Source of the DNA: an uncultured Candidatus Poseidoniales archaeon
Lineage (GTDB): Archaea; Thermoplasmatota; Poseidoniia; Poseidoniales; Poseidoniaceae
Direction of reading: 5' to 3'
NCBI GenBank assembly: GCA_902563095.1
Contig: CACEWA010000005.1
Location: 9,911 to 73,910 of the forward strand
DNA: 64,000 nucleotides
Shown: piece by piece, positions 1 to 64,000 of the stretch
How the letters are laid out: each line of letters begins with the position of its first letter
Position numbering within the stretch: the first letter of the stretch is position 1
Notes under the pieces: generated by a model
What the model saw: only the letters and a program-made list of their open reading frames with translations
Databases searched by the model: none
Told to the model about the DNA's origin: nothing
Position numbers and translations under genes: made by a program

Positions 1-3000
1 AAATCTGTAGTTTCGGCATCGGCTACTAACTCGAATACGTGGATTACATTGGTTGACAGAATAACAGAGTCTGCAACTCTTGGGTATCCTTCCAAGTGTG
101 CCTTGACCGTTACTGCTGGTCCTAGTCCTGCATTTGCATTATACGGTGCACAAACGGCTACGCCGACAGTATATGTCGTGCCGATTGGCCATAACCTCGG
201 ACTATGTGGATCTGAAGGATCTCTTGGGCCCGGGGCATTGGAGAAGTCCAATGTAACCGTCCAGTGATCTTGCCTCCATGTATTCATGTCAACTTCATCA
301 GGCTTAGCTTCAGGAGCGCCCGGGGTTGAAAATACGAGGTATCCTGCTTCGTAATTCTTGATTATGTTCAAGTCGTACTCTGCGCATGTTCCTGGCAGGA
401 TAATTTCACTTGTATCATATATCTCGAATACGATATTTCCAATCGAACGAATTGAAACATTTATCCATAATTCAAGGACGTCAAAGGTTCCCTTTTCTAG
501 CGATTTAATCGGTTCGCCTTCAGACCAACCTTTCACATAAACAACGAATGTTCCTGGGTCTTGGCTAGTAGGTACTGAAATTTCCAAATTCTTGGTCACA
601 GACTGCCCTGGGTCCAAAGCAACTTGCATTGGGAATGCCACTTGCCATCCGAACGGTAACAGCCATTCTTGTTGGCCTTCGAGGCTATTCGGGTCATAGA
701 AGGCAAATGTATCTTGTACGTTTCCAGTATTGGTAATTGTAATCGAAAAGATTGCTGTTTGTCCTTGCTCTACGTCTGCCATGCGGTGACTTGTATCCAA
801 GTCGATTCCATGAACTACATCCATCAGAGTTAATGTAAGACGTTCCGACCTAATTGCTGGGTCTTTCATTGAAATCGCGGTGACCATGATTTCGGCTACC
901 TGGTCTTCCTGTGCTTGATAAATCGATGGTGCTCTTACACGCAGGTACATACGAGACATTTCTCCGCCTTCGAGGAAGATTGGAGTGTCTGGGAAAATCG
1001 CTGTATGGTTGTTAGAGAAGTATAGATTTGCAGTCCAATTCTCCGGCATTCCTGATAGGTTCAGGTTGTAAGTATCTGCAACTAGATCCTTTGGCCCCGG
1101 AGTTGTATTGTTGATTGTCAGATTGTAGAGCGTCTGCTCTCCCGGCTCAATAACGTGATAGTAAGTCTCGCCTTCATCAAATTCAACATCGACTTGCCCT
1201 GTTAGTACGTGTGAATAACAGATTGTCCATGGTCCACCATTGCTCTCGCTTGAACACTTATTGGTATCAGACCAAGCAATATGCGCTCCGCTACCGAGAT
1301 CGTTTGCAAATGCAGGCGGCTGGCCTAGCGATGGTTTCGATAACTGATTTGGTCCAAGTTTGAACGATGACCAAGATGTTACTGCTGTCGAATTCCAAGG
1401 GTCTAGCGCTGTCTCGCCGGGTCCTGTATTCTCTGTAGAATTCAAGCGAGTGTAGCGAATTTCTTCTCCAGCGCTAGCATTTCCAAAGTCTAACCAAGCG
1501 ATGTGAATATTGTTTTGCGGGTCGGTCAGAATTGCAGGGTAAGCTGAATTTTGACTGCTGCCCTGTGGCATTTGTTGCCATCCCTCAACTTCAGAAATCG
1601 GGGTGTCTTCGATTCTCTTGATTGCATAAGTTGACAATCCGTTTGGAACGCCATCCCATTCTCCAGCACCTTGTAGCCTCAACTTGGTGTAGTAGATTTC
1701 GTATGGTACGTTCTTTTCGAATCCATAGTCACGTCCGTCCATCCAAGCAATGTGTGTATTGCCTTGCATATCAACGCCGATTGAAGGGTGGAAAGAGAAT
1801 GCGTCATCAATGGTTACTCTTGTGTCGTTTACTACGACTAAGTGGCCCTCACTTCCTCGTCCCATGTCTTCCGCATACCCGTTACCTAGGGTGGCGTGAC
1901 CTGGGTTTCCAGGAACCCATGATTGATCGTTTTCCATCTTTCCATATGGATCTAATACAGTCATGAAGATTTCACGAGAATTGTTTGTTGAGATGTAAAC
2001 CATTGCTTCTACAAGAAGTTGCATTTGGCTTGCACCGCCGGTTCCGGATGGGAATTCGTAGGTTTGTCCACCAGCATCAGTAGAACGTACTGAATTTCCT
2101 GGGCAGTTGCGTGTAGCGGTTGATACTACTCCATTTGGACACTGAGCCAAATCGCGCATGTGGGATTCAATGTTGTTAGCACCGCCATAGGATTGTCCGT
2201 ACAATCCTACAGGCACTACACCAGCATTTACACAATTGTCGTGTGCTTCGTTAATCGAAGTTGTATCGTCTGCTTGTTGAGATGGGTCTCCGTCCTTTGG
2301 TCCTTCATCAGACACTGGTAGAACGATCTTTGTTGCGTTCGGGTTCCAGCGGTGGTCGGAAGATGTTGGAGGGTTGCCTGGAACATTTCCAACTGTGTCT
2401 TTCCAAGATAGGCAAGCCCAGTTAGAACCTGGGCCCCAGTCTTCACCAGAGTATCCGGAATAGGTTGCACCGTTGTATACAGTTCCCGGTAGAGTTCTCA
2501 ATCCACCAGAGTCATCGTTGGCAATTAATCCAAGTGGTGTATTTCGCGGACCAGAATTCTTGTTGTGCTGAGCACAGTTGCCAGAACTTGCAGCGCCCGG
2601 CAAAGTGTTTCCTAATCCATAGATTGTTTCGTAAACTGTCATGTTTCCTTCTTCTAGCATTGGCTTAATTCCCTTGAAGAACCCACCAGATGCGAAATTT
2701 CCACCGTAAATTACTGTGCACACATCAGCCCACTCAGAATACATAGAACCTGATGTATCTACAACGAATACCAGTTCTACCTTTCCTCCACGGGTGTCGT
2801 CCCAAGCGATTTGAACGTAGTCATTAGCATCGACTACGATGTCTGGGTGCCCCTTGTGTCCAATGATTGGAGTTAGTAGAGTGTCGTCGAATAGGATGAT
2901 TGCGTTTTGGACACTGTAATCTGGTTGTAGCATCTTGTAGTAAATCTGTGGCTGCTGGAAGAACATGTCTAGAGAATCATAATTGTCTTGCCAAACGATG

Positions 3001-3527
3001 TGTATGTTTCCTTTAGAATCGACATCGATTGCTGGCCAGTCACGGTTATTGATGTGCTGTGCAACGATATAATCGTCGATTGCTGTGATTGTTCCGTCGT
3101 CAGAAACCGTGCCATCCATTGCGGTATTGAATGGATGTAATGCCGTATACATGATCTTGTGCTGTCCTGAATGATCAGCCCACACGATGTGAACACGGTC
3201 TTCGTCATCGATTACCATATCTGGATGGTATATCTTGTGAAGGCCGGCTCCAGTGACTTGTGTGGCATCAATCAATGTGTCTCCGCGTGGTGAAATCATT
3301 GAGTAATACAAGTGCTGATTGGACCGACTCCAGACAACGTGAACGTTGCCTTCAGAGTCTGATGCAACCGCTGACATGCGGTCGGATGAGCCTCCGCCAT
3401 CCACGACTTGAATCGCTTCAGTAATCACAACTTGCGTTGCTGCAGCGGGAGCTGCCATCATAATTCCAGATAGTGTTGAAAGCAGCATTATTGCTGCAAG
3501 GCTGATTGACTTCATTTTTTGTCCCAT
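1..3527 (-). CDS. Large secreted surface protein, partial (C-terminus lies beyond the window start). It has an N-terminal signal peptide, a VWA domain, repeated beta-propeller-like modules, and C-terminal Ig/adhesin-like regions.
   Basis: Uninterrupted minus-strand reading frame from the window edge to the ATG at 3525-3527; an alternative ATG lies at 3515. It is absent from the ORF track because no stop falls inside the window. The N-terminus MGQKMKSISLAAIMLLSTLSGIMMAAPAAA looks like a signal peptide. The motif ELVFVVDTSGSMYSEW is a classic VWA MIDAS (DxSxS) site. A module of the form (V/I)HI(V/A)W.D...(I/L)YY is repeated at least 8 times. Total length is over 1170 aa. Confidence 0.7.
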   Translation of the reverse strand, partial: MGQKMKSISLAAIMLLSTLSGIMMAAPAAATQVVITEAIQVVDGGGSSDRMSAVASDSEGNVHVVWSRSNQHLYYSMISPRGDTLIDATQVTGAGLHKIYHPDMVIDDEDRVHIVWADHSGQHKIMYTALHPFNTAMDGTVSDDGTITAIDDYIVAQHINNRDWPAIDVDSKGNIHIVWQDNYDSLDMFFQQPQIYYKMLQPDYSVQNAIILFDDTLLTPIIGHKGHPDIVVDANDYVQIAWDDTRGGKVELVFVVDTSGSMYSEWADVCTVIYGGNFASGGFFKGIKPMLEEGNMTVYETIYGLGNTLPGAASSGNCAQHNKNSGPRNTPLGLIANDDSGGLRTLPGTVYNGATYSGYSGEDWGPGSNWACLSWKDTVGNVPGNPPTSSDHRWNPNATKIVLPVSDEGPKDGDPSQQADDTTSINEAHDNCVNAGVVPVGLYGQSYGGANNIESHMRDLAQCPNGVVSTATRNCPGNSVRSTDAGGQTYEFPSGTGGASQMQLLVEAMVYISTNNSREIFMTVLDPYGKMENDQSWVPGNPGHATLGNGYAEDMGRGSEGHLVVVNDTRVTIDDAFSFHPSIGVDMQGNTHIAWMDGRDYGFEKNVPYEIYYTKLRLQGAGEWDGVPNGLSTYAIKRIEDTPISEVEGWQQMPQGSSQNSAYPAILTDPQNNIHIAWLDFGNASAGEEIRYTRLNSTENTGPGETALDPWNSTAVTSWSSFKLGPNQLSKPSLGQPPAFANDLGSGAHIAWSDTNKCSSESNGGPWTICYSHVLTGQVDVEFDEGETYYHVIEPGEQTLYNLTINNTTPGPKDLVADTYNLNLSGMPENWTANLYFSNNHTAIFPDTPIFLEGGEMSRMYLRVRAPSIYQAQEDQVAEIMVTAISMKDPAIRSERLTLTLMDVVHGIDLDTSHRMADVEQGQTAIFSITITNTGNVQDTFAFYDPNSLEGQQEWLLPFGWQVAFPMQVALDPGQSVTKNLEISVPTSQDPGTFVVYVKGWSEGEPIKSLEKGTFDVLELWINVSIRSIGNIVFEIYDTSEIILPGTCAEYDLNIIKNYEAGYLVFSTPGAPEAKPDEVDMNTWRQDHWTVTLDFSNAPGPRDPSDPHSPRLWPIGTTYTVGVAVCAPYNANAGLGPAVTVKAHLEGYPRVADSVILSTNVIHVFELVADAETTD

Positions 3528-3622
3528 GCGGAAACCTTCCTAAAGATAATTTTTGGTATCACTACTGGTACTTAACCGCGCCCCTCTCAGGTCATACGCC
3601 ATAGGTTTGCAATAGGCGTTGT

Positions 3623-4279
3623 TCAAAGCCAATCTGTAGGGTCGAAATCATCGCCAAATGACATGGATTCGTCTGCTTGGATTTCGGTGGGGTGAGGTGG
3701 AGAAGGCCTCCCTACTCTTTGTTTGGAATCTTTCTTGTTTTTCCAATCATCAACAGGGCCTGGCTTGCCCGAGCCTGCTCCGAATGTGTATTTGATCTCA
3801 TGAATTACTCCCAATTTTGCTAGCCATAAACTACGTAGGTTTTGCATCATTTCATTCTTGGTTAATCCGTCGAACCAAAGCGGTTCACTAACATTGAATG
3901 CCTGTAAAGGTCCTTTCCTTTCTTTTCCAGAATGGCCTAGGTGGATCCCCCAGTCAACTCCTGATGCGATTAATTGCATCCTGCATTCATGCATCCAAGT
4001 TTTCCACTCTTCTTCATCGGTTTTCATCAGGCCTTTCATCGACTCTTGCTGCCCTTCGTCGACCCTTGTCATAGATGAAATTGCAAGTAAATCTCTGCCT
4101 TTTGGTATAACGACTGCAAACATATGGCCGTTCTTTCCTTGAGGGTATTTGACAAGTAAATGCATCAGCGCCCTGGGGTCTTCTTGCTCCCGAATTTCGA
4201 TCCTCTCGCTAGTCAGCCATGAGCGGACCAACCTCTCTGCTTCTTCGGGCGACATATTCATTCCGAAACACTCCACCAA
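3623..4279 (-). CDS. hypothetical protein (218 aa)
   Basis: ORF with coding-like composition, last gene of a co-directional run (FAD protein, HIT, acyltransferase, this ORF). I recognise no motif. Confidence 0.45.
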   Translation of the reverse strand: MVECFGMNMSPEEAERLVRSWLTSERIEIREQEDPRALMHLLVKYPQGKNGHMFAVVIPKGRDLLAISSMTRVDEGQQESMKGLMKTDEEEWKTWMHECRMQLIASGVDWGIHLGHSGKERKGPLQAFNVSEPLWFDGLTKNEMMQNLRSLWLAKLGVIHEIKYTFGAGSGKPGPVDDWKNKKDSKQRVGRPSPPHPTEIQADESMSFGDDFDPTDWL

Positions 4280-4289
4280 CTTGAACCGT

Positions 4290-5828
4290 TCACTTTAGTA
4301 AGTCACGCAATTTTACAAGATCTGCACTTACTGCAGAATTGGTTTTCATTCTGCGTATCCACTTTGAGAAATCGGAAACAGCGTCCCAACCATTGGCAAA
4401 TGAAATCGCTGAAATCCACAACAACACAATTATTGATGTCCAGATTGCAATAATTGCTAGCCCCTCTTGCCATAATTCACTACCGAAAATGCCTACAATA
4501 TCATAGCCAATTTCTGAATTATAAATTACAGCTAAGATTGTGATTATTGTAGTTACTATTGGCCACCACAACATAGAGCCAAACATTCCAAAGAGCATGT
4601 GATAGGATGTTCTTGCATCTAGTCCCTCGTCTGTACGATCGCCCAAAATCCTACCAAGGGCGATTTGCCAACCCATTCCAATAATCAGTGTAGGCAAAAA
4701 CAGTACGAATGGAATGAATTTAATCAAGTCGATAATTGCTCCCGAAGGAGAGAAACTCCTGAGCCCATCGCTATTGGAATTTATGTCTCGGCCATCTAAT
4801 CCAGATGAGTCTAGTTTGTCGCCGATTCTTGTTGCGACTTCTTGGACTTCCTCAGAAGCAGGTTCGTTTTTGAGCCTGCGGATTTCTAACACTTCTTCTC
4901 GCCATGTCAGTTCTGGTTTTTTCTGAATGCGCCTTTGAACATGTGCGATGACTGAATCTCTGTGAACCTCGCTATATGTTTCTCGATTTGGAGTCAATGG
5001 TGCCAGCTTTTCTTGCAGGTGGTCTCTCAAACCAGTTACTATTTCAGCAGGAGGTTCCATCCAATCTCCAGCACCAACGGTTTCAATCAATTCGGAAGTT
5101 AATTCATTATGAGGTAATTCGATTGGATCTCCATATTCTACCCAACAGTCTGTTCTGAAAAGATGTCTAGTTCTGAAGTGCAGACCTATTGGAATCAGAA
5201 CAGGTACCTTGCCTCCATTTGCCTTAGCATGAGCAGCAGCGGCTAATACCGTTCGGAATGGCCCGGTTTTGAGGCGTATCAAATGGCTCTCTGAATGGCT
5301 AGTTCCTTCTGGGAAAAGCGCACAACCAAAACCATGTGAGATCCCGGTCGCCAAATTTAGCAAGGAGCGCCCGTTGAGGTAGCTCGCCTCTTCTTCTGAG
5401 CAGCCTCCACGTAATAACTCGGCTTTGCGAACCACTGGTTGAACTGCAAATTTTCTTGCCCAGAATCCAAGAATTGGTCTAGTAACTAGGTCGTGCCTTC
5501 CCCCCACAACGAATTTTTTTGGATGTGTTAAGAAAATTGCAATTGGGTCGATCAAACCATTTGTGTGCCATGCTGAACACATGCTCCCTCTATCGGTTGG
5601 TATTTTCTCCTCGCCCGATGATTCAAAGGTTCTGAATTGTGAAAACATTGTTCGCCTAAGCATGAAATATCCTAACTCGGTGAAAAAGGGTGAGCCAGGA
5701 TAATCTTTGTCAAATTTAGGCAGGGGAGTGTTTACCAATTTGTCGTATTTCATCCGAGTTGCTGATGCTGAAAGTTCGGGAAGTAAGTCACCATGGCTAT
5801 CTCTTGCCCCATCAAAACCCTTCTTCAT
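4290..5828 (-). CDS. glycerolipid acyltransferase family protein (PlsC/GPAT-like, bacterial type) with C-terminal transmembrane segment
   Basis: FPEGTSHSE matches acyltransferase motif III (FPEGTRS). The upstream H-x5-D (WHTNGLIDP) resembles motif I (HxxxxD). The C-terminal roughly 120 aa are hydrophobic with several predicted TM helices. There is a 4-nt start/stop overlap with the upstream HIT gene. Confidence 0.55.
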   Translation of the reverse strand: MKKGFDGARDSHGDLLPELSASATRMKYDKLVNTPLPKFDKDYPGSPFFTELGYFMLRRTMFSQFRTFESSGEEKIPTDRGSMCSAWHTNGLIDPIAIFLTHPKKFVVGGRHDLVTRPILGFWARKFAVQPVVRKAELLRGGCSEEEASYLNGRSLLNLATGISHGFGCALFPEGTSHSESHLIRLKTGPFRTVLAAAAHAKANGGKVPVLIPIGLHFRTRHLFRTDCWVEYGDPIELPHNELTSELIETVGAGDWMEPPAEIVTGLRDHLQEKLAPLTPNRETYSEVHRDSVIAHVQRRIQKKPELTWREEVLEIRRLKNEPASEEVQEVATRIGDKLDSSGLDGRDINSNSDGLRSFSPSGAIIDLIKFIPFVLFLPTLIIGMGWQIALGRILGDRTDEGLDARTSYHMLFGMFGSMLWWPIVTTIITILAVIYNSEIGYDIVGIFGSELWQEGLAIIAIWTSIIVLLWISAISFANGWDAVSDFSKWIRRMKTNSAVSADLVKLRDLLK

Positions 5829-6307
5829 TCAGATGCCTCCTTTATTGCGCTACAAAGATTCGCAAGAGCAGAAAAATCCGGGGGGTTCGAAGGATTGGCA
5901 TTTGGGAACATCGAAGGTAGAGCTCTGCCGCCATCTCCTTGTTTGCGTGGAATTACATGCACATGCACGTGAGGAATTTCCTGACCAGCCAATGGCCCGT
6001 CGTGGATTACAATTGTGAAATCTGATGTTTGGAAATATGTGGATAAAATCGACTGTGTTTGCTTAACTCCAGAGAATAGTTTCATCAAATCCTCGTCTGA
6101 TAAATCTGCTAATCGCTGAGAGGGGTTTTCTAAAACAACCAAGGTATGTCCTTCTGAACGAGGAAAAACATCGAGGAAAGATGACCATCCTTCGCCTCGA
6201 CAAATAAAGTTGCCAGGGACCTCTCCAAAGAGGATTTTCTCGAAAAGAGTGGTCTCTGCCATGAGCATTCGAAGCGCACGCCCCTCAAAGTTTTGAGGGT
6301 GTTTCAA
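5825..6307 (-). CDS. HIT (histidine triad) family hydrolase
   Basis: The C-terminal GQEIPHVHVHVIPR is the HxHxHxx histidine-triad signature. Size is 160 aa. The start may be the internal Met at MAETTLFEKIL. Confidence 0.75.
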   Translation of the reverse strand: MKHPQNFEGRALRMLMAETTLFEKILFGEVPGNFICRGEGWSSFLDVFPRSEGHTLVVLENPSQRLADLSDEDLMKLFSGVKQTQSILSTYFQTSDFTIVIHDGPLAGQEIPHVHVHVIPRKQGDGGRALPSMFPNANPSNPPDFSALANLCSAIKEASE

Positions 6308-7944
6308 GCATCAGGCGTTAAGACCCAAGTCCCTGAAACGCCTTTACGGATTGCTAGTGTGGAAAGATTTCCTTCTACATCCACTAGAGTGTGGTGTAAT
6401 TGTTCATCGTCTTGTTCAGAGAAATCTGTTCTTTGGTGTGTTCCGCGGCTTTCGGTTCTAGACAGCGCGCTTCTTACCGACGCTATAGCCAATCTGACTC
6501 CAGCCTTCAGGCGTAATGCCTCCAGTAAATTGGTATTGAATAATCTACTAGAATCATCAAGGTGCAACTTTCCTGCTGAATCAGCAAGCGATTCTAGTGA
6601 ATCCAATGCGGATTCTAGTCCTTCTGCTCCTCGAGTGAGTCCCATGCTCGATTGCATAATATCTCCAAGTTTTGCAAATAATGGTCCTGTTCTCTGAACA
6701 GGCCCTTCTTCAGCAGCAGCCATGTCGAAATCGAGATCAGCTTCAGCTGCCCCGAGTGCTGTTTCAAGAGCCGCCCTTCCGGTATGTGAGGCTTTAGCAG
6801 CATGTGCTGCTGCATGTTCTCCCGCTGCTGCTCCTCCTGCCATAGCGTCAAGTAGCCTGTTGCCTGCAATCAATCCTGCACCATGTAATCCTGAGCACGC
6901 AGAGTCTCCTGCTGCATATAATCCAGTAAACCAGCGCGACCAGCGTCCAGTAATGGCGCGGCCATGTTCATCTGTGGCTATTCCACCAATTGTAGTTGCA
7001 ACCCTTGGGTGAATAGAAATTGTTTGCTTTTTCATATCGATGCCCAATCTTTGGCTGACTAATTCGAAAGTTTGTGCCCACCAAACCGATGATTCGCCCA
7101 TATTTCGAGCATCCAATACTGCATCAGAATTAGCCCCAATTGCCTCGGCTAGGGCGGTTGTATCAGAAGTCAAATCTACATCGATTGGAGTTCCGTTAGA
7201 ATGGTGTAATGTAGCGCCATCGGCCAGAAGGCCAATTGGTAAAACGACATTCGTTCCACTAACTGCTAGGGGCGCCCATGCAATGAATTCAAGATCTCTA
7301 GCCGCTAAACCTGCATTCATTGCTAAGTCTAAGCCAAGGCCTACATTGCTGCCAGTCCAGATTCCTTCGTATCCTCCATCTGCAATTATTACTGATTTTG
7401 ATTGAAGAGAATTTAGTGAACCAGTAGACATGTCCAATGCGATTACTCCGTGTACTTGCTCACCAGAATGAACCAGTTGTAGTGGGACTTGCTCTCCTCT
7501 GCGGACGACGCCGTGCTTCATGCACTGTTCTTCGAGTACTTGTTGTGTGTTGCGTATCATCGAATCTCCTGCGCCTGCTAAACGAGGCAAAGAATGCCCT
7601 GATGCTTTACGAACCATTGGAATTCCATCTGCATCTCTGCGGAAAATTACCCCCCAACGCTCCAATAGATCTACCTGGCGAATTGCTTGTGAAACTCTGT
7701 TTGAAACGATATCTTGGTCGCAGAGGAAGCCCCCTGCGCGGATTGTGTCATCTCTGTGTGATTTGGTTGTGCTCTCTTTCAAAGGCGCAGCTATACCGTC
7801 AATGGCTGAATTATTTCCGACGCCGAGACTATCAGCAGACATCATCAAAGTGGATGCTCCTGCCTTTGCTGCGCTTGCTGATGCTCTGAGAGCGGCTGGA
7901 CCGTCTCCGATTACGATGATGTCCCATGCTTCCACGTACTCCAC
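6304..7944 (-). CDS. FAD-dependent oxidoreductase, succinate dehydrogenase/fumarate reductase flavoprotein or L-aspartate oxidase family
   Basis: N-terminal dinucleotide-binding motif WDIIVIGDGPAAL. Length of 546 aa and overall fold signatures match the SdhA/FrdA/NadB family (H..LP..AGAG.., RGTHQRTDF near the C-terminus). Confidence 0.65.
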   Translation of the reverse strand: MEYVEAWDIIVIGDGPAALRASASAAKAGASTLMMSADSLGVGNNSAIDGIAAPLKESTTKSHRDDTIRAGGFLCDQDIVSNRVSQAIRQVDLLERWGVIFRRDADGIPMVRKASGHSLPRLAGAGDSMIRNTQQVLEEQCMKHGVVRRGEQVPLQLVHSGEQVHGVIALDMSTGSLNSLQSKSVIIADGGYEGIWTGSNVGLGLDLAMNAGLAARDLEFIAWAPLAVSGTNVVLPIGLLADGATLHHSNGTPIDVDLTSDTTALAEAIGANSDAVLDARNMGESSVWWAQTFELVSQRLGIDMKKQTISIHPRVATTIGGIATDEHGRAITGRWSRWFTGLYAAGDSACSGLHGAGLIAGNRLLDAMAGGAAAGEHAAAHAAKASHTGRAALETALGAAEADLDFDMAAAEEGPVQRTGPLFAKLGDIMQSSMGLTRGAEGLESALDSLESLADSAGKLHLDDSSRLFNTNLLEALRLKAGVRLAIASVRSALSRTESRGTHQRTDFSEQDDEQLHHTLVDVEGNLSTLAIRKGVSGTWVLTPDA

Positions 7945-7997
7945 CTCCGGTGGAGTGAGCCAAGAGTGGGTATGTCATAAGCAACGCGCCTAAATTA

Positions 7998-9569
7998 TCA
8001 TGATGTAGGGGTTGTAAATTCGACAAGAGGTAGAGGGCTTTCACCCTTTGAGCGTGCCTTCAACATACGCTTCAAACGTTGTCGTGAGAGATTGCTTTCG
8101 CCGACTAGTACGTTTGTTTTGATTATTCTTGAACCTAAAATATTACCATCGTCATCACGAAGAATAACTTGGACATTTCTGCGCCCTCTCACATTTTCAT
8201 TCCATGCAACGCCAATCCACAAAATGACTCCTTTCTCGAGATATTTTGGCATCCAATCTAGTGCGTCTTCGACAAGAGGATCTGTGATTTTTACCGCTCC
8301 TTCGGGACCAGGGCATGAGCGCAACTCGAAACGATGTTCTTGGTTTTCTGGCATACCTCCTGGAACAATTACTTCCACACGCAAATGGCGATCGTGTAGT
8401 GTTTGATTGTTTAACGCGATGAAAAGGTGCCCAGTGCGGTTACTACAACGGTCGGCTAATGCCATATCCATACGCCATGGATTTTGGGTGATAGAAGCGG
8501 TTCCTGCTAGTAAATCGTTCTGTAACCTATCTAGTAAATCAAATACCTCGACTTGCCAAGCCCTTGCATGGGCTATCAACCTCTGAATCTTAACCCAATT
8601 GAATGGCGCTTTATCATCAAATAGTAATTCTTCTATTGCCATGGGCTTGATGAATTCCTTTAATTCACTCATCGTTTCTTCATCGTTCAAATCGCCTCTA
8701 CTATTGAGGTGTAGCAAATAGAGTAGCCTCTCTCTAGCTTGTTTTTTGTCTACACCAGGTAGTAACGATTTGGGTAGTTTACTTTCCCATGTATTCCAAA
8801 GTAAAGAGTGGTCTGGATCAAGATGTGCATAAATTAAATCCCCTAAAATCGTATCTAATTTCATCGGGTGATGGGTTGGAGAATGCATTACTAAATACGG
8901 CAACTCATCGCCCAATTTCCTAATTGAGTCTGTAGTAAAAATAGCATGAAACGAGAGAGCAAGGCTCGATGTTAATGTAATTAGTAAAACTAGATTGTAA
9001 GCCAATCCATTTGGTTCTAACCCCGCTGCAAGAATTAACAATAATATCGATACTGCGGCTAGAATTGCTGCAGTAGCATTATGCAACCGTACATCGTTTA
9101 AACCGGCTTTGATTCTATCCATTCCGGGTTCGGCCATCATATCTCTACGAACGCCTTTTTCGATCGCTTCCTCTTTCCATAAAGAAGAACGTAGCATCAA
9201 AGCAGTCATTCCTCTCTCTGCGGCTATGAATGAAGGCGCAATTGAAATTGCAAGCAAAGGTATCCAAAGTAAAATCATCAATGTTGGTTTAGCAAGTGGG
9301 TGATATGGGGCTACAACCCCTGCAAGTGCAGTTAATGCCATCAATAATCCAACTACTCTTCTAGCCATCAATAGAGATGGGCTGCAGGCTAATCTCCCAT
9401 ATTTGAGTCGGTGCTTCTCAGCTAAGTTGTAATCTGATAATGATATTGAAAGAGAATCCTCGCTACGGTCGAAGTCCTTACTGTAAGGGTTCGGAAGAGT
9501 GGATTCTTTGCCAGGAATCACTTTTTTCAGTGAAGTGTCCTCAGGCATGTTACTAGGCACAATACTCAA
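7998..9569 (-). CDS. hypothetical membrane protein (523 aa); N-terminal TM bundle plus C-terminal soluble domain
   Basis: Several hydrophobic helices between about residues 70 and 210. The C-terminal roughly 300 aa are hydrophilic. I recognise no motif. Confidence 0.45.
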   Translation of the reverse strand: MSIVPSNMPEDTSLKKVIPGKESTLPNPYSKDFDRSEDSLSISLSDYNLAEKHRLKYGRLACSPSLLMARRVVGLLMALTALAGVVAPYHPLAKPTLMILLWIPLLAISIAPSFIAAERGMTALMLRSSLWKEEAIEKGVRRDMMAEPGMDRIKAGLNDVRLHNATAAILAAVSILLLILAAGLEPNGLAYNLVLLITLTSSLALSFHAIFTTDSIRKLGDELPYLVMHSPTHHPMKLDTILGDLIYAHLDPDHSLLWNTWESKLPKSLLPGVDKKQARERLLYLLHLNSRGDLNDEETMSELKEFIKPMAIEELLFDDKAPFNWVKIQRLIAHARAWQVEVFDLLDRLQNDLLAGTASITQNPWRMDMALADRCSNRTGHLFIALNNQTLHDRHLRVEVIVPGGMPENQEHRFELRSCPGPEGAVKITDPLVEDALDWMPKYLEKGVILWIGVAWNENVRGRRNVQVILRDDDGNILGSRIIKTNVLVGESNLSRQRLKRMLKARSKGESPLPLVEFTTPTS

Positions 9570-9637
9570 TGGTATGTCATTTTTGGAGGAAATAATACAG
9601 CGATAGGTTGTTGAAAGGGTTCCTCGCCCCTCGGCAT

Positions 9638-9713
9638 GGACACGTGGCCCAGCTGGATAAGGCGGTGGCCTCCTAAGCCACAGATCGCGGGTTCGAATCC
9701 TGCCGTGTCCGCC
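9638..9713 (+). tRNA. tRNA-Arg (anticodon CCT)
   Basis: Hand-folded cloverleaf. Acceptor stem GGACACG/CGTGTCC. Anticodon stem GTGGC/GCCAC with loop CTCCTAA. T-arm GCGGG-TTCGAAT-CCTGC. Discriminator G followed by genomic CC. Confidence 0.8.
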
Positions 9714-10855
9714 TAAACCGTTTGTGTTGCAGCAATTTCTTTTACTCTATGAAGGAACTCTTCTAACTGTACTCTTCCATGCATTGAAGTTTGTAACTTG
9801 ACATCACAATCTGCCAATGCATCTAGTAGATCACATAGCATAGCCTCTTCCAATAATAATCTGCCAGTGGTCAGTAATCTATGCAGATGCATTACCACAT
9901 CCTCCGCTTCCAATGCATGTTCATTCATCAATTGGTCAAGTGCCCCCAATGCCCCTTTCAAAATACGCTTATTTCGCCCACCTTGTTTTTCCCATCGCCA
10001 ATCATGGACCCTTCCTCTCAGGGCTTCTTCGAATACTTGCTGAACCCCAACAATAGTTGTTGCTGCAACCACGTTTTGCAGGTTTTTACGGTCGTGAAGA
10101 TTCTTTCTTCGTGCTAACAATTCCAACAGGAAGACTGCTCGGCGAAGGTTGCCTGTAGAGACGTGGGCTATGTCGCCAAGAATGCCTCTGACTGGTGCTA
10201 AATCTTCTTTTTCTACAATCGATTCGAGTCTTTGAGTGATTATATTGTTTGGAGTTGCAGGAATTCTGATTTGTTTTGACCTGGAACGTAATGCGTCAAT
10301 AATTCTAGAGGGGGATCTAGCGGTAAATATGAATCGAGAGGTGGACGATGTCGATTCCATCATTCTTCGCAGATATGGTTGCCTTGTTGGCCCGAGGTGG
10401 TCTGCATCCTCTATGATGATTAGTCGCGAAACATAACTTTCTCCGCTAGTGTTTATTTCTCTATTTTCTTTTCCAGCGGGGGGCGTGTCACCCTCTGCTG
10501 CTTGTGTAAGATTGGCATCAAAAGAGTCTAGAGATGAACGCCCTGCAAGAGTGTCTCCTGAGGATGTTCCTGCTGGGCGTAAAAATTCCTCGAACTTCTT
10601 CATCGCACCTGCGGTTTTTGCTAAATCCCTAGCTTGTAAGACGTGAGTTGTAGATTGCCAGGACGGGCCTAAAATTTGCCTGGCGACTAACCTCCATGCA
10701 GCAGTTTTGCCAACTCCAGCCGGCCCGGCTAAAATCAAATGAGGGGGATTTGCTTGAACTGAAACTCTCTCAAGGTTCTCTCGGATTGATTCATTCATAG
10801 CTAATTCGTCAAAACGACGAGGCGCGTATGACTCAAGCCAAGATGCCATCAACAA
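9713..10855 (-). CDS. rfc: replication factor C subunit (AAA+ clamp loader), probably the small subunit, with an approximately 80-aa insertion
   Basis: Walker A GPAGVGKT. Walker B/DEAD-like IIIEDADHL. Clamp-loader sensor region SRFIFTARSPSRIIDALRSRSKQIRI, which aligns to the RFC SRC-motif region. The stop abuts the 3' end of tRNA-Arg. Confidence 0.7.
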   Translation of the reverse strand: MLMASWLESYAPRRFDELAMNESIRENLERVSVQANPPHLILAGPAGVGKTAAWRLVARQILGPSWQSTTHVLQARDLAKTAGAMKKFEEFLRPAGTSSGDTLAGRSSLDSFDANLTQAAEGDTPPAGKENREINTSGESYVSRLIIIEDADHLGPTRQPYLRRMMESTSSTSRFIFTARSPSRIIDALRSRSKQIRIPATPNNIITQRLESIVEKEDLAPVRGILGDIAHVSTGNLRRAVFLLELLARRKNLHDRKNLQNVVAATTIVGVQQVFEEALRGRVHDWRWEKQGGRNKRILKGALGALDQLMNEHALEAEDVVMHLHRLLTTGRLLLEEAMLCDLLDALADCDVKLQTSMHGRVQLEEFLHRVKEIAATQTV

Positions 10856-10898
10856 GAATGTTAGCGAATGGGTCTTTCAACCCCTCGGTAGAATGTAA

Positions 10899-11081
10899 TC
10901 ACTCTGCGTCTAGGATTTTGTGCCCCGTTCTTCGTAATTTGATGAAGATACGAGTCCCGCAATGCTTGCATGTCATTGCTGGTTGCCACTTTCCTTCGCG
11001 GTCACGAGTGAAACTCTGAATCATACCGCAATTTGCGCACTTGTAGTCTACAGTAAGGTCAGCCATGTAGTTCACGCTCAT
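10899..11081 (-). CDS. rpoP: zinc-ribbon protein, RNA polymerase subunit P (Rpo12/RpoP)-like
   Basis: C-x2-C-x17-C-x2-C zinc ribbon (YKCANCG...CKHCGTRIFIKLRR). It matches the RpoP pattern Y.C..CG...RCP.CG.RI..K.R. The start is placed at the internal Met MSVNY at 11081; the ORF track extends to 11129, and MADL at 11066 is also possible. Confidence 0.4.
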   Translation of the reverse strand: MSVNYMADLTVDYKCANCGMIQSFTRDREGKWQPAMTCKHCGTRIFIKLRRTGHKILDAE

Positions 11082-11158
11082 CTGCGCGACCGGCCTCTCC
11101 TCTTTGAAGGTGTCCTTTGCCACAAGCAATGTTCAAGGGCGTAACACGGCACCATAAT

Positions 11159-11752
11159 TACATGGCAGAGGGTAAACTGGTCATCGATGTTGTCGATAAT
11201 GGCGGCCAGTGGACGCACCGAGAATGGAGGATGCTCAGATACCTAGGCGTAGATACCCAAATCATCGAAAATACTACCCCGATTGAAGACCTTAGAGATC
11301 TTGATGGATTGATTTTGTCAGGGGGCGCTGCAAGAATTGGCCTGTCAGGAGAATTAGGAAATTGTGCAGCATTCCTTGAATTGGATATTCCAATTTTAGG
11401 GATTTGTGCTGGGCACCAATTCATGGCTAGGCACTATGGAGGAGATGCAAGAGAATCTCCTAAGCCAGAATTTGGAGCGATGAATATCGAATTAGTAAAC
11501 GGCGGCGGGACGATTTTCGCCAATACTGCTGATTCCCAAACAGTTTGGGAAAGTCACAACGACGAAGTTCATGTCGTACCAAATGGTTTCTTCATCACAG
11601 CTTCTTCTGATTCATGTCATGTTCAAGGAATGGAAAATGAAGAGGGGACTCGTTTTGGATTGCAATTTCACCCAGAGGTAAATGACTCAGAATTCGGAAA
11701 AGAAATGTTCGAAAACTTCGTCGAAGTTTGCAGGGCTGCGAAAAATTCCTGA
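11159..11752 (+). CDS. guaAA: GMP synthase (glutamine-hydrolysing) subunit A, class I glutamine amidotransferase
   Basis: The N-terminus KLVIDVVDNGGQWTHREWRMLRYLGV is the GuaAA signature. The catalytic Cys sits in GICAGHQF. The C-terminal His and Glu are present. The start is placed at Met 11159; the track ORF starts at 11117. Confidence 0.8.
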   Translation, partial: YMAEGKLVIDVVDNGGQWTHREWRMLRYLGVDTQIIENTTPIEDLRDLDGLILSGGAARIGLSGELGNCAAFLELDIPILGICAGHQFMARHYGGDARESPKPEFGAMNIELVNGGGTIFANTADSQTVWESHNDEVHVVPNGFFITASSDSCHVQGMENEEGTRFGLQFHPEVNDSEFGKEMFENFVEVCRAAKNS

Positions 11753-11760
11753 AGGCTCCA

Positions 11761-13551
11761 TTAAACTGGAGTCCCAAGGTAAATTTCGTCGATATCTAAC
11801 TGTAGGATATACAAGCCTGTAGAAATACACGAAGCGTAAATTCTGCCTTCGTGGAATTCAACTGCCCACAGGAAAGGGACCCAGCCAAAATCGTAGTATG
11901 CGCTGTCAAGCGGTGTACCGTCGAGATGCCCTGAAGGTAGATAATAGCCAATAGTTGATTCAAAGTGAATGTCGATTCTGTCCGTTGCCTCAGGAGCAAT
12001 TAGCGTTTCAAGATCCACAATCCAAAGGCCCGCATGGTAATGAGAAATGTACAGTCTTACATCCCAGTTTCCGCCATGTGATTGATCGGTTTCCTCAGTA
12101 GTCTCAAAGTATCCTGTATCCAGATTATGCGGACTAAATAATAGCCATTCATCATTATTAGGATCCAGTTCACAACTTGCTCCAAAGCAGTGGTCTTGAG
12201 CGTACGGAATTTCCCAATCTCTAGTCATTGTAATTTCAAACCTGAAATTGCCATTTTCTTCAGAATATTCTGTAGTATCCAATAGGTAAACAATACCGGT
12301 CCCTTGGTACAAGTCAAGGCATTCTACTGCTGCTGTTACGTAATGTCGAGGTTCGTCTCCAAGTCCTAGATGAGATACATCAAGCATCTCAGGAACTGGT
12401 TCGGCATAATGAATGTAAGATACTCGGCCACCGTTTTCGTTGCCAGTAGTACCGCTGTCTGGCTGTCCATCATTATCCAAATCTAAGAAGTCCATCCATG
12501 AGCCGACTTCAGGCGCCCTCCAGCGACATAGCACTGGGTTTCCTTGTCCGGCTTTGCAGGTTGATGCCATCAAAGAATACAATTCTGGAGTATTAACTGG
12601 ATGAGGTACGTCAGTAACATCGCCGATTCTCAATCCTGCTTCCCAATATGAACCATAAACAAAGGTGCGGCCGTATCTTGGGTCTTCAGTATCCTCTCCC
12701 GGCCACTTCTGAACGGTCATGTCATGAATGTAAATCCAGCCGCCTCTGGTTGTTTCCCATGCTACCTCGTACTCACCAACTTTGATGATTGTATGGCCGA
12801 ATCCCGAGCCCGGTGTGCCCGGAGCGACCTGGGCTGCGCTTCCTTTGAGGTTCAAGTGAGCAATGGTTACTCCACCACAAGCTTCACCAATTGCAGAATC
12901 GCATTGTTCGTAATCTGGATTTGCAACGAAAATGTACCACTCTCCATCTATCATGTACGGGTACAGGTTGTGAGGCCCGCTTGGGTGGTCTGAATCATAC
13001 CATGAGTCGACATAAGTCGGGTTTGCCTTATCTGTAACATCAATCAAAGTCACTGATACTTGAATTGGATCGCTCCACTGGCCAATGTTAGGGTCTGCAT
13101 ATCCGGAATCGATGAGTTGGTTTTGTAAAATTACATATTCGTCGCCGTTGTACTCTAGATACTTAACATCCAAAACCTGAGTGTTTGGGTCATGGTAAAC
13201 TCCTACGACTTGGGGGTCTGATGCATTAGTAACATCAACAATGTGCATATCATTCCATCCTGCTTGGTAAGTGTACACTCTGCCGTCTGGAGAACGTGCA
13301 ACCGAAACTTCTGCATTTCCTGGCGATGTTAGAGGATTGAATGCAAGTTGTTCGATATTATCTGTGCCGACGGTATGCTGGCTCGCATTCATGTGATCAT
13401 GGCCTTCGCCTTGGAATAATGGGTCTCCTGCATGAAAGTGAGGTTTTGCCTCATTGGTCTCCACATCTTCTTCGCCAAGGACTAGGACAACTAAAGAAGA
13501 TGCAAACAGAATTATGAAAATTCCCAGCGCTACGCCAATCTTGCTGTCCAT
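11761..13551 (-). CDS. secreted/anchored beta-propeller protein with LVIVD-like repeats (putative)
   Basis: N-terminal hydrophobic segment MDSKIGVALGIFIILFASSLVVLVLG. Repeated motifs include GLWIVDL, GIVYLLDT and GLYILQLD, reminiscent of LVIVD repeats of archaeal/bacterial surface proteins. The track ORF extends to 13617 but then overlaps the divergent neighbour. Confidence 0.5.
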   Translation of the reverse strand: MDSKIGVALGIFIILFASSLVVLVLGEEDVETNEAKPHFHAGDPLFQGEGHDHMNASQHTVGTDNIEQLAFNPLTSPGNAEVSVARSPDGRVYTYQAGWNDMHIVDVTNASDPQVVGVYHDPNTQVLDVKYLEYNGDEYVILQNQLIDSGYADPNIGQWSDPIQVSVTLIDVTDKANPTYVDSWYDSDHPSGPHNLYPYMIDGEWYIFVANPDYEQCDSAIGEACGGVTIAHLNLKGSAAQVAPGTPGSGFGHTIIKVGEYEVAWETTRGGWIYIHDMTVQKWPGEDTEDPRYGRTFVYGSYWEAGLRIGDVTDVPHPVNTPELYSLMASTCKAGQGNPVLCRWRAPEVGSWMDFLDLDNDGQPDSGTTGNENGGRVSYIHYAEPVPEMLDVSHLGLGDEPRHYVTAAVECLDLYQGTGIVYLLDTTEYSEENGNFRFEITMTRDWEIPYAQDHCFGASCELDPNNDEWLLFSPHNLDTGYFETTEETDQSHGGNWDVRLYISHYHAGLWIVDLETLIAPEATDRIDIHFESTIGYYLPSGHLDGTPLDSAYYDFGWVPFLWAVEFHEGRIYASCISTGLYILQLDIDEIYLGTPV

Positions 13552-13609
13552 GTTGCTGCGGCTAACTTCTTCCGTATTGTATTTATTCTTGGCTTGAGTG
13601 GCAAAATCA

Positions 13610-14173
13610 ATGCGCATACTTGCTGCTATCCTTGGTGTTGTGATGCTCGCATCGCCGGTTGTAGGTCATGAATTATTGATTTATACTGTAATTGTAAACT
13701 CGGAAGGCGCGCAGCCAGCGGACATTCCCACCGGTGCACTGAAGGAAGGAGATTCCGCTTGGTTTTGGATGAAAGATACCACTGAAAATGCCACCTTAGT
13801 GATAGAATTAGAGAAAGATGGGGCTAAGGTAAGGTCACCTGTTCTACAATTCGCGTGTGAACTAGATGACAACGGTACGAGAATCGATGAGAACTGTATG
13901 ACTCGATACGATTTTGTCTTCAATCAACATACATCTGCAGGGGAATGGAACTTCACTTTCATGACATACGTCAACGATAGTCTGAACAAAACTAGTACAG
14001 GCTCAGTTTACATCCAAGAAGATGTTCACCTCGAGGAAGATTTGGATGAAATTGCAGAAAGTAAGGAGATTTCTAAAGAAGCGATTGCTGGAGTAATAGC
14101 GGCGGTCTCACTGGTGGCGATAGCGTTTCTAATATCAAAAATAGAATCTGAAACTATTCAAGAAAAAGAATAG
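13610..14173 (+). CDS. small secreted protein with C-terminal membrane anchor (hypothetical)
   Basis: N-terminal signal peptide MRILAAILGVVMLASPVVG. The C-terminal hydrophobic helix AIAGVIAAVSLVAIAFLI is followed by a charged tail. The track start at 13598 is a GTG. Confidence 0.5.
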   Translation: MRILAAILGVVMLASPVVGHELLIYTVIVNSEGAQPADIPTGALKEGDSAWFWMKDTTENATLVIELEKDGAKVRSPVLQFACELDDNGTRIDENCMTRYDFVFNQHTSAGEWNFTFMTYVNDSLNKTSTGSVYIQEDVHLEEDLDEIAESKEISKEAIAGVIAAVSLVAIAFLISKIESETIQEKE

Positions 14174-14178
14174 TTACT

Positions 14179-15633
14179 TCAGACTTTGAGGTTGGCCTGT
14201 CTTGCTAGAAGGACGATTTTCATGCTGTGCTCTAGCATTGCTGCATTGGCCCAGGCATCGTCTAAATCAGCGCCGACACAGTATGCCCCATGGCCCCTAA
14301 TTACCACGCACTTACTTCCGCCTTGCTTCAGAGCTTCTGCTGTTTGGCGCAAGAAATCGTCAGGGTTTTCTTCATCTGGATCTACGATTACTATTTTCCC
14401 GAGCATGCTTTTTCCAATCTCATCAATAGGTGAGCAAAGAATGAGGTCTTTTTCACAACTTACTGCTGTAGTGTATGGCCCCATCATGTGAATACAAGCA
14501 GCAGAGCCGCCGGTTTCGAGGGATGTTGCGGCTAACAGAACCTCAAGAACTCTCCAATCGCTTGGTGCAGTTGGAGGTGCGCCTTGCCCTAGCCTTCCGC
14601 CAACAAGTCCCCTCTCATTTAATCGAGATAGAGTGGTTCCTGCTTTGGTTGAAATCATGACTCCCGGCATCCCTGGGTGTAGTAGAGAAATTGTTCCCAT
14701 GTTTGCTCTGACTAATTGCTCTCTATCCAGTTGCCTTGCCAAACGTGCAATATCTGCAACTAAGTGATCTTGAACTACAATATCTGCTGCAAGAACTGCT
14801 GGAGGCATTGGTTCTGTTTCCAATTCCTCGATAATGTCGGCAGCTCCGGCTAGTGATTTGCGTAGACTATGTACTTCACCAGATAGTTTGAGAACTTCTT
14901 GTTCTGCCGCTTTTGCTCTGTTAGAAACATCAGGACCTGTTGTTTCTGAAACCGGTTCTGAGTCGGTTTCTTCTGCTTCAGATTCTTCTTCAGCAGGGGC
15001 TTCTTCGGCTTCGGCTTCAGCCTCTTCGGTTGATTCTTCAGTAGTTTCCTCTGCGGACTCCTCTTCTGCTTCAGATTCTTCTTCAGCAGGGGCTTCTTCG
15101 GCTTCGGCTTCGGCCTCTTCGGTTGATTCTTCAGTAGTTTCCTCTGCGGACTCCTCTTCTACTGCAGGGTCTTCTTCTGCCGGAGATTCATCCTCAGCAG
15201 TAGGCGGTCCGCTTGGCGGACCGGATGGAGGCCCTGAAGGTGGCCCTTTTGGTGGACCGCCTGGTGGACCTGATGGAGGTCCTGAAGGTGGCCCTTTTGG
15301 TGGACCGCCTGGTGGGCCCGAAGGAGGACCAGAGGGTGGCCCTTTTGGCGGGCCGCTTGGCGGGCCTGAAGGTGAATCGCTGGGTTCATCCTCGGTGGAT
15401 TCTTCCTCATCGGATTCTTGTGATTCTTCTTTAGCAGGAGTTTCTTCTGTTTCTGGTTCTGTTGTTTCCTCTTCAACAGCCGTTTCTTCAACAGGCGGTG
15501 CATCAGGGACATCCATGTCTTCAAGGCCTCCGAACGCGCCCCCAAACATGTCGTCTGCTGCAGCGTTTTCTGCATCGTCTTTAGCCTTCTTTGATGATGT
15601 TTTTCGGCCGGCCACGTTCTCGCCTCGTACCAC
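14179..15633 (-). CDS. class II aldolase/adducin-family domain protein with a long N-terminal acidic, Pro/Gly-repeat low-complexity region
   Basis: The C-terminal roughly 230 aa carry class II aldolase signatures (NMGTISLLHPGMPGVMISTKAGTTLSRLNERGLVGG ... HMMGPYTTAV ... VIRGHGAYCVGADLDDAW). The N-terminal roughly 250 aa are (E/T/S/A)-rich and include 16-aa GPPSGPPKGPPSGPPG-type repeats. Confidence 0.6.
   Translation of the reverse strand: MVRGENVAGRKTSSKKAKDDAENAAADDMFGGAFGGLEDMDVPDAPPVEETAVEEETTEPETEETPAKEESQESDEEESTEDEPSDSPSGPPSGPPKGPPSGPPSGPPGGPPKGPPSGPPSGPPGGPPKGPPSGPPSGPPSGPPTAEDESPAEEDPAVEEESAEETTEESTEEAEAEAEEAPAEEESEAEEESAEETTEESTEEAEAEAEEAPAEEESEAEETDSEPVSETTGPDVSNRAKAAEQEVLKLSGEVHSLRKSLAGAADIIEELETEPMPPAVLAADIVVQDHLVADIARLARQLDREQLVRANMGTISLLHPGMPGVMISTKAGTTLSRLNERGLVGGRLGQGAPPTAPSDWRVLEVLLAATSLETGGSAACIHMMGPYTTAVSCEKDLILCSPIDEIGKSMLGKIVIVDPDEENPDDFLRQTAEALKQGGSKCVVIRGHGAYCVGADLDDAWANAAMLEHSMKIVLLARQANLKV
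14976..15161. repeat. tandem direct repeat, 2 x 93 bp (one mismatch), encoding a duplicated 31-aa acidic block
   Basis: Read directly: cttcagattcttcttcagcaggggcttcttcggcttcggcttcagcctcttcggttgattcttcagtagtttcctctgcggactcctcttctg occurs twice in tandem. It lies inside CDS 14179..15633. Confidence 0.8.
15195..15370. repeat. about 3.5 tandem copies of a 48-bp unit encoding a 16-aa Pro/Gly repeat (GPPSGPPKGPPSGPPG)
   Basis: The periodic unit gcctggtggacctgatggaggtcctgaaggtggcccttttggtggacc is visible in the sequence. It lies inside CDS 14179..15633. Confidence 0.6.
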
Positions 15634-15678
15634 CCACAGAGCGCGGCTTAAATAGCCGTTGTCACTCGGCGACTTGCT

Positions 15679-15751
15679 GCCCGCGTGGTGTAGTGGTCTA
15701 TCATGAAGCGTTGTCGATGCTTCGACCCGGGTTCAAATCCCGGCGCGGGCG
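15679..15751 (+). tRNA. tRNA-Asp (anticodon GTC)
   Basis: Acceptor GCCCGCG/CGCGGGC. Anticodon loop TTGTCGA, giving GTC. T-arm CCCGG-GTTCAAAT-CCGGG. Discriminator G, then genomic CC. Confidence 0.75.
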
Positions 15752-15823
15752 CCTAACCGGCGCAATCAATCGATTTCGAGATGTTTTTTGTTATTCCAAT
15801 TCTAATTTTTGAAATAAAAAAAA

Positions 15824-15855
15824 GCCCCCACCGGGAGCAAACTCCCGGTGAGGGC
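15824..15855 (-). terminator. GC-rich hairpin followed (on the minus strand) by a U-run; putative terminator of gene 15897..16541
   Basis: Stem CCCACCGGGAG / CTCCCGGTGAGGG with loop CAAA. An A9 run at 15815-15823 on the plus strand gives a T-run on the minus strand downstream of the hairpin. Confidence 0.4.
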
Positions 15856-15896
15856 GAATTCCTGTTAAGGTGTATCAATCAAATTTACTGATTGTT

Positions 15897-16541
15897 TCAC
15901 TCGTCAGCTTCAATGAACTGGCCGATTAGTGCAGAACCAAGTCCCATGGACATTGCTGCGCCTGCCATCCAGCCGCTCATTCCTAGGCTCATGTCGCCAC
16001 CGTCTGGTAGCATGAAGTACCATCCTAGCATACCAACTAGCATCAAAGCGCCTGCTGCCCATGTCGCGAGTTGCGTTACATTTTCTGGAACAGCGTCCAT
16101 TGCGTCAACGCCAGCCATTGGTAGAACCATTGTCAGAGTAATTAGTAGTGCACAGACAATTCCTGCCCACATGCCAATTGTTCCGATCATTCCGCCAGTA
16201 GCCATATCACATGCTTCTTCGTCATCAGTATCATCGCATACATCGCTAAATGCCATTGTCATCGTTATGACAGTGCCATCACATTCTGATTCTGCGCCAC
16301 CAGGTGCCATATTATCAGCGAAATCTTCGCAGTCTGATTCTGAGCTTGCGCCCATCTCGGCTAAATCCATTTCCGACCATGAAGCAGTCAGACTTGTGCC
16401 TGCGTCCATTCCATCATCCATTTCCTCCTCAGGGACTAGCCAGGTGTTACCCATAGCGCCCATGATTCCGAGTACTAGACATAGGGCCGACATAGCCGCC
16501 ATGACCATTCCTTTCATTTTTGCATCCATCATTGTTTTCAC
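15897..16541 (-). CDS. Met-rich, acidic membrane/secreted protein (hypothetical)
   Basis: N-terminal signal/TM (MKGMVMAAMSALCLVLGIMGAMG). Central D/E/C-rich region. C-terminal hydrophobic helices. About 30 Met in 214 aa. Confidence 0.5.
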   Translation of the reverse strand: MKTMMDAKMKGMVMAAMSALCLVLGIMGAMGNTWLVPEEEMDDGMDAGTSLTASWSEMDLAEMGASSESDCEDFADNMAPGGAESECDGTVITMTMAFSDVCDDTDDEEACDMATGGMIGTIGMWAGIVCALLITLTMVLPMAGVDAMDAVPENVTQLATWAAGALMLVGMLGWYFMLPDGGDMSLGMSGWMAGAAMSMGLGSALIGQFIEADE

Positions 16542-16625
16542 ATTCCCGAGGCCTTAACCTCAGAGGGTATCCGAGCCCATGAGTATATGAGTGTTGTACC
16601 GGCGAATTAGTTAAAAAACGGGGTT

Positions 16626-16751
16626 TCAAACTATCTTATGATTCGTCACAGTGCCGCAAACCGTGCAATATACATCGATACCGTTGAGGCGAGGAGTAAC
16701 TCCAGAAATATCAATTTCTGCTCCGCATTCACACTTGACTTTGGTCTGCAT
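16626..16751 (-). CDS. possible small zinc-ribbon protein (41 aa)
   Basis: Hand-translated: MQTKVKCECGAEIDISGVTPRLNGIDVYCTVCGTVTNHKIV, with C-x-C ... C-x2-C spacing. It is below the 60-aa cutoff of the ORF track and sits in an otherwise unassigned gap. Confidence 0.3.
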   Translation of the reverse strand: MQTKVKCECGAEIDISGVTPRLNGIDVYCTVCGTVTNHKIV

Positions 16752-16792
16752 GATTCCTCGCAGGTGCTGCCTATTGATGAAATCAACGGCTA

Positions 16793-17863
16793 CTAGTTTC
16801 TGATAATGTGCGCTTCAATACTAGCATAGGTAATATTGGAGGCGTAGGATTTTTTCGATTCTAGGTTCAAAGAGATTAATTCCGTATCAACTAGGTGTTT
16901 CCTAATTTCCATTTCTGCATCTTCCAATAAATCAATAGAAATGATGGCCCATCCTCTAATTACAACCTCGTGTCCTTTTTTCAAGAGCCCTAGTAGATGA
17001 GGTAGGTGTTCGATGCTTTCATGGGGGAGGTTAACCAAAAGCAGGTCGCAACATTCTGGTAATTCTCTAGATAGATTGAGTGCATCAGCGCACCTAGTAT
17101 TGTGATCAGGTAAATTTAGTTGTAAGAACTCTGCTGCATGAGGATTTAGATCGCTACCATATATCTCATCGACAATTTCTGGTATCTTTGTTAGCGGAAC
17201 TAGTGCAGGGCCAACTCCAGCATAGGGGTCACAGACAGAAATTTTACGGCCCAAGGTCTGTGATAGTTTTGTGGCGCAATCAACGTTCCCAAGTCTTTCA
17301 TTGGCCAACCTAGGAGAGTAGTATACCAGGCTTGGATCTATCCAAAATGTATTGCCGTGTTCTTTCACTCTCGTCTTAGTGGAAGTGTCTGATTTGGTTG
17401 CCAATACTGTAAGATCTCTAACGCGGAAATCGCCTTTTACTCCATTATCCGCGCATGCTATTCTGGCGCTAGGATGTTGAGCGAGCATTGCTTCGCCAAT
17501 CATTTGTGAATGGGGCATCAGAGGTTCAGGAATTTTTACAATTATGACATCGCCGATTTGGTCATGGCTCATTGGCAATATGTCATGATGTCCGGCTAAA
17601 ATTTCTGAGTCTATCCTCTCTGTCCAATGTTTTGGGCCCGGGGTTAGTGGGTCCAATTCTAGAATCTCCAAATCATCGATTTCGAGTGGTGCTGAATCGT
17701 TGAGTGGGATGCCTGTATACTCCCCTAATTTGTGAATCCCGTGCCCTTCAGCCAACCAGCCATTACCGGCTAATTTGTCTCTCCAGAGAGAAGTTTCTCT
17801 CCTCGGCACTCTCAAATGGCGCATGTCCTTCGCCACACCCACAGGAGCATGAGGTTTGAGCAT
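16793..17863 (-). CDS. trm5: class I SAM-dependent tRNA methyltransferase, Trm5/Taw2 (Met-10+) family
   Basis: SAM-binding CDPYAGVGPALVP and the NLP motif (LLLVNLPHES) typical of tRNA (m1G37)/wybutosine methyltransferases. Size is 356 aa. Confidence 0.65.
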   Translation of the reverse strand: MLKPHAPVGVAKDMRHLRVPRRETSLWRDKLAGNGWLAEGHGIHKLGEYTGIPLNDSAPLEIDDLEILELDPLTPGPKHWTERIDSEILAGHHDILPMSHDQIGDVIIVKIPEPLMPHSQMIGEAMLAQHPSARIACADNGVKGDFRVRDLTVLATKSDTSTKTRVKEHGNTFWIDPSLVYYSPRLANERLGNVDCATKLSQTLGRKISVCDPYAGVGPALVPLTKIPEIVDEIYGSDLNPHAAEFLQLNLPDHNTRCADALNLSRELPECCDLLLVNLPHESIEHLPHLLGLLKKGHEVVIRGWAIISIDLLEDAEMEIRKHLVDTELISLNLESKKSYASNITYASIEAHIIRN

Positions 17864-18710
17864 GGCGGCTGGATTAATTCTAATTGGAATGGGTCTCGGC
17901 GGAATTGCTGGAATGACGCGCGCTGCTATTGATGCTGCTAAAAGTGCTGACCATCGCAGGTATGAAGCGTATACTGCTTTGTGGGATTCACAAAGCCTAG
18001 AGGTGCTTGAAAGTGAAATCGGCCATATTCAGAAAGTTATGCGCCCGGAAGTGGAAGACCCTGTTGAATTACTCGAACTTGCAAAAAATTCCACAGTCGC
18101 TTTACTGATCGTGGGAGACCCTTTGCAAGCAACAACACATGTTGACTTGCAATTACAAGCGATTGAAGCCGGAGTTGCCTGCTCTGTAATTCATGGTATT
18201 TCGATTACTAGTCTAGTAACTGGGGCTGTTGGGCTATCCAATTACCGATTTGGAAGGCAAACTACGCTAACTTATCCTTACGGCGGATGGGTTGCTACTT
18301 CCCCTTTGGAAGTAATTGCAATGAATAGATACCAGGGGTTACACACTCTTGTGTTGTTGGATTTAGACCCAACTGGAGAAGGGGTGGGCGGTCAAGTTCC
18401 AATGCAACCACAAGATGCTGTTAATGCAATGATGGCGATGTCTGAGAAGTTGTCAGAAACAATCCAAGAGATACAGCAAGAGACGCCATTAGAGCAAATA
18501 CGAGTCGATGCGTGTAAACAAATTTGTCTAGATACGGCCAATTTGATGGTTGTTTTATGTAGTGACATGGGCACAAAAGAACAAGCCATTACCTACGCAA
18601 AATTGAGTGAATTATCAAATGTGAAAAGTGGTAGATTGCATAGTTTAGTTATCCCTGCAAACCTCAGTGATGTTGAGAATTCTGCTCTGCATCGCTGGGC
18701 GAAGGAGTGA
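17856..18710 (+). CDS. dphB: diphthine synthase
   Basis: LLIVGDPLQATTHVDLQLQA..HGISITSLVTGAVGLSNYRFG aligns closely to the archaeal/eukaryotic DphB/Dph5 core (GDP..ATTH ... HG.S ... NYRFG). Confidence 0.8.
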   Translation: MSMAAGLILIGMGLGGIAGMTRAAIDAAKSADHRRYEAYTALWDSQSLEVLESEIGHIQKVMRPEVEDPVELLELAKNSTVALLIVGDPLQATTHVDLQLQAIEAGVACSVIHGISITSLVTGAVGLSNYRFGRQTTLTYPYGGWVATSPLEVIAMNRYQGLHTLVLLDLDPTGEGVGGQVPMQPQDAVNAMMAMSEKLSETIQEIQQETPLEQIRVDACKQICLDTANLMVVLCSDMGTKEQAITYAKLSELSNVKSGRLHSLVIPANLSDVENSALHRWAKE

Positions 18711-18737
18711 ACAGGGAGCGGCATCTCCGCGTGTTCA

Positions 18738-20414
18738 ATGGCGAGACCAGCGCAAGTTGAATTTCCAGGCCAAAAACGTCAGCGCATGCGTATGCGTGGC
18801 ACGAAGCAGGCCAATTTGGATACTCAAAAGCGTCTTCGAAAAAACCTCGATACTTTGCTAGAAGAAGGCGAAACTCTTCTCCCTGCAATGACTTGGACTG
18901 GGAAGTTGAAATGGGGCAGAACGGACCCTGTAACTAAAACTCTACGTGATTTAAGAAAAATTCTTGATAGACGCCATGATAAGAAATGGTTGGCAAAACG
19001 AATGATGGCTAAGCGTGGCGATGATGTTGGTAAAGCGATGGCTGGATCGCTTTTGGCAGCCCATGAGGAAGATATTTCTCTAGTTGGAAATTATAGTCAT
19101 CAATCATTTGGAAAGGCTTCATTTGTTCGAAAAGGAGATGGTAAAGTCGCATACCAAGCTGGAATTCAAAACCACCATATGCAGACCTTGCGAATGCTGC
19201 CCTGGGAAGACCATGCGCGAAAAGGATACTTCTTTTTCTCATGGAAAGGAGGATTTGTGTGCACTGGTCCTAGGCCGGAAATTCCCACAGGTTGGTTAGA
19301 TGATGTTCTGAAGAGGTCGAGATTCGATTTCACTAATGAAGGGAATATCTGGGCTACTGAAGGTTTGGAGGTAAAGAACGTCGCAGAAGATGAAATGTCG
19401 GGCGACGGGTATCTAGTAATGAATTTCATCGACGGAAGTAAGGTCGCAATCGGGTTCGATAAATTGGAAGTTGTAAAGGGCAAAACTTCGTTCATTCACG
19501 ATTTGGCACTTTCCATGCTCCCCCCTAATCTTTCGACTGTAATGACTCCTGATGCAGTATGGTTTCCAGAAGGCGCTTCTCGTGATGGAGCAAGAGATGC
19601 CTTAGATCGAGTTCTAGACGGCTGGATGGGTTTGACTCTGAATGAAGGTTCGATTTCCAAGAGAGTAAAATTAGCAGTTCTACATCACCTAAATGATGGA
19701 TTTATTGTTGGAGAAAGGTGGTTTGAATCTGCAGATGAGGCGGTAAAAGAATTGAATGGTTCTACTTCTGAAAAGGAATTAGCACTGATGTTAATGAAAG
19801 AAGCCTCAGGCTCCGGAATTAGAATTTCCAAAGGAGGAGAGGTTAACGAAAGAGGCGGTGATGCTCTAGAAATTGCTGCAACTTCCTGTAATGATGTTCT
19901 TTCTGGCTTGTGGGAAGACCATGGTCTTGCGGGACTAATTGGTATCGGAATCGATGAAGACGAGGCAGAAGATCTGTGGGCTGCTCAATGTAACAAAAAG
20001 CGAGCTTTTGGCAAATTCCTGAAAGATATCGAATCGCAAAGAGCCAAAGCGGACATTACCCAAAAATTCCCTTACCGTAAAGGAAAGATTCCAGGGCCGG
20101 TTGGTATGATTCACGACCTAACTCTAACTGGGTTGGTTGAAGGGATGGGCAAAGCTGAGAAAATGGCTTTGTCGAAAAAATCTGATATCGAAGAAGAGGC
20201 TGCTTCTTGGGCTTGGCTAATGGCTGCTGGGAAATCTGGCGGCCAGGAATGGCAGTTCTCATCTAATTCCCGAGACAAGGGAAGTGCATGGAGTCCCGCT
20301 GCTATTGACGTTTGGTCTGCTGGGAAAGCATTGGTCGATGGAGAAGAAGTGGACTACAAGGCCTGTTTAGAAGTTCTTAGGAAGTCTTGTGGGCAAATCG
20401 AAGAGTTGCCTTAA
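18738..20414 (+). CDS. hypothetical protein (558 aa), basic N-terminus, no recognisable domain
   Basis: Long ORF with coding-like composition. The N-terminal 120 aa are K/R-rich. I find no catalytic or fold motif. Confidence 0.5.
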   Translation: MARPAQVEFPGQKRQRMRMRGTKQANLDTQKRLRKNLDTLLEEGETLLPAMTWTGKLKWGRTDPVTKTLRDLRKILDRRHDKKWLAKRMMAKRGDDVGKAMAGSLLAAHEEDISLVGNYSHQSFGKASFVRKGDGKVAYQAGIQNHHMQTLRMLPWEDHARKGYFFFSWKGGFVCTGPRPEIPTGWLDDVLKRSRFDFTNEGNIWATEGLEVKNVAEDEMSGDGYLVMNFIDGSKVAIGFDKLEVVKGKTSFIHDLALSMLPPNLSTVMTPDAVWFPEGASRDGARDALDRVLDGWMGLTLNEGSISKRVKLAVLHHLNDGFIVGERWFESADEAVKELNGSTSEKELALMLMKEASGSGIRISKGGEVNERGGDALEIAATSCNDVLSGLWEDHGLAGLIGIGIDEDEAEDLWAAQCNKKRAFGKFLKDIESQRAKADITQKFPYRKGKIPGPVGMIHDLTLTGLVEGMGKAEKMALSKKSDIEEEAASWAWLMAAGKSGGQEWQFSSNSRDKGSAWSPAAIDVWSAGKALVDGEEVDYKACLEVLRKSCGQIEELP

Positions 20415-21596
20415 TCACAACTTGTCTAGAGAATTAGAAATATCATCCCATAGGTCTTCGACGTCTTCGATTCCGATTGACATTCTAACGAATCCTCTTC
20501 CTAGACCTGCTGCAATTCTCACGTCTTCGGGGATGAACATGTGAGATGAATTGAACGGGCATTCGACCAGGCTTTCAACGCCTCCAAGGCTAGTTGCTTC
20601 GAAAATTATATCCAGTCCTCGCATGAATTTGAGAGCCGCGTCATCGCCTCCTTTCACGGTGAATGCAATCATGCCTGTACCTTTGGGAATGATTCTTTTT
20701 GCCAAATCATAATCTCTGTGAGATGATAAAGATGGGTGATGAACTACTTCTATCAAATCATGTGCCTCTAGGCGCTTTGCTATCTCTGCAGCATTTGAGC
20801 AGTGAATAGGCATACGGGCCGCTAGAGTTCTAATTCCTCGTTCCAACAAATAGCAATTGTGTGGATCTGGCGACCCTCCAAAGTGAGCTTTCTTGATGAA
20901 CATAGCAGCGATCAAGTCCGCTCTGCCAACAACTGCTCCTCCAACAATATCAGAATGGCCGCCCAAGTATTTGGTCGTAGAATGTATGATTAGATCTGCA
21001 CCCATTGAAATCGGTTGACAGCCCCAAGGTGAGGCGAATGTATTGTCGATAACTAGTAACAGATTGTGCTTTTTTGCTATTGCAGACATCGCTTCGATAT
21101 CGCAGATTTTGATTACTGGGTTGGTGATGGTTTCAATGTACAGCATCTTGGTGTTATCTTGGATTGCCGCTTCATATGAGGAAGGGTCTTGCATGTCGGC
21201 CATTGTGGTTGATATTCCAAAACGGGGTAATTCCTCAGTCATCAATCCATATGTTCCTCCATAAACATCTGAGCTTGCTACAATATGGTCTCCCTGGGAA
21301 AGTAAACCCATGAGGGTTGTAGAAATTGCTGCCATTCCACTTGCAAACAATTCTCCATCTTCCGCTCCTTCCAAAGCACAGATTTTCTCAACTACTGCTT
21401 CTGAATTAACGCTGGATAATCGCGCATAGAGTAGCGTATGTTGCGCTCCTGCAGCCCATCCGGCATATCGTTCATCGGTTAATTGGTAAGTCGATGATTG
21501 AAAAATTGGCGTATTTACTGCGCCTTCGATGTGCTGCGTGCCTGCATGAACTGCGTTAGTGGAAAATTTCCTTTTGTCGGCCATGTGCATCTCCAA
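20415..21596 (-). CDS. PLP-dependent Cys/Met-metabolism enzyme (cystathionine gamma-synthase / methionine gamma-lyase / O-acetylhomoserine sulfhydrylase family)
   Basis: Family signatures FSTNAVHAG, the PLP-lysine region HSTTKYLGGHSD, and the C-terminal GGVESL. Size is 393 aa. Confidence 0.8.
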   Translation of the reverse strand: MEMHMADKRKFSTNAVHAGTQHIEGAVNTPIFQSSTYQLTDERYAGWAAGAQHTLLYARLSSVNSEAVVEKICALEGAEDGELFASGMAAISTTLMGLLSQGDHIVASSDVYGGTYGLMTEELPRFGISTTMADMQDPSSYEAAIQDNTKMLYIETITNPVIKICDIEAMSAIAKKHNLLLVIDNTFASPWGCQPISMGADLIIHSTTKYLGGHSDIVGGAVVGRADLIAAMFIKKAHFGGSPDPHNCYLLERGIRTLAARMPIHCSNAAEIAKRLEAHDLIEVVHHPSLSSHRDYDLAKRIIPKGTGMIAFTVKGGDDAALKFMRGLDIIFEATSLGGVESLVECPFNSSHMFIPEDVRIAAGLGRGFVRMSIGIEDVEDLWDDISNSLDKL

Positions 21597-21682
21597 ACTA
21601 TTGTTTGGGTCTAATGCACATCAACAATTCGCAATAATTGTCGGCCGAATGTCGGAAAATACCTTCATTTCCACTGTAAATT

Positions 21683-21697
21683 CCGTCAAAATGACGG
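21683..21697. promoter_or_regulatory. perfect 15-bp palindrome CCGTCAAAATGACGG in the divergent promoter region; candidate Lrp operator
   Basis: Seen directly. It lies 17 bp upstream of the lrp ORF start and within the 117-bp intergenic region shared with the divergent MetB-like gene. Confidence 0.35.
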
Positions 21698-21713
21698 AAT
21701 CATTGAAAATGTA

Positions 21714-22187
21714 GTGCCTATTCGTTTGTTCATGAAACTAGATTCTAACGATTTGAAATTGATTGAATTACTAAAACAGGATGCGCGTGCTTCTGTTACT
21801 TCGTTAGCAGATTCGATGGGCGTGGCAAGAGTAACCACTCACGACAGGATGGTTCGTCTAAAGCGCGAAGGAATAATTCGTAGATACACAGTAGATATTG
21901 ATGCTAAAGCTTGGGGGTATGAATTGCGTGCATTTATTTTTGCACGTTGTGAAAGAGGTGATGTAGATAGGCGTGATGTTGCGCAGAAAATTTGCAAGTT
22001 TCCCTATGTTGTTAGATGCAATGTGGTTGCGGGGGATTGGGACTTGCTAATCGAAGTAGTAAGTCCGTCTATGGACTCCTTGGGTGATGCAATTCTCGAT
22101 GGGTTGTCGAAGGTTGGAGGGATTGCAAGTACGCAAACGATGGTGTCGTTCTACGATTATTCTGGTCCAGCATCATCGCTAAGATGA
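21714..22187 (+). CDS. lrp: Lrp/AsnC family transcriptional regulator
   Basis: HTH region (DLKLIELLKQDARASVTSLADSMGVARVTTHDRMVRLKREGII) followed by the RAM/AsnC-C ligand domain. Divergent from the Met-metabolism gene. The start may be the Met at 21735. Confidence 0.8.
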   Translation: MPIRLFMKLDSNDLKLIELLKQDARASVTSLADSMGVARVTTHDRMVRLKREGIIRRYTVDIDAKAWGYELRAFIFARCERGDVDRRDVAQKICKFPYVVRCNVVAGDWDLLIEVVSPSMDSLGDAILDGLSKVGGIASTQTMVSFYDYSGPASSLR

Positions 22188-23095
22188 TCGTCGCTACCAG
22201 ATTCATCCATTTCCACAATGATATTGCCTAAGAGTAGAAGCAACCCCATTGCTAACCAAATAGAGATATCAACTAGCCCTTGTTGCCAACCATACAATGT
22301 TGCCCAAACAGGTTCGAAAGAATATATGATTGCAGCGTGGGTTGGGTTGAGATATTTCTGGAATGCATTTAGCATTAGAATACAAGCTAGTGAGCCAAAT
22401 AATCCCAAACACAACAGTGGCACAATAACGCCATCTTGCCAGGCAGATTCGAATACCATTACATCTCTCGATGAGACTAGTGCAATGATGCCTGCCCCTA
22501 TTACCAAAACCAAAAACGAAGTTGATGTAACTGCTATTGGGTTGAGTTGTTTAGTAATACGGTCTGTGTAAATGATGTGTAGTGCAAAGAAGAGTGCGCA
22601 TGCCACAGTTAGAAGTTCTCCAGTTCCCCATACAATGTGTGGTGGCCCATCGATAAAACCTGCTCCAAGTGTTGCAAGTGCAACTCCCAAGACCATCATC
22701 CTAGTTGGTTTTCTATCGCTGATTTTTACTGATAAAATTGCAGTAAACACAACATAGAGCGATGTCAAAAATGCTGAAACTGAAGGGCTTACAGAATCTA
22801 TTCCAATCATTTGTAACACGAATCCAGCAAGCATTAGTCCGCCGAGAATCAATCCCCCGATCCAATCCTCTTTGGAGGTTAAGGCCGACCTTGCAGTACT
22901 TGAGAATGGAAGTAATGCCACGAACGCTATGAAAAAGCGCGCACAAACGATTACTCCTACGACTCCTGCTGTAGAGTATTGTGTAATCTCGCCGTCCAGT
23001 GAATTCATCGCTTGTTTCATCCATACGAAGGTTCCCCCCCATAGCAGAGTAACAAAAAACAGGCCAAGCGCGGCTTGTTGTCGCTTTGTGGCCAT
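22157..23095 (-). CDS. DMT superfamily (EamA-like) transporter
   Basis: About 10 predicted TM helices in two repeated halves. WGGTF near the N-terminus is typical of EamA domains. Confidence 0.65.
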   Translation of the reverse strand: MATKRQQAALGLFFVTLLWGGTFVWMKQAMNSLDGEITQYSTAGVVGVIVCARFFIAFVALLPFSSTARSALTSKEDWIGGLILGGLMLAGFVLQMIGIDSVSPSVSAFLTSLYVVFTAILSVKISDRKPTRMMVLGVALATLGAGFIDGPPHIVWGTGELLTVACALFFALHIIYTDRITKQLNPIAVTSTSFLVLVIGAGIIALVSSRDVMVFESAWQDGVIVPLLCLGLFGSLACILMLNAFQKYLNPTHAAIIYSFEPVWATLYGWQQGLVDISIWLAMGLLLLLGNIIVEMDESGSDDHLSDDAGPE

Positions 23096-23207
23096 ATTTG
23101 GTGGCCGTGTTAGTTGCTTTTGATGATGGCGGTACAGTTAGTATTTCACGGTGGATTCTTGCTGATTTAGCACTACCCTCTTGTGCTTGGTGTGTTGTGT
23201 AGTTGAT

Positions 23208-24530
23208 ATGGCGAGCGAAAGGTTCTGGGACGAACCTATTGAAACCGGGGCGGTTCCTGATACTGGTACTGATTTCGATTGCATCGTTGTTGGCGGGGGG
23301 CCTGGTGGAGCTGCGGCTGCATCTTACCTCGCTATGGAAGGAAAAAATGTGTTGCTTATCGAAAAGGGGGTTTGGCCGCGCGACAAAATTTGTGGCGATG
23401 CGGTCGGTGGAAAATCGCTAGGCCATGTTAATGCTCTTGGGGTCAAGGCCACGTTAGAGTCGACGCCTCACTTCAGAGTCACCGGTATTGTTTTTTCATC
23501 TCCTAATGGAAGTGATGTTACTGTACCTTTACCTGAGGAAGATGTTGAAAAGATGGAGGCTGGCTATTCTCTTCCTAGACAACAATTCGATTGGTTACTA
23601 TTCAAAAGAGCCACTGAGTTGGTTTTAGAAAACGGTGGGTCTGTAATTCAAGGCACCATGGTTACCGAGGTATTTGATGATGACGGTAAGATAACTGGTG
23701 TTGAAGTTGGGATCGGTGGCAAAAGAGGTGAGAAGAGAGAATACTCCGCGCCTTGGACTATCGGCGCTGGCGGATATCAATGCCCTGTTGCTAGAAAGAT
23801 TGTCAAAGAGATGGCAAAGGAAGAGTTGGTCGACAGGATGCATTATTGTGGAGGATACCGCGAATATTGGTCTGGTGTCAAAGGCTGTGAAGGAGATGCT
23901 GGTAACATCGAAATCCACTTTGTTGATACGGTTATTCCTGGATATTTCTGGCTATTCCCTCTCGGAGGGGGGAAAGTAAATGTTGGAATCGGCATGGTAA
24001 TGGGGCTTCTAGATAAACAAAAGAAGAAACTCAAAACTATGCAAGCAGATGTTATTGCTAATCATCCATCATTCAAGGATAGGTTCGCTGAGGCTGAGCT
24101 GATTAAAGGCACTGGGAAGGGGTGGCAACTACCGTTTGGTAGCCCGAGAAAGGGTGAAAAAAATCAGCCCCGCCGTGCTTATGCACCTGGTGCCTTGCTA
24201 ATAGGAGATGCTGCGAGTTTGGTTGACCCGTTTTCTGGAGAAGGAGTTGGCAACGCATTGGTTAGTGGAGAGATGGCTGCAAGACACGTGATAGAAAATA
24301 AGGGTGGGCCCGAGTATCAAGAAGAGTTGTGGGCTGCATTAGGTCCTGAGTTAACAAACTCCTTCAAAATGCAAAAAATGAGCCGCCGAAAATGGTTGCT
24401 AAATTGGTTCGTAGGTAAAGCGAGCAGAAAGCCTGTTATTCAGGAGATGATGACGGAGATGATTGCGAGTAAAGAAGCGCAAGAAAACCTACACTCAAAG
24501 TGGTTCTTGGTGAAAACTCTACTATTCTGA
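23208..24530 (+). CDS. geranylgeranyl reductase family flavoprotein (digeranylgeranylglycerophospholipid reductase-like)
   Basis: FDCIVVGGGPGGAAAASYLA Rossmann motif, plus KICGDAVGG (the conserved GGR Cys motif). Size is about 440 aa. The track start at 23181 is a TTG; the ATG is at 23208. Confidence 0.75.
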   Translation: MASERFWDEPIETGAVPDTGTDFDCIVVGGGPGGAAAASYLAMEGKNVLLIEKGVWPRDKICGDAVGGKSLGHVNALGVKATLESTPHFRVTGIVFSSPNGSDVTVPLPEEDVEKMEAGYSLPRQQFDWLLFKRATELVLENGGSVIQGTMVTEVFDDDGKITGVEVGIGGKRGEKREYSAPWTIGAGGYQCPVARKIVKEMAKEELVDRMHYCGGYREYWSGVKGCEGDAGNIEIHFVDTVIPGYFWLFPLGGGKVNVGIGMVMGLLDKQKKKLKTMQADVIANHPSFKDRFAEAELIKGTGKGWQLPFGSPRKGEKNQPRRAYAPGALLIGDAASLVDPFSGEGVGNALVSGEMAARHVIENKGGPEYQEELWAALGPELTNSFKMQKMSRRKWLLNWFVGKASRKPVIQEMMTEMIASKEAQENLHSKWFLVKTLLF

Positions 24531-24539
24531 TGTGATATA

Positions 24540-25316
24540 ATGGATACGAAATTAGACGGTGTCAAAGCGGTGTTTTTAGATCTTGATGGCACAATTTATC
24601 TCGGAGGAAACCTAATTCCTGGCGCTCTAGAATTCCTTTCGCGTTGTAAAGAACAGGGTGTGCAACGTTATTTCTTGTCAAATAATTCATCTAGGTCTGT
24701 CGAACAATATGTTGCTAAACTACACAAAATGAACATTCCTTGTGAGGCAGATGATGTCTTGCTTTCTACTCATGACCTGCTTTCTTGGTTACAAAAAGAA
24801 GGTGTTAGCAAAACATGGGCTATTGCGACCGAAGGTATGTGTAAAATGATGGAAGATGTTGGAATCTCTACGAGAGATAAAGATCCAGAGTATGTGGTCC
24901 TGGGTTATGATACTGAAATTGATTATGAGAAAATCTCTACTGCTTCCATACACATGCACAAAGGCGTACCTTTGGTTGCAAGTCATCCCGACATGGTTTG
25001 TCCTTCACCAGACGGAGGTCTGCCCGATGTTGGTGCTTATCTTGCAATGCTAAAAGTAACAACTGGGAAAGACCCTGTTCACATTACTGGAAAGCCAAAC
25101 CCGGGAATGATAATGCACAAAATAGAGGAGTTGGGCCTTGCCCCTTCGGAATGTGCAATGGTAGGAGACCGGTTGTATACGGATATGGAGATGGCAATAC
25201 AGGCTGGGTGTGTTTCTGTACTTGTTCTATCTGGAGAAGCTACAATGAAAGATTTACAAGAGTCTGAAAAAGCAGTTAGTGTAGTGGTCGATTCTGTTGA
25301 TGCACTACTGAGGTGA
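24540..25316 (+). CDS. HAD superfamily hydrolase, subfamily IIA (NagD/PGPase-like phosphatase)
   Basis: Motif I VFLDLDGTIY. Motif II S. Motifs III/IV K...GDRLYTD. The 258-aa length is typical of HAD-IIA. Confidence 0.75.
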   Translation: MDTKLDGVKAVFLDLDGTIYLGGNLIPGALEFLSRCKEQGVQRYFLSNNSSRSVEQYVAKLHKMNIPCEADDVLLSTHDLLSWLQKEGVSKTWAIATEGMCKMMEDVGISTRDKDPEYVVLGYDTEIDYEKISTASIHMHKGVPLVASHPDMVCPSPDGGLPDVGAYLAMLKVTTGKDPVHITGKPNPGMIMHKIEELGLAPSECAMVGDRLYTDMEMAIQAGCVSVLVLSGEATMKDLQESEKAVSVVVDSVDALLR

Positions 25317-25320
25317 GAAA

Positions 25321-26142
25321 TTGGGCAGGCTTGCAGAGTTTTTCGCAAGAAGGGTAAAGTTCGAACCTGAGGGACATGTGGTTTCCGGCAGGCTTGCTGA
25401 GTTTAGATTAATGAAATTGACAAGGGCCGTGGCTGGCAAGGCTTTGGTTCTAGAAGGAATTAGAATACCAGACCCAGAGGAAGGTGGCCGAAGAGAGATC
25501 GATATGGTCATAGCAACAAAGAATGAGATCCTATTCGTTGAACAGAAGCACTGGTCGGGCTCTTTTACCATAACTAGTGAAGGTAGATTTTTCCAACGTA
25601 GAAAGAACGGTGGAACCCTGATGCACAAGGATATTGTTGCATGGACATGCAGAAAGGGTGACATATTATGCGATTTGCATGAATCTCGCACAGACAATTC
25701 CCCTCCACCAAGCAGAGTGGTTTTGGTGTTCTCCAACAAGAATCTGGAATGGGATCCTTTACCAGAAGAAGTTCCTGCTGAAGCTTATGATGAAATGGGC
25801 TTCATCAACATGGTTGAAAAAATGGATAAGAGTGTTCCCGAGGATTCACTAAAGGAGACGTTGCTAGGTTTTGGGACATGGGATACCATTCACCTGAATG
25901 GAGGAAAAACCCTACATGGCGATATTCTCGAATATCCTTTTGAAAGAGTTGATTGTTCTATCGGGCACACAGGTATTTTTGGATTAATTACTGGTCCCAA
26001 GAGTAATTTGTCAACAGGCCAGGTTGTAGTTGATCAATCTGGACCGTTGGTAGCGGTTGTCGGAGAAGATGGTTCTAGAATAATTCCCTTCGCGCATATA
26101 TCAAAAATAGAATTTAGCAACCCTCGGGCTGAGTGGGGTTGA
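25321..26142 (+). CDS. NERD (nuclease-related) domain protein with uncharacterised C-terminal domain
   Basis: Residues about 20-95 (GRLAEFRL...REIDMVIATKNEILFVEQKHWSGSF) match the NERD pattern GE..v...L ... EIDhvv....gifvIE.KnwsG. Confidence 0.5.
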   Translation: MGRLAEFFARRVKFEPEGHVVSGRLAEFRLMKLTRAVAGKALVLEGIRIPDPEEGGRREIDMVIATKNEILFVEQKHWSGSFTITSEGRFFQRRKNGGTLMHKDIVAWTCRKGDILCDLHESRTDNSPPPSRVVLVFSNKNLEWDPLPEEVPAEAYDEMGFINMVEKMDKSVPEDSLKETLLGFGTWDTIHLNGGKTLHGDILEYPFERVDCSIGHTGIFGLITGPKSNLSTGQVVVDQSGPLVAVVGEDGSRIIPFAHISKIEFSNPRAEWG

Positions 26143-26199
26143 GGGTTTTCGTTGTACTGCGGCGTTGTTGCCCTAAGTTAACTTCTATGCATATCGGGT

Positions 26200-26451
26200 T
26201 CAACATAATGCATTTCGCAATTCCATTGCGTCGATTCGGTTGTCCCCATTGGTATCGAATGCTGTGATAATCATAGAAACCTGGCCCGGAGTTAGCGCTT
26301 CTCCTGCTATTTTCTTTATGCCGTTGTATAGTTCTGGACCATTTATGGTTCCATCTCCATCTGTATCGATCTCTTTGAATAGGTCTTCTACTGACTTTCC
26401 TGCGTCGCTCATTGCGTCTTTCAGTTTCTCTAGCGCTTCATTGCTTGCCAT
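26200..26451 (-). CDS. EF-hand calcium-binding protein (two EF-hand loops)
   Basis: Two canonical 12-residue loops: DTDGDGTINGPE and DTNGDNRIDAME. Size is 83 aa. Confidence 0.6.
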   Translation of the reverse strand: MASNEALEKLKDAMSDAGKSVEDLFKEIDTDGDGTINGPELYNGIKKIAGEALTPGQVSMIITAFDTNGDNRIDAMELRNALC

Positions 26452-26531
26452 GACTGTTGCATCTCGGGCTAGGACAAAACGGTTTCCTACAATCTGAGGG
26501 TTTGGATTTGAAAGGTTTGAAACCGGATAGT

Positions 26532-26825
26532 ATGGCAGGCCGCTATATGGCAGAGTTGTGGATCGAGGCTATCGGGCTCTTTGCCGGCATACTGGGTATA
26601 ATTGCCTGGATTCCTCAAATTCGAGAGGTTTGGGTTAACAAACGCCACGATGGGATTTCTCTTGCTACCTTTAGTGTAGTAACAATAGCTCTAGGGCTAT
26701 GGTTGCTCTATGGCATCCTTATTGAATCGGTGTCAATGATAATTGCTAACATCATGACGCTCAGTGTCATTTTCGCTGTAATAATTGGCGTTGTGCGCCT
26801 GCGAAAGGCCGAAGCGAATCAATAA
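26532..26825 (+). CDS. PQ-loop / SemiSWEET family 3-TM transporter (putative)
   Basis: Three hydrophobic helices. The PQ motif sits in the first helix (AWIPQIREVWVNKRHDGISLATF), which matches the SemiSWEET consensus lPQ...k.k...giSl. The start is placed at the internal Met; the track ORF starts at 26457. Confidence 0.5.
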   Translation: MAGRYMAELWIEAIGLFAGILGIIAWIPQIREVWVNKRHDGISLATFSVVTIALGLWLLYGILIESVSMIIANIMTLSVIFAVIIGVVRLRKAEANQ

Positions 26826-27829
26826 GCGGACTTGGTTGTAGTAATAATCGCTGCAGCAATCTTGTACGGGTCTCCGTTTGATGCTGGCCTACGATCTTCC
26901 AGTCTTCCAACCCAGCCGTCATCTTTGGTTGTAACAGGGATTCTTATCGATGCCCCTCTGTCAGAAACTCCGAATGAGAATTCATGGATAGATTGGGTTT
27001 CGTGAAGGCCTGTTAAGCGTTGATCGTTGTGTGCACCATAGACATCGATGTGTTTCTTGATGTTCCTTCCGAACGCCTCACAGATTTTTGTCATCAATTC
27101 TTCACCGCCTTCTTCTCGCATTCTTGTATCGGAGAAGTTAGCATGCATTCCACTACCGTTCCAATCGGTTGCCCCGAGTGGTTTAGGGTGCCATTCGATA
27201 TGCAATCCATACTTCTCTGCATTGCGCTCGGCTATGTAACGGGAGACCCAAATTTGGTCTCCTGCGTCCTTTGCTCCTTTTGCGAAAATCTGGTATTCCC
27301 ATTGGCCGCAAGCAACTTCAGCGTTGATTCCTTCAACGTTAAGTCCTGCTTCAAGACATTGGTCTAAGTGGTCTTCAATACAATCTCTACCGTATGCGTT
27401 CTTTGCACCTACGGAGCAATAAAATTGACCTTGTGGGGTCTGGTCTCTAGGGAAGCCAAAAGGCAAGTTGGTTTCAGGATCCCATAAGAAATATTCTTGC
27501 TCAAAACCAAACCAAAAATCATCATCGTCTTCTTCAATAGTTGCCCGTCCATTAGTCGGGTGCGGAGTTCCATCAGCATTCAATACTTCACACATTACCA
27601 AGTAACCCGAGTTTCGGTCGGGGTCGGGATAAATAGCTACAGGTTTTAGTACACAGTCAGAAGAACTTCCGTCTGCCTGGTTTGTTGAGGACCCGTCGAA
27701 ATTCCATAGTGGACACTCGTCTAAGGTGCCTCCAAAATCTCTCCTTACCATTGTCTTACTTCTCATGCTCTGTGTTGGCTCTTTTCCATCAAGCCAGATA
27801 TACTCTAGTTTTGCCCACATGGGTATCAA
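26819..27829 (-). CDS. glnII: glutamine synthetase, type II (eukaryote/bacterial GSII type)
   Basis: KLEYIWLDG, FGFEQEYFL, NAEVACGQWEYQI, KPLGATDWNGSGMHANFS, and RLTGLHETQSIHEFSFGVSDRGASIRIP are the hallmark GSII motifs. Size is 336 aa. Confidence 0.8.
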   Translation of the reverse strand: MIPMWAKLEYIWLDGKEPTQSMRSKTMVRRDFGGTLDECPLWNFDGSSTNQADGSSSDCVLKPVAIYPDPDRNSGYLVMCEVLNADGTPHPTNGRATIEEDDDDFWFGFEQEYFLWDPETNLPFGFPRDQTPQGQFYCSVGAKNAYGRDCIEDHLDQCLEAGLNVEGINAEVACGQWEYQIFAKGAKDAGDQIWVSRYIAERNAEKYGLHIEWHPKPLGATDWNGSGMHANFSDTRMREEGGEELMTKICEAFGRNIKKHIDVYGAHNDQRLTGLHETQSIHEFSFGVSDRGASIRIPVTTKDDGWVGRLEDRRPASNGDPYKIAAAIITTTKSAY

Positions 27830-27963
27830 AACGCCCGTTATGAGTACGGTATATTATACAATCGCTCATATTTTACTATGTTTTTCGTATCAAATTTCCA
27901 TCCTTTTACTAGAATTTTGTGTATTTGGGCAATTAAGTGGTTGTGAGTGCCGCGGTTGATTAT

Positions 27964-28001
27964 TCAAATGCGCGCGCTAATCGCGCGTGATTGGAAATTT
28001 G
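27964..28001. promoter_or_regulatory. nested imperfect palindrome (TTCAAAT-GCGCGCG-CTAAT-CGCGCGT-...-ATTTGAA) between the GSII start and the S15 peptidase stop
   Basis: Seen directly. A GC-rich inner hairpin is flanked by AT-rich outer inverted arms. It could be the terminator of 28018..29808 and/or an operator for glnII. Confidence 0.3.
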
Positions 28002-28017
28002 AACAACTGTGAAATTT

Positions 28018-29808
28018 TCAGTTGTTAGCGGCTTCTTCACTCTGCGGAGTTACGAAAACTGTGGTCCCGTCACGATCGATATGAGGGACGGAGAATGTTC
28101 CTCCATTAACTGAGACCGGGCATGAGTTACCACATGCTGGAGCAAGGTAGTCTTCACCTGTTTCTGTAAGTACTAGCTTTATTCCGTGGCCTGCAGGTAA
28201 TATTACGTCCAGCGCTTGGAATTCCATCAGCATAACCAAGTTTTGGCCAGGGAAGACTGTTTGAGGGTCGTATCCTCCCGCGTGGTAGCGAATATCCATT
28301 GTAGCATGGCCCAGCCTTAGGCCGGTTTCAGCATCCTGCAATTCTGCGAAAATTTGCCCGCCATCAAACGATGCTGTTACATCTAAATGTAGAGTTGGCA
28401 AACCGGCGATGTGCATCTCTTGTTCAAATCCAGCACACGTGATTGTTACCGATTGAGTTCCTCCCCCAATAACTGATGTGCCTCCAACATTGCTTCCTTG
28501 CTGGTCACAAGTAGAGAGATCGATTGATTCCCATACAGCATCTTGCGGCGGCCATAATTCTTCTATTCTCCACTGGCCATCGTTCCTCTGGATTTGAGCG
28601 TGGTTGTCCGGTTTTGGACCTACTCCTTTGAGATAATATTCGAACCATTCAAACAAATCTTGTCCCCAATCCCACCGGGTCATGTTGTGAATTGCTTCGC
28701 CCCCATATCCTGAATCCTGGTTGTTGTGTTTTGTCCACTGGTCTGGGTAATTATGCTCCCATTGGCCAAGCATCCCTCTAACATCATATCCTGCTGCTGA
28801 ATAATCGAGATACCAATTTACTCCACTAGGTCCACCGAATACTTGGTGGGGGTCAACATTCCAATCTTGCATGCCTTGAATCCAATAGATTGACCCATTC
28901 CAGTTTTGGAATGCTTTGTCGATATGGCTTCTTTCTTCGTAGTAGTTTTCCATGTAAGGATCCAGCTCTCCCAAACCATAAGTCACCGGTCCAGCAAAAA
29001 TCCCTTCAATGATGTCAGGGCATATGTTATCCAAATCATCACCGTTGTAATCTACAGTGCTGCCAAAATAATTCATATGCATTACTTGGCTTCTAGCCTC
29101 TGCACTACCGTTCTTGTACAGCAAGGGGTGCAATGCAGTAGTTCCTGAAATTGGCACTATTGTTTTCAGATGATCGCTGGCAAGTGCTGCTGCTTCCCAT
29201 TGAGTTGCCCCCTCGTATGATTTGCCATACAGCCCTACATTTCCATTCGACCAGTTTTGTTGACCTAGCCATTCAACTGCATGATGAATACCTAGGCCTT
29301 CTCCTGCTCCGCGATAATCAAAACAGCCGCTAGATTCCTCTGTTCCGAATACTGAAACTTGAGCTAATGCATATCCGTGTGGAACGAAATTATCGAAGAT
29401 AAATTCACCACGCCCAGCAGCAACAACGTTTGTTGCTCCTGATTCAGAACCGGGCTGGCCATATGAGTAATACGGGCTAACGATTGCGATTACTGGAACT
29501 TTTTCGCCTTCCAATGTATTCGAAGGTAGCCAATAAGAAAGGTGTACGTTGGAGGTCGGCGGGCCGGTTTCCCAAATGTCTGAAGTATCTACTTCAATCA
29601 TGGCCTCTTGAACATCGAGTGCTGTATGCGGCCCTTGTTCGAGGACCATTGCATAAGTCCCATTCCACTCCCAATCGAGATATTGCCTCTCAGAAATATC
29701 GGGGTAATACGACTCAGTTTCCTGTTTTTCGATGATTTCTTCATCGCCAAAACAGCCTGCAAGTGGCCCGATTAAGACCAAAGCGCATAGCAATATGGCG
29801 ATTCGCAT
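28018..29808 (-). CDS. secreted CocE/NonD family hydrolase (S15 X-Pro dipeptidyl-peptidase-like serine peptidase)
   Basis: GLYGKSYEG is the G-x-S-Y-x-G nucleophile motif of the S15/CocE family. The N-terminus MMRIAILLCALVLIGPLAGCFGDEE is a signal peptide with a lipobox-like LAGC. The track ORF extends to 29901; the start is placed at 29808 to avoid overlap with the divergent neighbour. Confidence 0.6.
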   Translation of the reverse strand: MRIAILLCALVLIGPLAGCFGDEEIIEKQETESYYPDISERQYLDWEWNGTYAMVLEQGPHTALDVQEAMIEVDTSDIWETGPPTSNVHLSYWLPSNTLEGEKVPVIAIVSPYYSYGQPGSESGATNVVAAGRGEFIFDNFVPHGYALAQVSVFGTEESSGCFDYRGAGEGLGIHHAVEWLGQQNWSNGNVGLYGKSYEGATQWEAAALASDHLKTIVPISGTTALHPLLYKNGSAEARSQVMHMNYFGSTVDYNGDDLDNICPDIIEGIFAGPVTYGLGELDPYMENYYEERSHIDKAFQNWNGSIYWIQGMQDWNVDPHQVFGGPSGVNWYLDYSAAGYDVRGMLGQWEHNYPDQWTKHNNQDSGYGGEAIHNMTRWDWGQDLFEWFEYYLKGVGPKPDNHAQIQRNDGQWRIEELWPPQDAVWESIDLSTCDQQGSNVGGTSVIGGGTQSVTITCAGFEQEMHIAGLPTLHLDVTASFDGGQIFAELQDAETGLRLGHATMDIRYHAGGYDPQTVFPGQNLVMLMEFQALDVILPAGHGIKLVLTETGEDYLAPACGNSCPVSVNGGTFSVPHIDRDGTTVFVTPQSEEAANN

Positions 29809-29866
29809 CATTGGGTGCGTAGCACCCATGCGGCAAGAAGATGACCCTGTAATGTATGGGTCGTTT

Positions 29867-30832
29867 ATGCCCGTCCTAGTTACTGGAGCTAGTGGATTCA
29901 TCGGAGCCCACGTAGTATGTGAATTATTGTCGAGGGGTTATTCGGTTAGAGTAATGTTACGCAACCCATCTCTGGCTAAAATGCTGCCAGAAAATGAAAA
30001 ATTAGAGATAGTTCAAGCAGATCTTTTCGATGTTGAGTCGCTAAGAAAAGCCATAGAAGGGTGTGATGATGTTATTCATTGTGCTGCGTCACTATATGTG
30101 GGCGCGAAGGATGTCAAAAGAGACGTTGTTGATCCTTCTGTTGTTGGGGTTAGAAATCTATGTAGTGTAATGGGAGGCGTCAAGAGAATTATTCACACTT
30201 CATCGGTTGCTGCAATCCGTGCAACTAAATTCGAAAATGGCAAGATTTTCTCGAACAAAGATTGGTGTGAAGATGCTTCTGAGGCGTCTAATGCTTATGG
30301 TTTTGCCAAAGCAGAGGGTGAGCGTATCATGCGTGCGTGGGCAAAAGACAGAGATGTTCGTTTAGTAACTATACATCCTTCAATAGTTTTCGGCCCAGTT
30401 TTACATGAAAGACACATTGAAGGTTCTATGTCATATCTGAAGCATTTTGTAAGGGGTCCGCCGTTTGTTCTTGATGTTCACATCAATTTTGTAGATGTTA
30501 GAGATGTTGCCATTGCCCATGTGAATGCTTTAGATAGAGGTGAAAATGGCCACAGATATATCATTCACAAGAAAGGGTTGTGGATGAAAGAAATTGGAGA
30601 AATTTTGAATTCCTCCTTAGAAGGAAAATTTGCAACCCGAAAATTACCGAAATTATTTGCTTATTTATTGGCAGTATTCCATCCAAAATTATCTGTTAAT
30701 CAGTTAAAGAAAGCCCTAGGAACCCATGTTGGTTATGAGGTAGGAGATTCTTTCGAGGTACTCCAATTGCCAAATTATGATATCGAAGCAACCTTAGTCG
30801 ATTCTGTAAACTCCATCAAGGCGCAAGATTGA
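29867..30832 (+). CDS. NAD-dependent epimerase/dehydratase family protein (extended SDR, cinnamoyl-CoA/dihydroflavonol reductase-like)
   Basis: MPVLVTGASGFIGAHVV glycine-rich motif, plus the catalytic Y..xK (NAYGFAKAEGE). The track start is at 29732; the start is placed at the Met preceding the Rossmann motif. Confidence 0.7.
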   Translation: MPVLVTGASGFIGAHVVCELLSRGYSVRVMLRNPSLAKMLPENEKLEIVQADLFDVESLRKAIEGCDDVIHCAASLYVGAKDVKRDVVDPSVVGVRNLCSVMGGVKRIIHTSSVAAIRATKFENGKIFSNKDWCEDASEASNAYGFAKAEGERIMRAWAKDRDVRLVTIHPSIVFGPVLHERHIEGSMSYLKHFVRGPPFVLDVHINFVDVRDVAIAHVNALDRGENGHRYIIHKKGLWMKEIGEILNSSLEGKFATRKLPKLFAYLLAVFHPKLSVNQLKKALGTHVGYEVGDSFEVLQLPNYDIEATLVDSVNSIKAQD

Positions 30833-31656
30833 CACGCATCCTCACGATGCCCTATGTAATGGCGAGCGGAGTGTGGGGCGAGCGTTGGTCAAATTCAACA
30901 TCCGATATTGCTCGTAAATATATGGAGGTTGCAACCCGCAAACAGTCCCTTGTGTGTTTGGCAGCAGACCGTAATACAATGGCTGGTTTGTTTGACTTGA
31001 TTGAAGAGGTTGGCCCTTATATTGCTGCATTGAAAACTCATGTTGACTTGGTTGACGATTGGACTTCAGATTCTTGGTCTGAATTTTGTAAAGCCGCAGA
31101 AGATGCTGATTTGCTAATATTCGAGGATAGGAAATTTGCAGATATTGGTAAAATTAGCCGTTCGCAAATGGCTGGAATTTACGACATTCGTTCATGGGCA
31201 GATCTAGTAACTTCACACCTGATTAGTGGCCCCGATGTTGTTGATGGATTACAATCTGGATGGGGCGATGTTGGCCGTAAAGGAGGGGTTTTACTATTAG
31301 CGCAAATGTCCAGTCGTGGAAACTTATTGGGCCCAGAATATACTGATGAAGTAGTAGCTAAAGGTCGTGAACACCCCGGTGTCTTCGGATTCATTGGTAA
31401 CGGTTCAAGGCCTGAAGAATTGAAGCAGTTGCGCAAAAAGGTTGGTGTCGAAAAAATGATTTGGACGCCCGGTGTAAATCTTTCAGTTGGTGATGGTGAA
31501 ATGGGACAAAGATATGGCGACCCTAGAGAAGCTGTTTTGGCAGGGTCGGATTGTATAATCGTGGGCAGTGGAATACACCGGGCGAACAATCCTGCTGGTG
31601 CTGCTAAAGAATACGCTTCTTCCTCATGGAATGCATTGGTTGAGAGAGAGTCATGA
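30829..31656 (+). CDS. pyrF: orotidine 5'-phosphate decarboxylase
   Basis: LVCLAADRNT...LKTHVDLV and FEDRKFADIGKISRSQ match the OMP decarboxylase active-site motifs (D.K..DIG.T). Confidence 0.7.
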   Translation: MTRILTMPYVMASGVWGERWSNSTSDIARKYMEVATRKQSLVCLAADRNTMAGLFDLIEEVGPYIAALKTHVDLVDDWTSDSWSEFCKAAEDADLLIFEDRKFADIGKISRSQMAGIYDIRSWADLVTSHLISGPDVVDGLQSGWGDVGRKGGVLLLAQMSSRGNLLGPEYTDEVVAKGREHPGVFGFIGNGSRPEELKQLRKKVGVEKMIWTPGVNLSVGDGEMGQRYGDPREAVLAGSDCIIVGSGIHRANNPAGAAKEYASSSWNALVERES

Positions 31657-31997
31657 GTTCTGTAGTAGCCGCTATTGTTGGAATACCAATTATGATTGGT
31701 ATTGGGTGGCTAGTATGGTATGTCTGGAATAATAACCGGCTTTTGGATAAAAAATTGGCTAGTGGTGATTTAGAATTACTAGATTCAACTAGTTACAAAG
31801 TTACCGAAGTGATTCGCGCTCCCGCTGGAAGTAGAGTAGAAAAAATCGCACTTCAACCAATGGCTGTAGATATGTCGGGTTATGTTCGAAAAGCATTGCC
31901 TGATGGAAGAATTGCATTAGTCCCGATTGCTGTAAATCAAGAAATCAAATCAGTCCATTCGTCCATGCATACCAACCAGCAGCCCCCAAGCCAGTGA
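31653..31997 (+). CDS. hypothetical single-pass membrane protein (114 aa)
   Basis: N-terminal TM helix AAIVGIPIMIGIGWLVWYVW. It overlaps the 3' end of the minus-strand gene by about 50 nt, so its coding status is uncertain. Confidence 0.35.
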   Translation: MSSVVAAIVGIPIMIGIGWLVWYVWNNNRLLDKKLASGDLELLDSTSYKVTEVIRAPAGSRVEKIALQPMAVDMSGYVRKALPDGRIALVPIAVNQEIKSVHSSMHTNQQPPSQ

Positions 31998-32616
31998 AAA
32001 TCACAAGAACGAATAGTAGGCGTTTTGCTTTACTAGATTTCTTCTTTGGTTGCACTGTTTCTTCTATTGGAAGGGGATTAATTGGCAAAGGTAGTGGTGC
32101 AGGAATAGGCATTGGCCCTTCATCCTCCTCAACCTCAATCATCTCTTCAACTGGATGAATTATATCTAAATCTTCTAAACCTGGGGCTTCAGGAATTGGA
32201 CCTAATACTAAATCCCAAATCGAATCTATTGCAGATGCTGTTATTGGTTTCTCAACCCAGCCTATAGCTCCAGCAGAATGAGTTGCGTCTTGGGCTAGTT
32301 CAGCCTGCCTTTTAGGAGCGGAGAATAATATTCGGCAATCTTTACCATGCTCTCTCATTTCAAGTGCCGCTAAATGGCCATCCATAGAAGGAATATCTAG
32401 TGCTAAAACAACTAATTCTGGATCTAGGCGAATATACTCGTCCACTGCTTTATCACCATCATCACATGTTACAACATTAAATTCTCTCTGGCGGAAAATG
32501 TTGGTTAATCTATGTAATGACATTTGGTTGTTGTCAACAAGAAGCACGGTAGGCGCTTCTTCGTCTTCGACATCGGTGACTCTAACCATGGCTAACAGGT
32601 ATGTGATTAACTTCAC
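31945..32616 (-). CDS. response-regulator receiver (REC) domain protein with Pro-rich linker and C-terminal transmembrane anchor
   Basis: The REC fold is recognisable: LLVDNN, phospho-acceptor-like LVVLALDIPSMDG, S/T in ILFSAP, and K in VEKP. It is followed by PIPAPLPLPINPLP and the C-terminal helix LLFVLVIFTGLGAAGWYAW. Confidence 0.6.
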   Translation of the reverse strand: MKLITYLLAMVRVTDVEDEEAPTVLLVDNNQMSLHRLTNIFRQREFNVVTCDDGDKAVDEYIRLDPELVVLALDIPSMDGHLAALEMREHGKDCRILFSAPKRQAELAQDATHSAGAIGWVEKPITASAIDSIWDLVLGPIPEAPGLEDLDIIHPVEEMIEVEEDEGPMPIPAPLPLPINPLPIEETVQPKKKSSKAKRLLFVLVIFTGLGAAGWYAWTNGLI

Positions 32617-32652
32617 ACTGATGAATCAACCGCTCAAATTAGTCGAAAGAAG

Positions 32653-33024
32653 TCATTCTTCTTCATCAGTAATGATTTCCGAGGGTGCGTCCTGAGGATT
32701 TGTGAATGTTTCGCGGATTGCTTCAGATTCTGCCACCTGATCTTCTAGAGCCCTCTGTCTTGCAGGCGCTTTGACAAACTGAAGTTGTAATTCAGAAATT
32801 ATCCCATTTAGCATAGTGCTTTCTTTAGTAGTAAGATTGCCGTCCATCTTTGTTTTAAGCATTGATAGGGTGTCTATGGCTGCTTTAGTTTCGCTCAAAT
32901 TGTAGTGGACTCTTCCTTCACTATCCTGCATTAATCCCATGTGCATCATGGCGCTTCTTTGCAACATGTGCACTAATTGAAATAGATGTGCGCTATTCTC
33001 ATCATCGAAGAATTCTTGTGCCAA
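32653..33024 (-). CDS. hypothetical acidic protein (123 aa)
   Basis: ORF between ftsY and the REC-TM gene, same strand and tightly spaced. I am not confident of any family. Confidence 0.45.
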   Translation of the reverse strand: MAQEFFDDENSAHLFQLVHMLQRSAMMHMGLMQDSEGRVHYNLSETKAAIDTLSMLKTKMDGNLTTKESTMLNGIISELQLQFVKAPARQRALEDQVAESEAIRETFTNPQDAPSEIITDEEE

Positions 33025-33033
33025 AATATCACC

Positions 33034-34446
33034 TCACTCGAATAATTGTTCTAGAAGCCAGTCTGGGTCGAATTGCATCAAATCGTCATACTCTTGGCCA
33101 ACGCCGCACAACACAATTGGTTGACCTGTAGCATGGGCGATTGAAAGACCCGCTCCTCCTTTGGCATCAGTGTCTAATTTTGTTAAAACAGCGCCATCGA
33201 ATTTCAGCATCTCTTGGAAATTCCTAGCTTGATCTACAGCATCATTTCCAGCCAATGCATCGCCAACGAATAATGTGAGATGTGGGTTCGCTACACGCCT
33301 AACCTTTTCCAATTCTGCCATTAGATTGGATTTGTTTTGCATTCTTCCTGCTGTATCGACCAAGACTACGTCTATGTCTTTGGCCCTAGCCGATTCTACT
33401 GCATCTCTGGTAATAGCGGCGGAATCTCCTCCGCGCTGCGATGAAATACAACGGATATTGAGTCGGCCACAATGAGTTTCTAATTGTTCGATTGCCCCTG
33501 CTCTGAAGGTGTCTCCTGCTGCTGCGATAACCGATATACCGCGTTGCTGTAAATTGTGGGCAACTTTGGCTACGGTTGTGGTTTTCCCAGTACCATTTAC
33601 CCCAACAAACATGATTACAACAGGGGTGTCCTTTTTGTCGATAAAACTTCGAATTGAAGCATAAAAATCCCAATAGCCGGCTTTCAAAATCCCCCTCAAA
33701 GCGCGTTTTAGGCTGGCTTCGAGTACTTTAGCCAAATCTGCACCTTTGCGTAATCTTTGTCCGATTAAATTTCGTTTGAGAGCCTCCATAACAGCAGTAA
33801 CTGCGTCTGAAGAAATGTCTGATTCAAGCATAATCCATTCAAGTTCTTCCATTAGATTGTTGAGTGCTTCGCTTTCTTTGATTACTCTACCGCCAGATTC
33901 AACAACCCCGCCACCTAAATCGATTGTTATTCCCTCGTCTTCAACAGATCCTATTCCGCCTATAGGTGCGGCTTTTACTTCGACTAATTGGCGGCCGGTT
34001 GTGGTGCGCATCATGTGTAAATCAACCTTTGAGCCAGCTAGCCTTTCGACTGCTTTTGCGCCGCGTTTTTTCATTTCTTTTTCACTGGCTTTCTTTCTTG
34101 AAGCTTCTTTTTTTGCCTCTTTGGCAAGGATTTTCTTTTCCTTACGAGTTAATTTGGTTGGGAGAGTATATTCTTCATCTTCTTCCCAATCATCCCACTC
34201 ATCATCGTTGTTTGAAGGGAGTTCTAATTCCTCCTCTTCATCCAATTCTTCCCAGTCATCATCATCGTCCCCAAAATCTGGTTTTGTATTGTAAGCAGGA
34301 ACATGGGTCCTAATTTTTGAAAATTCTTCGTGTTGAGATATTGCATCTAATGCTTCCTCGCTGCCTTCGTCGGCAGATAACGAATCTGTGTCGACTTCAG
34401 ATGCAGCCTCTCGGACCTTTTTGCGGAATTTATCGAATAATCCCAT
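33034..34446 (-). CDS. ftsY: signal recognition particle receptor FtsY
   Basis: SRP-GTPase G1-G5 motifs (GVNGTGKTTT, DTFRAGA, DTAGR, TKLD). A long acidic N-terminal A domain is present. Confidence 0.85.
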   Translation of the reverse strand: MGLFDKFRKKVREAASEVDTDSLSADEGSEEALDAISQHEEFSKIRTHVPAYNTKPDFGDDDDDWEELDEEEELELPSNNDDEWDDWEEDEEYTLPTKLTRKEKKILAKEAKKEASRKKASEKEMKKRGAKAVERLAGSKVDLHMMRTTTGRQLVEVKAAPIGGIGSVEDEGITIDLGGGVVESGGRVIKESEALNNLMEELEWIMLESDISSDAVTAVMEALKRNLIGQRLRKGADLAKVLEASLKRALRGILKAGYWDFYASIRSFIDKKDTPVVIMFVGVNGTGKTTTVAKVAHNLQQRGISVIAAAGDTFRAGAIEQLETHCGRLNIRCISSQRGGDSAAITRDAVESARAKDIDVVLVDTAGRMQNKSNLMAELEKVRRVANPHLTLFVGDALAGNDAVDQARNFQEMLKFDGAVLTKLDTDAKGGAGLSIAHATGQPIVLCGVGQEYDDLMQFDPDWLLEQLFE

Positions 34447-34454
34447 GATATCAC

Positions 34455-34982
34455 CTAATCATCCAAAGTTAATTCTCCGCCAACTCCTCTCCTACGGCGA
34501 CGTGTAGATTTTTCTTCGGGCTTTTCGGCCACTTCTTCTTCTACTGGTTGTGATTGTGTCATCTCTTTTGCTGCTGATTCAAAAGCGGTAGCAAGTTCTT
34601 CGATTCGTTGTGTTAACATGGCCGCTTCGGCTTCGAATTGAGATTTTAGTTCGGTTAAATCCTCGAGTCTTTTACTTACCAATTCTTCAGCGCTTTCTGC
34701 GCTTCTTTCTCCGAAAACACCACTGCCTAAGTCTACTATTGTAGTGGCGCCCTTTGGAATAGGGACCATCACACCTGCGCCCAGAGGTATGTGTCCGTTT
34801 TTACCCTGGGACAATGAGTTGAGGGCCCTACGTGTGTCGTCGTGTTCTAATTGAACGGTTTCTATCCTCTCAATTTGTTGATTTATTTCCTCAAGACGTT
34901 GACGATTCATATCGACAAGGCGCGCCATTCTCTGAAGTTCACTAGAATCAATCATGGCGCTCAGCCCTTGGGAGAAGCCCAT
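34455..34982 (-). CDS. pfdA: prefoldin alpha subunit
   Basis: Two coiled-coil arms flank a central beta-hairpin region (GAGVMVPIPKGATTIVDLGSGV). The position between rplX and ftsY is the conserved archaeal arrangement. Confidence 0.7.
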   Translation of the reverse strand: MGFSQGLSAMIDSSELQRMARLVDMNRQRLEEINQQIERIETVQLEHDDTRRALNSLSQGKNGHIPLGAGVMVPIPKGATTIVDLGSGVFGERSAESAEELVSKRLEDLTELKSQFEAEAAMLTQRIEELATAFESAAKEMTQSQPVEEEVAEKPEEKSTRRRRRGVGGELTLDD

Positions 34983-35006
34983 CTATGATGAACCCGACGA
35001 TTAGTT

Positions 35007-35279
35007 TCACTCTTCTTCGCCAACTGGAGCGATTGGCCCGCCTGCTGCTGCAATTTGTTCTCTAAACGCATTGAGAACCATTGGCTCTGAAGATGTTCTT
35101 GGATCTATTTCAGATACAGAATCGATATTGATGGCTCTGCGGTTTACCTTATGTCGGGAACCAATTATAGAATAGCAACGATGTTCAGCATCGTCTGCAG
35201 AACTTGCTACAAGGTCCATGTTGAACTTCTGTCGTTGGCTACCAAATGGTGCTGTGCCGGATACGCGGAAGGCTTGCAT
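35007..35279 (-). CDS. rplX: 50S ribosomal protein LX (L18Ae/L20A family)
   Basis: The N-terminus MQAFRVSGTAPFGSQRQKFNMDLVASSADDAEHRCYSIIGSRHKVNRRAINIDSV fits the LX pattern (M..FRV.G.F..G...QKF..E..A.S...A.E...S..GS.H...R). The gene-order context rplX-pfdA-ftsY supports the call. Confidence 0.65.
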   Translation of the reverse strand: MQAFRVSGTAPFGSQRQKFNMDLVASSADDAEHRCYSIIGSRHKVNRRAINIDSVSEIDPRTSSEPMVLNAFREQIAAAGGPIAPVGEEE

Positions 35280-35369
35280 GTTTCCGCCGACCTGTGAATG
35301 CGTCTTAAACGCGCTGGCGCGACCCTTTGAGTCTAAATCTTCAACCGTAAAGGGGATTTCACGTGTTTT

Positions 35370-37424
35370 GTGCGGGTAGCGGCGTTACTGGTATTTTCAT
35401 TGTTGATGTGCGTTGCATCTCCTGTTTTAGCCACTGCAAGCATCATGGATGTCGGCGAAGATTCGCCCTTGAAAGCCCTTGATGGAAGTGGTGTGGTAAT
35501 TGCAGTTGCAGATACAGGCATAGATATGGACCATTCTTGTTTTAGAAATTCTACTTTTGAGGTAGGAGGGCCTGGATTAGAGCATAGGAAAATCGTCCAC
35601 TTGAATGATACAGTGGATGATTGGGACACTCAAGGGCATCAACAATTTCGTCACGGCACCCATATTGCTGGGATTTTAGCTTGTGACCAATTAGATGGTG
35701 ATAGTAGTATGCGCTCTCTTTCTCATGGAGCAAAATTAGTGGTTCAAGATATAGTGAATTCTAGCGGATGGGTGGTACCTGAAGATGTCACTTCCCTATT
35801 GGCAGAATCTAGCCGCTATGGAGCAGTAATCAATTCTTGGTCTTGGGGAGACAATACTATAAATTACACGGAAAGGAGTAGTATGGTAGATAAATGGACT
35901 ATTGAAAATCCGTGGTCTCTGGTTTTTGTCGCCCCGGGAAATACAGGGAATATAATGTTAGAGCCATCAAATGCATACAACGTAGTTTCTGTAGTCGCTA
36001 GTGATTCAAATCAAAACGGAAGTTTGTGGTCTGGAAATTCGCACGGCCCTGATGTCAACGAAAGGCGTGGAACGTTTATTGCAGCGCCTGGTATGAGTAT
36101 AGTTTCAGCAAAGGCTGATGGAACAAAATTAGGAATGAATAACGAATCTTATGCAATGACTGGGACTTCGATGGCGGCACCTATGGCGGCATCGTTTACC
36201 GCACTATTACAAGAATTGATACAAACAGAATACGGTTACACCCCTTCTGCACCATTACTACGAGCAATGTTGGCTTCATCTGGCGAGGCTTTGACTGGAG
36301 GCGATCCTGATTCCATGCAAGGTTATGGTCGGCCATCTTTGGAAAGTTTTGAAAATGGATTTATCGTTCATGATTCGTATGCAGTAAATGATTGGGTAGA
36401 GTTAATTCAATCGCGCGGGGGTGTTCTTGAACAAATGATTGCCAACCCTTGGAATGGAAGTGGTGCTGCTGGCCCATTCCTCTCTGAAAATGAATCATGG
36501 AGTAAATTGTATCAGCCGATACCTGGTGAAGATGTGGAAGTTGTAATGTCTTACAATGCTAGACCTGGTGGGTATGAAATTGATGATTTGAGATTAATTG
36601 TAACAACTTCAGATGGCAGATTTGCAATAGACGACCAAATGAGTAATTCAGGATATAGTCAACTATACTATGGGTCTTTTAGAGAGCCTTTGCAAATGAA
36701 TTCTAGTAATGAAACCACAGTAATGATACGGCTACCTGCATCCCAACTAGAAGGTGTTGAATGGGTAAGTATCGAAGTTGTTGCTAATGACTTGTATGAA
36801 GGATTGAATGTTGGTTATTTGGGTGTCGAGGGGACGAAAATTGGGTTCGGAGTGATTGGAACTGGTCTGCAAAATTTAACTCAAAATACAGCTCCAAAAA
36901 TTACAGTTATCGATAGCCCAATGGGTGGAGAAAATTATTCTGAAAATTTTTCACTCTTATTGAATATTTCAGATGAAGAAAGTGATGGTTATGTGGTCGC
37001 TATTCGTCTAAACAATTCAAACTACTCGGTTGAATTAAGTGATTGTGCTATTATGTTAGAATATTCATCTAATGTTTCATGTGAAGTAGATATTGTTAGA
37101 GATTTGATTCCTAGACCAGTAAATAGAGAAGATTGGAAATTCGAAGTAATAGTTGTTGATGATAATTCTTCAATTTGGACGGGGTCTGAAATGTCTGTAT
37201 ATCTTAGCAATAATTTCTCAATTTTTTGGACTTCTCCTTTGATTGATAATCCTGAAGATTCGCCTTCCGTCGATCAGGATGAGGGAGTCGAGCAAAACCG
37301 CGCATTATTATGGGGAATTATTGGCGTTGTGTTAGGTGTTATTGTGGCCGCAGGTGTTATGTTTAGAGGTTTTGAGAGGCGGGTTTTGGATGGGGTTCCA
37401 CCGCCATTCAGAGAGGAAGAGTGA
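35370..37424 (+). CDS. secreted subtilisin-like serine protease (peptidase S8) with C-terminal membrane anchor
   Basis: Catalytic triad motifs VAVADTGID (Asp), HGTHIAGILA (His) and GTSMAAPMAA (Ser). N-terminal signal peptide. C-terminal hydrophobic helix plus charged tail. Confidence 0.8.
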   Translation: MRVAALLVFSLLMCVASPVLATASIMDVGEDSPLKALDGSGVVIAVADTGIDMDHSCFRNSTFEVGGPGLEHRKIVHLNDTVDDWDTQGHQQFRHGTHIAGILACDQLDGDSSMRSLSHGAKLVVQDIVNSSGWVVPEDVTSLLAESSRYGAVINSWSWGDNTINYTERSSMVDKWTIENPWSLVFVAPGNTGNIMLEPSNAYNVVSVVASDSNQNGSLWSGNSHGPDVNERRGTFIAAPGMSIVSAKADGTKLGMNNESYAMTGTSMAAPMAASFTALLQELIQTEYGYTPSAPLLRAMLASSGEALTGGDPDSMQGYGRPSLESFENGFIVHDSYAVNDWVELIQSRGGVLEQMIANPWNGSGAAGPFLSENESWSKLYQPIPGEDVEVVMSYNARPGGYEIDDLRLIVTTSDGRFAIDDQMSNSGYSQLYYGSFREPLQMNSSNETTVMIRLPASQLEGVEWVSIEVVANDLYEGLNVGYLGVEGTKIGFGVIGTGLQNLTQNTAPKITVIDSPMGGENYSENFSLLLNISDEESDGYVVAIRLNNSNYSVELSDCAIMLEYSSNVSCEVDIVRDLIPRPVNREDWKFEVIVVDDNSSIWTGSEMSVYLSNNFSIFWTSPLIDNPEDSPSVDQDEGVEQNRALLWGIIGVVLGVIVAAGVMFRGFERRVLDGVPPPFREEE

Positions 37425-37499
37425 TTCATCAAAGCGCGAGTGAACATTAAGACTAGTAACACCGTGGGCGTGATGTCCGAAGGACAAAGGTGAGACAAA

Positions 37500-38504
37500 A
37501 TGGGAGAAAGACTCTATGTTGGAATTGATTTGGGAACATACCAATCAACTATTGCAAGTAGTGCAGGATCATTAGAAACTATTGAGACGGTTGTAGGACG
37601 TCCAAAAGACCCGGTTGCTAGAAATTTCCTAGGCCGAGATGTTCTATTCGGTAATGATGCTCTGAAGAATAAATTGGCTTGTAACCTATACCGCCCAATG
37701 GCTGCTGGTGTTGCGCAAGATGATGAAGCAAACCTCGCTGCTGCTAAGGCGTTTGTAACTCACCTTATCGAGACTGTTGGACCTGAAGATTACGACGAGG
37801 TTTTCGGAGTAATTTGTTCTCCATCACACGTTTCATTCACAGACAAGAGCAATTTAGTTGCTACACTTCGTGGTCAAGTCAATGCGATTATGGTGGTAAC
37901 CGAGCCTTTCGCTACAGCATACGGAATTGGAGAGATTTCTGGTTCAATCTGTGTTGACATTGGAGCAGGTACAACCGATATTGCTCGCCTTTACGGAATC
38001 TTCCCAACTGAAGAAGACCAATTAACAATCCAGGAAGCTGGAGATTGGATCGATTTGCAACTTATGGAATTAGTTCAGAAGAAGTACACAGGTGCTCAAG
38101 TAACAAAGGATATGGTTCGCAAGTGGAAGGAAGAGTTTTCCTATGTTAATGGTGATGACCGAGAACAGATGGTCGAATTATCTGTTGAAGGTAAGAAGCA
38201 AGTTGTCGATGTTGGCGACTTGATCAAGTCTGCTTGTTCAATGGTTGTTGGAAAGGTTGGGTCTGCAATCAAAGCAATTGTAGCAACGGCTGACCCTGAA
38301 TATCAACCAATTTTGCGGAATAACATCATCCTATCTGGTGGCGGCTCTCTAATCGATGGAATTGCTGACGCTATTGCAAATGATATCGCAGATATTGGAG
38401 ATGTGACCGTAACTTGTGTTGACGACCCTATCGAAAAGGTTGCAACTGGTGCTATGGCACTGGCCCAAGACATGCCTGATGAGCAATATACCGCCATCAA
38501 CTAA
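37500..38504 (+). CDS. actin-fold ATPase (MreB/ParM/archaeal actin-like family)
   Basis: Phosphate-1 GIDLGT (residues 8-13), phosphate-2 DIGAGTTD, and adenosine motif ILSGGGS, in the canonical order and spacing. The 334-aa size is that of MreB/ParM/Ta0583-type proteins. Confidence 0.7.
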   Translation: MGERLYVGIDLGTYQSTIASSAGSLETIETVVGRPKDPVARNFLGRDVLFGNDALKNKLACNLYRPMAAGVAQDDEANLAAAKAFVTHLIETVGPEDYDEVFGVICSPSHVSFTDKSNLVATLRGQVNAIMVVTEPFATAYGIGEISGSICVDIGAGTTDIARLYGIFPTEEDQLTIQEAGDWIDLQLMELVQKKYTGAQVTKDMVRKWKEEFSYVNGDDREQMVELSVEGKKQVVDVGDLIKSACSMVVGKVGSAIKAIVATADPEYQPILRNNIILSGGGSLIDGIADAIANDIADIGDVTVTCVDDPIEKVATGAMALAQDMPDEQYTAIN

Positions 38505-38554
38505 GGGTCTCACAATGGGCCCATAGGGCCCTCCAACCAATGAAAGGTTGAATA

Positions 38555-39847
38555 ATGGTAGTTGTGCGATTGGAGTTAATGACGTTAGGCGCAGATACCC
38601 CAGGTGGCATCCGTCGTATGACTGAAACGACTGGTGATGAGCGAGCAGCGCTCGAAGGAATGTTACGCGCATATCCCGTTGACCAACTCGTTGAAGAGGT
38701 CCTTGTCGCATGGCAAGAATTGGCTGATAGAAACGAAGATTTGGTTACTTCAAAACAGAGATTGAGAGTTTTAGAACTCGACCTTGCGGAGCGTAAAGAC
38801 GAGGTTGCTCCAGAAGTGGCTCAATTGAAGGCTGCAGAGAATGACCTTGAAGAATCAGGAGCAAGAATTGTTCACTTGGAAAGATTGCTCGAAGATACAC
38901 GAAAAGAGTTGGCAGAAAATAGTTCCAGTATTTCTGTAGAAGAAAGGGAGGCTCTTGAAAACGAAGCCTCTCAATTAAGAGAATTAACTACTCAACAAGA
39001 CGATGTTATCGCTGAAATGGAAGGCCGTATGGGACAAATGGTCGAAGCTTTGGAGCGGGCGGCTGATGCTGGTCTAACCAGTGTTACTGCAGATGAGGTC
39101 CGCGCTTTGAAAGCCCAATCAGATTCACTGTCTAGCGACTTGGAGGCTGAGAAGGCCGCCAATAATGCACTTGAAGAAGAACGTCAAAGATTGAGAGATA
39201 TTGCTGATAGATTGCGTGGATTGTTAGATGCTCGCGACACCCGTCTTGCGGAATTAGAAGAACAATTAGAACGAGTGATGCAAGGCCCAAGATCGGTTTC
39301 TGCAGAACATGATTATCTGGTTGAGCAAATTGAAGAATTAAAGCGTAGATTGCTTGAAAGAAATCGCGAATATGAATCTCTAAGAAGAAGAGAGAGAAGA
39401 TTGCACAATGATGTATTCGAAAGGGATGAGAGAATCCAGCAAATGTCCCTAACTATTGGTGATTTGGAATCTGCACTAACAGACAGAACCTCAGAGGTTC
39501 GTGAATTAGAATCTCAAAGAGATACTGCGGTAAACCAACTCGATGGAGTAAAGCGCTCTGAAAGAACTCGTGAAGTTGTAGGACGTGTGTTTGCTGATTC
39601 CTTATCTCTTGTACGTAGTCATGATGAAAGGGAATTACGCAAGGAGATTTATTCCAATTCGCCTGATGTAGAGAGAACTATTTCAGCGCCAAATGCTGAT
39701 GATATGCAAACTTTAGCAGATGGTGGAACTGTCGACCTTGATACTGCATTAGAAGTTATTGAGAAAGGAATGGATGTTCCGAAAGAGGCACGTCCAAATT
39801 CCCCTGGTGGAACAGGAGACCCTGTAATCTACGAAGACGAGGATTGA
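38555..39847 (+). CDS. acidic coiled-coil protein (430 aa), hypothetical
   Basis: Almost entirely heptad-like E/L/R/A/Q-rich sequence, with no enzymatic motifs. It starts 50 bp after the actin-fold gene on the same strand. Confidence 0.55.
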   Translation: MVVVRLELMTLGADTPGGIRRMTETTGDERAALEGMLRAYPVDQLVEEVLVAWQELADRNEDLVTSKQRLRVLELDLAERKDEVAPEVAQLKAAENDLEESGARIVHLERLLEDTRKELAENSSSISVEEREALENEASQLRELTTQQDDVIAEMEGRMGQMVEALERAADAGLTSVTADEVRALKAQSDSLSSDLEAEKAANNALEEERQRLRDIADRLRGLLDARDTRLAELEEQLERVMQGPRSVSAEHDYLVEQIEELKRRLLERNREYESLRRRERRLHNDVFERDERIQQMSLTIGDLESALTDRTSEVRELESQRDTAVNQLDGVKRSERTREVVGRVFADSLSLVRSHDERELRKEIYSNSPDVERTISAPNADDMQTLADGGTVDLDTALEVIEKGMDVPKEARPNSPGGTGDPVIYEDED

Positions 39848-40647
39848 ATTCCTTCAACTATTTCGTTAATTCTTTGCCGAATTTCATCCATATTCGCAGC
39901 GTCTTCTGTGAGAGTTCCAGTAACAATCCAGTTTGCTCCTGCATTTGCAGCTTTAGCTGCTTGCTCCCCTGTCCTAATTCCGCCACCTACGATTAAACAC
40001 AAATCTTCGACTTGATTTGCGGCTTCAATGCATTTTGGTTCTACTTGTTTTGATGCTCCACTACCTGCTTCGAGATAGAGGATTTTAAATCCGAACATTT
40101 TCGCTGTAATCGCATATGAATGAACTAATTCGTGTTGGTTTGCTTCGATCAATTCGGCTTGACCAACTTCTCCAACTTTACCCCCTGGAGAAAATACAAG
40201 ATATCCTGTTGGTAGTGCTTCGACACCAAATTTCTGAAGATATGGCGCTCCACGTAGTTGTTCACCAACTAAAAATTTCCTAATTTGTGAATTCATCAGC
40301 ATCATGAATGTTATTCCGTCTGCAGCTGGTGAAAGTGCATGAGCGCCTCCAGGGAATAGAACTACTGGTATTTTCCACATCTCTTCATCTGAATTTGGGT
40401 CTTGACTTGCAGCAAAAATTTGCAGTTCAAGGGCTTCTTGGATTGATTTACATGTTTGATGGACTACTTCGTCTGGCGTATCTGTTGATCCCCCAACGAA
40501 TATCATCTTGGAGCCTGCTTCAATTGCTGCAATTGCCCTTCTAGTAGCAATTTCTGCACTCTGTTTTCCTGGATCGATAAGTGTGATGTGCCTACAACCG
40601 CGACTTTGGTCAAGAACGTAATTTAACAAGCCTTCATCCGGTATCAT
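39829..40647 (-). CDS. geranylgeranylglyceryl phosphate synthase (PcrB/GGGPS family)
   Basis: TLIDPGKQ, FVGGSTD, YLEAGSGA, and LIVGGGIRTGEQA are the GGGPS/PcrB signature motifs of the TIM barrel. Confidence 0.8.
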   Translation of the reverse strand: MIPDEGLLNYVLDQSRGCRHITLIDPGKQSAEIATRRAIAAIEAGSKMIFVGGSTDTPDEVVHQTCKSIQEALELQIFAASQDPNSDEEMWKIPVVLFPGGAHALSPAADGITFMMLMNSQIRKFLVGEQLRGAPYLQKFGVEALPTGYLVFSPGGKVGEVGQAELIEANQHELVHSYAITAKMFGFKILYLEAGSGASKQVEPKCIEAANQVEDLCLIVGGGIRTGEQAAKAANAGANWIVTGTLTEDAANMDEIRQRINEIVEGIQSSSS

Positions 40648-40648
40648 G

Positions 40649-41290
40649 TCAACTCAACTCCTGAAGGGAATGAATGATGTTTTTGGCGATTTCTTCTCCT
40701 TCCACTATTGCTTCATCAGCCCAAATATAATTCGAAGAAAGTGGATGTTCCCCTTGCATTATCTCTAACCAACCCTGTACAGGCCTAGGTAAATCTCCTC
40801 TAATCCAACATTCAACTAAATTATCCGCTCTTTGAAAACAAAATCTGTCATCCTTCATATCATTCAGAATAAATTCTGATGGGATATTTTTCTCTATTGT
40901 AATTCCACCAGTCCAGTTTTCTAAAACATATTGAGTTCCGGATTGCGGCCAACCCGGAGCAACTGATTTTCCTCCTGTACAATTGATTGAACCGTCAGGA
41001 GCTGTTGATTTTAATTTGATAATTCCTCCTGAATCTGCGACTTTTTTTGCTAGTTCTTTTTCATACCATTCTCTTCTAAACGCCCAACCAAACTCTATTT
41101 TTTTAGCCGAAGTCTTTTCGATAAAATCTTCTGGTAGATTTTTGATTATCCCAGGTGACCTAACTGGATTTCCAATTTCTTGTCTTGCTTCATATAGAGT
41201 AACTTGATAATTATTTTTTAGAAGATAAAGAGCACAAGATAGTCCACGAACACCGGCTCCTGCAACGTTAATCATCAACTGCACCTTCAA
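40649..41290 (-). CDS. short FAD-binding protein resembling the N-terminal part of geranylgeranyl reductase / FixC-type flavoproteins
   Basis: Rossmann motif INVAGAGVRGLSCALYL. EARQEIGNPVRSPGII aligns to the GGR E.RQEIG.PVRCGEGL segment, but with Ser in place of the conserved Cys. It is only 213 aa. Confidence 0.45.
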   Translation of the reverse strand: MKVQLMINVAGAGVRGLSCALYLLKNNYQVTLYEARQEIGNPVRSPGIIKNLPEDFIEKTSAKKIEFGWAFRREWYEKELAKKVADSGGIIKLKSTAPDGSINCTGGKSVAPGWPQSGTQYVLENWTGGITIEKNIPSEFILNDMKDDRFCFQRADNLVECWIRGDLPRPVQGWLEIMQGEHPLSSNYIWADEAIVEGEEIAKNIIHSLQELS

Positions 41291-41474
41291 TACTTAGAGC
41301 GAAAACTGGACAAGAGGGAATACAGTGTTCACATAATGTGCATTTTTCTTGTTCTACTATTGCTAATCTATTTTGTAGATCTAAAGCGTTTGTAGGACAT
41401 AGAGCTATACATGCACCACAGCCATAACATAAGTCTTCATCAACAACGAAGGTTGCTGTTGATGTCTCGGCCAT
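41268..41474 (-). CDS. 2x[4Fe-4S] ferredoxin
   Basis: Two CxxCxxCxxxCP clusters (CYGCGACIALCP, CTLCEHCIPSCP). Size is 68 aa. Confidence 0.75.
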   Translation of the reverse strand: MAETSTATFVVDEDLCYGCGACIALCPTNALDLQNRLAIVEQEKCTLCEHCIPSCPVFALSIEGAVDD

Positions 41475-41788
41475 ATTACTTCCAGTGGATATGCATTCAT
41501 TGTTTCATCGGCGATATGACCGTTGGAAAATAATGATTTGTTAGTGAATGTATTAATTCGAATAAAAATATTTTTTCAAAGGAAATTGAATTTTAGAATT
41601 TTACTTGGTAAAAGGAAGATGTATGATTACCCCTACGTTTCCATTGGAGTAGTAAAATTAGATATGTGACTAAGTAAGGAATGATGGAATTTCAACGTGA
41701 ACGAAGTAAGACCCATTGATGTTTAACGCGTCTAGTCCATAAGTATAACGAGATTTGATTTGATCATAACACCCTCAAAATATCTCCA

Positions 41789-43156
41789 ATGGAAACACAG
41801 GGGTCCGACATATTCATTCATGATAATCAATACCGACTAATCATGGTGTTTTATTCTCCAGGTAGAACAACATCATATCCTGAAATTCCACCATCTAATG
41901 GAATTCGATATCATTACCTCGGAGGAGGGGATGAAGTTGGTAATGTTGGATGCGTATTCGAAGATAAAAACGGTACAAGAATGCTACTTGATTATGGGTT
42001 AGCACCAACAGATCCTCCAAAATATCCAAGAGAAGCTCCAGACATCAAAGATGCAGTAATTACTCATTCTCATATTGACCATTTAGGTATGGCCCCTTGG
42101 TTGTGTTCTAATCATAGAACTAGATTACATGGGACTCCATTAACTTCAAAGATCAGCCATATGATGTGGAATGATTGTTACAAAGTTAGTCGACTAGAAG
42201 GATATCCTTTAGCATGGGATAAAAGAGACATAGATATTGCAACATCATCTTGGCACACTCATCAATTCGGTGAAAAATGGGAAAAGGATTCCTGGAAACT
42301 CAAACTAACAAAAGCGGGACATATACCAGGAGCAGCAATGTTGAACGTTGAAACCGATACCCACAAATTACTCTTCACTGGAGATTTTGACACTAGAGAT
42401 TCTCCATTAGTTTCTGGAGCTAAACCAGAAAAATGTGACGTATTGTTTGTTGAAGGGACCTATGGTGGTAGGGATCATCCGAGTAAAGAAGAAACAATTC
42501 AAGCATTTATTGACAGAATCTTAGAAGTTACTCAAAGAGGAGGAACAGCACTTATTCCAGCATTTGCAAATGGTAGAACTCAAGATATTGTAATGACTCT
42601 TCACAAACACTTACCAGAATTGGATGTCCATGTTGATGGTATGGGTAAAAGCGTAGCAAGGCTGCAGATGGAACACCCGGAATCACTTCGAGACCCACAA
42701 GCATTGGAAGATGCGTGGAAATGGTGTAGAAGAGTTTCTTCTAAATCTGACAAAAAGAAAGCATTAGATGCAGATTGTATAGTTTCAACATCTGGAATGA
42801 TGGATGGAGGACCATCGATTTGGTATCTAAATAGGTTGAGAATGGATCCAAGAAACGCAATCCTCCTCACGGGTTATCAAGCATCAGGCTCAGGCGGCAG
42901 GATGCTCTTGGATGAAGGGCACGTCCCTATTTGGGACAAGAGGACTCCAATCGATCTTGAAGTAAGCCAATTTTCATTCTCAACACACGCTGGCCATTCA
43001 GATATTGTCGAATTTGCAGAAAAATGTCAAGCAGAAACTGTAGTTATTTACCACACAGACCCAAATTACGCAAGACCTCCATTAGTAGAAGAATTAGAAT
43101 CTAAAGGCCATATAGTTCACACTCCAATAAACGGTGAATCAAAAATATTGGAATGA
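41789..43156 (+). CDS. metallo-beta-lactamase fold hydrolase, beta-CASP family (RNA-processing nuclease, aCPSF/RNase J-like)
   Basis: The HxHxDH motif THSHIDHLG. Downstream Asp and His motifs (FTGDFD, EGTYG, STHAGHSD) are consistent with the beta-CASP architecture. Size is 455 aa. Confidence 0.6.
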   Translation: METQGSDIFIHDNQYRLIMVFYSPGRTTSYPEIPPSNGIRYHYLGGGDEVGNVGCVFEDKNGTRMLLDYGLAPTDPPKYPREAPDIKDAVITHSHIDHLGMAPWLCSNHRTRLHGTPLTSKISHMMWNDCYKVSRLEGYPLAWDKRDIDIATSSWHTHQFGEKWEKDSWKLKLTKAGHIPGAAMLNVETDTHKLLFTGDFDTRDSPLVSGAKPEKCDVLFVEGTYGGRDHPSKEETIQAFIDRILEVTQRGGTALIPAFANGRTQDIVMTLHKHLPELDVHVDGMGKSVARLQMEHPESLRDPQALEDAWKWCRRVSSKSDKKKALDADCIVSTSGMMDGGPSIWYLNRLRMDPRNAILLTGYQASGSGGRMLLDEGHVPIWDKRTPIDLEVSQFSFSTHAGHSDIVEFAEKCQAETVVIYHTDPNYARPPLVEELESKGHIVHTPINGESKILE

Positions 43157-43201
43157 TAATTTAGCCGAAGCGATTGAATATGGTGACATTCACCGTCACC
43201 C

Positions 43202-43489
43202 ATGGCAACCAAGAAAACACCCCCTCCTGGTAAGCGCCGAAAGAAGAAGCGTAAGATTCGTCTATCTCTAAAGAGTTCAAAGATGAAGAAAACAGATTCT
43301 TATAGCGACCAAGTTGGGTGGTCTACAGACGTTGGAAGGACCTTAGGAGAAGCTCCAAAATCAAAAGAACCTGATACAATAAAACATCAATGTTCACTCT
43401 GTGGAGCAATTATGAAAGTTCCAAAACCGAAAAAGGCCCGCTATACAATTTCATGTCCACACTGCGGACACGAAGACGCATTCAATTAA
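43202..43489 (+). CDS. basic zinc-ribbon protein (hypothetical)
   Basis: The N-terminal 30 aa are K/R-rich (GKRRKKKRKIRLS). The C-terminus carries C-x2-C...C-x2-C (CSLCG...CPHCG). Confidence 0.45.
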   Translation: MATKKTPPPGKRRKKKRKIRLSLKSSKMKKTDSYSDQVGWSTDVGRTLGEAPKSKEPDTIKHQCSLCGAIMKVPKPKKARYTISCPHCGHEDAFN

Positions 43490-44269
43490 TCAGAACCAAA
43501 TTCCGGCAAGTTCTAGGATTTGCCTGATTGCAGCAATCAACATTACAGATACTAGAGTCATTCTAACAGTGTTCTGAGAGAATTTTTCAGAACCAAACCT
43601 GGAACCCAGATAACCACCGATTAAAACTGCGATTGCAAACGGTGCCAAAACAACAAAATCAATCACTAATTGTCCAGAAATAGAACTTCCAATCAAACCA
43701 GCAGCCGAGTTTACCCAGATGAATAAAGCTGCAACACCTGCGGTTGTTTTTGGATCACCCCATCCAAATATGAGAATAAGTGGCGATAAGAAAATTCCAC
43801 CCCCCACCCCAATTATTCCACTTAACAATCCGATAGCAGCACCCACAATCAGAGCGATGTGAACTTTAGGAGGGCTCGAAAACAACTCTTCAGATTCTCC
43901 AGATTTTGTAGTATACAATTTCCAAGCAGCAAACACCAGAGTTATCGATAACAAAGTGTCATAAACATCATCATTTACTCGTAAATATCCGCCAATTAAT
44001 GCTGCAGGGATACTTGCAACTATGAAAGGAATTGCCAATTTTGAATCAAAAAAATCATTTTTCCAATATGCGAAAAAAGCCATACCTGCAACTAACAAAT
44101 TCAAACTCCAAGCATGTTGTTTCAACCATGCAGGATCGTTAGAAGCATATACAGTTAGAGATAATACTGCCAGATATCCAGAAGCCCCGCCGTGGCCTAC
44201 GCTAGCATACATTGCTGCAACCAATGAAAGCGCAACCAAGAGAATTAACTCTCCTAACACCACTTCCAT
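43490..44269 (-). CDS. TauE/SafE (TSUP) family membrane transporter
   Basis: Two repeated halves with glycine-rich motifs VGHGGASGYLAV and GVGGGIFLSPL. About 8 TM helices. Confidence 0.7.
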   Translation of the reverse strand: MEVVLGELILLVALSLVAAMYASVGHGGASGYLAVLSLTVYASNDPAWLKQHAWSLNLLVAGMAFFAYWKNDFFDSKLAIPFIVASIPAALIGGYLRVNDDVYDTLLSITLVFAAWKLYTTKSGESEELFSSPPKVHIALIVGAAIGLLSGIIGVGGGIFLSPLILIFGWGDPKTTAGVAALFIWVNSAAGLIGSSISGQLVIDFVVLAPFAIAVLIGGYLGSRFGSEKFSQNTVRMTLVSVMLIAAIRQILELAGIWF

Positions 44270-44326
44270 ATACTAATCGAGGTGAAACTAGACGAATATT
44301 GTGTTGCTGTTTTTAAGATTATTTTC

Positions 44327-44728
44327 TCACCAAAAAGCAGCGGCCAGTAATACGAGTATTACCCATGCAACAATACTACAACAACACAATGCCGCTAATT
44401 CTTTCTTTAGATTAAACGATTTATTTTCTTCTTTCTGATGTTCTTCAAATTCTTTTTCAGTAACTGAAAACCCTTCACTAATATTTTCATTTTTTGATTT
44501 ATTTTGATTTTTTGATTTGTATGTTTTTATTGTATATTTGATAAGTCTTATAGCCACTTTTATAATCCAATATGAAATATATACAATTGTAAAGAAAAAT
44601 GAGTAAAGAAGTAACCAATCTAAAAATGTAAACTCTTGAGGGCAAAAACCAAAACAACCCATATTTGAAAAATCAAGATTGGGCCCACCTACATCACCAT
44701 ATGCCATACTAACAAACCCCCTTCTCAA
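44327..44728 (-). CDS. doubtful ORF; possible small membrane protein in an AT-rich island
   Basis: The ORF exists, but the region is low complexity and AT-rich. It has two hydrophobic stretches. It may be non-coding. Confidence 0.2.
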   Translation of the reverse strand: MRRGFVSMAYGDVGGPNLDFSNMGCFGFCPQEFTFLDWLLLYSFFFTIVYISYWIIKVAIRLIKYTIKTYKSKNQNKSKNENISEGFSVTEKEFEEHQKEENKSFNLKKELAALCCCSIVAWVILVLLAAAFW

Positions 44729-44851
44729 ATTGTTCTACTTATTTTCACTAATAAAAAAAATCCCGGATTCAAAGTAATTGACACTCAATTCAACTTCCAA
44801 AGATGCTTTACGCAGAACTAAACACGACAACACAACATAAGGTGTTCACTG

Positions 44852-45661
44852 ATGGATTTGATGGTTATACTCGCGATAATTTGTCTACTTCTAGTAGCGG
44901 TCGCCTTTAGCCCACTTGGCCTTGGAGGCGGGATCTTATACGTTCCAATAATGCACTATATGCTTGATTGGGAGATTAAAGAAGCATTAGTTGCCTCTTT
45001 GACTTTAGTTTTGATGGTTAGTTTAGGGAGTAGCCTAGCACATTCAAAATCAGGATTTGCAAACCACCAGGTTGCAAAATGGGGAAGGATTGCAGCCGTA
45101 CCTTCAGCTATAATTGGTGTATTATTATCAGGAATTTTATTGTCTTGGGTGGGCGATATAGGAATCAAAATTATCGCTGCAATAGTTATCACATTCGTTT
45201 TGGAGCGAACGATCCGTACACCTCAAACTATTAATTCAGCAGAATTTACAGAAACATACCTATCTGAAAAAAGAAACCAATATTTTGCAGGTTCATCATT
45301 CGCAGGAATGGCTGCAGGAATATTAGGAATAGGCGGTGGTGCGATTTTAGTTACCCTCAATCGCTCATTATTGAAAATGGATTCAAAAAAATCGGCCGGC
45401 ACCAGTTATCTTGTTACAGCAACCATCGTCCCAGTTGCTTTATTGAGTCATTTACTCATCAGTCAAAATTTAGAAAAAATTGTTGAAAATTCTGGAATCT
45501 TAGCCATGATTTTAGTCCCAGTAATGGTATTTGCATCTGCGTTTTTTGGGGCCAAATATGCAATAAAATATCTTCCAAAGCAAGTAGTTACAGGAGTATT
45601 CTTGTTTGTAGTATCAGTTAGTTTATTGAGATACATTATTGATTTTGCATCACTAATTTGA
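44852..45661 (+). CDS. TauE/SafE (TSUP) family membrane transporter (paralog of 43490..44269)
   Basis: Motifs LGLGGGILYVPIM and GIGGGAILVTLN. Confidence 0.7.
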   Translation: MDLMVILAIICLLLVAVAFSPLGLGGGILYVPIMHYMLDWEIKEALVASLTLVLMVSLGSSLAHSKSGFANHQVAKWGRIAAVPSAIIGVLLSGILLSWVGDIGIKIIAAIVITFVLERTIRTPQTINSAEFTETYLSEKRNQYFAGSSFAGMAAGILGIGGGAILVTLNRSLLKMDSKKSAGTSYLVTATIVPVALLSHLLISQNLEKIVENSGILAMILVPVMVFASAFFGAKYAIKYLPKQVVTGVFLFVVSVSLLRYIIDFASLI

Positions 45662-45700
45662 GACCGAGAAAACCAAGGGCAACCACTTCTTGGTAATGAC

Positions 45701-46906
45701 ATGGGCGAATTACCATATTTCATCGAAGTCGCCCAGGCATTGGAAATTTGCAATAAGACAACATTGCAGACCGTCACCGAAAGAGTAAATCTCGATGACT
45801 CCCATTGCCGAATTTTAGCTGTTGATCTACCTTCTTTAGTCGACGACCCCCCGTTTGACAATTCAGCAATGGACGGCTTTGCAATGAGATTTGAAGACAC
45901 AATCGATGTGCCTGCAACATTGGAAATAATCGGAACAATCCAAGCAGCAGGCCAAGAAGACAACATCACTGTAGGAAAAGGCCAAGCAGTCAAAATAATG
46001 ACAGGTGCACCAATTCCCAACGGAGCAGATTCAATTTTGCAAGTAGAATTGACCTCAACTGAAGACAACAAGGTAACACTCCAACAAGAATCTATGAAAC
46101 ACTTCATTAGGAGAAAAGGCGAGAACCTATCTAAAGGCGAAATCGCTTTGTCGGCTGGCACTTATCTCACTCCTTCAAGAGTGGGACTTTGTGCAACAAT
46201 GGGGTATTCATCAATTCCTGTAATCAAGAAACTAAAGGTAGCAATAATCGCTACTGGTGATGAATTAAAACAACCCGGTGAGGAAATAGAACGCGGGGAA
46301 ATTTACGAATCGAACTCATTTGGATTATCCGGACTAATCAAATGGTTAGGACATGAATCGACACGTCTGAATTGTATTGGAGATACAATTGATGATTTAC
46401 GTCAAACCCTGAATCAAGCATCACTTGATCACGATTTGATATTGACTAGCGGGGGCGTATCAATGGGAGAATGGGATTTAGTTCGCAAAATTATGGAAGA
46501 AGAAGGAGACATACATTTCTGGAGAGTTAAATTACGACCAGGCTCACCTCCTTTATTTGGTACTTGGAATAACACCCCAATCTTTGGTTTACCTGGAAAC
46601 CCAGTAAGTTCACATGTTGTGTTCAGAATTTTAGTCGCTCCATGGATTCGACATATTACTCAAGCAAATGGCCCAATTGAGAATAGGGCTTTTGCTAAAT
46701 TGGCAACTAAAGTAAAACCGACCAAAGATTGTCTTACTCTTCGCAGAGTTAGTATTGAAGTTACAGACGATGGCTTAGTAGCCCATCAAAAAATCCACCA
46801 AGGCTCAGGCAACATTGCAAGCATGGCTCTAAGCGAAGGGATGGTAATTTTACAACCAGGTTGTGAATATTCTATCGGCGACACAGTCGAAGTGATGTTT
46901 TTGTGA
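45701..46906 (+). CDS. moeA: molybdopterin molybdenumtransferase MoeA
   Basis: The MoeA N domain plus the MoCF-biosynthesis domain (GDELKQPGEEIERGEIYESNS, LTSGGVSMGEWD). Size is 401 aa. Confidence 0.8.
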   Translation: MGELPYFIEVAQALEICNKTTLQTVTERVNLDDSHCRILAVDLPSLVDDPPFDNSAMDGFAMRFEDTIDVPATLEIIGTIQAAGQEDNITVGKGQAVKIMTGAPIPNGADSILQVELTSTEDNKVTLQQESMKHFIRRKGENLSKGEIALSAGTYLTPSRVGLCATMGYSSIPVIKKLKVAIIATGDELKQPGEEIERGEIYESNSFGLSGLIKWLGHESTRLNCIGDTIDDLRQTLNQASLDHDLILTSGGVSMGEWDLVRKIMEEEGDIHFWRVKLRPGSPPLFGTWNNTPIFGLPGNPVSSHVVFRILVAPWIRHITQANGPIENRAFAKLATKVKPTKDCLTLRRVSIEVTDDGLVAHQKIHQGSGNIASMALSEGMVILQPGCEYSIGDTVEVMFL

Positions 46907-46915
46907 GGGACTAAA

Positions 46916-47785
46916 ATGAAATTCGAACAAGATATCGATTTGATTGAAGCGCTGGCTTCAATTTATCCCGGCTCCAAACGAAACACGCTCCGAAAGATGC
47001 TTACTACAGGCCGGGTAACAGTAGATGGAAACATCATCCACAAAGCAAAACATTTGGTTACTGCCGGTAGTACAGTTGCAGTTTCAAACAAAGACATTGC
47101 AGCTCAGAATTCACCCCCTCCGGCGCCAAAAAAGAAACATTCTCGAATCAAAATTATTTTTGAAGACGAACACATAATTGTAGTAAACAAACAAGCAGGC
47201 CTTCTTTCTGTTGCTACAGACAAGATGGAGCCTGACACTTTACATTCAAGGGTTGTCGAGTATCTAAAATCAGAGAATGAAAAGTCTTGGGCGTTTATTG
47301 TCCATCGTTTAGATCGGGAAACATCCGGAGTTATGGTTTTGGCAAAGCACAAGTGGCACAAAGAATACTTGCAGGAACAATTTGCAAACCGAGATGTTCA
47401 CAGGATATACCACGCATTGGCTGAAGGAAAACCCGAAAAATCAATTGGAACAATTCATGAATGGTTATTGGAGGATAAATTTCTCAAGGTTAAAGCAGTA
47501 AAGAAAAATCACCCACGAGCCAGAGAAGCAATCACTCATTATAGCGTAGAAGATAATGATGATTTTGCAAGCCTAATTCAATTAACAATCGAAACCGGAA
47601 GGCGCCACCAAATCAGAGTAGGTCTAGCAAATTTAGGATGTCCAGTAATTGGTGATGAAGCACATGGAGCCGAAGGAAATCCCATAGGCAGAATTGCTCT
47701 TCACGCAAGCTCATTGGAGTTTTTACATCCTGAAACCGACGACCCAGTAAGGTTCGAAGCACCAATACCCTTCGGGCCAGAATGA
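46916..47785 (+). CDS. RluA-family pseudouridine synthase (S4 domain + catalytic domain)
   Basis: The catalytic motif HRLDRETSGVMVLAK carries the conserved Asp. An N-terminal S4-like RNA-binding region is present. Confidence 0.75.
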   Translation: MKFEQDIDLIEALASIYPGSKRNTLRKMLTTGRVTVDGNIIHKAKHLVTAGSTVAVSNKDIAAQNSPPPAPKKKHSRIKIIFEDEHIIVVNKQAGLLSVATDKMEPDTLHSRVVEYLKSENEKSWAFIVHRLDRETSGVMVLAKHKWHKEYLQEQFANRDVHRIYHALAEGKPEKSIGTIHEWLLEDKFLKVKAVKKNHPRAREAITHYSVEDNDDFASLIQLTIETGRRHQIRVGLANLGCPVIGDEAHGAEGNPIGRIALHASSLEFLHPETDDPVRFEAPIPFGPE

Positions 47786-47825
47786 AAAGCAAGGACTCAA
47801 GAACTCTTGACTAACCGTACAAATC

Positions 47826-50735
47826 ATGCCAAAGGTTGGAAGCGATGGCTGGATTGAAGTCCGTGGAGCACGGACTCATAATCTTCAGAACATCGACGTC
47901 AAACTTCCCAGGGGTAAATTCGTAGTAATTTCTGGAGTTTCTGGTTCTGGAAAATCTTCTTTGGCATTCGACACATTATACGCAGAAGGACAGAGGAGGT
48001 ATGTCGAGAGCCTTTCTTCCTATGCTCGTCAATTCATCGGACAGATGAAAAAGTCCGATTGTGATGGCATTGAGGGGCTATCTCCAGCAATTTCAATCGA
48101 TCAAAAACAAGGTAGCCACAATCCACGTTCAACCGTTGCTACCGTTACAGAAATAATGGATTATCTAAGATTAATGTGGGCCAGAATCGGCAAACCGCAC
48201 TGTCCAACATGTGGCGTTGAAGTTGCGAGAAGAACTGTCCAAGAAATTGTTGATGACATTATTTGGCAAATCGAAGGGCACGCAATCGCAGTTTGGAGCC
48301 CAGCTATTAGAAACCGGAAAGGGACACACGCAGATTTATTCCGTCATTTAGTCGAACAAGGCTGGACTGAGGGGCGAATTAATGGTAGAATTGCATCTTT
48401 TGAAGATGAACACAATCTAGACAAGAATTTACGCCACGATATCGATGTTAGAATCGATAGATTGCGCTGTACAAAAGATCGCAGACAGCGACTAACCGAA
48501 GCTGTAGAATCCGCTTTACGAATTGGCGGGGGCACTGTTGCAATAGAGAGCATTAAAGCACCCGAAGCCAATTTTGAATTTAGTAAAGGTTCGAAATCTA
48601 ATGAGACCGAAGTTGGGCAAACAATGGTTTGGTCCGAAGAGTTTGCTTGTCCAGAACACGGCGCGTTTATGCCAGAGATGAGCCCAAGAGTTTTCTCTTT
48701 CAATTCACCACTTGGTGCATGCAAATCATGTCAAGGGCTAGGAGTTCAAAGGAGATTTAGTGAAGAATTATTAGTCAATAGAAAGGCTACAATTTCCGAA
48801 GGATGCATCATTCCTTGGCGTCAATCTATGTCTCCACATTGGTATCGTAAACTGATGGAACAAACAGCATTACATTATGGAATACCGACAGATGTTCCAT
48901 ATTCAGAATTAGACGATGACGCTCAAGATATTTTGATGAATGGGTCAGGTTCCACGATTATACACTTTGAATTCACATCAGAAACAGGCTCTCAGTACAA
49001 GTATAGCAAACCATGGGAAGGGGTGTATGGGCGGTTACAGAAAACATACACAGAAACAACTTCCGAACGCACCAGAAGCCGCCTGATCGCCTGTATGAAT
49101 GACGAACCCTGTCCTGATTGTAATGGTGAGAAACTCAACCCAGCGGCAAGAATGGTTACTGTTGGAGGCAAACGTCTTCCAGAACTCGGTGCTGCTAGTG
49201 TACACGAAGCACTCGACATAATTCGTTCCATGAGGGGTGATGGCAAGAGCGCGGAAGAATTGGATGAGAGGAGCGCATTTATCGGGCGAGAAATTTTGAA
49301 AGAAATCGAGGGGCGATTAGACTTCTTGAATGACGTTGGCCTTGACTACCTAACACTCGATAGAAGAGCAAATACATTATCTGGAGGGGAGAGCCAAAGA
49401 ATCCGTTTAGCTACACAAATCGGCAGTCGCCTAACTGGTGTAATGTATGTTCTTGATGAACCTTCAATCGGGCTTCATCAAAGAGATAATGCGAGGCTAT
49501 TAGCCACCCTTAGAGAATTATCAGATCTTGGTAACACTCTCTTGGTAGTAGAACACGATGAAGATACACTGAGGCAGGCCGATTGGCTTTGCGACCTCGG
49601 CCCTGGAGCAGGATTGGAAGGAGGCCAAATCGTAGCAAACGGTACGCCAAAACAGGTTATGAGGGCCAAAGAATCGATTACAGGAGCATACCTTTCTGGT
49701 AAGCGTTCTATTCCAGTACCGGAAGAAAGAACTATCCCAACGAAAGGTTACCTCAAAGTAATCGGTGCAAGACAAAACAACCTTGCTAACATCGATGTTG
49801 AATTCCCATTAGGGTGTTTAACTGCAGTTACTGGGGTTTCAGGCTCAGGCAAATCCTCTCTTGTGTCAAGTATTTTGGCACCATCTTTGCAACGCCAATT
49901 GAGTGGTACAGATGCATTACCAGGCGCGCATGACGATATTGAAGGAGTCGACAATGTGGACAAAGTCATTGTAATCGACCAATCTCCAATCGGAAGGACG
50001 CCTCGTTCAAATCCGGCAACTTATACCAAAGCCTTTGATGAGATTCGCAAGTTGTTTTCAGAGACTACGCTGTCTAAAGAAAGAGGATATACTCCGGGAC
50101 ATTTTTCCTTCAACGTCAAAGGTGGTCGATGCGAAGCCTGCAGAGGAGGAGGATCAATCAAACTGGAAATGAATTTCTTACCAGATGTTTGGATAACCTG
50201 TGATGTATGTGAAGGCAAGAGATACTCCAGAGAGACACTCGAAGTTACTTGGAAGGGCAAGAATATCCATGATATTTTACAAATGCCAGTGAGCGAAGCT
50301 GTAGAATTCTTTGCTAATCATCGCAAACTACACCGCACCCTCTCAACAATCAATGATGTAGGATTGGGCTACATTCGATTGGGCCAACCCGCTACTACAC
50401 TTTCTGGAGGAGAAGCCCAGCGTGTTAAATTAGCAAGTGAACTGAGAAGACCTCCTCACCGGCATACGTTGTATATTCTAGATGAGCCGACAACAGGCCT
50501 TTCATTTTCAGATGTGCAACAACTGATTGATGTGTTATTGAGATTGAGAAAAACCGGGCACTCAATTATTGTAATTGAACACCACATGGATGTAATCAAA
50601 TCAGCCGACTGGGTAATCGATTTAGGCCCAGAAGGCGGCGATAGAGGAGGGAAAATTGTAGCACAAGGAACTCCTGAAGATGTGGCCAAAGTCAAGGGTA
50701 GTTTTACTGGACAATTCCTCAAAGAAATCCTTTGA
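47826..50735 (+). CDS. uvrA: excinuclease ABC subunit A
   Basis: Two ABC ATPase modules (GVSGSGKSSL twice, LSGGE signature twice) and a zinc finger (CPDCNG, CEACRGGG). Size is 969 aa. Confidence 0.9.
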   Translation: MPKVGSDGWIEVRGARTHNLQNIDVKLPRGKFVVISGVSGSGKSSLAFDTLYAEGQRRYVESLSSYARQFIGQMKKSDCDGIEGLSPAISIDQKQGSHNPRSTVATVTEIMDYLRLMWARIGKPHCPTCGVEVARRTVQEIVDDIIWQIEGHAIAVWSPAIRNRKGTHADLFRHLVEQGWTEGRINGRIASFEDEHNLDKNLRHDIDVRIDRLRCTKDRRQRLTEAVESALRIGGGTVAIESIKAPEANFEFSKGSKSNETEVGQTMVWSEEFACPEHGAFMPEMSPRVFSFNSPLGACKSCQGLGVQRRFSEELLVNRKATISEGCIIPWRQSMSPHWYRKLMEQTALHYGIPTDVPYSELDDDAQDILMNGSGSTIIHFEFTSETGSQYKYSKPWEGVYGRLQKTYTETTSERTRSRLIACMNDEPCPDCNGEKLNPAARMVTVGGKRLPELGAASVHEALDIIRSMRGDGKSAEELDERSAFIGREILKEIEGRLDFLNDVGLDYLTLDRRANTLSGGESQRIRLATQIGSRLTGVMYVLDEPSIGLHQRDNARLLATLRELSDLGNTLLVVEHDEDTLRQADWLCDLGPGAGLEGGQIVANGTPKQVMRAKESITGAYLSGKRSIPVPEERTIPTKGYLKVIGARQNNLANIDVEFPLGCLTAVTGVSGSGKSSLVSSILAPSLQRQLSGTDALPGAHDDIEGVDNVDKVIVIDQSPIGRTPRSNPATYTKAFDEIRKLFSETTLSKERGYTPGHFSFNVKGGRCEACRGGGSIKLEMNFLPDVWITCDVCEGKRYSRETLEVTWKGKNIHDILQMPVSEAVEFFANHRKLHRTLSTINDVGLGYIRLGQPATTLSGGEAQRVKLASELRRPPHRHTLYILDEPTTGLSFSDVQQLIDVLLRLRKTGHSIIVIEHHMDVIKSADWVIDLGPEGGDRGGKIVAQGTPEDVAKVKGSFTGQFLKEIL

Positions 50736-50789
50736 TTCTAGGAATTATTCCAAGCGTAGTATTCATGGACGGTAGTCGCTGCGGTGTGT

Positions 50790-50808
50790 CTGCCCCCATA
50801 GGGGGCAG
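50790..50808. promoter_or_regulatory. perfect 8-bp-stem hairpin CTGCCCCC-ATA-GGGGGCAG between uvrA and purSL
   Basis: Seen directly. It ends immediately before the GTG at 50809. Confidence 0.3.
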
Positions 50809-53800
50809 GTGTACACGGTGTCATCGAATATTGTCAGAGTAGAGGCAACTCCCAAACTTGGAGACGGTATGAGAGACGTCCGAGGAGATTCTGTAAAGCG
50901 CCAACTGACCGCTGACCACGGTATTGAAATCGACAAGGTCAGATCAATCGTAGGATTCTTGATTTCTAGCGAAATCTCAGCTGCAGAAGTTGCAAGCAGG
51001 GCCGACGATGTATTCGCAGACCCAATCATCGAAGAAAGTGCAACAGATTCACTACATTTGAGCGACAAGGAATTATTTCCACAAGAACCAGACATGGTTG
51101 TTACAATAGGATTCAAGCCAGGAGTAACAGATAATCCGGGTAAAGCAGCACTAGACGGATTCAGAACTATTTTCCCAAATGCTGGCGATGATGCTAGAGT
51201 TTCTACATATCTAACATACGCATTCGAAGGAGTGCCCGACGGCGTAGAAGTAGAATGGCTAGCAAAACAACTTCACAATGGCCTGATTGAGAGGGCTTTG
51301 TACTCATTGAAGGGAGAAGAATATCCAGTTATTGAATACGCTCCAATTACTCCAAGTGATTACGCCCCACCTGCAGTTGTTGATCTAGAAGTCACTGATG
51401 AAGAATTGATGAAACTCTCTGTTGAAGGACTACTGGCTCTAAATTTAGAGGAAATGCAAACCATTCAAGCCCACTATATGAATCCCGAAGTTAGGTCTGC
51501 TAGAGCAGCTTTGGGGCTACCAGAAAATGCACCCACGGATGTTGAACTGGAATGCTTAGCACAAACATGGTCAGAACACTGTAAGCACAAGATTTTCGCC
51601 GCACATATCCACCATATCGATACTGAGACCGGCGAAGATACGGAAATCGACTCACTATTCAAGACACACATAATGAAACCAACCCTTGAGATGAAAGACG
51701 AGGTAGACTGGCTTCTATCAGTATTCCATGACAACTCAGGAGTAATCGCTTGGGATGATGAATGGTCAATGTGTATGAAGGCAGAGACTCATAATTCTCC
51801 TAGTGCACTAGACCCATATGGTGGCGCAATGACTGGTATAGTCGGCGTTAACAGGGACATTCTTGGAACAGGTCTTGGTGCTAGACCGATTGCAAATACA
51901 GATGTATTCTGTTTTGGACCTCCTGATTGGAAGGGCGACCTTCCAGAGAACCTATTCCACCCCTCACGGGTTCTTCGAGGAGTGCATGCAGGAGTAAGAG
52001 TTGGAGGAAACGAAAGTGGGATTCCAACTGTAAACGGAGCCATCGTTTTCGATGACCGATATATCGGAAAACCACTCGTTTATTGTGGAACAATCGGCAT
52101 AATGCCGCGCAAACTCCCTGATGGAAGGGAGTCTCATGTGAAAAACCCCGATGCGGGCGATAGAGTATACATGGTCGGAGGAAGAGTTGGCTATGATGGA
52201 ATCCACGGGGCAACCTTTTCTTCACTAGAATTGACCGAGGAATCCCCTTCTAGCGCTGTACAAATCGGAGACCCAATCACTCAGAAGAAGATGCTAGACA
52301 TGATTCTAGAGGCAAGAGACGCAGGTCTGATTACATGTATTACTGATAATGGCGCAGGAGGCCTTTCTTCTAGTATTGGAGAGATGGCTGAATACACTAA
52401 TGGTTGTCGAATAGACCTAGGTAAAGTGCCGTTGAAACAAGAGGGACTTTCATCATGGGAAATTCTAGTTTCAGAATCTCAAGAAAGAATGACAGTAGCA
52501 GTTCGTGAAAGCGACGTACCTGCCTTTGAGGCCTTAGCAGACTTACATGAGGTGGAGGCAACATGGGTCGCCGACTTTACCGACACAGGACAATTTCATG
52601 TTGTGCATGGCGAAGATACAGTAGCATCTTTACCAATCGAATTCTTACATGATGGGGTGCCACAACTTCGCTTAGAAAGCGAATGGGCTCCACCAAACAA
52701 CCCTGAATTTAATCCACCATCCAAGGCAAATCATTCCAGTCTACTAATGCGTATGCTTACTCGTCCAAACATCGCTAGTAAGGAAACATGGGTCCGTCAA
52801 TATGATCATGAAGTTATAGCTCAAACAGCAGTCAAACCATTTGTCGGAGTTGAAAGAGATGGACCGGGAGACGCTGGGTTACTAGCACCAATCCACGGCT
52901 CCACTCATGGCCTAGTAGTTTCGAATGGTATTTCTCCAAGATACAGCGATATTGATGCAGGCGCGATGGCAGCAGCAGCAGTCGACGAAGCGGTAAGGAA
53001 CGCGGTTTGCACAGGAGTCGACTTGTCAAAGATTGCAGGCCTAGACAACTTCTGTTGGCCAGACCCAATTGAGAGCAAGAAAACTCCTGATGGTAAATTC
53101 AAACTTGCACAGTTAGTTAGAGCAAATAGAGAATTAGAAAGAATATGTCGAGCATATTTCGTGCCATGTATTTCTGGTAAAGATTCTATGAAGAACGATT
53201 ACGGAACCGGAGAAAATAAAATTTCAATCCCTCCAACTCTCCTATTCTCTTTATTTGGAAATCACCATGATGTACGCTACACCACGACTTCAGATCTCAA
53301 ACCCGGAGAAAGCCTCTACTTAGTGGGCGAATCAAAGCAGGAATTAGGCGCTAGCGAGATTTCTTACATGCTTAGCGAGTCTGGTGAATCCAATGGTATC
53401 GGAGGAGAAGTTCCACGTCTGCCGAATCCTGAAAAGAACCTAGAATCTTACAAGGCCCTGACTAAAGCCATTCAATCCGGCATAGTCCGTACCGCTCACG
53501 ATTGTAGTGAAGGCGGTATTGCAGTAGCAATAGCCGAGATGTGCATAGGAGGCAGATGTGGTGCAGCAATCGATGTTGACGGCCCAGGCGAAGCCGACCT
53601 TTGGGGCCGACTTTGGGGAGAATCTCTCGGCAGAATTCTCGTAGGAGTTAAGCAAGAACATCGAGCAGAATTTTTGGCTACAATGAAAGGACAGCCCCTA
53701 ACTTACATGGGGGAGGTTACTGAAGGAAACACACTCAGTGTGTGGGATGGTGACGATTTAATCATCGAATCAAATGTCGATGAGATGGTATCTGCTTGGA

Positions 53801-53835
53801 AAGGCAGTCTTGACATGACCGGAGGTGTTCAGTGA
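50809..53835 (+). CDS. purL: phosphoribosylformylglycinamidine synthase subunit PurL with two N-terminal PurS-like domains (PurS-PurS-PurL fusion)
   Basis: The PurL core is present (AQTWSEHCKHKIF, GGAMTGIVGVNRDI, ITDNGAGGL, two AIRS-like repeats). The N-terminal roughly 200 aa contain two segments with the PurS pattern: IVRVEATPKLGDGMRDVRGDSV and VVTIGFKPGVTDNPGKAALDGF. The track start is a GTG. Confidence 0.8.
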   Translation: MYTVSSNIVRVEATPKLGDGMRDVRGDSVKRQLTADHGIEIDKVRSIVGFLISSEISAAEVASRADDVFADPIIEESATDSLHLSDKELFPQEPDMVVTIGFKPGVTDNPGKAALDGFRTIFPNAGDDARVSTYLTYAFEGVPDGVEVEWLAKQLHNGLIERALYSLKGEEYPVIEYAPITPSDYAPPAVVDLEVTDEELMKLSVEGLLALNLEEMQTIQAHYMNPEVRSARAALGLPENAPTDVELECLAQTWSEHCKHKIFAAHIHHIDTETGEDTEIDSLFKTHIMKPTLEMKDEVDWLLSVFHDNSGVIAWDDEWSMCMKAETHNSPSALDPYGGAMTGIVGVNRDILGTGLGARPIANTDVFCFGPPDWKGDLPENLFHPSRVLRGVHAGVRVGGNESGIPTVNGAIVFDDRYIGKPLVYCGTIGIMPRKLPDGRESHVKNPDAGDRVYMVGGRVGYDGIHGATFSSLELTEESPSSAVQIGDPITQKKMLDMILEARDAGLITCITDNGAGGLSSSIGEMAEYTNGCRIDLGKVPLKQEGLSSWEILVSESQERMTVAVRESDVPAFEALADLHEVEATWVADFTDTGQFHVVHGEDTVASLPIEFLHDGVPQLRLESEWAPPNNPEFNPPSKANHSSLLMRMLTRPNIASKETWVRQYDHEVIAQTAVKPFVGVERDGPGDAGLLAPIHGSTHGLVVSNGISPRYSDIDAGAMAAAAVDEAVRNAVCTGVDLSKIAGLDNFCWPDPIESKKTPDGKFKLAQLVRANRELERICRAYFVPCISGKDSMKNDYGTGENKISIPPTLLFSLFGNHHDVRYTTTSDLKPGESLYLVGESKQELGASEISYMLSESGESNGIGGEVPRLPNPEKNLESYKALTKAIQSGIVRTAHDCSEGGIAVAIAEMCIGGRCGAAIDVDGPGEADLWGRLWGESLGRILVGVKQEHRAEFLATMKGQPLTYMGEVTEGNTLSVWDGDDLIIESNVDEMVSAWKGSLDMTGGVQ

Positions 53836-54656
53836 TGGGCGATGTCCCCAAAGTAGCAATATTGTTTGGATTTGGAATAAATTGCGATAGAGAAACAGCG
53901 GCTGTTTTCGAGTTAGCAGGAGCTGAAAGTGAGAGAGTGCACGTAAATCACTTTGTTAATGGAGAAAGAGACCTTTCAGAATTCCATATTTTGGCAGTTC
54001 CAGGCGGCTTTTCTTTCGGAGACCATCTGGGCTCAGGGCGCCTACTAGGCAATCGAATGAGATTCGCAATGAGAGAACAATTGTCGTCCTTCGTAGCCGC
54101 CGGCAAACCAATTATCGGGATTTGTAATGGCTTCCAAGTTTTGGTAAAGACGGGATTACTTCCGGGAAGAGAAGTGCCAGACTTCGAGCAGAGAGCAAGC
54201 CTGACGCTGAACAACAGTGGGCGATACGAAGACAGATGGGTCACCTTGGAATTTGATCCGGATAGTCCGTGTATTTGGACGAAAGGAATCACCAGAATCG
54301 AATGCCCGGTAAGGCACGGAGAAGGAAGATTCGTAATGCCATCAACAACAGATTTGGATGAGTTAAATGAGAACAACCAGATTGTAACTCGTTATGTTGA
54401 CCCTACATCAGAGCCCGGTAAAGGAATAACAGATGAGACATTACCATTCCCGATTTGCCCTAACGGCAGCATCAGAAACATAGCTGGAATATGCGACCCC
54501 ACAGGGTTAGTATTCGGTCTAATGCCACATCCAGAAGCAGCCTATGCAACATTCTTACACCCGCACCATACAAGGGGAGAAGTTAGTGAAGAAATCCTAG
54601 CCGAGGGGATGCAAATCTTCCGTAACGCTGTAGAATACGCTCAAGCAAACCTTTGA
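53832..54656 (+). CDS. purQ: phosphoribosylformylglycinamidine synthase subunit PurQ (glutamine amidotransferase)
   Basis: Class I GATase with catalytic Cys in GICNGFQ and the C-terminal His/Glu. There is a 4-nt overlap with purL. Confidence 0.8.
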   Translation: MMGDVPKVAILFGFGINCDRETAAVFELAGAESERVHVNHFVNGERDLSEFHILAVPGGFSFGDHLGSGRLLGNRMRFAMREQLSSFVAAGKPIIGICNGFQVLVKTGLLPGREVPDFEQRASLTLNNSGRYEDRWVTLEFDPDSPCIWTKGITRIECPVRHGEGRFVMPSTTDLDELNENNQIVTRYVDPTSEPGKGITDETLPFPICPNGSIRNIAGICDPTGLVFGLMPHPEAAYATFLHPHHTRGEVSEEILAEGMQIFRNAVEYAQANL

Positions 54657-54681
54657 GAAACAACCCCTCTTCCTTGGTAAC

Positions 54682-55419
54682 ATGCCGTCGAGGAAAATCT
54701 ACATGGATAGCATAGATGCGTGCTACCTCAAGGACTTCACAGCTGAAGTTACTGCAGTAGATGAAAACACAGTAACCCTTGACCAAACACTATTCTATCC
54801 ACTTGGTGGCGGGCAGAATTGGGATACTGGGAAATTAACCTGGGACGGAGGGCAAGTATCTGTTACCGAAGTGAGGGGCAGAGGCGAAGTACAGCATTTC
54901 GTTGGAGAAGACCACGGTCTTGAAATTGGAGATTCCGTTGAAGGAGAAATCGATTGGGATAGGCGCCATGCGCACATGCGAATGCATACAGCACAGCATT
55001 TAGTCAGTGGACTAGTTTACGAAATGTATGATGGGGCAAGAACCGTAGGAAACCAAATTCATGCAGACCGCTCAAGAATTGATTTCAACCCAGTCAAGTT
55101 TAATGAAACAATGATCGATGAATTATTCAGTAAAGCCAACGAAATGGTCGAATCTAATTTGGAAGTTACAGATTGTGTAATGACTAGAGAAGAAATCAAT
55201 GCCATAATGCCTCCAGAAAGAACGAACATGGACCTATTACCCATTTCAGTCAAGCAATTAAGAGTGATAAAAATTGGAGACAACGTCGATTTGTGCCCCT
55301 GTGCAGGCACTCATGTAAGGGCTCTTAGTGAGATAGGAAAGATGGAATTCCTTGGCAAGAAAAACAAGGGCAAAGGTACGACAAGAGTTAGTTATACTCT
55401 TGAGGGCTGTGAGAGTTGA
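54682..55419 (+). CDS. alaX: alanyl-tRNA synthetase-related editing protein AlaX (tRNA-SAD domain)
   Basis: The zinc-binding motifs HTAQHLVSG and CPCAGTHV match the H..H ... C...H signature of AlaRS/ThrRS second additional domain proteins. Confidence 0.7.
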   Translation: MPSRKIYMDSIDACYLKDFTAEVTAVDENTVTLDQTLFYPLGGGQNWDTGKLTWDGGQVSVTEVRGRGEVQHFVGEDHGLEIGDSVEGEIDWDRRHAHMRMHTAQHLVSGLVYEMYDGARTVGNQIHADRSRIDFNPVKFNETMIDELFSKANEMVESNLEVTDCVMTREEINAIMPPERTNMDLLPISVKQLRVIKIGDNVDLCPCAGTHVRALSEIGKMEFLGKKNKGKGTTRVSYTLEGCES

Positions 55420-55482
55420 AAAACCATCAAAATCAATAACAAATAATTGAGAAGAGTTTTCACCAAACCCTTCTCTAGAAGA

Positions 55483-56175
55483 TTATAAGTCTAAATCATC
55501 ATCTAGTAATTCCGAGACTTCAGATTGAGCATCTTCCCACTCAGCACGGCCACGCTCTCTTTCTGCTATAGTAGCGGCTTCAACGACCTCTTTTAGTGAA
55601 TCTGGAGCTTTAGAAGCCACGCGTTCTGCCACAACCTTATCAGCCATCCCTCGGTCTTCACCAACACGGTCAGAACGGTCTACTGCGGCTATGGGGCGAC
55701 TTGGAATTGTACGGGCTCCATGATCAATATCTTCTGCTTGTAGAGAATCTGCCATGATGTCTAAGACCTCTTCTGGGGGCAACTCGTCTTTCCATGGGTT
55801 TTGATTTGCAACCGATTGAACTACGTTCTTCTTTTCTCGTTTAGCTTGGTTAGCAAATAATTCTCCAATATCTTCACTAGTAGGGAGTGGTTTTGTTTCA
55901 GCCATTTCATTCGCTAGAAATTGCTGCTCACGTAATACAGGCCCATGGACCTCATCGTGGTCGTATCGATTGGGATTGGCCGCCATGGCTAATAGGTCTC
56001 TAGCAAATTGGAATAATTCATCGGATTGAGGCGCTTTAGCAATTAATTCCCTCACCTTAGTGTGGTGGGTTATACATTTCCGGCACCTACTCGAGCCCGC
56101 AATATCTGGGGCGTCGCAGCGAAGGCAACAGGCTTGGAAACCCAAGTCCTTCATCGCTCTTCTCGGCATCGCCAT
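55483..56175 (-). CDS. hypothetical protein with N-terminal C4 zinc finger (230 aa)
   Basis: CLRCD...CRKC near the N-terminus, followed by acidic C-terminal regions. Divergent from the M50 protease gene. Confidence 0.4.
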   Translation of the reverse strand: MAMPRRAMKDLGFQACCLRCDAPDIAGSSRCRKCITHHTKVRELIAKAPQSDELFQFARDLLAMAANPNRYDHDEVHGPVLREQQFLANEMAETKPLPTSEDIGELFANQAKREKKNVVQSVANQNPWKDELPPEEVLDIMADSLQAEDIDHGARTIPSRPIAAVDRSDRVGEDRGMADKVVAERVASKAPDSLKEVVEAATIAERERGRAEWEDAQSEVSELLDDDLDL

Positions 56176-56378
56176 GTATTCTCCTAATCCCGGTCAGCAA
56201 AGAATGCTTTCGCGCGAGGCTTCAAAACCCACCGTGGTGAGAACCGGGTATGGCGAGAGACCCACGGGCCGACATCCTAGAGGACGACCTCTTCCCAAAA
56301 CAGAGTCCGCGAATACATCGTGTACACGCTCATAGGGCTGGCGATGGGACGATTCATTTCAATACAGGAGGAGGCTTC

Positions 56379-57146
56379 ATGGGAATTAACAATCGCCAAC
56401 CAGTCCAACTCCACAAGGGGAAAATATGGCACTTTAGCGATGAAGAAAAACGCCATCTTACACTTGCTACTGCAGCATTTACATTTGCTCTTGGACTATT
56501 GATGGCAGGAGGCATTTTGCGAATAAATGCTCAAGGTGGTCTTGAGCAATGGATTGCCATTGTTCTATTATCCATGCCTGTTATGTTAATTGCAGTTGGC
56601 CCTGCGTTTTTGTTACACGAAATAGGTCACAAAATTGTCGCTAAGAAATATGGTTGCTGGGCTGAATTTAGAGTAGACCCTAGTGGTTTAAAATTTGGAA
56701 TAGCCTTTGTTGCATTAACCGGATTTTTGTTCATGGCACCTGGTGCAGTAATGGTTGCAGGTTTAGTTACAAGAAGGCAAAACGGACATATTGCGATCGC
56801 CGGACCTGCTGTTAATTTTGGTCTATTTCTAATCGGCATACCGCTTGGTGGAATAATCCTTGGACTCACTGGTGCAACAGAATCAGCAGCTTACTTAGAA
56901 GCCGGTGCAATTAATTTGAAAGCAATGGTCTATGATGTTGTATTTTGGTGGGTTGCAGCCAATCTCGGATTGGGATTCTTCAATATGATTCCATTCGGAC
57001 CACTCGATGGTGCTAAAATCAAGGATTGGAGCGAACCGGTTTGGTTCTTTAGTTTCATGACATTTATTGTAATCATCTACATGTGGTGGACTGGAGTATT
57101 CAGTCCAATCGATGACGTTGCGTTACGAATTGCTGGATGGTTCTAA
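56379..57146 (+). CDS. site-2 protease family zinc metalloprotease (peptidase M50)
   Basis: HEIGH zinc-binding motif inside a TM helix, and the downstream NMIPFGPLDG (N..P...LDG) motif. Multiple TM helices. The start is placed at the Met 7 nt downstream of a GGAGG; the track ORF starts at 56250. Confidence 0.6.
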   Translation: MGINNRQPVQLHKGKIWHFSDEEKRHLTLATAAFTFALGLLMAGGILRINAQGGLEQWIAIVLLSMPVMLIAVGPAFLLHEIGHKIVAKKYGCWAEFRVDPSGLKFGIAFVALTGFLFMAPGAVMVAGLVTRRQNGHIAIAGPAVNFGLFLIGIPLGGIILGLTGATESAAYLEAGAINLKAMVYDVVFWWVAANLGLGFFNMIPFGPLDGAKIKDWSEPVWFFSFMTFIVIIYMWWTGVFSPIDDVALRIAGWF

Positions 57147-58925
57147 TCAACCTTCAAGATAAGCACTTCTTACTGGATTCTCATCCAAGTGGAAGAAGGA
57201 GTAAGTTGCCCACCAAGTAATTGTGTCAAGGGCATCTACTAGGTTACTAGTGCCACTTCTTTCTTCTCCGTAATCCTTGCCTGTTGTGTCCATCCAATCA
57301 ATCATCTCGTCAACAGTATCACAGGTTTGGTGGTAACACCAATATCCATCAACAAGTCCTCCGAATCCCATTGTTACAGTTCCGAGATTATCTTGGAAAC
57401 TTGCATGGTCTGAGCGGGCGGTCGTATCTTCATAGACAATAATTTCAGGCCTATCTTTTGCCAACCAATCGTCTACTTTCCAAGTACTTGAGTCATAACC
57501 GGTTCCAATCAATGTAGATGTTTGTTCTTCAACACCAATGGCATCAGAACCGATCCACAGTGCCAAATTAACCATTCCTGGCTGGTTCATAACATCATGA
57601 TCAAGACTTGGTCCAATGTAAACTCTCATCGGCCAAACTTCCTCGTCTTTTGGATAACCATCAGGGTCGATTTCCGGGTCCGGGTCACAGTTAGGCTCTC
57701 CGCCTCCATGGTTGCCGCCACAAGGCGCTCCACCGCCACCAGGCCAGTTAACTCCAGCCATATCTAGGTTCACGTAGTTGGTAACTTCGACGTCAGGGTT
57801 GTCTTCTTTGACCCATTCCTCGGTCCAGTAATCGCTACCTCTCTTGCCACCTTCTTCACCAGACCAAAGGCAGAAAACCATGGTATTTCTTGTACTGTAA
57901 CTAGCCATTGCTTCTGCAACAGTCAAAACCATACTGGTTCCAGCAGTGTTATCGTAAGCACCAACTCTTGTCCCGTAGGTTCTTTCACCGAGAACGTGGG
58001 GGGAAATCAATCCACCATTAATCGGTGGAGCAATGTCGAAATGGGCACCAAAAACCATCCATTTATCGGGGTTAACTTCACCGAATCTGTAACCACATAT
58101 GTTGTACGCTTCAGGATTTTGTTGTCCAGTATTAATTGAATCGTAAACGAATCTTTGATTGATAACTTCGAGACCGAAACCTTCGAGCTCTTTTATCAGA
58201 TATTGTGCCCCGTCCTCGTAAGCAGCATTACCTTGTCCTGCCCATCTATCCAAGTAACCCACAGCATTATCTTGTCCGCAACCTACCACTGTAAGGTCTG
58301 TACATGGGGTTTCATCTGACATGATGTTAATGTAATTCAAGACGGTCCTTCCATCTACCATCCCCATCGAGTGCCTGCCGCCTTCTGGTTCACTGTAAGC
58401 GGCAGCAAATGGCCTATCTATTCCTAGTCTAATTGCTACAACCTTTCCTCCATTATTATCTGAAGGTTGAACAGAATCAAGCGAGGTATTGGACGAAGTC
58501 CTCGAAATGCCCTGGTTGTCAGACTTGTCAAAACCGTCTCGCGCATACCAAGTTCTCCAAGATTCTGTGAGGTCGCGGATTGGCCAATCTTCTCTTCCGT
58601 ATTCTCCAACCATTACTACTGCAGTATCGGTCCTAGGAGGGGCTAGGACAGTAAGTTGTACCGATTCTCCAGCTTCTATGTCAACAACGGTGGAATTTTG
58701 CACAAAACCATCTTCAGGATTTAGTATCAAGTAAGGGACAAAGGCAGACAAATCAGAATCAGCAGCGATCGTTATTGCTTGAAATTCTCCACCAATCCAC
58801 GTGGCTGGAGTGACAACTACGTCTCCTTCAGAAACAGTAGAATCAACTTCTTCACCGAAGCAACCACTTAGTGGTGCAAGACAGAATAACAGAGCGAGAA
58901 AACCCGCTGTTATTGGCCGCTGCAT
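57147..58925 (-). CDS. secreted M28 family zinc aminopeptidase-like protein (paralog 1)
   Basis: The M28 metal-ligand motifs GAHFDIAPP, YDNTAGTSMVL, WSGEEGGKRGSDYW, and NLDMAGVN. The N-terminus MQRPITAGFLALLFCLAPLSGCFGEE is a signal peptide with lipobox-like LSGC. The track ORF extends to 59054. Confidence 0.7.
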   Translation of the reverse strand: MQRPITAGFLALLFCLAPLSGCFGEEVDSTVSEGDVVVTPATWIGGEFQAITIAADSDLSAFVPYLILNPEDGFVQNSTVVDIEAGESVQLTVLAPPRTDTAVVMVGEYGREDWPIRDLTESWRTWYARDGFDKSDNQGISRTSSNTSLDSVQPSDNNGGKVVAIRLGIDRPFAAAYSEPEGGRHSMGMVDGRTVLNYINIMSDETPCTDLTVVGCGQDNAVGYLDRWAGQGNAAYEDGAQYLIKELEGFGLEVINQRFVYDSINTGQQNPEAYNICGYRFGEVNPDKWMVFGAHFDIAPPINGGLISPHVLGERTYGTRVGAYDNTAGTSMVLTVAEAMASYSTRNTMVFCLWSGEEGGKRGSDYWTEEWVKEDNPDVEVTNYVNLDMAGVNWPGGGGAPCGGNHGGGEPNCDPDPEIDPDGYPKDEEVWPMRVYIGPSLDHDVMNQPGMVNLALWIGSDAIGVEEQTSTLIGTGYDSSTWKVDDWLAKDRPEIIVYEDTTARSDHASFQDNLGTVTMGFGGLVDGYWCYHQTCDTVDEMIDWMDTTGKDYGEERSGTSNLVDALDTITWWATYSFFHLDENPVRSAYLEG

Positions 58926-59174
58926 ATTACCCCGTAGATGCGACCCCTTCTCAATGCTACTATTAATTGCGAAATCAAGGGAGCAAAGGTTTGATAATCT
59001 TCTAAGTCCAATTATATCATGAGAATAATGGTAATCACAGCCCCACTTATTCATGAATTGCTAAGAAAGAAGAGATGCGCTAAAGGCGTTTGCCGCCCAA
59101 CAAGAACAAGTTATCTATGGGCAAAAATGGTAAGGTCTGAACAAGAAGATAAAACTCCGGTAATCGAAGGGTAA

Positions 59175-59912
59175 TCACTCATTCATCAATTCTTGATTAA
59201 TCATGAAAAATTGACTTCCTAATATCCCAATTAAGGCGATAGTGAAGAAACTCGGCCATGGAAAGCCCCCTTCTAGTCCAAGCATAACTAAAATTCCAAT
59301 TAGAATAAACACGTATCCAGCAATAGCACAAATTAGTGGGATTAACGATGTATGCCAACGATAGTGATATGCGCGATAAGCCATTTCCATACTTATTTCG
59401 AGGCTACCCGAATCCATCATGTGAAGCATCAGCCTAAACGCTACATGAGCAATTTGAGAAATAACCGCAACCAGTGTTAGAATCATGAAAATAATTCCAG
59501 TGATTGCAATAATTCCTCCCTCTGGTTCACCGAACATAGAGAACCAACTAAAAAACTCTGTGAATCCGAATCCAGAAGCCCGAATTCCGAAAGGAGTAAT
59601 CTCGAAAAATCCACCTAGTGTAATCCAACTTGCGAATAGCCCGATAATCAACATCAAAGCACCTGTGCCATGTAGGGCGTGGGATAACGCAACAATTCCA
59701 CTCATCGGTTCTGTAGCAGATTTTGCTACGGCTTTTGGGGTTTCACCCCACTCGAATTCTCCGTCACAGACAGGACAAGAAAATTCTCCATAAGCATCGT
59801 CATCAAGTTCGATTTCCGCGTCACAATGGGGACAAAGAATTTCTACCATACAACAAACCATGAGAGGTATGTAAAGAACATTGGCCCGTTTTTGAAATCG
59901 GTTACGAATCAC
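59175..59912 (-). CDS. membrane protein with N-terminal zinc ribbon (hypothetical)
   Basis: CPHCDAEIELDDDAYGEFSCPVCDG (C-x2-C-x16-C-x2-C) is followed by about 5 hydrophobic helices. It sits between the two M28 paralogs on the same strand. Confidence 0.5.
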   Translation of the reverse strand: MIRNRFQKRANVLYIPLMVCCMVEILCPHCDAEIELDDDAYGEFSCPVCDGEFEWGETPKAVAKSATEPMSGIVALSHALHGTGALMLIIGLFASWITLGGFFEITPFGIRASGFGFTEFFSWFSMFGEPEGGIIAITGIIFMILTLVAVISQIAHVAFRLMLHMMDSGSLEISMEMAYRAYHYRWHTSLIPLICAIAGYVFILIGILVMLGLEGGFPWPSFFTIALIGILGSQFFMINQELMNE

Positions 59913-61501
59913 AACTCATTAGGAACTGGCGTTTGGTCCATATGAAGGAAAGCATAGACTGCCCACCATGTAACGATGTCCCATGAATGAACAAGATTGT
60001 TAATTCCTGTAGAATCATCTGTGCCCATGTATTCAATCATAGTCTCCATCGTATCGCATTCACGGTGATAGCAAGGGTATCCATCTACCAACCCGTTCCA
60101 CCCCAGAGTGGCCACGCCGATGTTTTGGAACGAATCATGGTCACTTCGGGCCGTTGGTGATTCGTAAATCGCCACAGTATCTTCATAGATATCTCCCCAA
60201 AGTGGACTTTCTCCATCTGCGGCCCAGGCCTCTCTTCCACGCTCAATTTCATATCCAAGATCTAGTGCATCAGCGCCAATCCATTCTGCTAGATAGTACA
60301 TTCCGGGTTGGTCTATCACATCCCCAGTTCCATCCGGCCCTAAATAAACAGACAGAGCATAATCGCCAGGGTAATTGACTCCAGCCATATCCAAATTGAG
60401 ATAGTTGCTTACTGTAATTCCATCAGGCAGGTCGTTAGCGAAAGAACGCGACCCCCACAAACCTTCTTCTTCAGAAGACCATAAACAGAACACCATGGTT
60501 CTCCTTGCATCAAATTCAGCAAGGACCTTTGCAGTACTCAAAACCATACTTGAACCAGCCGCGTTATCGTAAGCACCATGTCTGGTGCCGTAGCCGGGAA
60601 CACCAATTTCTGCACCCGGAGTGTAAGCTACAGGAGGGGCGATGTCAAAGTGAGCGCCGAAAATAAGCCACTCGTCTGGATAGACTGAACCGTCCTTGTA
60701 TCCACAAATATTGACTGCCCACGCAGTATTCCATTGGAACCGGTGTACTTCTACTCGGTCTAACCCATATCCTTGCATTACCCCTTCAAAGTAAGTTATT
60801 GCATGTTCATAGGAGGGATTTGCATTACCAATCCAACGGTCTAGATATCCTACAGCACCATCAGGTCCACAAGTTGCACAAGGGGTGTCGTCTGCAATGA
60901 AATCAACCCATTCGTATACATCTCGGCCATTCACCCAGCCCCCGCTTGCGCCAACACCATCGGCCTCTGTTAGGTCGGATCTCTGGTCACGAATAGTTTC
61001 AAGCGATTTGATGACAACATCTCCTCCGCTTTGGTTGGCAGGAACAATCCATTTCCATTCTCCACCAGCATCTTCGTTGTCAGTCGCCATTATTGCTGCT
61101 GAACCTTCAGTTTGACCACCAGCCCAAGCCGCCCACGAAACATCAGGTGCACGAATTGGCCAATTTTCTCGTCCATGGTCCCCAATTAGGAATATGACAT
61201 CCGAGTTTCTTGGTGGGAACAAGACGTTCAGCGATACAGATTCCCCGTCTTTGAGGTCAAAGACGGTTCCGTTTTGAGCTCTCATCGATCCTGGGTCTTG
61301 AACAAAATACGGAACAAACACACTCATTGCAGCATCTGCTTTTAGTGTAATCACAGACCATTCTCCACCAGGAATAATAGATGGAGATACCTTCAAATCA
61401 CTTTCAGAAATTTCCTCAGGAGGGCTATCTTCTCCGAAACAACCGGAGAGGGGCGCAAGGCACATCACGGCCACCATCAGCAAAGCGCGCATCACATCCA
61501 T
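59909..61501 (-). CDS. secreted M28 family zinc aminopeptidase-like protein (paralog 2)
   Basis: The same motif set as paralog 1: GAHFDIAPP, YDNAAGSSMVL, WSSEEEGLWGS, and NLDMAGVN. The N-terminus MDVMRALLMVAVMCLAPLSGCFGED is a signal peptide. The track ORF extends to 61600. Confidence 0.7.
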   Translation of the reverse strand: MDVMRALLMVAVMCLAPLSGCFGEDSPPEEISESDLKVSPSIIPGGEWSVITLKADAAMSVFVPYFVQDPGSMRAQNGTVFDLKDGESVSLNVLFPPRNSDVIFLIGDHGRENWPIRAPDVSWAAWAGGQTEGSAAIMATDNEDAGGEWKWIVPANQSGGDVVIKSLETIRDQRSDLTEADGVGASGGWVNGRDVYEWVDFIADDTPCATCGPDGAVGYLDRWIGNANPSYEHAITYFEGVMQGYGLDRVEVHRFQWNTAWAVNICGYKDGSVYPDEWLIFGAHFDIAPPVAYTPGAEIGVPGYGTRHGAYDNAAGSSMVLSTAKVLAEFDARRTMVFCLWSSEEEGLWGSRSFANDLPDGITVSNYLNLDMAGVNYPGDYALSVYLGPDGTGDVIDQPGMYYLAEWIGADALDLGYEIERGREAWAADGESPLWGDIYEDTVAIYESPTARSDHDSFQNIGVATLGWNGLVDGYPCYHRECDTMETMIEYMGTDDSTGINNLVHSWDIVTWWAVYAFLHMDQTPVPNEL

Positions 61502-61622
61502 GCACACTCCGAGAACTACCCTATTGTTGAATGATATGGTTACATTCTCATTTCCGGTGTATGGAATACACTTTCCGCTTACAGGATAAGGGTTATACAC
61601 AGACCATCGGCCCGATTAATCG

Positions 61623-62432
61623 ATGGCGACTGTTCGGTTGGACCAAAAATCCCGGGCACTAGTCCGGGCAATACCCAACTCCTATTCACGGGCATTGGCT
61701 AATTTTTTCGGAACCGGTCCAACAGACATCGAGTTAGCGAAAACACACCACGCTGCATATGTGGAGGCATTGACTTCTAACGGAGTTGAAGTTACAGTAC
61801 TGGAAGCAGACGACAATCATCCGGACTGCATTTTCGTTGAAGATCAAGCAGTAGTTATTGACGGACATGTCCTTCTTCCAGTCCCTGGGCACGAATCTAG
61901 AAGGGGAGAACAGCCACCAATTACAGAATTTCTCTCTGATGAATTAGAAGGTCATCAAATCTGCAAAATGGAACCTCCTGCAATGATGGATGGAGGAGAT
62001 ATTCTCCGCTTGGGTAACCTGTTCTTTGTAGGGCGTTCAACTAGAACAAACGATGCTGGTATCGATGAGCTAAGAGACTTACTCAAACACCTTGGACATG
62101 AGTTAAGAGTGGTTGACATTCCTTCACAAGCATTACACTTGACAAGTATCTGTTCAACCCCCTCAGATCAGATTATTCTAGCACCCGAAGGTTACATTAC
62201 TCCAGAATCATTTGGCGAAATGCCTGAAGGATGTGAAGTAATTATGATGCCAGAAGAAGAGGTGTATGGCTGTAACACAATCGGACTTCCTGGCAATAAG
62301 GTAATCATTGCAGACGGGTATCCAACTGTTAGAAAAACACTCGAAGAGAAAGGCTTCGAATGCATAGTGTTAGACATGGGCCAAATTAGGGCCGCAGACG
62401 GCTCACTGACTTGCTGTTCAATATTCTACTAA
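61623..62432 (+). CDS. amidinotransferase superfamily protein, dimethylarginine dimethylaminohydrolase (DDAH)-like
   Basis: The 269-aa length and the C-terminal catalytic-Cys region ADGSLTCCSIFY are typical of DDAH/arginine deiminase-type enzymes. Internal His and Asp are consistent with the family. Confidence 0.55.
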   Translation: MATVRLDQKSRALVRAIPNSYSRALANFFGTGPTDIELAKTHHAAYVEALTSNGVEVTVLEADDNHPDCIFVEDQAVVIDGHVLLPVPGHESRRGEQPPITEFLSDELEGHQICKMEPPAMMDGGDILRLGNLFFVGRSTRTNDAGIDELRDLLKHLGHELRVVDIPSQALHLTSICSTPSDQIILAPEGYITPESFGEMPEGCEVIMMPEEEVYGCNTIGLPGNKVIIADGYPTVRKTLEEKGFECIVLDMGQIRAADGSLTCCSIFY

Positions 62433-62479
62433 AATCTACCAAGCGTTTTGATATACGCGCGCTAGGTGGCAAAGATGCT

Positions 62480-62566
62480 GCAGGGGTTGCCAAGCTTGGT
62501 CAACGGCGCTGGGATGAGGTCCCAGTCTCTATGAGTTCGCAGGTTCAAATCCTGCCCTCTGCACCA
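62480..62566 (+). tRNA. tRNA-Leu (anticodon GAG), class II with long variable arm, CCA encoded
   Basis: Acceptor GCAGGGG/CCTCTGC with one G-U pair. Anticodon stem CTGGG/CCCAG with loop ATGAGGT. The long extra arm is about 13 nt. T-arm GCAGG-TTCAAAT-CCTGC. Discriminator A, then CCA. Confidence 0.7.
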
Positions 62567-62621
62567 ATTTTTTTGACGCAATGGATGATATACATCGTAT
62601 TACAACGGGAGAATAGGTGTA

Positions 62622-63002
62622 ATGATGGCCTCTTTTAGAATATGCTCGAACTGCTACGGAACCCAAGTTTATCCGTACATGGGGTTCATGACAGGAGAGA
62701 AATATCAATGCCAAGAATGCGATGAGATACTAGTTATGCCAATCGAGTTCGATAACGTTGAGGATTATCTTAACTTTCTCAAAGTACAAAGTCCAGAGAA
62801 ATTCAAAGAGATCAAAGGAAATTTCAAAGTTGAAGAATCTGAAAAAGACACACCTGATGCACCGCAATTAGATTCACAACCACCTTCTGGTAATGAGAAA
62901 CTATCTCACCTTTGCATTTTCGAAGGGTGCCAGAAAGGAAAAAGAAGTGGGACAGATTACTGTCGAAAACACTGGCTCGAAGGACACGATGTTGAATTCT
63001 GA
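62622..63002 (+). CDS. hypothetical Cys-rich zinc-finger protein (126 aa)
   Basis: CSNC...CQEC near the N-terminus, and C..C...C..H (CIFEGCQKG...CRKHW) at the C-terminus. Confidence 0.4.
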   Translation: MMASFRICSNCYGTQVYPYMGFMTGEKYQCQECDEILVMPIEFDNVEDYLNFLKVQSPEKFKEIKGNFKVEESEKDTPDAPQLDSQPPSGNEKLSHLCIFEGCQKGKRSGTDYCRKHWLEGHDVEF

Positions 63003-63065
63003 ATTATTCTAATGGTCGATAATTCAGGGTCATGATTATTGAGTTAGACTGTCCCCCCCTGGGCG

Positions 63066-64000
63066 ATGAAGATGTTTAAAATCGAATCTATGCCCGCTAA
63101 AATATGCCTTGGAATTTCAGCATTCCTTTTGTTAATATATTCAATGAGTTTCATGTTTTTCGCTACAGAATATGTAACTGGTGGAGACACTGGATTTTCT
63201 TTAATCAATAATGGTCTAGCAGGAGTTGAAAGCGATGAAGCATATGGCCACGGAGGCCCAGAATCCGCATTCAACGGGGTATTGTTCTTTGGTATTTTCA
63301 TATCAACAATGCTTATTCTATTCGAAGGCGCAAAGGGTAAGTGGAGAATTATGCTACCTGTTACAATAGGTATGGCAACAATGTCCGCCTGCATTTGGGC
63401 ATATTGGAACCCAGATAGCGCAGCTAGCGACACGCCAAAATACGTTTCAATTTTGGTTACGTTAGTTTACTTTGCAGCCTACATGTTCCTTCGGGAGGAA
63501 GGAGTTAATGACGGATTATCAGATTTCAAACCAGGGTTGAAAGTAAAAGATAAGATCGCAATGTCAGCGCTTATTTTGCTCGTAATAGCAGGATTATACT
63601 ATTCTCTACGCATGATTTTCACGCCAGATGAAGTAATCTCTCAAGGCTTCCCTTCAGATTTGTCTGATGATTTAGACAAATTAGGACTGGGGGCGCCATT
63701 ACCTACTACGGTTTCAGTAACTGGAGCAATGCTCCTAATATACACACTTTGGTCTGCATTAGTGCTAATGGAAGGGGCCTCTGGAAAGTGGACAATTATG
63801 CACCCTTCAGCAATGGCATTTGTTGCAGCAACAGTCACAACATATGTCGGACTTGTTGCCGGCACCGCTCGTTTAGCAAGCGACAACAACCGAGCGGATA
63901 TTTTGACGATACCGGTGATTATGTTATTGGTTTTAATCAGTTATTATCGACTTAAGAAAGAGGGCATGGAAGATGAAATGACATTCATGGGAGAGCCAGC
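63066..64000 (+). CDS. hypothetical polytopic membrane protein with an internal duplication, partial (3' end beyond the window)
   Basis: Hand-translated stop-free frame of more than 310 codons from the ATG at 63066 to the window end. It is not in the ORF track because no stop falls in the window. The two halves share F/MEGAxGKWxIM(L/H)P. Multiple hydrophobic helices. Confidence 0.5.
   Translation, partial: MKMFKIESMPAKICLGISAFLLLIYSMSFMFFATEYVTGGDTGFSLINNGLAGVESDEAYGHGGPESAFNGVLFFGIFISTMLILFEGAKGKWRIMLPVTIGMATMSACIWAYWNPDSAASDTPKYVSILVTLVYFAAYMFLREEGVNDGLSDFKPGLKVKDKIAMSALILLVIAGLYYSLRMIFTPDEVISQGFPSDLSDDLDKLGLGAPLPTTVSVTGAMLLIYTLWSALVLMEGASGKWTIMHPSAMAFVAATVTTYVGLVAGTARLASDNNRADILTIPVIMLLVLISYYRLKKEGMEDEMTFMGEP

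Follow-up and report, generated by a model that had tools for sequence, protein, structure and literature searches.

The 512-aa product of a minus-strand gene in the window, the 64,000-nucleotide stretch of Candidatus Poseidoniales (Marine Group II, MGII) DNA analysed here, is on balance best read as a membrane-anchored O-acyltransferase of the GPAT/AGPAT superfamily. Within it, the protein would fall in the H-x5-D branch, of which Sct1 and Gpt2, the glycerol-3-phosphate (G3P)/DHAP acyltransferases of yeast, are typical. The enzyme probably acylates glycerol phosphate with fatty acids. New here is its resemblance to the first-step enzyme of yeast and bacteria, and not to PlsC. A first-pass annotation of this DNA had described three minus-strand ORFs, a glycerolipid-type acyltransferase among them, and these were found at 4290-5828 (512 aa), 5825-6307 and 6304-7944. 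The acyltransferase gene and its features are:

4290..5828, minus strand: acyltransferase gene, ORF of 512 aa with a Pfam PF01553 match
5547..5567, minus strand: motif I, H88-T-N-G-L-I-D94 (H-x5-D), predicted catalytic His/Asp pair, invariant in 65/65
5301..5315, minus strand: motif III, F172-P-E-G-T176, then S177-H178, invariant in 65/65
4611..4646, minus strand: acidic loop L-G-D-x-T-D-E-G-x-D-A-R, residues 395-406, between membrane helices 1 and 2, conserved in 64-65/65
4389..4745, minus strand: C-terminal membrane region with three hydrophobic helices (hydropathy, AF2, hhalign)

The protein matches PF01553 (Acyltransferase) with 30.9 bits (E 2.7e-7; Pfam cut-off 23 bits), and 619 homologues were recovered. 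A lineage-specific N-terminal extension (residues 1-45) precedes the PF01553 catalytic domain (residues 60-235, approximately); a helical linker (245-345) follows, and the C-terminal part holds three membrane helices. Hydropathy places these helices at about 365-390, 412-436 and 455-478, the AF2 model at 361-397, 403-435 and 452-511, bearing out the C-terminal membrane anchor proposed earlier. The AF2 model is confident (pLDDT 88.6, pTM 0.85). Its only significant PDB neighbours in Foldseek are PlsC (5kym), human GPAT1 (8e4y) and plastid GPATs (8ia1, 1iuq), Thermotoga maritima PlsC being the best match (E 3.8e-5, TM 0.57 on target). The predicted fold is that of a glycerol-phosphate acyltransferase.

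Motif III (FPEGT) lies at residues 172-176 as first noticed, and what had been called a motif I-like H-x5-D is a true H88-x5-D94 motif. All four motifs are present and invariant across 65 Poseidoniales species representatives; in the window protein they lie in CSAWHTNGLIDPIA, AVQPVVRKAE, LFPEGTSHSES and VLIPIGLHFR. Residues H88, N90, D94, R134, F172-P-E-G, S177, H178, P213 and G215 are identical in 65/65 of these and remain invariant or at least 90% conserved once distant bacterial relatives are added; in the 50-sequence alignment A2, which includes such relatives, H88, N90 and D94 do not vary. Non-conservation of motif I had been set beforehand as a refuting test, and since the motif is invariant in both alignments, this test does not refute the assignment. 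In the acidic loop, D397, D400, E401, G402, D404 and R406 are conserved in 64-65 of the 65 Poseidoniales orthologues, D404 to at least 90% even with bacterial relatives in the alignment.

Concerning the branch, sequence comparison assigns the protein to the H-x5-D, Sct1/Gpt2-like part of the GPAT/AGPAT (PF01553) superfamily. H-x5-D has been described as a peculiarity of Sct1 and Gpt2 (PMC7613133), and the yeast motifs read GAPHANQFIDPA, GGIPVPRIQ, FPEGGSHDR and VAVVPCGLHY (PMC6353168 Table 1). With the Poseidoniales profile A1 as query, hhalign gave a probability of 99.9 (E 3e-36, 344 columns) against a set of proteins named GPAT/DHAPAT by JGI plus fungal proteins, 99.5 against one bacterial protein of this type, and 98.8 against one fungal protein (330 columns, as far as the membrane helices). 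The corresponding values were 40 for E. coli PlsC (31 columns), 1.8 for E. coli PlsB and 1.0 for E. coli Aas. The entire architecture, from the catalytic domain through the helical linker to the membrane helices, is common to the window protein and the Sct1/Gpt2-like bacterial and fungal proteins.

Canonical PlsC was rejected: the PlsC domain model TIGR00530 scores 19.8 bits, far under its cut-off of 103 bits, motif I has H-x5-D spacing and not H-x4-D, and the hhalign match to E. coli PlsC is confined to the 31 columns given above. The role given in public annotation, a lysophosphatidate (1-acyl-G3P) acyltransferase performing the second acylation as a functional PlsC equivalent, draws on the Foldseek match to T. 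maritima PlsC and on the 'PlsC homologs' named in the MGII literature (PMC6962369, PMC6431249). We regard it as unlikely, given the same TIGR00530 score and motif spacing, a probability of 40 set against 99.5-99.9 for Sct1/Gpt2-like proteins, and an architecture unlike PlsC, with 512 aa and C-terminal membrane helices. Moreover, the annotations are assigned automatically and disagree with each other, both names occurring within a single cluster of relatives. The published PlsC tree is based on 57 positions and poorly resolved (PMC6431249).

As a Sct1/Gpt2-like enzyme, the protein would catalyse the acyl-CoA- or acyl-ACP-dependent acylation of G3P or DHAP, which would be the first ester-forming step. 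His88 and Asp94 would act as a charge relay activating a glycerol hydroxyl, and the acceptor phosphate would be held by Arg134 (motif II) and Glu174/Gly175/Ser177 (motif III). A role in the first step fits, because no PlsB or PlsX was found in archaea by published survey (PMC6431249). We found no characterised enzyme of the prokaryotic H-x5-D branch in the literature; the substrate assignment is therefore transferred from the yeast enzymes, to which identity is about 25%. A glycerolipid-type acyltransferase, as originally proposed, is supported by sequence, motifs and predicted fold.

The gene is present at a fixed locus in all 67 Poseidoniales species representatives recovered, and one orthologue (L021) sits in the original MG-II genome CM001443.1. 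Among the recovered Poseidoniales genomes it is a native and universal gene. This distribution, together with the invariant catalytic residues, fits a core function. It argues against lysophospholipid re-acylation or salvage, or a non-membrane acceptor, within a lipid-degrading heterotrophy instead of de novo membrane synthesis, as does the absence of a transporter or lipase neighbour. We consider such a role very unlikely, even though the relative P0232, a fusion of an LplT-like lysophospholipid transporter to an H-x5-D acyltransferase domain, suggests that at least some members of the branch re-acylate lysolipids. Poseidoniales genomes also carry genes for fatty-acid degradation, and lipid consumption has been attributed to the group (PMC6461757); Coleman et al. 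questioned whether the PlsC and PlsY homologues of archaea serve in membrane-lipid synthesis (PMC6431249).

The closest relatives beyond the order are bacterial (Myxococcota, Acidobacteriota, Bacteroidota), and the Poseidoniales ancestor probably acquired the gene from Bacteria. The earlier description as a bacterial-type ester-lipid enzyme agrees with these nearest relatives; the protein is not of the PlsC type, however, and falls in the Sct1/Gpt2-like branch. No other lipid genes were found in the bacterial or archaeal neighbourhoods of the acyltransferase. In the window, the gene is surrounded by the following features:

5825..6268, minus strand: HIT-family protein, probably 147 aa from ATG at 6268 (Pfam HIT 75.5 bits)
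6282..6299, minus strand: hairpin CCCUCAA-aacu-UUGAGGG in the 35-nt flavoprotein-HIT spacer (fold -14 kcal/mol, z-score -1.9)
6304..7935, minus strand: FrdA/SdhA/NadB-like flavoprotein, 543 aa (homologue length, alignment to E. coli FrdA)
3623..4261, minus strand: DUF2299 protein, 28 nt downstream of the acyltransferase (Pfam 57.5 bits)
7998..9569, minus strand: conserved 523-aa membrane protein, upstream in the collinear block (conserved position)

The HIT protein carries HVHVHVI, its histidine triad is invariant in 65/65, and by sequence it matches Fhit and other HIT-family proteins best in the PDB. The stop codon of its gene and the acyltransferase start share an ATGA at 5825-5828, with AAGGAGG 8 nt upstream. 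This 4-nt overlap is real and the junction tight across the order (median gap -0.5 nt, maximum 27 nt in 64 loci; overlap in 32/64). The second 4-nt overlap reported, between HIT and flavoprotein, turned out to be an artefact of longest-ORF calling. It requires a HIT start at TTG 6307, which is just the earliest start codon that the ORF allows, whereas HIT genes called in relatives encode 137-145 aa and start 5-60 nt past the flavoprotein stop (estimated median gap 30 nt, 59 loci). A start at ATG 6268 leaves a gap of 35 nt, equal to that in the two closest genomes; the spacer hairpin is seen in closest relatives only. The acyltransferase is probably co-transcribed with the upstream HIT gene and translationally coupled at least sometimes. 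Of the translationally coupled operon first proposed, HIT and acyltransferase are positioned for coupling, but the flavoprotein lies about 35 nt upstream.

The flavoprotein itself has FAD_binding_2 and Succ_DH_flav_C domains (Pfam), all Pfam and NCBIfam scores being under the family cut-offs. Its start is more likely the GTG at 7935 than the ORF start at 7944, because GGAGG lies upstream and most homologues have 542-543 aa. Aligned to E. coli FrdA, with counts over 58 orthologues, its dicarboxylate active-site residues are replaced. The FAD domain of the earlier call is present, but the FrdA/SdhA/NadB catalytic and substrate-binding (fumarate/succinate-site) residues checked are lost.

It is doubtful that the genes for flavoprotein, HIT, acyltransferase and DUF2299 work together as an operon serving one lipid-related pathway. 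The genes share one strand with gaps of 35, -4 and 28 nt, DUF2299 follows the acyltransferase in nearly all orthologous loci, and the HIT junction and HIT catalytic residues are conserved as described. Even the most divergent clades retain HIT, acyltransferase and DUF2299 in this order, despite a gene inserted between flavoprotein and HIT. However, the block from RFC (replication factor C) to a giant surface protein is collinear throughout the Poseidoniales genomes examined, and it includes the 523-aa membrane protein, for which Pfam, NCBIfam and PDB gave no match. Synteny across the order therefore does not single out these genes, and as evidence for a common function it is weak. Short gaps and 4-nt overlaps, under the same longest-ORF calling, also join unrelated window genes, e.g. 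epimerase and OMP decarboxylase. HIT, flavoprotein or DUF2299 stood beside the homologue in 0/13 bacterial loci. Both DUF2299 and HIT occur widely where the acyltransferase is absent; the DUF2299 structure 3cxj, matched with E 6e-11, is an 'uncharacterized protein' with no assigned function; and the flavoprotein lacks the ancestral active site.

Two archaeal ether-lipid genes had also been reported for the window, and both match above cut-off:

39829..40647, minus strand: GGGPS, archaeal ether-lipid enzyme (PcrB 149 bits; TIGR01769 191 bits, cut-off 161.6)
23181..24530, plus strand: geranylgeranyl reductase family protein (GGR_cat 31.8 bits; TIGR02032 166 bits, cut-off 158.8)

The source lineage is Ca. 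Poseidoniales, for which mixed or bacterial-like membranes have indeed been proposed. The mixed-membrane idea is not new: it was proposed for MGII by Villanueva 2017 (as cited in PMC6962369, PMC7852524), including acyltransferase genes beside archaeal ether-lipid genes, and by Rinke 2019 (PMC6461757). G1P dehydrogenase is reported in no Poseidoniales MAG, G3P dehydrogenase in nearly all genera (PMC6461757). Environmental lipid work has not identified the MGII lipids (PMC6962369). The presence of GGGPS and a geranylgeranyl-reductase family gene would suit an archaeal isoprenoid acceptor, e.g. the free hydroxyl of geranylgeranylglyceryl phosphate, leading to the chimeric lipid on G3P (one ether isoprenoid, one ester fatty acid) that Villanueva et al. 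proposed, according to PMC6962369; the clade-specific N-terminal extension and invariant acidic loop could reflect such a new acceptor. We judge this quite unlikely, as these lipid genes lie 18-35 kb away, unlinked to the acyltransferase gene, the phosphate-binding motifs match those found in ordinary glycerol-phosphate acyltransferases, and no such lipid is reported from MGII-rich waters (PMC6962369).

Compared with the MGII 'PlsC homologs' (Villanueva 2017, Coleman 2019, Rinke 2019), the window gene has in common the lineage and the general claim of an ester-forming acyltransferase with GGGPS and DGGGPS, G3P dehydrogenase and no G1P dehydrogenase. The 'PlsC' of Villanueva 2017 may be the window gene or a paralogue of it; an assignment to the Sct1/Gpt2 branch was not found in the accessible literature on these homologues. 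T. maritima PlsC shares superfamily, core fold and motif III FPEGT, but has H-x4-D, about 240 aa and N-terminal membrane association, where the window protein has H-x5-D, 512 aa and C-terminal helices.

With yeast Sct1 (Gat2) and Gpt2 (Gat1), G3P/DHAP acyltransferases of KEGG type K13507, the window protein shares H-x5-D within H-x-N-x-x-x-D-P (PMC7613133, PMC6353168), motif III FPEGxSH[D/S], motif IV [I/V]PxG[L/M]x[Y/F] (window form [IV]PxGLH[FY]) and membrane helices C-terminal to the catalytic motifs. Identity is about 25-27%. The yeast proteins are longer (about 750 aa), have six reported membrane segments instead of three, and carry an insertion between motifs II and III (about 120 residues, against about 38 in the window protein and its bacterial relatives); the N-terminal extension and LGDxTDEGxDAR loop are specific to the Poseidoniales clade. 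For the Sct1/Gpt2-like relatives (JGI GPAT/DHAPAT, fungal), profile homology runs over the linker and first membrane helices. The bacterial H-x5-D acyltransferases (about 450-500 aa; Myxococcota, Acidobacteriota, Bacteroidota, others) have no N-terminal extension, a different membrane-loop motif and no HIT, flavoprotein or DUF2299 neighbours. Their names vary from one database entry to another. They agree with the window protein in domain order, are similar in length, share the motifs HPN[GA]L[VI]DP, FPEG[TIV]SH and VP[VA]GL[HY]Y, and are 28-42% identical to it over the catalytic domain.

The acyltransferase gene was delimited by ORF calling and by a match of its product to Pfam PF01553 (Acyltransferase) over residues 69-208, with 30.9 bits against a gathering threshold of 23 and an E value of 2.7e-7. 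Its features, in the residue numbering of the protein itself, are as follows:

4290-5828, minus strand: acyltransferase ORF, 512 aa
H88-TNGLI-D94: motif I, a genuine H-x5-D with five residues between His and Asp
residues 172-176: motif III, FPEGT
residues ~365-390, 412-436 and 455-478: three C-terminal hydrophobic helices

The first-pass annotation, made from the sequence alone, had named the FPEGT motif III, a motif I-like H-x5-D and a C-terminal membrane anchor, and all of them are present. It had also considered that motif I might turn out unconserved in an alignment. H88, N90, D94, R134, F172-P-E-G, S177, H178, P213 and G215 are invariant in 65 of 65 Poseidoniales species representatives, and the H-x5-D therefore stands. 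Upon addition of distant bacterial relatives, in an alignment of 50 sequences, the catalytic motifs are invariant or at least 90% conserved, with H88, D94 and F172-G175 still invariant. An acidic loop, LGDxTDEGxDAR (residues 395-406; 4611-4646, minus strand), lies between membrane helices 1 and 2. Its residues D397, D400, E401, G402, D404 and R406 are conserved in 64-65 of the 65 species representatives, and for D404 conservation stays at 90% or more when the bacterial relatives are included. Given this conservation, the C-terminal region does more than passively anchor the protein.

An AlphaFold (AF2) model built from the 50-sequence alignment reached a pLDDT of 88.6 and a pTM of 0.85. The only Foldseek matches in the PDB near or below E 1e-3 were PlsC (5kym), human GPAT1 (8e4y) and the plastid GPATs 8ia1 and 1iuq. 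These relatives were recovered by fold comparison alone; PDB sequence searches with the acyltransferase or the family profile gave no relevant match, the profile none at E <= 10. The N-terminal extension (residues 1-45; 5694-5828, minus strand) is clade-specific and absent from bacterial relatives. It is modelled with low confidence (pLDDT 54-68) and contains the invariant residues D6, G7, D10, G13, P17, L19, S20, S22, M26, P35, P37, P44, G45 and S46. It could be an interaction motif.

Close homologues of the acyltransferase all come from MAGs labelled 'Euryarchaeota', Poseidoniales or Poseidoniaceae. With one genome scanned per species, 67 orthologous loci were recovered, among them that of the original MG-II genome (CM001443.1), and the nearest to the window are UBA10 and an ALOHA MGIIa-K1 MAG (86%). 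This distribution identifies the lineage, which had been left unverified at first, as Marine Group II (MGII). The single locus not assigned to Poseidoniales lies on a contig of an alphaproteobacterial MAG, Yoonia sp. (L032, CAXRJJ010000073.1). This contig carries the full Poseidoniales block from the RFC gene to the giant protein gene and is probably mis-binned. Contamination or recent transfer was rejected as an explanation for the gene, since it occupies a fixed archaeal locus beside RFC in all species representatives.

Concerning the gene neighbourhood, the acyltransferase gene is surrounded by the following features:

3-3527, minus strand: giant secreted protein, at least 1175 aa in the window, cut by the window start
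5825-6307, minus strand: longest HIT ORF, probable gene 5825-6268
6304-7944, minus strand: longest flavoprotein ORF, probable gene 6304-7935
7998-9569, minus strand: conserved membrane protein of 523 aa, beta-rich in its C-terminal part

The gene order is the same in all Poseidoniales loci that are long enough to show it: RFC small subunit, a protein of ~520 aa from no known family, flavoprotein, HIT, acyltransferase, DUF2299 and giant secreted protein. The window follows this order too, and its start cuts through the giant gene. In the most divergent clades an FG-GAP gene stands between flavoprotein and HIT, or just HIT, acyltransferase and DUF2299 are seen. The genes for flavoprotein, HIT, acyltransferase and DUF2299 lie on the same strand with short gaps and conserved adjacency. 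Two 4-nt overlaps had been proposed to couple the flavoprotein, HIT and acyltransferase genes in one operon, a proposal which is half right. At 5825-5828 the stop codon of HIT does overlap the start of the acyltransferase gene, in ATGA, with AAGGAGG 8 nt upstream. Among 64 loci the gap at this junction has a median of -0.5 nt and a maximum of 27 nt, with overlap in 32, as calculated from heuristic start positions. This arrangement accords with a common transcript for HIT and acyltransferase and with translation that is often coupled. The overlap between flavoprotein and HIT did not hold, as it needs the TTG at 6307, merely the first possible HIT start. The HIT proteins of relatives are called at 137-145 aa and start after a gap from the flavoprotein, for which heuristic starts give a median of 30 nt (59 loci); in the window the ATG at 6268 leaves a gap of 35 nt, the same as in the two closest genomes. 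The flavoprotein itself probably starts with the GTG at 7935, which is preceded by GGAGG; most homologues have a length of 542-543 aa. The 35-nt spacer contains a hairpin at 6282-6299 (minus strand) with a stem of 7 bp, CCCUCAA / UUGAGGG. It was rejected as a conserved regulatory element, given its z-score of -1.9 and its presence only in the closest relatives (L012-L016, L018 and L075).

The HIT protein has a HIT domain (75.5 bits), and the three histidines of its HVHVHVI motif are all present in 65 of 65 orthologues; its closest structures are Fhit and other HIT-family proteins. The flavoprotein contains FAD_binding_2 (121.5 bits) and Succ_DH_flav_C (89.2 bits) domains. Its best alignment is to E. 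coli FrdA, and the FAD-binding glycines are retained. Among 58 orthologues Glu245, Arg248, His355 and Arg390 (E. coli FrdA numbering) are each found in none, the covalent-FAD His44 likewise in none and His232 in 15. All NCBIfam scores are under the family cut-offs. Given the missing active-site residues and these scores, it is not a fumarate reductase, succinate dehydrogenase or L-aspartate oxidase (FrdA/SdhA/NadB) of the conventional kind, and from its sequence the flavoprotein looks like a paralogue that has taken on another function or is not catalytic. The sole match of the DUF2299 protein is the uncharacterised structure 3cxj, and no mention of DUF2299 was found in the literature searched. 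The 523-aa membrane protein, which in Poseidoniaceae is always found upstream of the flavoprotein, has no match in Pfam, NCBIfam or PDB; its single-sequence structure model has a pLDDT of 39.9. The giant proteins at the same position in relatives are CLIPPER_2/CARDB-like and ~1660-1700 aa long.

Synteny is weak evidence for a shared function of these genes. The conserved block includes clearly unrelated genes, the association is found in 0 of 13 bacterial loci, and longest-ORF calling also joins unrelated window genes by 4-nt overlaps (e.g. epimerase and OMP decarboxylase). The scanned neighbourhoods of bacterial relatives contain no lipid genes. Found there are def, fmt, a PduO-type adenosyltransferase, a multihaem/TPR protein and an unrelated FAD_binding_2 protein, and such housekeeping surroundings give no guilt by association. 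In six loci from Myxococcota and Deltaproteobacteria (L079-L081, L084, L085 and L090) the unrelated FAD_binding_2 gene lies ~2 kb downstream of the acyltransferase homologue, with def, fmt and the PduO-type adenosyltransferase gene intervening on the other strand. This proximity is probably a coincidence.

An exhaustive HMM search yielded 2700 relatives of the acyltransferase. Those beyond the Poseidoniales clade are ~450-500 aa long and carry the motifs HPN[GA]L[VI]DP, FPEG[TIV]SH and VP[VA]GL[HY]Y, and some are labelled by JGI as 'glycerol-3-phosphate O-acyltransferase/dihydroxyacetone phosphate acyltransferase'. The best genomic matches outside Poseidoniales are from Myxococcota, Polyangiales, Acidobacteriota, Bacteroidota and similar bacteria, with 28-42% identity in the catalytic domain, in agreement with a bacterial origin of the archaeal homologues of ester-lipid acyltransferases, as proposed in the literature (PMC6431249).

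We examined the branch of the family with A1, a profile of Poseidoniales acyltransferases. A canonical PlsC/AGPAT identity was rejected: the PlsC domain model TIGR00530 scores 19.8 bits on the acyltransferase against a cut-off of 102.95, motif I is H-x5-D in place of the H-x4-D of PlsC, and hhalign of A1 to E. coli PlsC gives a probability of 40 over 31 columns around motif III. Profile similarity to a PlsB-type GPAT was likewise not found, the probability with E. coli PlsB being 1.8; with E. coli Aas it is 1.0. Against a set of GPAT/DHAPAT-labelled and fungal proteins, whose labels are automatic JGI ones and which is without any yeast sequence, A1 aligned with a probability of 99.9 and E 3e-36 over 344 columns, extending through the linker into the membrane helices. 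One bacterial GPAT/DHAPAT-labelled member gave a probability of 99.5 and one fungal protein 98.8. The profile comparison confirms the Sct1/Gpt2-like assignment: the gene encodes an acyltransferase that is conserved, anchored in the membrane and part of the Sct1/Gpt2-like branch with H-x5-D.

Regarding its role, we lean, with modest confidence, towards a Sct1/Gpt2-like enzyme predicted to acylate G3P or DHAP. By analogy with the family, His88 and Asp94 would activate the glycerol hydroxyl, and Arg134 and the FPEGxS segment would hold the acceptor phosphate. In Poseidoniales G1P dehydrogenase is absent and G3P dehydrogenase present (PMC6461757). Three alternatives share the remaining probability. 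One is a second acylation as performed by PlsC, to which the profile match is confined to the surroundings of motif III. Another is the acylation of an isoprenoid glyceryl phosphate, leading to a chimeric lipid. Genes for GGGPS and for a geranylgeranyl-reductase family protein (GGR) are both present in the window, as had been noticed at first, and score above their NCBIfam cut-offs (TIGR01769 and TIGR02032, respectively). The third is lysolipid salvage, at which a relative found in the representatives search hints: in P0232 (1104 aa) an H-x5-D acyltransferase domain is fused to a lysophospholipid transporter of the MFS that resembles LplT, which suggests that part of the H-x5-D branch re-acylates lysophospholipids. 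As further observations around the ether-lipid genes, the geranylgeranyl-reductase gene is followed by genes for a HAD-IIA phosphatase and a NERD-domain protein with gaps of 9 and 4 nt (23181-26142, plus strand). A gap of 1 nt separates GGGPS from a same-strand gene (40649-41290, minus strand) whose product of 213 aa has a dinucleotide-binding motif at its N-terminus and gives no more than weak matches to the N-termini of FAD/NAD oxidoreductases, HpnE among them.

Neither PlsB nor PlsX turned up in published surveys of Archaea (PMC6431249). If the acyltransferase is a GPAT, as in the G3P/DHAP reading, this lineage would no longer be open to the objection that Archaea have no enzyme for the first step. 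A more far-reaching claim is that Poseidoniales possess, in an acyl-CoA-dependent Sct1/Gpt2-type G3P (or DHAP) acyltransferase, the missing first step of ester-phospholipid synthesis, overlooked by surveys for PlsB and PlsX/PlsY only. This claim we hold tentatively and would sooner expect to be wrong than right. In its fuller version the coupled HIT, DUF2299 and the flavoprotein with remodelled active site would form a lineage-specific accessory module. Marine Thermoplasmatota also have a second clade of Sct1/Gpt2-like paralogues (P0220, P0223 and P0292), which is more bacterial-like, with ~30% identity to bacterial relatives as compared to 23-29% to the window protein. Its sources are 'Euryarchaeota archaeon' MAGs, and P0292 corresponds to positions 7001-8602 of locus L009. 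No second copy or paralogue was found within the window. The clade is a candidate partner for two-step acylation; if the far-reaching claim is true, G3P dehydrogenase and such a paralogue would complete a bacterial-type or hybrid lipid route in an abundant marine archaeon.

MGII membrane lipids are a long-standing question, which bears on the 'lipid divide' and on how marine archaeal lipid proxies such as TEX86 are interpreted. The first-pass annotation related the acyltransferase to a mixed membrane in this lineage, an idea that had already been proposed and is not new. PlsC-like acyltransferases beside archaeal lipid genes in MGII, with the mixed-membrane hypothesis, are ascribed to Villanueva 2017 in PMC6962369 and PMC7852524; the same theme is found in PMC6461757 and PMC6431249 and was repeated in 2026 (PMC13037920). 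The combination of ether-lipid genes with ester-forming acyltransferase homologues and no G1P dehydrogenase has been known since 2016-2019, and our finding thus adds no new concept. The databases contain entries with 99% identity to the window protein, and remoter orthologues are already annotated as acyltransferase. The Sct1/Gpt2-branch assignment, the order-wide residue and junction statistics and the degenerate flavoprotein were not found in the accessible literature, which did not comprise Villanueva 2017 itself. The gene is real, biologically meaningful and a good experimental target; the finding itself repeats known work. What is gained is practical: the gene, invariant throughout the order, clearly lends itself to direct testing, and its placement in the family shifts such a test to G3P/DHAP as acceptor, acyl-CoA as donor and complementation of plsB or gat1/gat2 instead of plsC.

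Yeast Sct1 and Gpt2 are described as peculiar in having H-x5-D where H-x4-D is usual (PMC7613133). The yeast enzymes carry an insertion of ~120 aa between motifs II and III (PMC7613133), whereas the window protein, as its bacterial relatives, has ~38 residues from R134 to F172 and is devoid of this insertion. The yeast motifs I-IV read GAPHANQFIDPA, GGIPVPRIQ, FPEGGSHDR and VAVVPCGLHY (PMC6353168), those of the window protein CSAWHTNGLIDPIA, AVQPVVRKAE, LFPEGTSHSES and VLIPIGLHFR. Both share H-x-N-x-x-x-D-P in motif I (AWHTNGLIDP in the window, APHANQF[IV]DP in yeast), FPEGxSH[DS] in motif III (LFPEGTSHS and FPEGGSHDR) and [IV]PxG[LM]x[YF] in motif IV (IPIGLHF and VPCG[LM][HN]Y).

What the first reader, a model, noticed from the sequence alone, without database searches (positions are those of the whole stretch)
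14179..15633. Class II aldolase/adducin domain fused to a 250-aa acidic, Pro/Gly-repeat disordered region built from tandem DNA repeats
The C-terminal half has clear class II aldolase signatures.

The N-terminal half is extreme low complexity:
- a duplicated 31-aa EEAPAEEESEAEEESAEETTEESTEEAEAEA block encoded by a 2 x 93-bp perfect tandem repeat (14976..15161, one mismatch);
- about 3.5 copies of a 16-aa GPPSGPPKGPPSGPPG unit encoded by 48-bp repeats (15195..15370).

Near-perfect DNA repeats imply a recent expansion and possible length polymorphism. This fusion of an aldolase-fold domain to such a tail is, as far as I know, unusual in prokaryotes. Adducin in eukaryotes pairs this fold with a disordered tail but in the opposite order.

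The repeats also produce spurious ORFs on the opposite strand.
Basis: seen in the sequence. Interest (0 to 1): 0.55.

Follow-up and report, generated by a model that had tools for sequence, protein, structure and literature searches.

The report
Archaeal pseudo-aldolase with long disordered arm
This gene encodes a protein found throughout the abundant marine archaea Poseidoniales, in which an aldolase-like domain that has lost most of its metal-binding residues sits behind a coiled coil, a long fast-evolving acidic and proline-rich disordered arm, and a conserved N-terminal peptide; the layout resembles eukaryotic adducin in reverse, and its function is untested.

Summary
One minus-strand gene encodes a C-terminal class II aldolase fold behind about 230 disordered residues built partly from two in-frame tandem DNA arrays. 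These are the only strong arrays in the 64-kb window. The true start is probably GTG 15615 (478 aa), not 15633.

It is not an accidental fusion. 144 species-level Poseidoniales genomes carry a relative, and all 51 complete genes share the architecture:
- a conserved 30-residue N-terminal motif (MAGxKTS…DMFGGAFG);
- an acidic segment, a (GPPx)n block, and a second acidic segment;
- a near-invariant heptad helix and a PMPP hinge;
- a 208-209-residue aldolase-like domain.

The spacer ranges from 102 to 314 aa. It changes by repeat gain and loss even between variants with identical C-terminal domains.

The canonical His triad is complete in only 2 of 49 species, against 61 of 70 out-group aldolases. 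The window protein has H-M-H.

My best reading, which is inferred, is a non-canonical and probably non-catalytic oligomeric head that displays a docking peptide on a long polyanionic/polyproline arm. A retained but altered enzymatic role is not excluded.

I found no description of this architecture in the literature I searched. I rate it a new variant of a known superfamily, of moderate interest.

The parts
14179..15615 (-). Whole gene, 478 codons plus a stop at 14179-14181. The revised start is GTG 15615; the mechanical ORF start at 15633 is probably upstream of the real start.
   Evidence: ORF list. Homologues start at the equivalent codon, 35 ATG and 14 GTG. Coordinates verified by translation.
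15647..15654 (-). TATA-like box TATTTAAG, about 32-39 nt upstream of GTG 15615. This implies a very short leader and places GTG 15633 at or upstream of the likely transcription start (inference).
   Evidence: Sequence read directly. Not tested experimentally.
15523..15615 (-). Conserved N-terminal motif, residues 1-31: (M)AGRKTSSKKAKDDAENAAADDMFGGAFGGL. It has a basic start with invariant Thr6-Ser7, a charged stretch, then [ML][FL]xxAFG with invariant Phe28.
   Evidence: Alignment of 14 diverse members. Present in 51 of 51 complete genes. A profile search found only N-terminal fragments of this same gene.
15376..15522 (-). Acidic disordered segment 1, residues 32-80. Net charge about -23 for residues 32-89.
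   Evidence: Composition. pLDDT below 50.
15199..15375 (-). Proline block (GPPx)n, residues 81-139, with period-4 GPPS/GPPK/GPPG and near-neutral charge. It is encoded partly by 48-bp units (TRF 15209-15369, 3.4 copies, 86% matches).
   Evidence: TRF. The units differ by 20 synonymous and 2 non-synonymous bases, so the peptide is under purifying selection. A P-rich block was detected in the first half of the spacer in nearly all of the 49 species; one scored zero with my pattern.
14929..15198 (-). Acidic disordered segment 2, residues 140-229, net charge about -45. It contains the 93-bp x 2.2 tandem duplication (14969-15177) that encodes the duplicated 31-aa EESAEETTEESTEEAEAEAEEAPAEEESEAE block.
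   Evidence: TRF. One synonymous difference between the copies. A Tara contig of a 98.65%-identical strain starts inside this repeat.
14818..14925 (-). Neck helix, residues 231-266. Hydrophobic a/d heptad positions are 241, 244, 248, 251, 255, 258, 262 and 265. Several residues are invariant: E240, L244, E247, L251, R252, S254, G257, I262, E263, E266.
   Evidence: AlphaFold2 helix 231-266 and 2-36 of the trimmed model. Column statistics in 49 species.
14800..14814 (-). Hinge E-P-M-P-P, residues 268-272. P269-M270-P271-P272 is invariant in 49 species.
14182..14769 (-). Class II aldolase-like domain, residues 283-478. From the MPP hinge to the stop is 208-209 residues in 47 of the 49 species; the two outliers arise from an earlier MPP match. 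It includes a family-specific near-invariant loop, S-C-E-K-D-L...P-I-D-x-x-G-K (residues 386-402), which is low-confidence in the monomer model.
   Evidence: Pfam. Profile against PDB. AlphaFold2 and Foldseek give TM 0.76-0.79 and rmsd 3.0-3.3 A to Thermus FucA 2flf/2fk5. Length constancy.
14482..14490 (-). Degenerate H-x-H zinc motif, His376-Met377-Met378. The FucA His94 equivalent is Met here.
   Evidence: Alignments to 2fk5 and 6vop. Column counts. Out-group control.
14290..14292 (-). His442, the FucA His155 equivalent. It is present in this protein, but the column is the 8th most variable of 196 domain columns in the family (M, K, H, N, R).
14557..14559 (-). Asp353, the equivalent of the FucA Glu73 catalytic carboxylate. 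It is retained as Asp or Glu in 49 of 49 species.
14834..15655 (+). Shadow ORF (273 aa, Ser/Gly/Ala-rich) created by the repeats on the opposite strand. Not a gene.
   Evidence: ORF list. The conserved motif, neck and domain are all in the minus-strand frame across species. The synonymous-substitution pattern fits the minus frame.

Best explanation
This is the Poseidoniales-wide member of a lineage-specific branch of the class II aldolase/adducin superfamily. It has become a modular, probably non-catalytic scaffold.

**Shown**
- The C-terminal 196 residues adopt the FucA-type aldolase fold.
- The canonical metal and phosphate ligands evolve freely across the family. The window protein has His-Met-His instead of His-His-His, and Thr instead of the phosphate-binding Asn.
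- Directly upstream lie a near-invariant heptad-pattern helix and a PMPP hinge.
- Upstream of those is a 100-315-residue spacer with strongly negative charge, predicted to be disordered, with an embedded (GPPx)n block whose peptide sequence is under purifying selection.
- At the extreme N-terminus is a 30-residue motif conserved across the order.

**Inferred**
- The aldolase-like head and neck oligomerise. Characterised class II aldolase-fold proteins, including adducin heads, are tetramers.
- The oligomer therefore displays several copies of the N-terminal peptide on long, self-repelling polyanionic/polyproline-II arms.
- The peptide acts as a short linear docking motif for a still unknown, conserved partner.
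- The arm acts as an entropic spacer. Its exact sequence and length are weakly constrained, so replication slippage or unequal recombination between in-frame DNA repeats keeps changing its length. The 2 x 93-bp duplication in this window is one such recent event.
For: **Fold**
- Pfam match E=3.8e-18.
- The trimmed AlphaFold2 model (pTM 0.73) superposes on Thermus FucA with TM 0.76-0.79 and rmsd 3.0-3.3 A.

**Loss of canonical site**
- Ligand columns were mapped by profile alignment to 2fk5 and 6vop.
- The full His triad occurs in 2 of 49 species and 11 of 121 metagenome proteins, against 61 of 70 nearest single-domain out-group aldolases.
- The His155-equivalent column ranks 8th most variable and the Ser72-equivalent column 2nd of 196. 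The median column is almost invariant, with entropy 0.36 bits.
- The Asn29 equivalent is Asn in 2 of 121 family proteins, against 62 of 70 out-group proteins.
- All NCBIfam equivalog scores are far below their cut-offs, the best being 75 against 203.

**Architecture is universal and is one gene**
- 144 species genomes carry a relative, and 51 of 51 complete genes show the architecture.
- Distant members at 30-47% identity keep the P-rich block, the coiled coil and, in most, an [ML]FG-type motif.

**Neck**
- Helix 231-266, with the a/d hydrophobic pattern conserved in 49 of 49 species.

**Spacer**
- pLDDT below 50.
- All 49 spacers fall on the disordered side of the charge-hydropathy line. Length is 102-314 aa, while the C-terminal part is fixed at 208-209 aa.
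- The (GPPx) units differ by 20 synonymous and 2 non-synonymous bases.
- Copy-number variants exist with identical or near-identical C-terminal domains.

**Precedent**
- Adducin's aldolase domain is described as a tetrameric protein-interaction module lacking the catalytic His triad and embedded in a larger modular protein (PMC12599920).
Against: - No oligomer could be modelled or measured here.
- No partner was identified.
- The N-terminal motif was not predicted to fold or dock (pLDDT about 35).
- The gene has no operon partner that would hint at function.
- The domain is very strongly conserved and has many invariant polar residues, including C387-E388-K389-D390, D398, K402, D412, D414, R440, E462 and H463. 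That would also fit a ligand-binding or catalytic site of a new kind.
- The first His and the carboxylate are retained almost universally, and a minority of members keep the full triad.
- Copy-number differences among short-read assemblies could be partly assembly artefacts.
Confidence: 0.45

Rival explanations
1. It is still an enzyme. On this reading it is a class II aldolase-fold catalyst with a remodelled active site, for example a two-His/carboxylate metal site or a metal-independent mechanism using the family-specific invariant Cys/Glu/Lys/Asp loop. The disordered arm and N-terminal peptide only localise, solubilise or regulate it.
For: - The domain is under strong purifying selection, with dozens of invariant polar residues.
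- His376 occurs in 48 of 49 species and Asp/Glu353 in 49 of 49.
- The window protein keeps two of the three His residues.
- The nearest structural neighbours are true enzymes.
- The near-invariant loop 386-402 lies in the segment that aligns with the FucA active-site/interface region containing Tyr113. I placed that region from memory and did not check it in the profile alignments.
Against: - The two other metal ligands and the phosphate-binding positions are among the most variable columns of the domain. The third ligand position is occupied by M, K, N or R in most species.
- Out-group enzymes keep these residues in 87% or more of cases.
- No NCBIfam equivalog threshold is approached.
- There are no metabolic neighbours.
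Confidence: 0.3
2. The acidic arm itself is the functional part. Possibilities are a polyanionic nucleic-acid mimic or chaperone for basic proteins such as histones or ribosomal proteins, a cation buffer, or a driver of a condensate. The aldolase-like head would only supply multivalency, and the N-terminal basic patch would fold back on the acidic tracts as a regulator, as in nucleoplasmin-like proteins.
For: - Net charge is -66 over 198 residues.
- Acidity is conserved in all 49 species, with D+E at 16-35% and K+R at 0-7%.
- The first 12 residues carry a charge of +5.
- The multivalent layout is inferred.
Against: - The spacer length and acidic sequence are almost unconstrained, ranging from 102 to 314 aa.
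- Some Thalassarchaeaceae members have only 50-70 residues with few acidic residues before the coiled coil.
- The most conserved elements are the N-terminal motif, the proline block and the neck, not the acidic tracts.
Confidence: 0.12
3. It is an artefact: a misassembled or chimeric contig, a spurious ORF running through a repeat, or two separate genes joined by error.
For: - Repeats of this kind do break and distort assemblies. 21 of 75 species loci end inside or near the repeat region.
- Long-read assemblies show frameshift-split copies.
- A 98.65%-identical Tara contig starts inside the 93-bp repeat.
- The exact copy number in this window cannot be verified without reads.
Against: - The same single-frame architecture occurs in 51 independent species-level assemblies and in many metagenome contigs.
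- The N-terminal motif, neck and domain are conserved in the same frame.
- The synonymous-substitution pattern supports this frame.
Confidence: 0.02

Closest known systems
Short FucA-type class II aldolases (for example Thermus thermophilus L-fuculose-1-phosphate aldolase, PDB 2fk5/2flf) and the archaeal 'aldolase' family NF006413/PRK08660
   Same: - Same fold: TM 0.76-0.79, rmsd about 3 A, 25% identity.
- Full-length Pfam PF00596 match.
- The first zinc His and the catalytic carboxylate position are retained.
- The nearest sequence relatives outside the family are 183-195-aa aldolases of methanogens.
   Different: - Two of the three His ligands and the phosphate-binding Asn/Ser are not conserved.
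- The score is far below the equivalog cut-off, 75 against 203 bits.
- It carries about 280 extra N-terminal residues (motif, disordered arm, coiled coil) that single-domain enzymes lack.
- It has a family-specific invariant loop, SCEKDL..PID..GK.
Adducin (eukaryotic head-neck-tail membrane-skeleton protein)
   Same: - A class II aldolase-fold domain with a degenerate His triad, used as part of a larger modular protein.
- A helical 'neck' next to the head.
- A long disordered region ending in a short basic, hydrophobic terminal peptide.
- Adducin heads are tetrameric protein-interaction modules (PMC12599920).
   Different: - The order is reversed: peptide, arm, neck, head.
- There is no MARCKS-related domain.
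- The domain is structurally closer to bacterial enzymes than to adducin heads (8iai_4 at rank 23, TM 0.56 against 0.79), so this is parallel evolution rather than orthology.
- It is archaeal. According to PMC12599920, adducin appears only in early animals.
PopZ-type bacterial hub proteins (analogy recalled from my own knowledge; not tested)
   Same: The design logic is the same: a short conserved N-terminal interaction element, a Pro/Glu-rich acidic disordered linker of variable length, and a C-terminal oligomerisation module.
   Different: - No sequence or fold relationship.
- The oligomerisation module here is an aldolase-like domain plus a coiled coil.
- No evidence for polar localisation or condensates.
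C-terminal peptide of the archaeal ribosomal stalk protein aP1
   Same: An acidic flexible region followed by a Gly-containing hydrophobic peptide ending in F-G. aP1 has L100...L103-S-A-L106-F107-G108 (PMC4267659). Here the motif is [ML]23-[FL]24-x-x-A27-F28-G29. The stalk also displays multiple copies of its peptide on one assembly.
   Different: - The motif here is N-terminal and internal, whereas the free C-terminal carboxylate of aP1 Gly108 makes a salt bridge to aEF1A.
- The strictly conserved L-F is A-F here.
- The motif search found no stalk proteins.
- This is only a resemblance.

Membership tests
Class II aldolase/adducin superfamily (Pfam PF00596) | Profile match above the curated threshold over the whole domain | tested here: met
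   66.4 bits against a 22.2-bit cut-off, E=3.8e-18, profile positions 2-182 of 183, residues 294-474 of the 484-aa ORF.
Class II aldolase/adducin superfamily (Pfam PF00596) | Alpha/beta fold superposable on solved members | tested here: met
   AlphaFold2 model with pTM 0.73. Foldseek gives E=1e-11, TM 0.76-0.79 and rmsd 3.0-3.3 A to 2flf/2fk5.
Catalytic metal-dependent class II aldolase/epimerase (FucA/AraD type) | Three-histidine metal site (FucA His92, His94, His155) | tested here: not met
   The window protein has His376-Met378-His442. The full triad occurs in 2 of 49 species, against 61 of 70 out-group aldolases.
Catalytic metal-dependent class II aldolase/epimerase (FucA/AraD type) | Catalytic carboxylate (FucA Glu73) | tested here: met
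   Asp353. Asp or Glu in 49 of 49 species.
Catalytic metal-dependent class II aldolase/epimerase (FucA/AraD type) | Phosphate-binding Asn29 and Ser71/Ser72 equivalents | tested here: not met
   The Asn29 equivalent is Thr308; Asn occurs in 2 of 121 family proteins against 62 of 70 out-group proteins. The Ser72-equivalent column is the 2nd most variable of 196. The residue roles in FucA come from my own knowledge of the E. coli enzyme.
Catalytic metal-dependent class II aldolase/epimerase (FucA/AraD type) | Score above an NCBIfam equivalog cut-off (FucA, AraD, MtnB, archaeal aldolase) | tested here: not met
   The best score is NF006413 at 75.1 bits against a cut-off of 203. All others are lower.
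Catalytic metal-dependent class II aldolase/epimerase (FucA/AraD type) | Homotetramer, with measured metal binding and turnover | not testable with these tools
   Only monomer prediction was available, and there is no biochemistry.
Adducin | Aldolase-fold head with a degenerate catalytic triad inside a larger modular protein | tested here: met
   Fold, incomplete triad and modular architecture. The adducin description is from PMC12599920.
Adducin | Head-neck-tail order with a C-terminal MARCKS-related basic domain | tested here: not met
   The order is reversed. No Pfam family matches residues 1-279. The terminal peptide is N-terminal and only weakly basic.
Adducin | Head domain more similar to adducin heads than to enzymes (orthology) | tested here: not met
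   Adducin chain 8iai_4 is at rank 23 with TM 0.56 and rmsd 4.6 A. Thermus FucA gives TM 0.79 and rmsd 3.0 A.
Ribosomal P-stalk C-terminal factor-binding peptide | Strictly conserved L-F-G at the extreme C-terminus with a free carboxylate, after an acidic hinge | tested here: not met
   The motif is N-terminal and reads A-F-G, followed by further residues. The motif profile retrieved no stalk proteins.

The most novel reading that the evidence does not exclude
Poseidoniales independently evolved an adducin-like hub. In this reading a tetrameric pseudo-aldolase head with a coiled-coil neck projects four long polyanionic/polyproline arms. Their conserved N-terminal [KR][KR]TS...[ML][FL]xxAFG peptides recruit and concentrate a core cellular partner. 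Candidates are translation GTPases, in the manner of the ribosomal P-stalk factor pool, or a division or cytoskeletal protein. This would be the first prokaryotic case of an aldolase fold recruited as a protein-interaction scaffold.
Probability: 0.25. Interest if true: 0.75.

Novelty: new variant of a known kind. Interest (0 to 1): 0.5.

Why it matters
- **Ecological weight.** Poseidoniales (Marine Group II) are among the most abundant archaea in the surface ocean and remain uncultured. A gene found in 144 species-level genomes, at a conserved chromosomal position and with no assigned function, is a gap in understanding their cell biology.
- **Evolutionary parallel.** If the head is non-catalytic, this is a prokaryotic parallel to the step that produced adducin in animals, where an enzyme fold was recruited as an oligomeric interaction module.
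- **A rare archaeal disordered protein.** It is a rare example of a long, conserved, intrinsically disordered region with a terminal linear motif in archaea.
- **Practical consequences.** The repeat region breaks short-read assemblies and creates truncated or frameshifted gene calls in public data. Its copy-number variation could serve as a strain marker.

Tried and rejected
1. **Other proteins carrying the N-terminal motif.** A profile of 14 motifs searched against 5.8 billion proteins returned only 35 short fragments of this same gene. No other family appeared.
2. **Operon or neighbourhood clues.** The immediate neighbours differ between lineages (peptidase M24, acyltransferase, a membrane protein, tRNA-Asp). 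Only broad synteny is conserved, running from RFC and GATase on one side to TYW2, a TP_methylase-family protein and a Cys/Met PLP enzyme on the other.
3. **Same-strain contigs to count repeat copies.** The only near-identical contig (98.65% nucleotide identity) begins inside the 93-bp repeat.
4. **Ribosomal-stalk mimicry.**
   - No stalk gene was found in the window or in the fetched loci, so no direct comparison was possible.
   - The published aP1-aEF1A contacts include the free C-terminal carboxylate and an L-F pair, which this motif lacks.
   - I kept it only as a low-probability idea.
5. **Defence-system and domain searches.** There were no PADLOC hits and no Pfam hit in residues 1-279.
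6. **Docking of the N-terminal motif onto the head.** The full-length AlphaFold2 model gave no docking; pLDDT for the motif was about 35. Its Foldseek superposition was poor (rmsd about 10 A). It became clean only with the trimmed model.
7. **Literature searches.** Searches for Poseidoniales with adducin, fuculose or pseudoenzyme found nothing relevant.
8. **Signal peptide or collagen.** I rejected a signal-peptide reading because the N-terminus is too polar. I rejected collagen because the repeat period is 4, not Gly-X-Y. Both judgements come from the sequence alone.
Full report
**1. Observation**

The window has an ORF at 14179..15633 on the minus strand.
- Its C-terminal part matches Pfam PF00596 (class II aldolase/adducin). 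The match is E=3.8e-18, 66.4 bits against a 22.2-bit cut-off, covering profile positions 2-182 of 183.
- Tandem Repeats Finder reports a 93-bp unit x 2.2 copies (14969-15177, 95% matches) and a 48-bp unit x 3.4 copies (15209-15369, 86% matches).
- The two full 93-bp copies differ at a single synonymous base.
- These are the only arrays scoring 80 or more in the whole 64-kb window.

One correction concerns the start codon.
- Homologues begin at the codon equivalent to the in-frame GTG at 15615 (MAGPKTS...), with 35 ATG and 14 GTG in 49 species.
- A TATA-like TATTTAAG sits at 15647-15654.
- The protein is therefore most likely 478 aa. All residue numbers below use that numbering.

**2. Organism and distribution**

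Named homologues come from Candidatus Poseidoniales, Poseidoniaceae or Thalassarchaeaceae, that is Marine Group II archaea.
- A scan of one genome per GTDB species found 144 genomes with a relative. The best 80 all carry Poseidoniales-type names, including the original MG-II assembly CM001443.1.
- In a library of 1.84 billion representative proteins, only 19 clusters score E<=1e-30. After a few more divergent family members, the hits drop to ordinary class II aldolases of about 190 aa at about E=1e-8.
- The nearest of those ordinary aldolases are 'aldolase' proteins of methanogens.
- The gene lies in a broadly conserved chromosomal region. RFC small subunit and a GATase lie on one side; TYW2, a TP_methylase-family protein and a Cys/Met PLP enzyme lie on the other.
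- The immediate neighbours vary, and nothing suggests an operon.

**3. Anatomy**

All complete family members share one architecture.

| Element | Residues (478-aa numbering) | Key features |
|---|---|---|
| N-terminal motif | 1-31 | M-A-G-[KRP]-[KR]-T-S-x-[EK]-x-[AS]-[RK]-[ED]-E..., then [DN]-[ML]-[FL]-x-x-A-F-G. Thr6, Ser7 and Phe28 invariant. The Phe of the first F/L-G pair sits at residue 24 (0-based index 23) in 25 of the 27 motif-bearing metagenome proteins. |
| Acidic segment 1 | 32-80 | Strongly acidic |
| (GPPx)n block | 81-139 | Near-neutral charge |
| Acidic segment 2 | 140-229 | Contains the 93-bp duplication |
| Neck helix | 231-266 | Helix in both AlphaFold2 models. Hydrophobic residues at 241, 244, 248, 251, 255, 258, 262 and 265 (3-4-3-4 spacing) in 49 of 49 species. 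Several invariant polar or small residues. |
| Hinge | 268-272 | P269-M-P-P272 invariant |
| Aldolase-like domain | 283-478 | FucA-type fold |

- Of 75 species loci with the domain anchor, 51 have complete genes, and all 51 start with the motif.
- A further 21 are cut by a contig end, often inside the GPPS repeat.
- The remaining 3 have N-runs or no detectable motif.

**4. The spacer evolves by repeat turnover while the rest is fixed**

- From the MPP hinge to the stop is 208-209 residues in 47 of the 49 species. The two apparent outliers are caused by an earlier MPP match.
- The spacer ranges from 102 to 314 residues.
- 39 of 49 species have in-frame tandem DNA arrays with 85% or better matches in the spacer. 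All periods are multiples of 3.
- In one lineage, 14 protein variants whose C-terminal 250 residues are identical or differ at one position vary only in repeat copy number. They have 2-3 copies of a 20-aa proline unit and 2-5 copies of an acidic unit, for lengths of 394-437 aa.
- Proteins whose C-terminal domain is 95% identical to the window's have acidic segments that visibly differ in sequence from the window's.
- Every spacer falls on the disordered side of the charge-hydropathy boundary. Composition is P 14-31%, D+E 16-35% and K+R 0-7%.
- The window spacer has a net charge of -66 and pLDDT below 50.
- The (GPPx) block is not junk. Its three 48-bp units differ by 20 synonymous and only 2 non-synonymous bases, so the peptide is maintained by selection. 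The 93-bp duplication, in contrast, is very recent.
- One caveat applies. Copy numbers from short-read assemblies can be wrong, and the copy number in this window cannot be checked. The only near-identical contig (98.65% nucleotide identity, colinear over 3,330 bp) starts inside the 93-bp repeat.

**5. The aldolase-like domain**

- The trimmed AlphaFold2 model (pTM 0.73) superposes on Thermus FucA (2flf/2fk5) with TM 0.76-0.79, rmsd 3.0-3.3 A and 25% identity.
- Adducin heads appear only at rank 23 (TM 0.56).
- Profile alignment to solved enzymes fixes the equivalences below.

| FucA residue | Window residue | State across the family |
|---|---|---|
| Glu73 (carboxylate) | Asp353 | Asp or Glu in 49 of 49 species |
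| His92 | His376 | His in 48 of 49 species |
| His94 | Met378 | His in 34 of 49 species; otherwise M, Y or F |
| His155 | His442 | His in 10 of 49 species; otherwise M, K, N or R. 8th most variable of 196 columns |
| Ser72 | Ser352 | 2nd most variable column |
| Asn29 | Thr308 | Thr, Ala or Ser in almost all members |

- Only 2 of 49 species keep all three His residues.
- As a control, 61 of the 70 nearest single-domain out-group aldolases keep His-His-His, and 62 of 70 keep the Asn.
- NCBIfam equivalog scores are far below their cut-offs.
- The rest of the domain is very conserved, with a median column entropy of 0.36 bits. This includes a family-specific loop, S-C-E-K-D-L..P-I-D..G-K. That loop is low-confidence in the monomer model.
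- The canonical metal and phosphate site is therefore dispensable for whatever the family does. A different site is not excluded.

**6. Mechanism**

What is shown: the fold, the decay of the canonical site, the conserved neck, the disordered variable arm with a constrained proline block, and the conserved terminal motif.

What is inferred:
- The head and neck oligomerise. Characterised proteins of this fold are tetramers, including adducin heads, which act as protein-interaction modules without the His triad (PMC12599920).
- The arm is a self-repelling, partly polyproline-II spacer.
- The N-terminal peptide is a docking motif for an unknown conserved partner.

I give this reading 0.45. The rivals are:
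- a remodelled enzyme (0.30);
- a function residing in the polyanionic arm itself (0.12);
- an artefact (0.02).

**7. Comparison and novelty**

- It is a member of the PF00596 superfamily.
- It fails the tests for a canonical FucA/AraD-type enzyme.
- It is not an adducin orthologue, because the order is reversed and the domain is closer to enzymes than to adducin heads.
- It does resemble adducin and PopZ-type hubs in design.
- The resemblance of the motif to the ribosomal stalk aP1 tail (L103-S-A-L-F-G108) is partial. The stalk peptide needs a free C-terminus and has an L-F pair, both of which argue against mimicry. The motif search also found no stalk proteins.
- Public records call homologues 'hypothetical protein', 'class II aldolase/adducin family protein' or 'ribulose-5-phosphate 4-epimerase/fuculose-1-phosphate aldolase'.
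- I found no paper on it.

**Verdict**

This is a real, order-wide and uncharacterised architecture: a new variant of a known superfamily. Interest is moderate (0.5).

Noticed in passing
window 15897-16541 (-): The upstream neighbour is a 214-aa predicted membrane protein. It is unusually rich in Met (13.5%), Ala and Gly, and has no Pfam match. A same-size shadow ORF lies on the + strand (15892-16557).
   Followed up: partly
window 15824-15855 (-): A strong hairpin (14-bp stem, 11 G-C pairs) followed by T8 lies just downstream of the Met-rich gene and before the tRNA. It looks like a bacterial-type intrinsic terminator in an archaeal genome.
   Followed up: no
window 15679-15753 (+): tRNA-Asp(GTC) is divergently oriented, 64 nt from the revised start codon of the aldolase-like gene. 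The intergenic region must hold both promoters.
   Followed up: partly
window 11761-13617 (-) and 13598-14173 (+): Two neighbouring ORFs (618 aa and 191 aa) have hydrophobic anchor segments and no Pfam match. Their mechanical starts overlap by 20 nt on opposite strands, so at least one start is probably mis-set.
   Followed up: no
P0282, P0304; L053: Public contigs carrying this gene end in, or contain, peptides that look like translated Nextera adapter sequence (VSYTHLTLPT and DVYKRQ). This points to adapter contamination at contig ends. I recognised the adapter origin from memory.
   Followed up: no
L004 7518-9064; L005 7376-8945: In polished long-read assemblies the gene is split into two overlapping or adjacent ORF calls, probably by frameshift errors in the repeat region. 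Many database entries are also internal-start or frameshifted translations of the proline block, for example P0074, P0108 and P0135.
   Followed up: partly
P0308: A member of a Poseidoniales protein cluster is deposited under 'Planctomycetaceae bacterium' (MBD13675.1). This is likely binning contamination of that MAG.
   Followed up: no
P0147: A divergent family member (30% identity, Poseidoniales) carries a C-terminal (GPGGP)n tail after the aldolase-like domain. This is a different placement of a Pro/Gly repeat.
   Followed up: no
P0131: A 646-aa relative on a 3.0-Mb contig has a 400-residue Asp/Ala/Gly-rich N-terminal region with long near-perfect repeats. It keeps the full His triad. Its taxon is unknown.
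   Followed up: no

Follow-up and report, generated by a model that had tools for sequence, protein, structure and literature searches.

Results

Genes and start codons of the cluster

The DNA analyzed here (the window, 64,000 nucleotides in all) belongs to an archaeon of the Poseidoniaceae (marine group II). The ORF list contains, at the same coordinates, all five of the minus-strand ORFs that a preliminary description had reported (features below lie on the minus strand unless indicated otherwise). In the direction of transcription these encode ribosomal protein L18Ae/LX (eL20; 35007..35279; 90 aa; PF01775, E = 1.2e-13; NF001981, 57.8 bits against a cutoff of 40), prefoldin alpha (pfdA; longest ORF 34455..34982, 175 aa; TIGR00293, 63 bits against a cutoff of 53.9; PF02996), the SRP receptor FtsY (33034..34446; 470 aa; TIGR00064, 316 bits against a cutoff of 260.7; PF00448, E = 4e-72; PF02881), a 123-aa protein with a TTG start (32653..33024), and a receiver-domain protein (longest ORF 31945..32616, with a GTG start; Response_reg PF00072, 59.1 bits against a cutoff of 30.2). 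In FtsY, a long charged, A-domain-like N-terminal region (aa ~1-190) precedes the NG domain. The 123-aa protein had been thought to lack recognizable motifs; it is a member of the PF08899/DUF1844 family (E = 4e-19, 69 bits against a cutoff of 27). On the plus strand, a convergent gene for a 114-aa protein with an N-terminal TM segment (31653..31997) overlaps the pyrF stop codon by 4 nt at its start (ATGA) and the receiver gene by 53 nt at its 3' end. (The 114-aa protein has no Pfam or NCBIfam match; the gene is kept in relatives and is annotated there as a gene.)

For the longest ORFs the intergenic gaps are 24, 8, 9, and 36 nt, as originally reported, and a further gap of 28 bp ascribed to the 123-aa gene fits no junction, the actual gap there being 9 nt. 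Two of these gaps change with the choice of start codon. The pfdA start chosen by conservation is most likely the ATG at 34955 (34455..34955, 166 aa) rather than position 34982, because relatives have a GGTGAG Shine-Dalgarno sequence there and one of them (L008) has an in-frame stop upstream; ATG-GTT-GAT-TC at this start is conserved, and was also used in choosing it. Similarly, the predicted start of the receiver gene is the ATG at 32589 (31945..32589; MVRVTDV..., 214 aa) and not the GTG at 32616. That GTG is not conserved, the extension being broken by stops or frame-changing indels in seven relatives (L015, L017, L025, L028, L029, L031, and L033), whereas ATG 32589 is the sole start common to all relatives and NCBI-annotated proteins with 100% identity are also 214 aa long. 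With the revised starts the LX-pfdA gap becomes 51 nt instead of 24 nt and the gap between the DUF1844 and receiver genes becomes 63 nt instead of 36 nt.

Conservation across the Poseidoniales

A genome scan with FtsY yielded loci from 74 Poseidoniales species, with FtsY identity ranging from 96% down to 45%. Profile mapping showed that pfdA, ftsY, DUF1844 (where present), and the receiver gene occur in this order on the same strand in 71 of 72 informative loci, a recurrence far beyond chance; the proposal that the two extra genes travel with ftsY was borne out in relatives. In the FtsY tree, loci without DUF1844 group into a single clade, the sister of all loci that contain it, and the receiver gene directly follows ftsY there (~48 nt). 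On this tree the presence or absence of DUF1844 is thus the outcome of a single gain or loss. Moreover, the adjacency of the receiver gene and ftsY is found in both major clades and appears to be ancestral to the order. The rearrangements seen were a 2.6-kb insertion between LX and pfdA in one clade, from which the upstream S8 gene is missing; an insertion of 3.2 kb separating ftsY from DUF1844 in one species (L045); and, in another (L050), a convergent msrA after ftsY with neither extra gene within ~5 kb downstream. Judged by gene order, the locus is a genuine variant of the operon that is specific to this lineage and maintained throughout the Poseidoniales.

Expression signals within the cluster

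The transcription units below are delimited by signals in the sequence and by their conservation. Upstream of LX we read a TATA-like box, GTTTAAGA (35303..35310), whose TTTAAG lies at -30 to -25 relative to the LX ATG. Both box and position are kept in relatives (as GTTTAAGA, GGTTAAATC, or GTTTATAC, and at -30 to -25 in all clades). The placement of the GTTTAAGA box implies that it is the main promoter of the cluster, and would give a leaderless, or nearly leaderless, LX mRNA; LX has no Shine-Dalgarno sequence, matches being found in 5% of loci against a background of 4.8%. The spacer between LX and pfdA contains a box, CGTCGGGTTCAT (34988..34999), that is conserved upstream of pfdA across the order, even in the clade in which LX is 2.6 kb away. 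The box can pair with the sequence right after the LX stop codon to form a small hairpin, with a mean MFE of -5.19 kcal/mol compared to -3.12 kcal/mol for shuffled 5' arms (0 of 100 shuffles reached the observed value), although in the window itself the hairpin is weak (-2.2).

The ftsY and DUF1844 genes look like internal cistrons, each beginning 8-9 nt after the preceding stop codon with a GGTGA(T) Shine-Dalgarno sequence that overlaps that stop. For ftsY, the sequence AGGTGAT (34450..34456) overlaps the pfdA stop codon, and in 69% of loci GGAGGTGATC is matched over at least 5 nt upstream of ftsY, against a background of 4.8%. For DUF1844, GAGGTGAT (33028..33035) overlaps the ftsY stop codon TGA (33034-33036), with matches of at least 5 nt in 62% of loci against the same background. 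In 35 of 47 loci the DUF1844 gene either begins 4-12 nt downstream of ftsY or overlaps with it; the window and most Poseidoniaceae have a 9-nt gap, and three species (L052, L054, and L078) have an ATGA start/stop overlap. The start position is common to relatives, be it ATG, GTG, or TTG. Because of this spacing and of the GGTGA Shine-Dalgarno sequence across the ftsY stop codon, DUF1844 is very probably co-translated with FtsY, and its co-expression with ftsY is well supported by these signals.

The 63-nt spacer before the receiver gene (32590..32652) has a different character. An alignment of 71 spacers revealed an A/T-rich box, AATTTGA (32634-32640), and a conserved 12-nt box, CGGTTGATTCAT (32621-32632), which occurs only once in the window and is related to the box before pfdA; TCACA...TGTTAGCC directly precedes the receiver ATG. 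The conserved boxes are unlike the canonical TATA found at LX. RNAalifold found no consensus fold among the 71 spacers, and the hairpin formed by the CGGTTGATTCAT box and the sequence after the stop codon is weak (-4.72 compared to -3.39 kcal/mol, with 0 of 100 shuffles reaching the observed value). Note that hairpins of both boxes are weak in general, at -2 to -11 kcal/mol, with window values of about -2 to -6. There is no oligo-T terminator ahead of the receiver gene (T runs of at least 5 occur in 9% of spacers against a background of 5%, which is no enrichment), and read-through into it is thus possible. In Poseidoniaceae the receiver gene has no Shine-Dalgarno sequence, in which it resembles promoter-proximal LX and differs from ftsY and DUF1844. 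For the receiver gene, matches of 5 nt or more occur in 19% and 4% of loci against a background of 4.8%, and a GGAGG-like Shine-Dalgarno sequence is found in some Thalassarchaeaceae. The missing Shine-Dalgarno sequence in Poseidoniaceae, together with a spacer that is conserved at 46-65 nt across loci and carries a conserved box, suggests that the receiver gene is a separate regulatory unit. The co-transcription originally envisaged for both extra genes is supported for DUF1844, given its 9-nt gap, GAGGTGAT, and the ATGA overlaps; for the receiver gene the signals are mixed.

The DUF1844 protein

The DUF1844 protein is predicted to consist of a three-helix core, a beta-hairpin, and a conserved acidic tail, ETF..P..(G/A)P.E....DEEE (AlphaFold2 pLDDT 82.7). 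It has no match in the PDB by sequence or by fold. The PF08899 domain, with the core residues G30, I50, K59, N63-L64, and E68 conserved, is common to the archaeal protein and its mostly bacterial family, whereas the tail is the archaeal subgroup's own. The genomic settings also differ: the archaeal gene follows ftsY, whereas sampled bacterial members mostly precede an NAD-kinase-like gene, their commonest neighbor (20 of 66 loci), and none of 80 bacterial loci has an SRP gene within 5 kb either side. DUF1844 has been described as a low-variability uncharacterized family that is linked to D-Tyr-tRNA deacylase in Deinococcus-Thermus (PMC9425974). This link and the 80 bacterial loci argue that DUF1844 has no general tie to SRP.

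The receiver protein

The receiver protein comprises a REC domain (aa 14-129; 32203-32550; PF00072), the motif GPIPEAPGLEDLD (aa 130-142; 32164-32202), an acidic and Pro-rich linker, a basic cluster (KKKSSKAKR), and a single hydrophobic TM helix (aa 191-210; 31960-32019), after which 4 residues complete the 214-aa protein; the membrane tethering noted in the preliminary description is thus confirmed in the predicted topology. Secondary-structure prediction, at low pLDDT, gives (beta-alpha)5 followed by a disordered linker and a helix at the C-terminus. Across an alignment of 65 orthologues the GPIPxAPGLxDLD motif after the receiver domain is invariant and the C-terminal TM helix is present in nearly all members. 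A HMMER alignment with CheY structures equates D19 with D12, N20 with D13, D65 with D57, and K114 with K109. In all members of the family D13 is replaced by N and the beta3-alpha3 loop is 2 aa shorter than in CheY. The window receiver keeps D12, D57, S/T87, and K109, and phosphorylation may thus still be possible in Poseidoniaceae. Receivers of the DUF1844-less clade carry D57N and K109T, and have lost both the phospho-acceptor Asp and the conserved Lys. The term signalling-type hence applies nominally, by virtue of the receiver domain, to a protein that is atypical in the window and lacks the acceptor Asp and the conserved Lys in the sister clade.

These features bear on the original model, in which all five genes form one operon and a phosphorylation-controlled response regulator tunes co-translational targeting or secretion upon a signal. 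The single strand and short gaps, the lack of an oligo-T terminator before the receiver gene, the GGAGG-like sequence in some Thalassarchaeaceae, and the acceptor Asp kept in Poseidoniaceae proteins all fit that model, but the altered D13 position and loop do not, and a whole clade keeps the gene beside ftsY despite having neither the acceptor Asp nor K109. Furthermore, no kinase-type Pfam domain is annotated within 8 kb either side in the one close relative inspected, and two-component systems are nearly absent from the Thermoplasmata, for which a census of these systems in archaea counted 3 histidine kinases and 4 response regulators across 11 genomes (PMC5847659). Since, in addition, the Poseidoniaceae receiver gene has a conserved upstream element instead of the Shine-Dalgarno sequence typical of internal cistrons, we consider the model very unlikely.

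Discussion

We favor, at a probability of about 0.6, the view that the locus is a lineage-specific extension of the archaeal LX-pfdA-ftsY segment that would be expressed from one strand as three sub-units: LX, pfdA-ftsY-DUF1844, and the receiver gene. DUF1844, a small cytoplasmic helical protein whose family is mainly bacterial, would be made from the ftsY mRNA by coupled translation and so be co-expressed with the SRP receptor. Its role may be one of general housekeeping, probably in translation or protein biogenesis, with recruitment to the operon only in Poseidoniales. The conserved box before the receiver gene would serve not as a coupling signal but as punctuation, in the form of a small hairpin or an internal promoter, and expression of the gene could come from read-through, from initiation of its own, or from a combination of the two. 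Its product would be not a classical response regulator but a tail-anchored, largely phosphorylation-independent receiver-like adaptor that keeps the GPIPxAPGLxDLD peptide on the cytoplasmic side of the membrane. By position alone, the most plausible partner would be the membrane-acting FtsY/SRP machinery, which is the weakest step of this proposal: we infer a functional link of the extra genes to SRP targeting from synteny.

Synteny at this locus can also be read as inheritance, because conservation of the convergent and unrelated pyrF (with its 114-aa companion) matches that of the receiver gene; common descent might suffice to explain the adjacency, and regulation of co-translational targeting, as first suggested, is not demonstrated by these results. 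DUF1844 would then still ride on the ftsY transcript, while the receiver would be an unrelated membrane-tethered signalling protein, served in Poseidoniaceae by an unlinked kinase, that never moved from the ftsY-pyrF interval. The receiver gene's own upstream box and missing Shine-Dalgarno sequence, the phosphorylation residues kept in the window, and the loss of adjacency in one species are consistent with this. Against it, adjacency and co-orientation survive where LX and pfdA are split by 2.6 kb and S8 is gone, and there the receiver gene sits ~48 nt after ftsY with no TATA-like sequence and no T-tract in between. The D57N and K109T changes in that clade, and the scarcity of two-component systems in Thermoplasmata (PMC5847659), likewise argue against kinase-driven signalling as the conserved function. 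Inheritance alone is thus a possible but tentative explanation.

A bolder proposal would make the receiver a membrane docking or regulatory partner of FtsY, functionally akin to eukaryotic SR-beta, that would recruit the SRP receptor to the membrane or hold it there via REC or GPIPxAPGLxDLD, with DUF1844 as a second, YlxM-like accessory factor. The order-wide and seemingly ancestral ftsY-receiver adjacency on one strand, the predicted coupling of DUF1844 to ftsY, and a tail-anchor topology in which REC and the invariant motif would lie on the cytoplasmic side of the membrane, the site of FtsY action, agree with it; loss of phospho-sites amid strict conservation elsewhere suggests binding, not switching. 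Yet its basis is purely positional, the receiver has neither GTPase motifs nor SR-beta homology, DUF1844 does not match UPF0122/YlxM in Pfam or any informative fold, and in none of the 80 bacterial loci does DUF1844 lie near an SRP gene. We regard this analogy as improbable. On the favored three-sub-unit view, the locus is a modest lead and no proof of signalling control over protein targeting.

Comparison with known systems

The LXa-pfdA-ftsY segment is a documented unit of the L31e ribosomal-protein cluster in Asgard and other archaea (PMC10833476). Poseidoniales have the same three genes, by curated models, in the same order and on one strand. Their version differs in that it starts at LX with its own TATA, beside a divergent S8 protease gene and without L31e and eIF6 upstream; LX and pfdA are 2.6 kb apart in one clade, and DUF1844 and the tail-anchored receiver are added downstream.

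Some receivers, for instance those of FrzS and KaiA, work independently of phosphorylation. The Poseidoniales receiver shares with stand-alone CheY-like REC proteins and pseudo-receivers a (beta-alpha)5 fold that scores above the Pfam threshold, likewise has no enzymatic or DNA-binding output domain, and presumably acts by protein-protein contacts. It differs from them in its C-terminal tail anchor and invariant GPIPxAPGLxDLD, in N at D13 and a beta3-alpha3 loop shortened by two residues, and in D57N and K109T in one clade. Moreover, whereas most stand-alone archaeal REC proteins lack conserved neighborhoods (PMC5847659), this one has such a neighborhood beside ftsY.

Two SRP-related systems offer looser parallels. 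As in Poseidoniales, where co-expression is predicted, a small helical protein of ~110-125 aa is encoded right after ftsY and co-expressed in the ftsY-ylxM-ffh operons of Firmicutes, in which YlxM (UPF0122) is an accessory factor of the SRP pathway; DUF1844 has no sequence relation to YlxM, and no ffh follows it. SR-beta, an Arf-like GTPase with an N-terminal anchor, is the membrane anchor of SR-alpha, the FtsY homologue. By analogy only, the Poseidoniales receiver also has a small alpha/beta fold with a single TM helix and could hold the SRP receptor at the membrane, although it would do so with a REC domain devoid of a P-loop and with its anchor at the C-terminus.

The cluster and its gene models

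The preliminary description placed five consecutive open reading frames (ORFs) on the minus strand of the window, and the ORF list together with matches to Pfam and NCBIfam families bears this out. In particular, the cluster contains the genes for ribosomal protein L18Ae/LX (35007-35279, minus strand; NF001981, score 57.8 against a cutoff of 40), prefoldin alpha (pfdA; 34455-34982 as the longest ORF, minus strand; TIGR00293, 63 against a cutoff of 53.9), and FtsY (33034-34446, minus strand; TIGR00064, 316 bits against a cutoff of 260.7, an equivalog-level match), all three scoring above the curated thresholds of their families. LX, pfdA and ftsY follow one another in that order with short spacers, as they do in relatives, and the trio is a documented archaeal segment (PMC10833476). 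The next gene (32653-33024, minus strand) encodes a 123-aa protein that had been thought to be without recognisable motifs. This was wrong; residues 14-85 give a clear match to DUF1844 (PF08899; E = 4e-19, 69 bits against 27). The last gene (31945-32616 as the longest ORF, minus strand) encodes a receiver protein with a single Response_reg domain (PF00072, 59.1 bits against 30.2), the match spanning residues 24-130 of the 223-aa ORF. The nearest database proteins, at 99-100% identity, are annotated as Candidatus Poseidoniales or Poseidoniaceae archaeon, which assigns the window to marine group IIa.

Gaps of 24, 8, 9 and 36 nt had been given for the four junctions. These values hold for the longest ORFs, but with conserved start codons the first and last become 51 and 63 nt, so that the corrected spacing is 51 nt (LX to pfdA), 8 nt (pfdA to ftsY), 9 nt (ftsY to DUF1844) and 63 nt (DUF1844 to receiver); a further "28-bp gap" corresponds to no junction. 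The conserved start of pfdA is ATG 34955: the locus of one relative (L008) has an in-frame stop upstream, and relatives carry GGTGAG 5-7 nt upstream of this codon. The DUF1844 gene starts at TTG 33024, a position at which relatives have ATG, GTG or TTG. For the receiver gene, GTG 32616 was rejected as the start, the upstream extension containing stops or frame-changing indels in seven relatives' loci (L015, L017, L025, L028, L029, L031 and L033). ATG 32589 is the sole start common to the receiver genes of the window and its relatives, and NCBI models of 214 aa are 100% identical to the protein that starts there.

Conservation of the cluster across Poseidoniales

Whether the two extra genes travel with ftsY was examined by scanning one genome per GTDB species with the FtsY of the window as query, and by searching every ORF of the resulting loci for matches to the window proteins and to a DUF1844 profile. 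The scan returned 74 Poseidoniales loci, with FtsY identities from 96% down to 45% and with both Poseidoniaceae and Thalassarchaeaceae covered. (Four Bacillota loci were also returned and were treated as noise.) Two loci, L022 and L057, are cut by contig ends and hence fall outside the 72 informative ones. In 71 of these 72, pfdA, ftsY, the DUF1844 gene where present, and the receiver gene share a strand, and next come, in convergent orientation, a gene for a small membrane protein and pyrF. Thus, the expectation that both extra genes accompany ftsY is borne out across the order, with DUF1844 absent from one clade, and the cluster is real and conserved order-wide. At L050, ftsY is followed by a convergent msrA gene, and neither extra gene is present in the approximately 5 kb of downstream sequence. 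At L045, ftsY and the DUF1844 gene are separated by an insertion of 3.2 kb (6426-9644) with a gene for a large, repetitive protein that is secreted or anchored, and the DUF1844 and receiver genes remain together 3' of it.

In 47 loci the DUF1844 gene separates ftsY from the receiver gene, and in the 24 loci without it the receiver gene directly follows ftsY. A neighbour-joining tree built from the NG domain of FtsY groups these 24 DUF-less loci in one Thalassarchaeum-like clade, which argues for one gain or loss of DUF1844; the clade is sister to all DUF1844-containing loci, so the adjacency of ftsY and the receiver gene dates to the base of the order. Members of the DUF-less clade (L055-L080) carry approximately 2.6 kb between LX and pfdA (for example, L058 1813-4424), with genes for a membrane protein, a CysQ-like bisphosphate nucleotidase, and a fused APS-kinase-like (CysC-like)/nucleotidyltransferase protein. 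In this clade the S8 protease gene upstream is gone and the canonical link between LX and pfdA is broken, yet the receiver gene is still found next to ftsY. However, pyrF has likewise kept its convergent place at the locus and is equally well conserved, and the arrangement could thus also be explained by descent alone. That the receiver gene has merely stayed beside ftsY by inheritance is the main alternative to a functional link between the two, and we regard it as possible, if somewhat doubtful.

Translation signals within the cluster

A locus was scored as having a Shine-Dalgarno sequence if 5 nt or more in the region -18 to -3 matched GGAGGTGATC. The share of such loci was 69% for ftsY and 62% for DUF1844; it was 19% for the receiver gene in DUF1844-containing loci, 4% for the receiver gene in DUF-less loci and 5% for LX, with a random background of 4.8%. 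The Shine-Dalgarno sequences of ftsY (AGGTGAT) and DUF1844 (GAGGTGAT) in the window both overlap the preceding stop codon, and in 35 of 47 loci no more than 12 nt separate ftsY from DUF1844, three ATGA overlaps included. On the strength of these shares, overlaps and short gaps, we conclude that pfdA, ftsY and DUF1844 are, as far as such signals can predict, internal cistrons led by Shine-Dalgarno sequences and that DUF1844 is probably coupled translationally to ftsY. The DUF1844 gene is tightly coupled to ftsY, and its product is likely to be co-expressed with FtsY.

Co-transcription of all five genes had been proposed from their tight spacing. That argument stands for ftsY and DUF1844, which combine gaps of 8-9 nt with a ribosome-binding site at or over the preceding stop, but not for the receiver gene of Poseidoniaceae, which has neither: its spacer measures 63 nt and is devoid of a Shine-Dalgarno sequence.

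The TATA box of LX and conserved boxes in the spacers

The TATA box of LX (GTTTAAGA, with TTTAAG at -30 to -25 from the ATG) is conserved in every clade. Oligo-T tracts are not enriched in the spacers, and conserved boxes and weak hairpins precede pfdA and the receiver gene. (Note that a scan with sigma-70 and intrinsic-terminator models gave counts at the level of shuffled sequence, these models being of bacterial type and not applicable to archaea.)

The spacer between DUF1844 and the receiver gene ranges from 41 to 69 nt and measures 63 nt in 23 of 47 loci; in the DUF-less clade, the spacer between ftsY and the receiver gene is about 46-50 nt. Poseidoniaceae receiver spacers contain an A/T-rich box, a second, strongly conserved box with the sequence CGGTTGATTCAT (window 32621-32632), and TCACA...TGTTAGCC before the ATG. 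A related box, CGTCGGGTTCWT (window 34988-34999, minus strand), precedes pfdA in all clades, taking the form CGACGCCTTCAT in the DUF-less clade, where it is retained despite the 2.6-kb insert. Both boxes are able to pair with variable sequence right after the preceding stop codon to give small hairpins. The mean minimum free energy was -5.19 kcal/mol for the LX-pfdA spacer, compared with -3.12 kcal/mol for shuffled sequences, and -4.72 compared with -3.39 kcal/mol for the DUF1844-receiver spacer; for each, 0 of 100 shuffles reached the observed value. RNAalifold found no consensus structure in the spacer alignments, only weak hairpins in individual sequences, and an Rfam scan gave no match in the cluster. 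The boxes before pfdA and the receiver gene could be promoter elements that act as weak internal promoters, or they could be the 3' arms of hairpins that serve as RNA punctuation. Either way, they would split the cluster into LX, pfdA-ftsY-DUF1844 and receiver segments, and the receiver gene would form a separately punctuated unit.

We also considered the receiver box as a regulon motif and rejected this idea: CGGTTGATTCAT occurs once in the 64-kb window, other near-matches lie within a repetitive coding region, and its 7-mer CGGTTGA is not enriched (9 occurrences, 7 expected). The same 7-mer is present in the conserved divergent promoter region between LX and the S8 protease gene (window 35320-35370), just downstream of a TATA-like CTAAATCT on the S8 strand, and a 10/12 copy of the receiver box, CGGTTGATTATT, lies at 27953-27964 between an S15 peptidase gene and glnA. 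Among the loci L007-L080, the pfdA box CGTCGGGTTCWT and the receiver box GCGGTTGATTCAT (32621-32632) shift in parallel, to CGACGCCTTCAT and to CCCCTTCTTGA or CCGTTCATGAG, respectively, in DUF-less loci.

The receiver protein

The receiver protein is atypical and tail-anchored. Its active site was mapped by HMMER alignments to the CheY and Spo0F structures. CheY D12, D57 and K109 correspond to D19, D65 and K114, all kept; CheY D13 is replaced by asparagine (N20), and S90 is the most likely equivalent of T87. The beta3-alpha3 loop following D65 is 2 residues shorter than canonical, so the intact quintet D12, D13, D57, T/S87 and K109 with canonical loop geometry is not present. Among 65 aligned orthologues, those of the DUF-less clade have H, V or L at D12, N at D57 (19/23) and T or S at K109 (23/23), residues that fit a predicted pseudo-receiver pattern. 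The protein scored 39.8 bits against CheY_Halo (NF041367), with a cutoff of 200, and hence has no equivalog-level match to CheY. No che genes are present in the neighbourhood, no second receiver is encoded within the 64-kb window, and one syntenic relative has no HisKA or HATPase_c annotations within 8 kb on either side.

Directly after the receiver (REC) domain there is a peptide, G(P)IPxAPGLxDLDx(I/L)(H/Y)P (aa 130-146; window 32152-32202), that is conserved order-wide. A motif search found GPIPxAPGLxDLD in 63 of 65 orthologues, the two exceptions differing at one position, and in this family the peptide is better conserved than the phospho-site residues. It matches no known motif in our comparison and is probably a linear motif that binds a partner. 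From this pattern of conservation, we infer that the receiver would act by binding and not by phosphotransfer.

In the orthologues the peptide is followed by an acidic, proline-rich linker, a basic cluster (KKKSSKAKR in the window) and a C-terminal hydrophobic stretch (aa 191-210 of 214 in the window protein). In agreement with the proposal that the receiver is membrane-tethered, a hydrophobicity scan found a single C-terminal transmembrane helix with a short tail and no N-terminal signal or transmembrane segment. The residues beyond the helix number 0-8 in 62 of 65 orthologues; two others have no 15-residue stretch in the scan, and that of L053 has a tail of 20 residues. The predicted topology is that of a tail-anchored protein with a cytoplasmic REC domain. 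An AlphaFold2 model (pLDDT 50, from a shallow alignment, and used for secondary structure only) has a (beta-alpha)5 arrangement, a disordered linker and a terminal helix at 187-210.

The DUF1844 protein

The DUF1844 family comprises about 800 clusters at 50% identity (806 match at E up to 1e-3), for the most part bacterial-looking. The core spans approximately 85 residues, and the charged tails beyond it vary; members from Poseidoniales share a conserved tail of their own, ETF..P..(G/A)P.E....DEEE. An AlphaFold2 model (pLDDT 82.7) consists of three helices and a short beta-hairpin. A PDB sequence search gave no match, and Foldseek with the model returned generic helical bundles only (best E 0.65).

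Further homologue searches returned almost solely close Poseidoniales relatives, and more distant gene contexts were taken from a search of representatives and a metagenome scan. A link between DUF1844 and the signal recognition particle (SRP) in bacteria was rejected: across 80 metagenomic loci, no FtsY, Ffh, receiver or pfdA gene was found within 5 kb on either side, which confines the link with ftsY to Poseidoniales. The commonest neighbour of bacterial DUF1844 is an NAD-kinase-like gene with a GGDGT motif, directly downstream on the same strand in 20 of 66 loci; a GluRS gene lies upstream in 6 of 66. A KamA-like radical-SAM gene is nearby in 8 of the 66 (bacterial loci L085-L164). In a comparative study (PMC9425974), DUF1844 is listed among families of low variability, with a link to D-Tyr-tRNA deacylase in Deinococcus-Thermus.

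Other features of the window

On the plus strand, 31653-31997 is a conserved gene for a 114-aa protein with an N-terminal transmembrane segment and no family match, present in most relatives. The start codon of this gene overlaps the stop of pyrF (ATGA), and its 3' end runs 53 nt into the convergent receiver gene (31945-31997), so that transcripts from the two strands must overlap. The ORF at 14179-15633 (minus strand; 484 aa, local GC 0.50) carries internal tandem repeats. Its sequence on the plus strand shows GGxCC-rich blocks and repeated GAA/GAG-rich blocks of approximately 93 nt, which suggests a product that is highly acidic and repetitive and rich in Pro and Gly. An actin/MreB-family gene adjoins a gene for a 430-aa coiled-coil protein (PF24161, CCDC39-like; the pair at 37500-39847, plus strand), and the two are syntenic in relatives, where the actin-like gene is annotated as PF06723 (MreB_Mbl) with weak Salactin and Actin matches. 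The stretch from about 40000 to 46000, with a GC content of 0.37-0.41 compared with about 0.45 elsewhere in the window, may be a genomic island or a region of glycosylation or surface genes. Three tRNA genes on the plus strand (9638-9711, 15679-15751 and 62480-62563) are the sole Rfam matches in the window.

Discussion

The Poseidoniales rank among the most abundant archaea of the plankton. Because they are still uncultured, the functions of their genes have to be approached mainly through gene context. Our analysis corrects the gene model and maps a variant of a housekeeping operon across the order, and it identifies ftsY as the first consistent genomic partner for an archaeal branch of the uncharacterised DUF1844 family. 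It also describes a new receiver architecture, comprising a REC domain, an invariant GPIPxAPGLxDLD and a tail anchor, with progressive loss of the phospho-site. Searches of the literature found neither the extension of the trio, this architecture nor the coupling of DUF1844 to ftsY, and nothing on Poseidoniales response regulators or histidine kinases.

A speculative reading, to which we give a probability of about 15%, is that the receiver, possibly together with the DUF1844 protein, is an unrecognised membrane partner of the archaeal SRP receptor; the receiver would be the counterpart, on a REC fold, of eukaryotic SR-beta and would dock or tune FtsY at the membrane, with the DUF1844 protein as a YlxM-like accessory. 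We know of no component of archaeal co-translational targeting beyond SRP54, SRP19, SRP RNA and FtsY. If the receiver or the DUF1844 protein truly works with FtsY, an accessory component would be added to this list; otherwise, the locus would still illustrate clearly how conserved synteny can pass for a functional link, pyrF being conserved to the same degree in its convergent position.

SR-beta is an Arf-like GTPase with a P-loop that binds SR-alpha/FtsY; unlike SR-beta, the receiver protein has no GxxxxGK[ST] motif, and its domain is REC and not a GTPase. The likeness of the DUF1844 protein to YlxM is one of gene position after ftsY only, a Pfam scan at E up to 0.1 giving PF08899 and weak unrelated matches and no match to UPF0122. 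A census of archaeal two-component systems showed Thermoplasmata to be almost without them (11 genomes had 3 kinases and 4 regulators between them), and most archaeal REC-only proteins had intact active sites and no conserved neighbourhood (PMC5847659). The Poseidoniales receiver family differs from these proteins in both respects, its active site being atypical and its neighbourhood conserved, the latter being unusual for stand-alone receivers of archaea.
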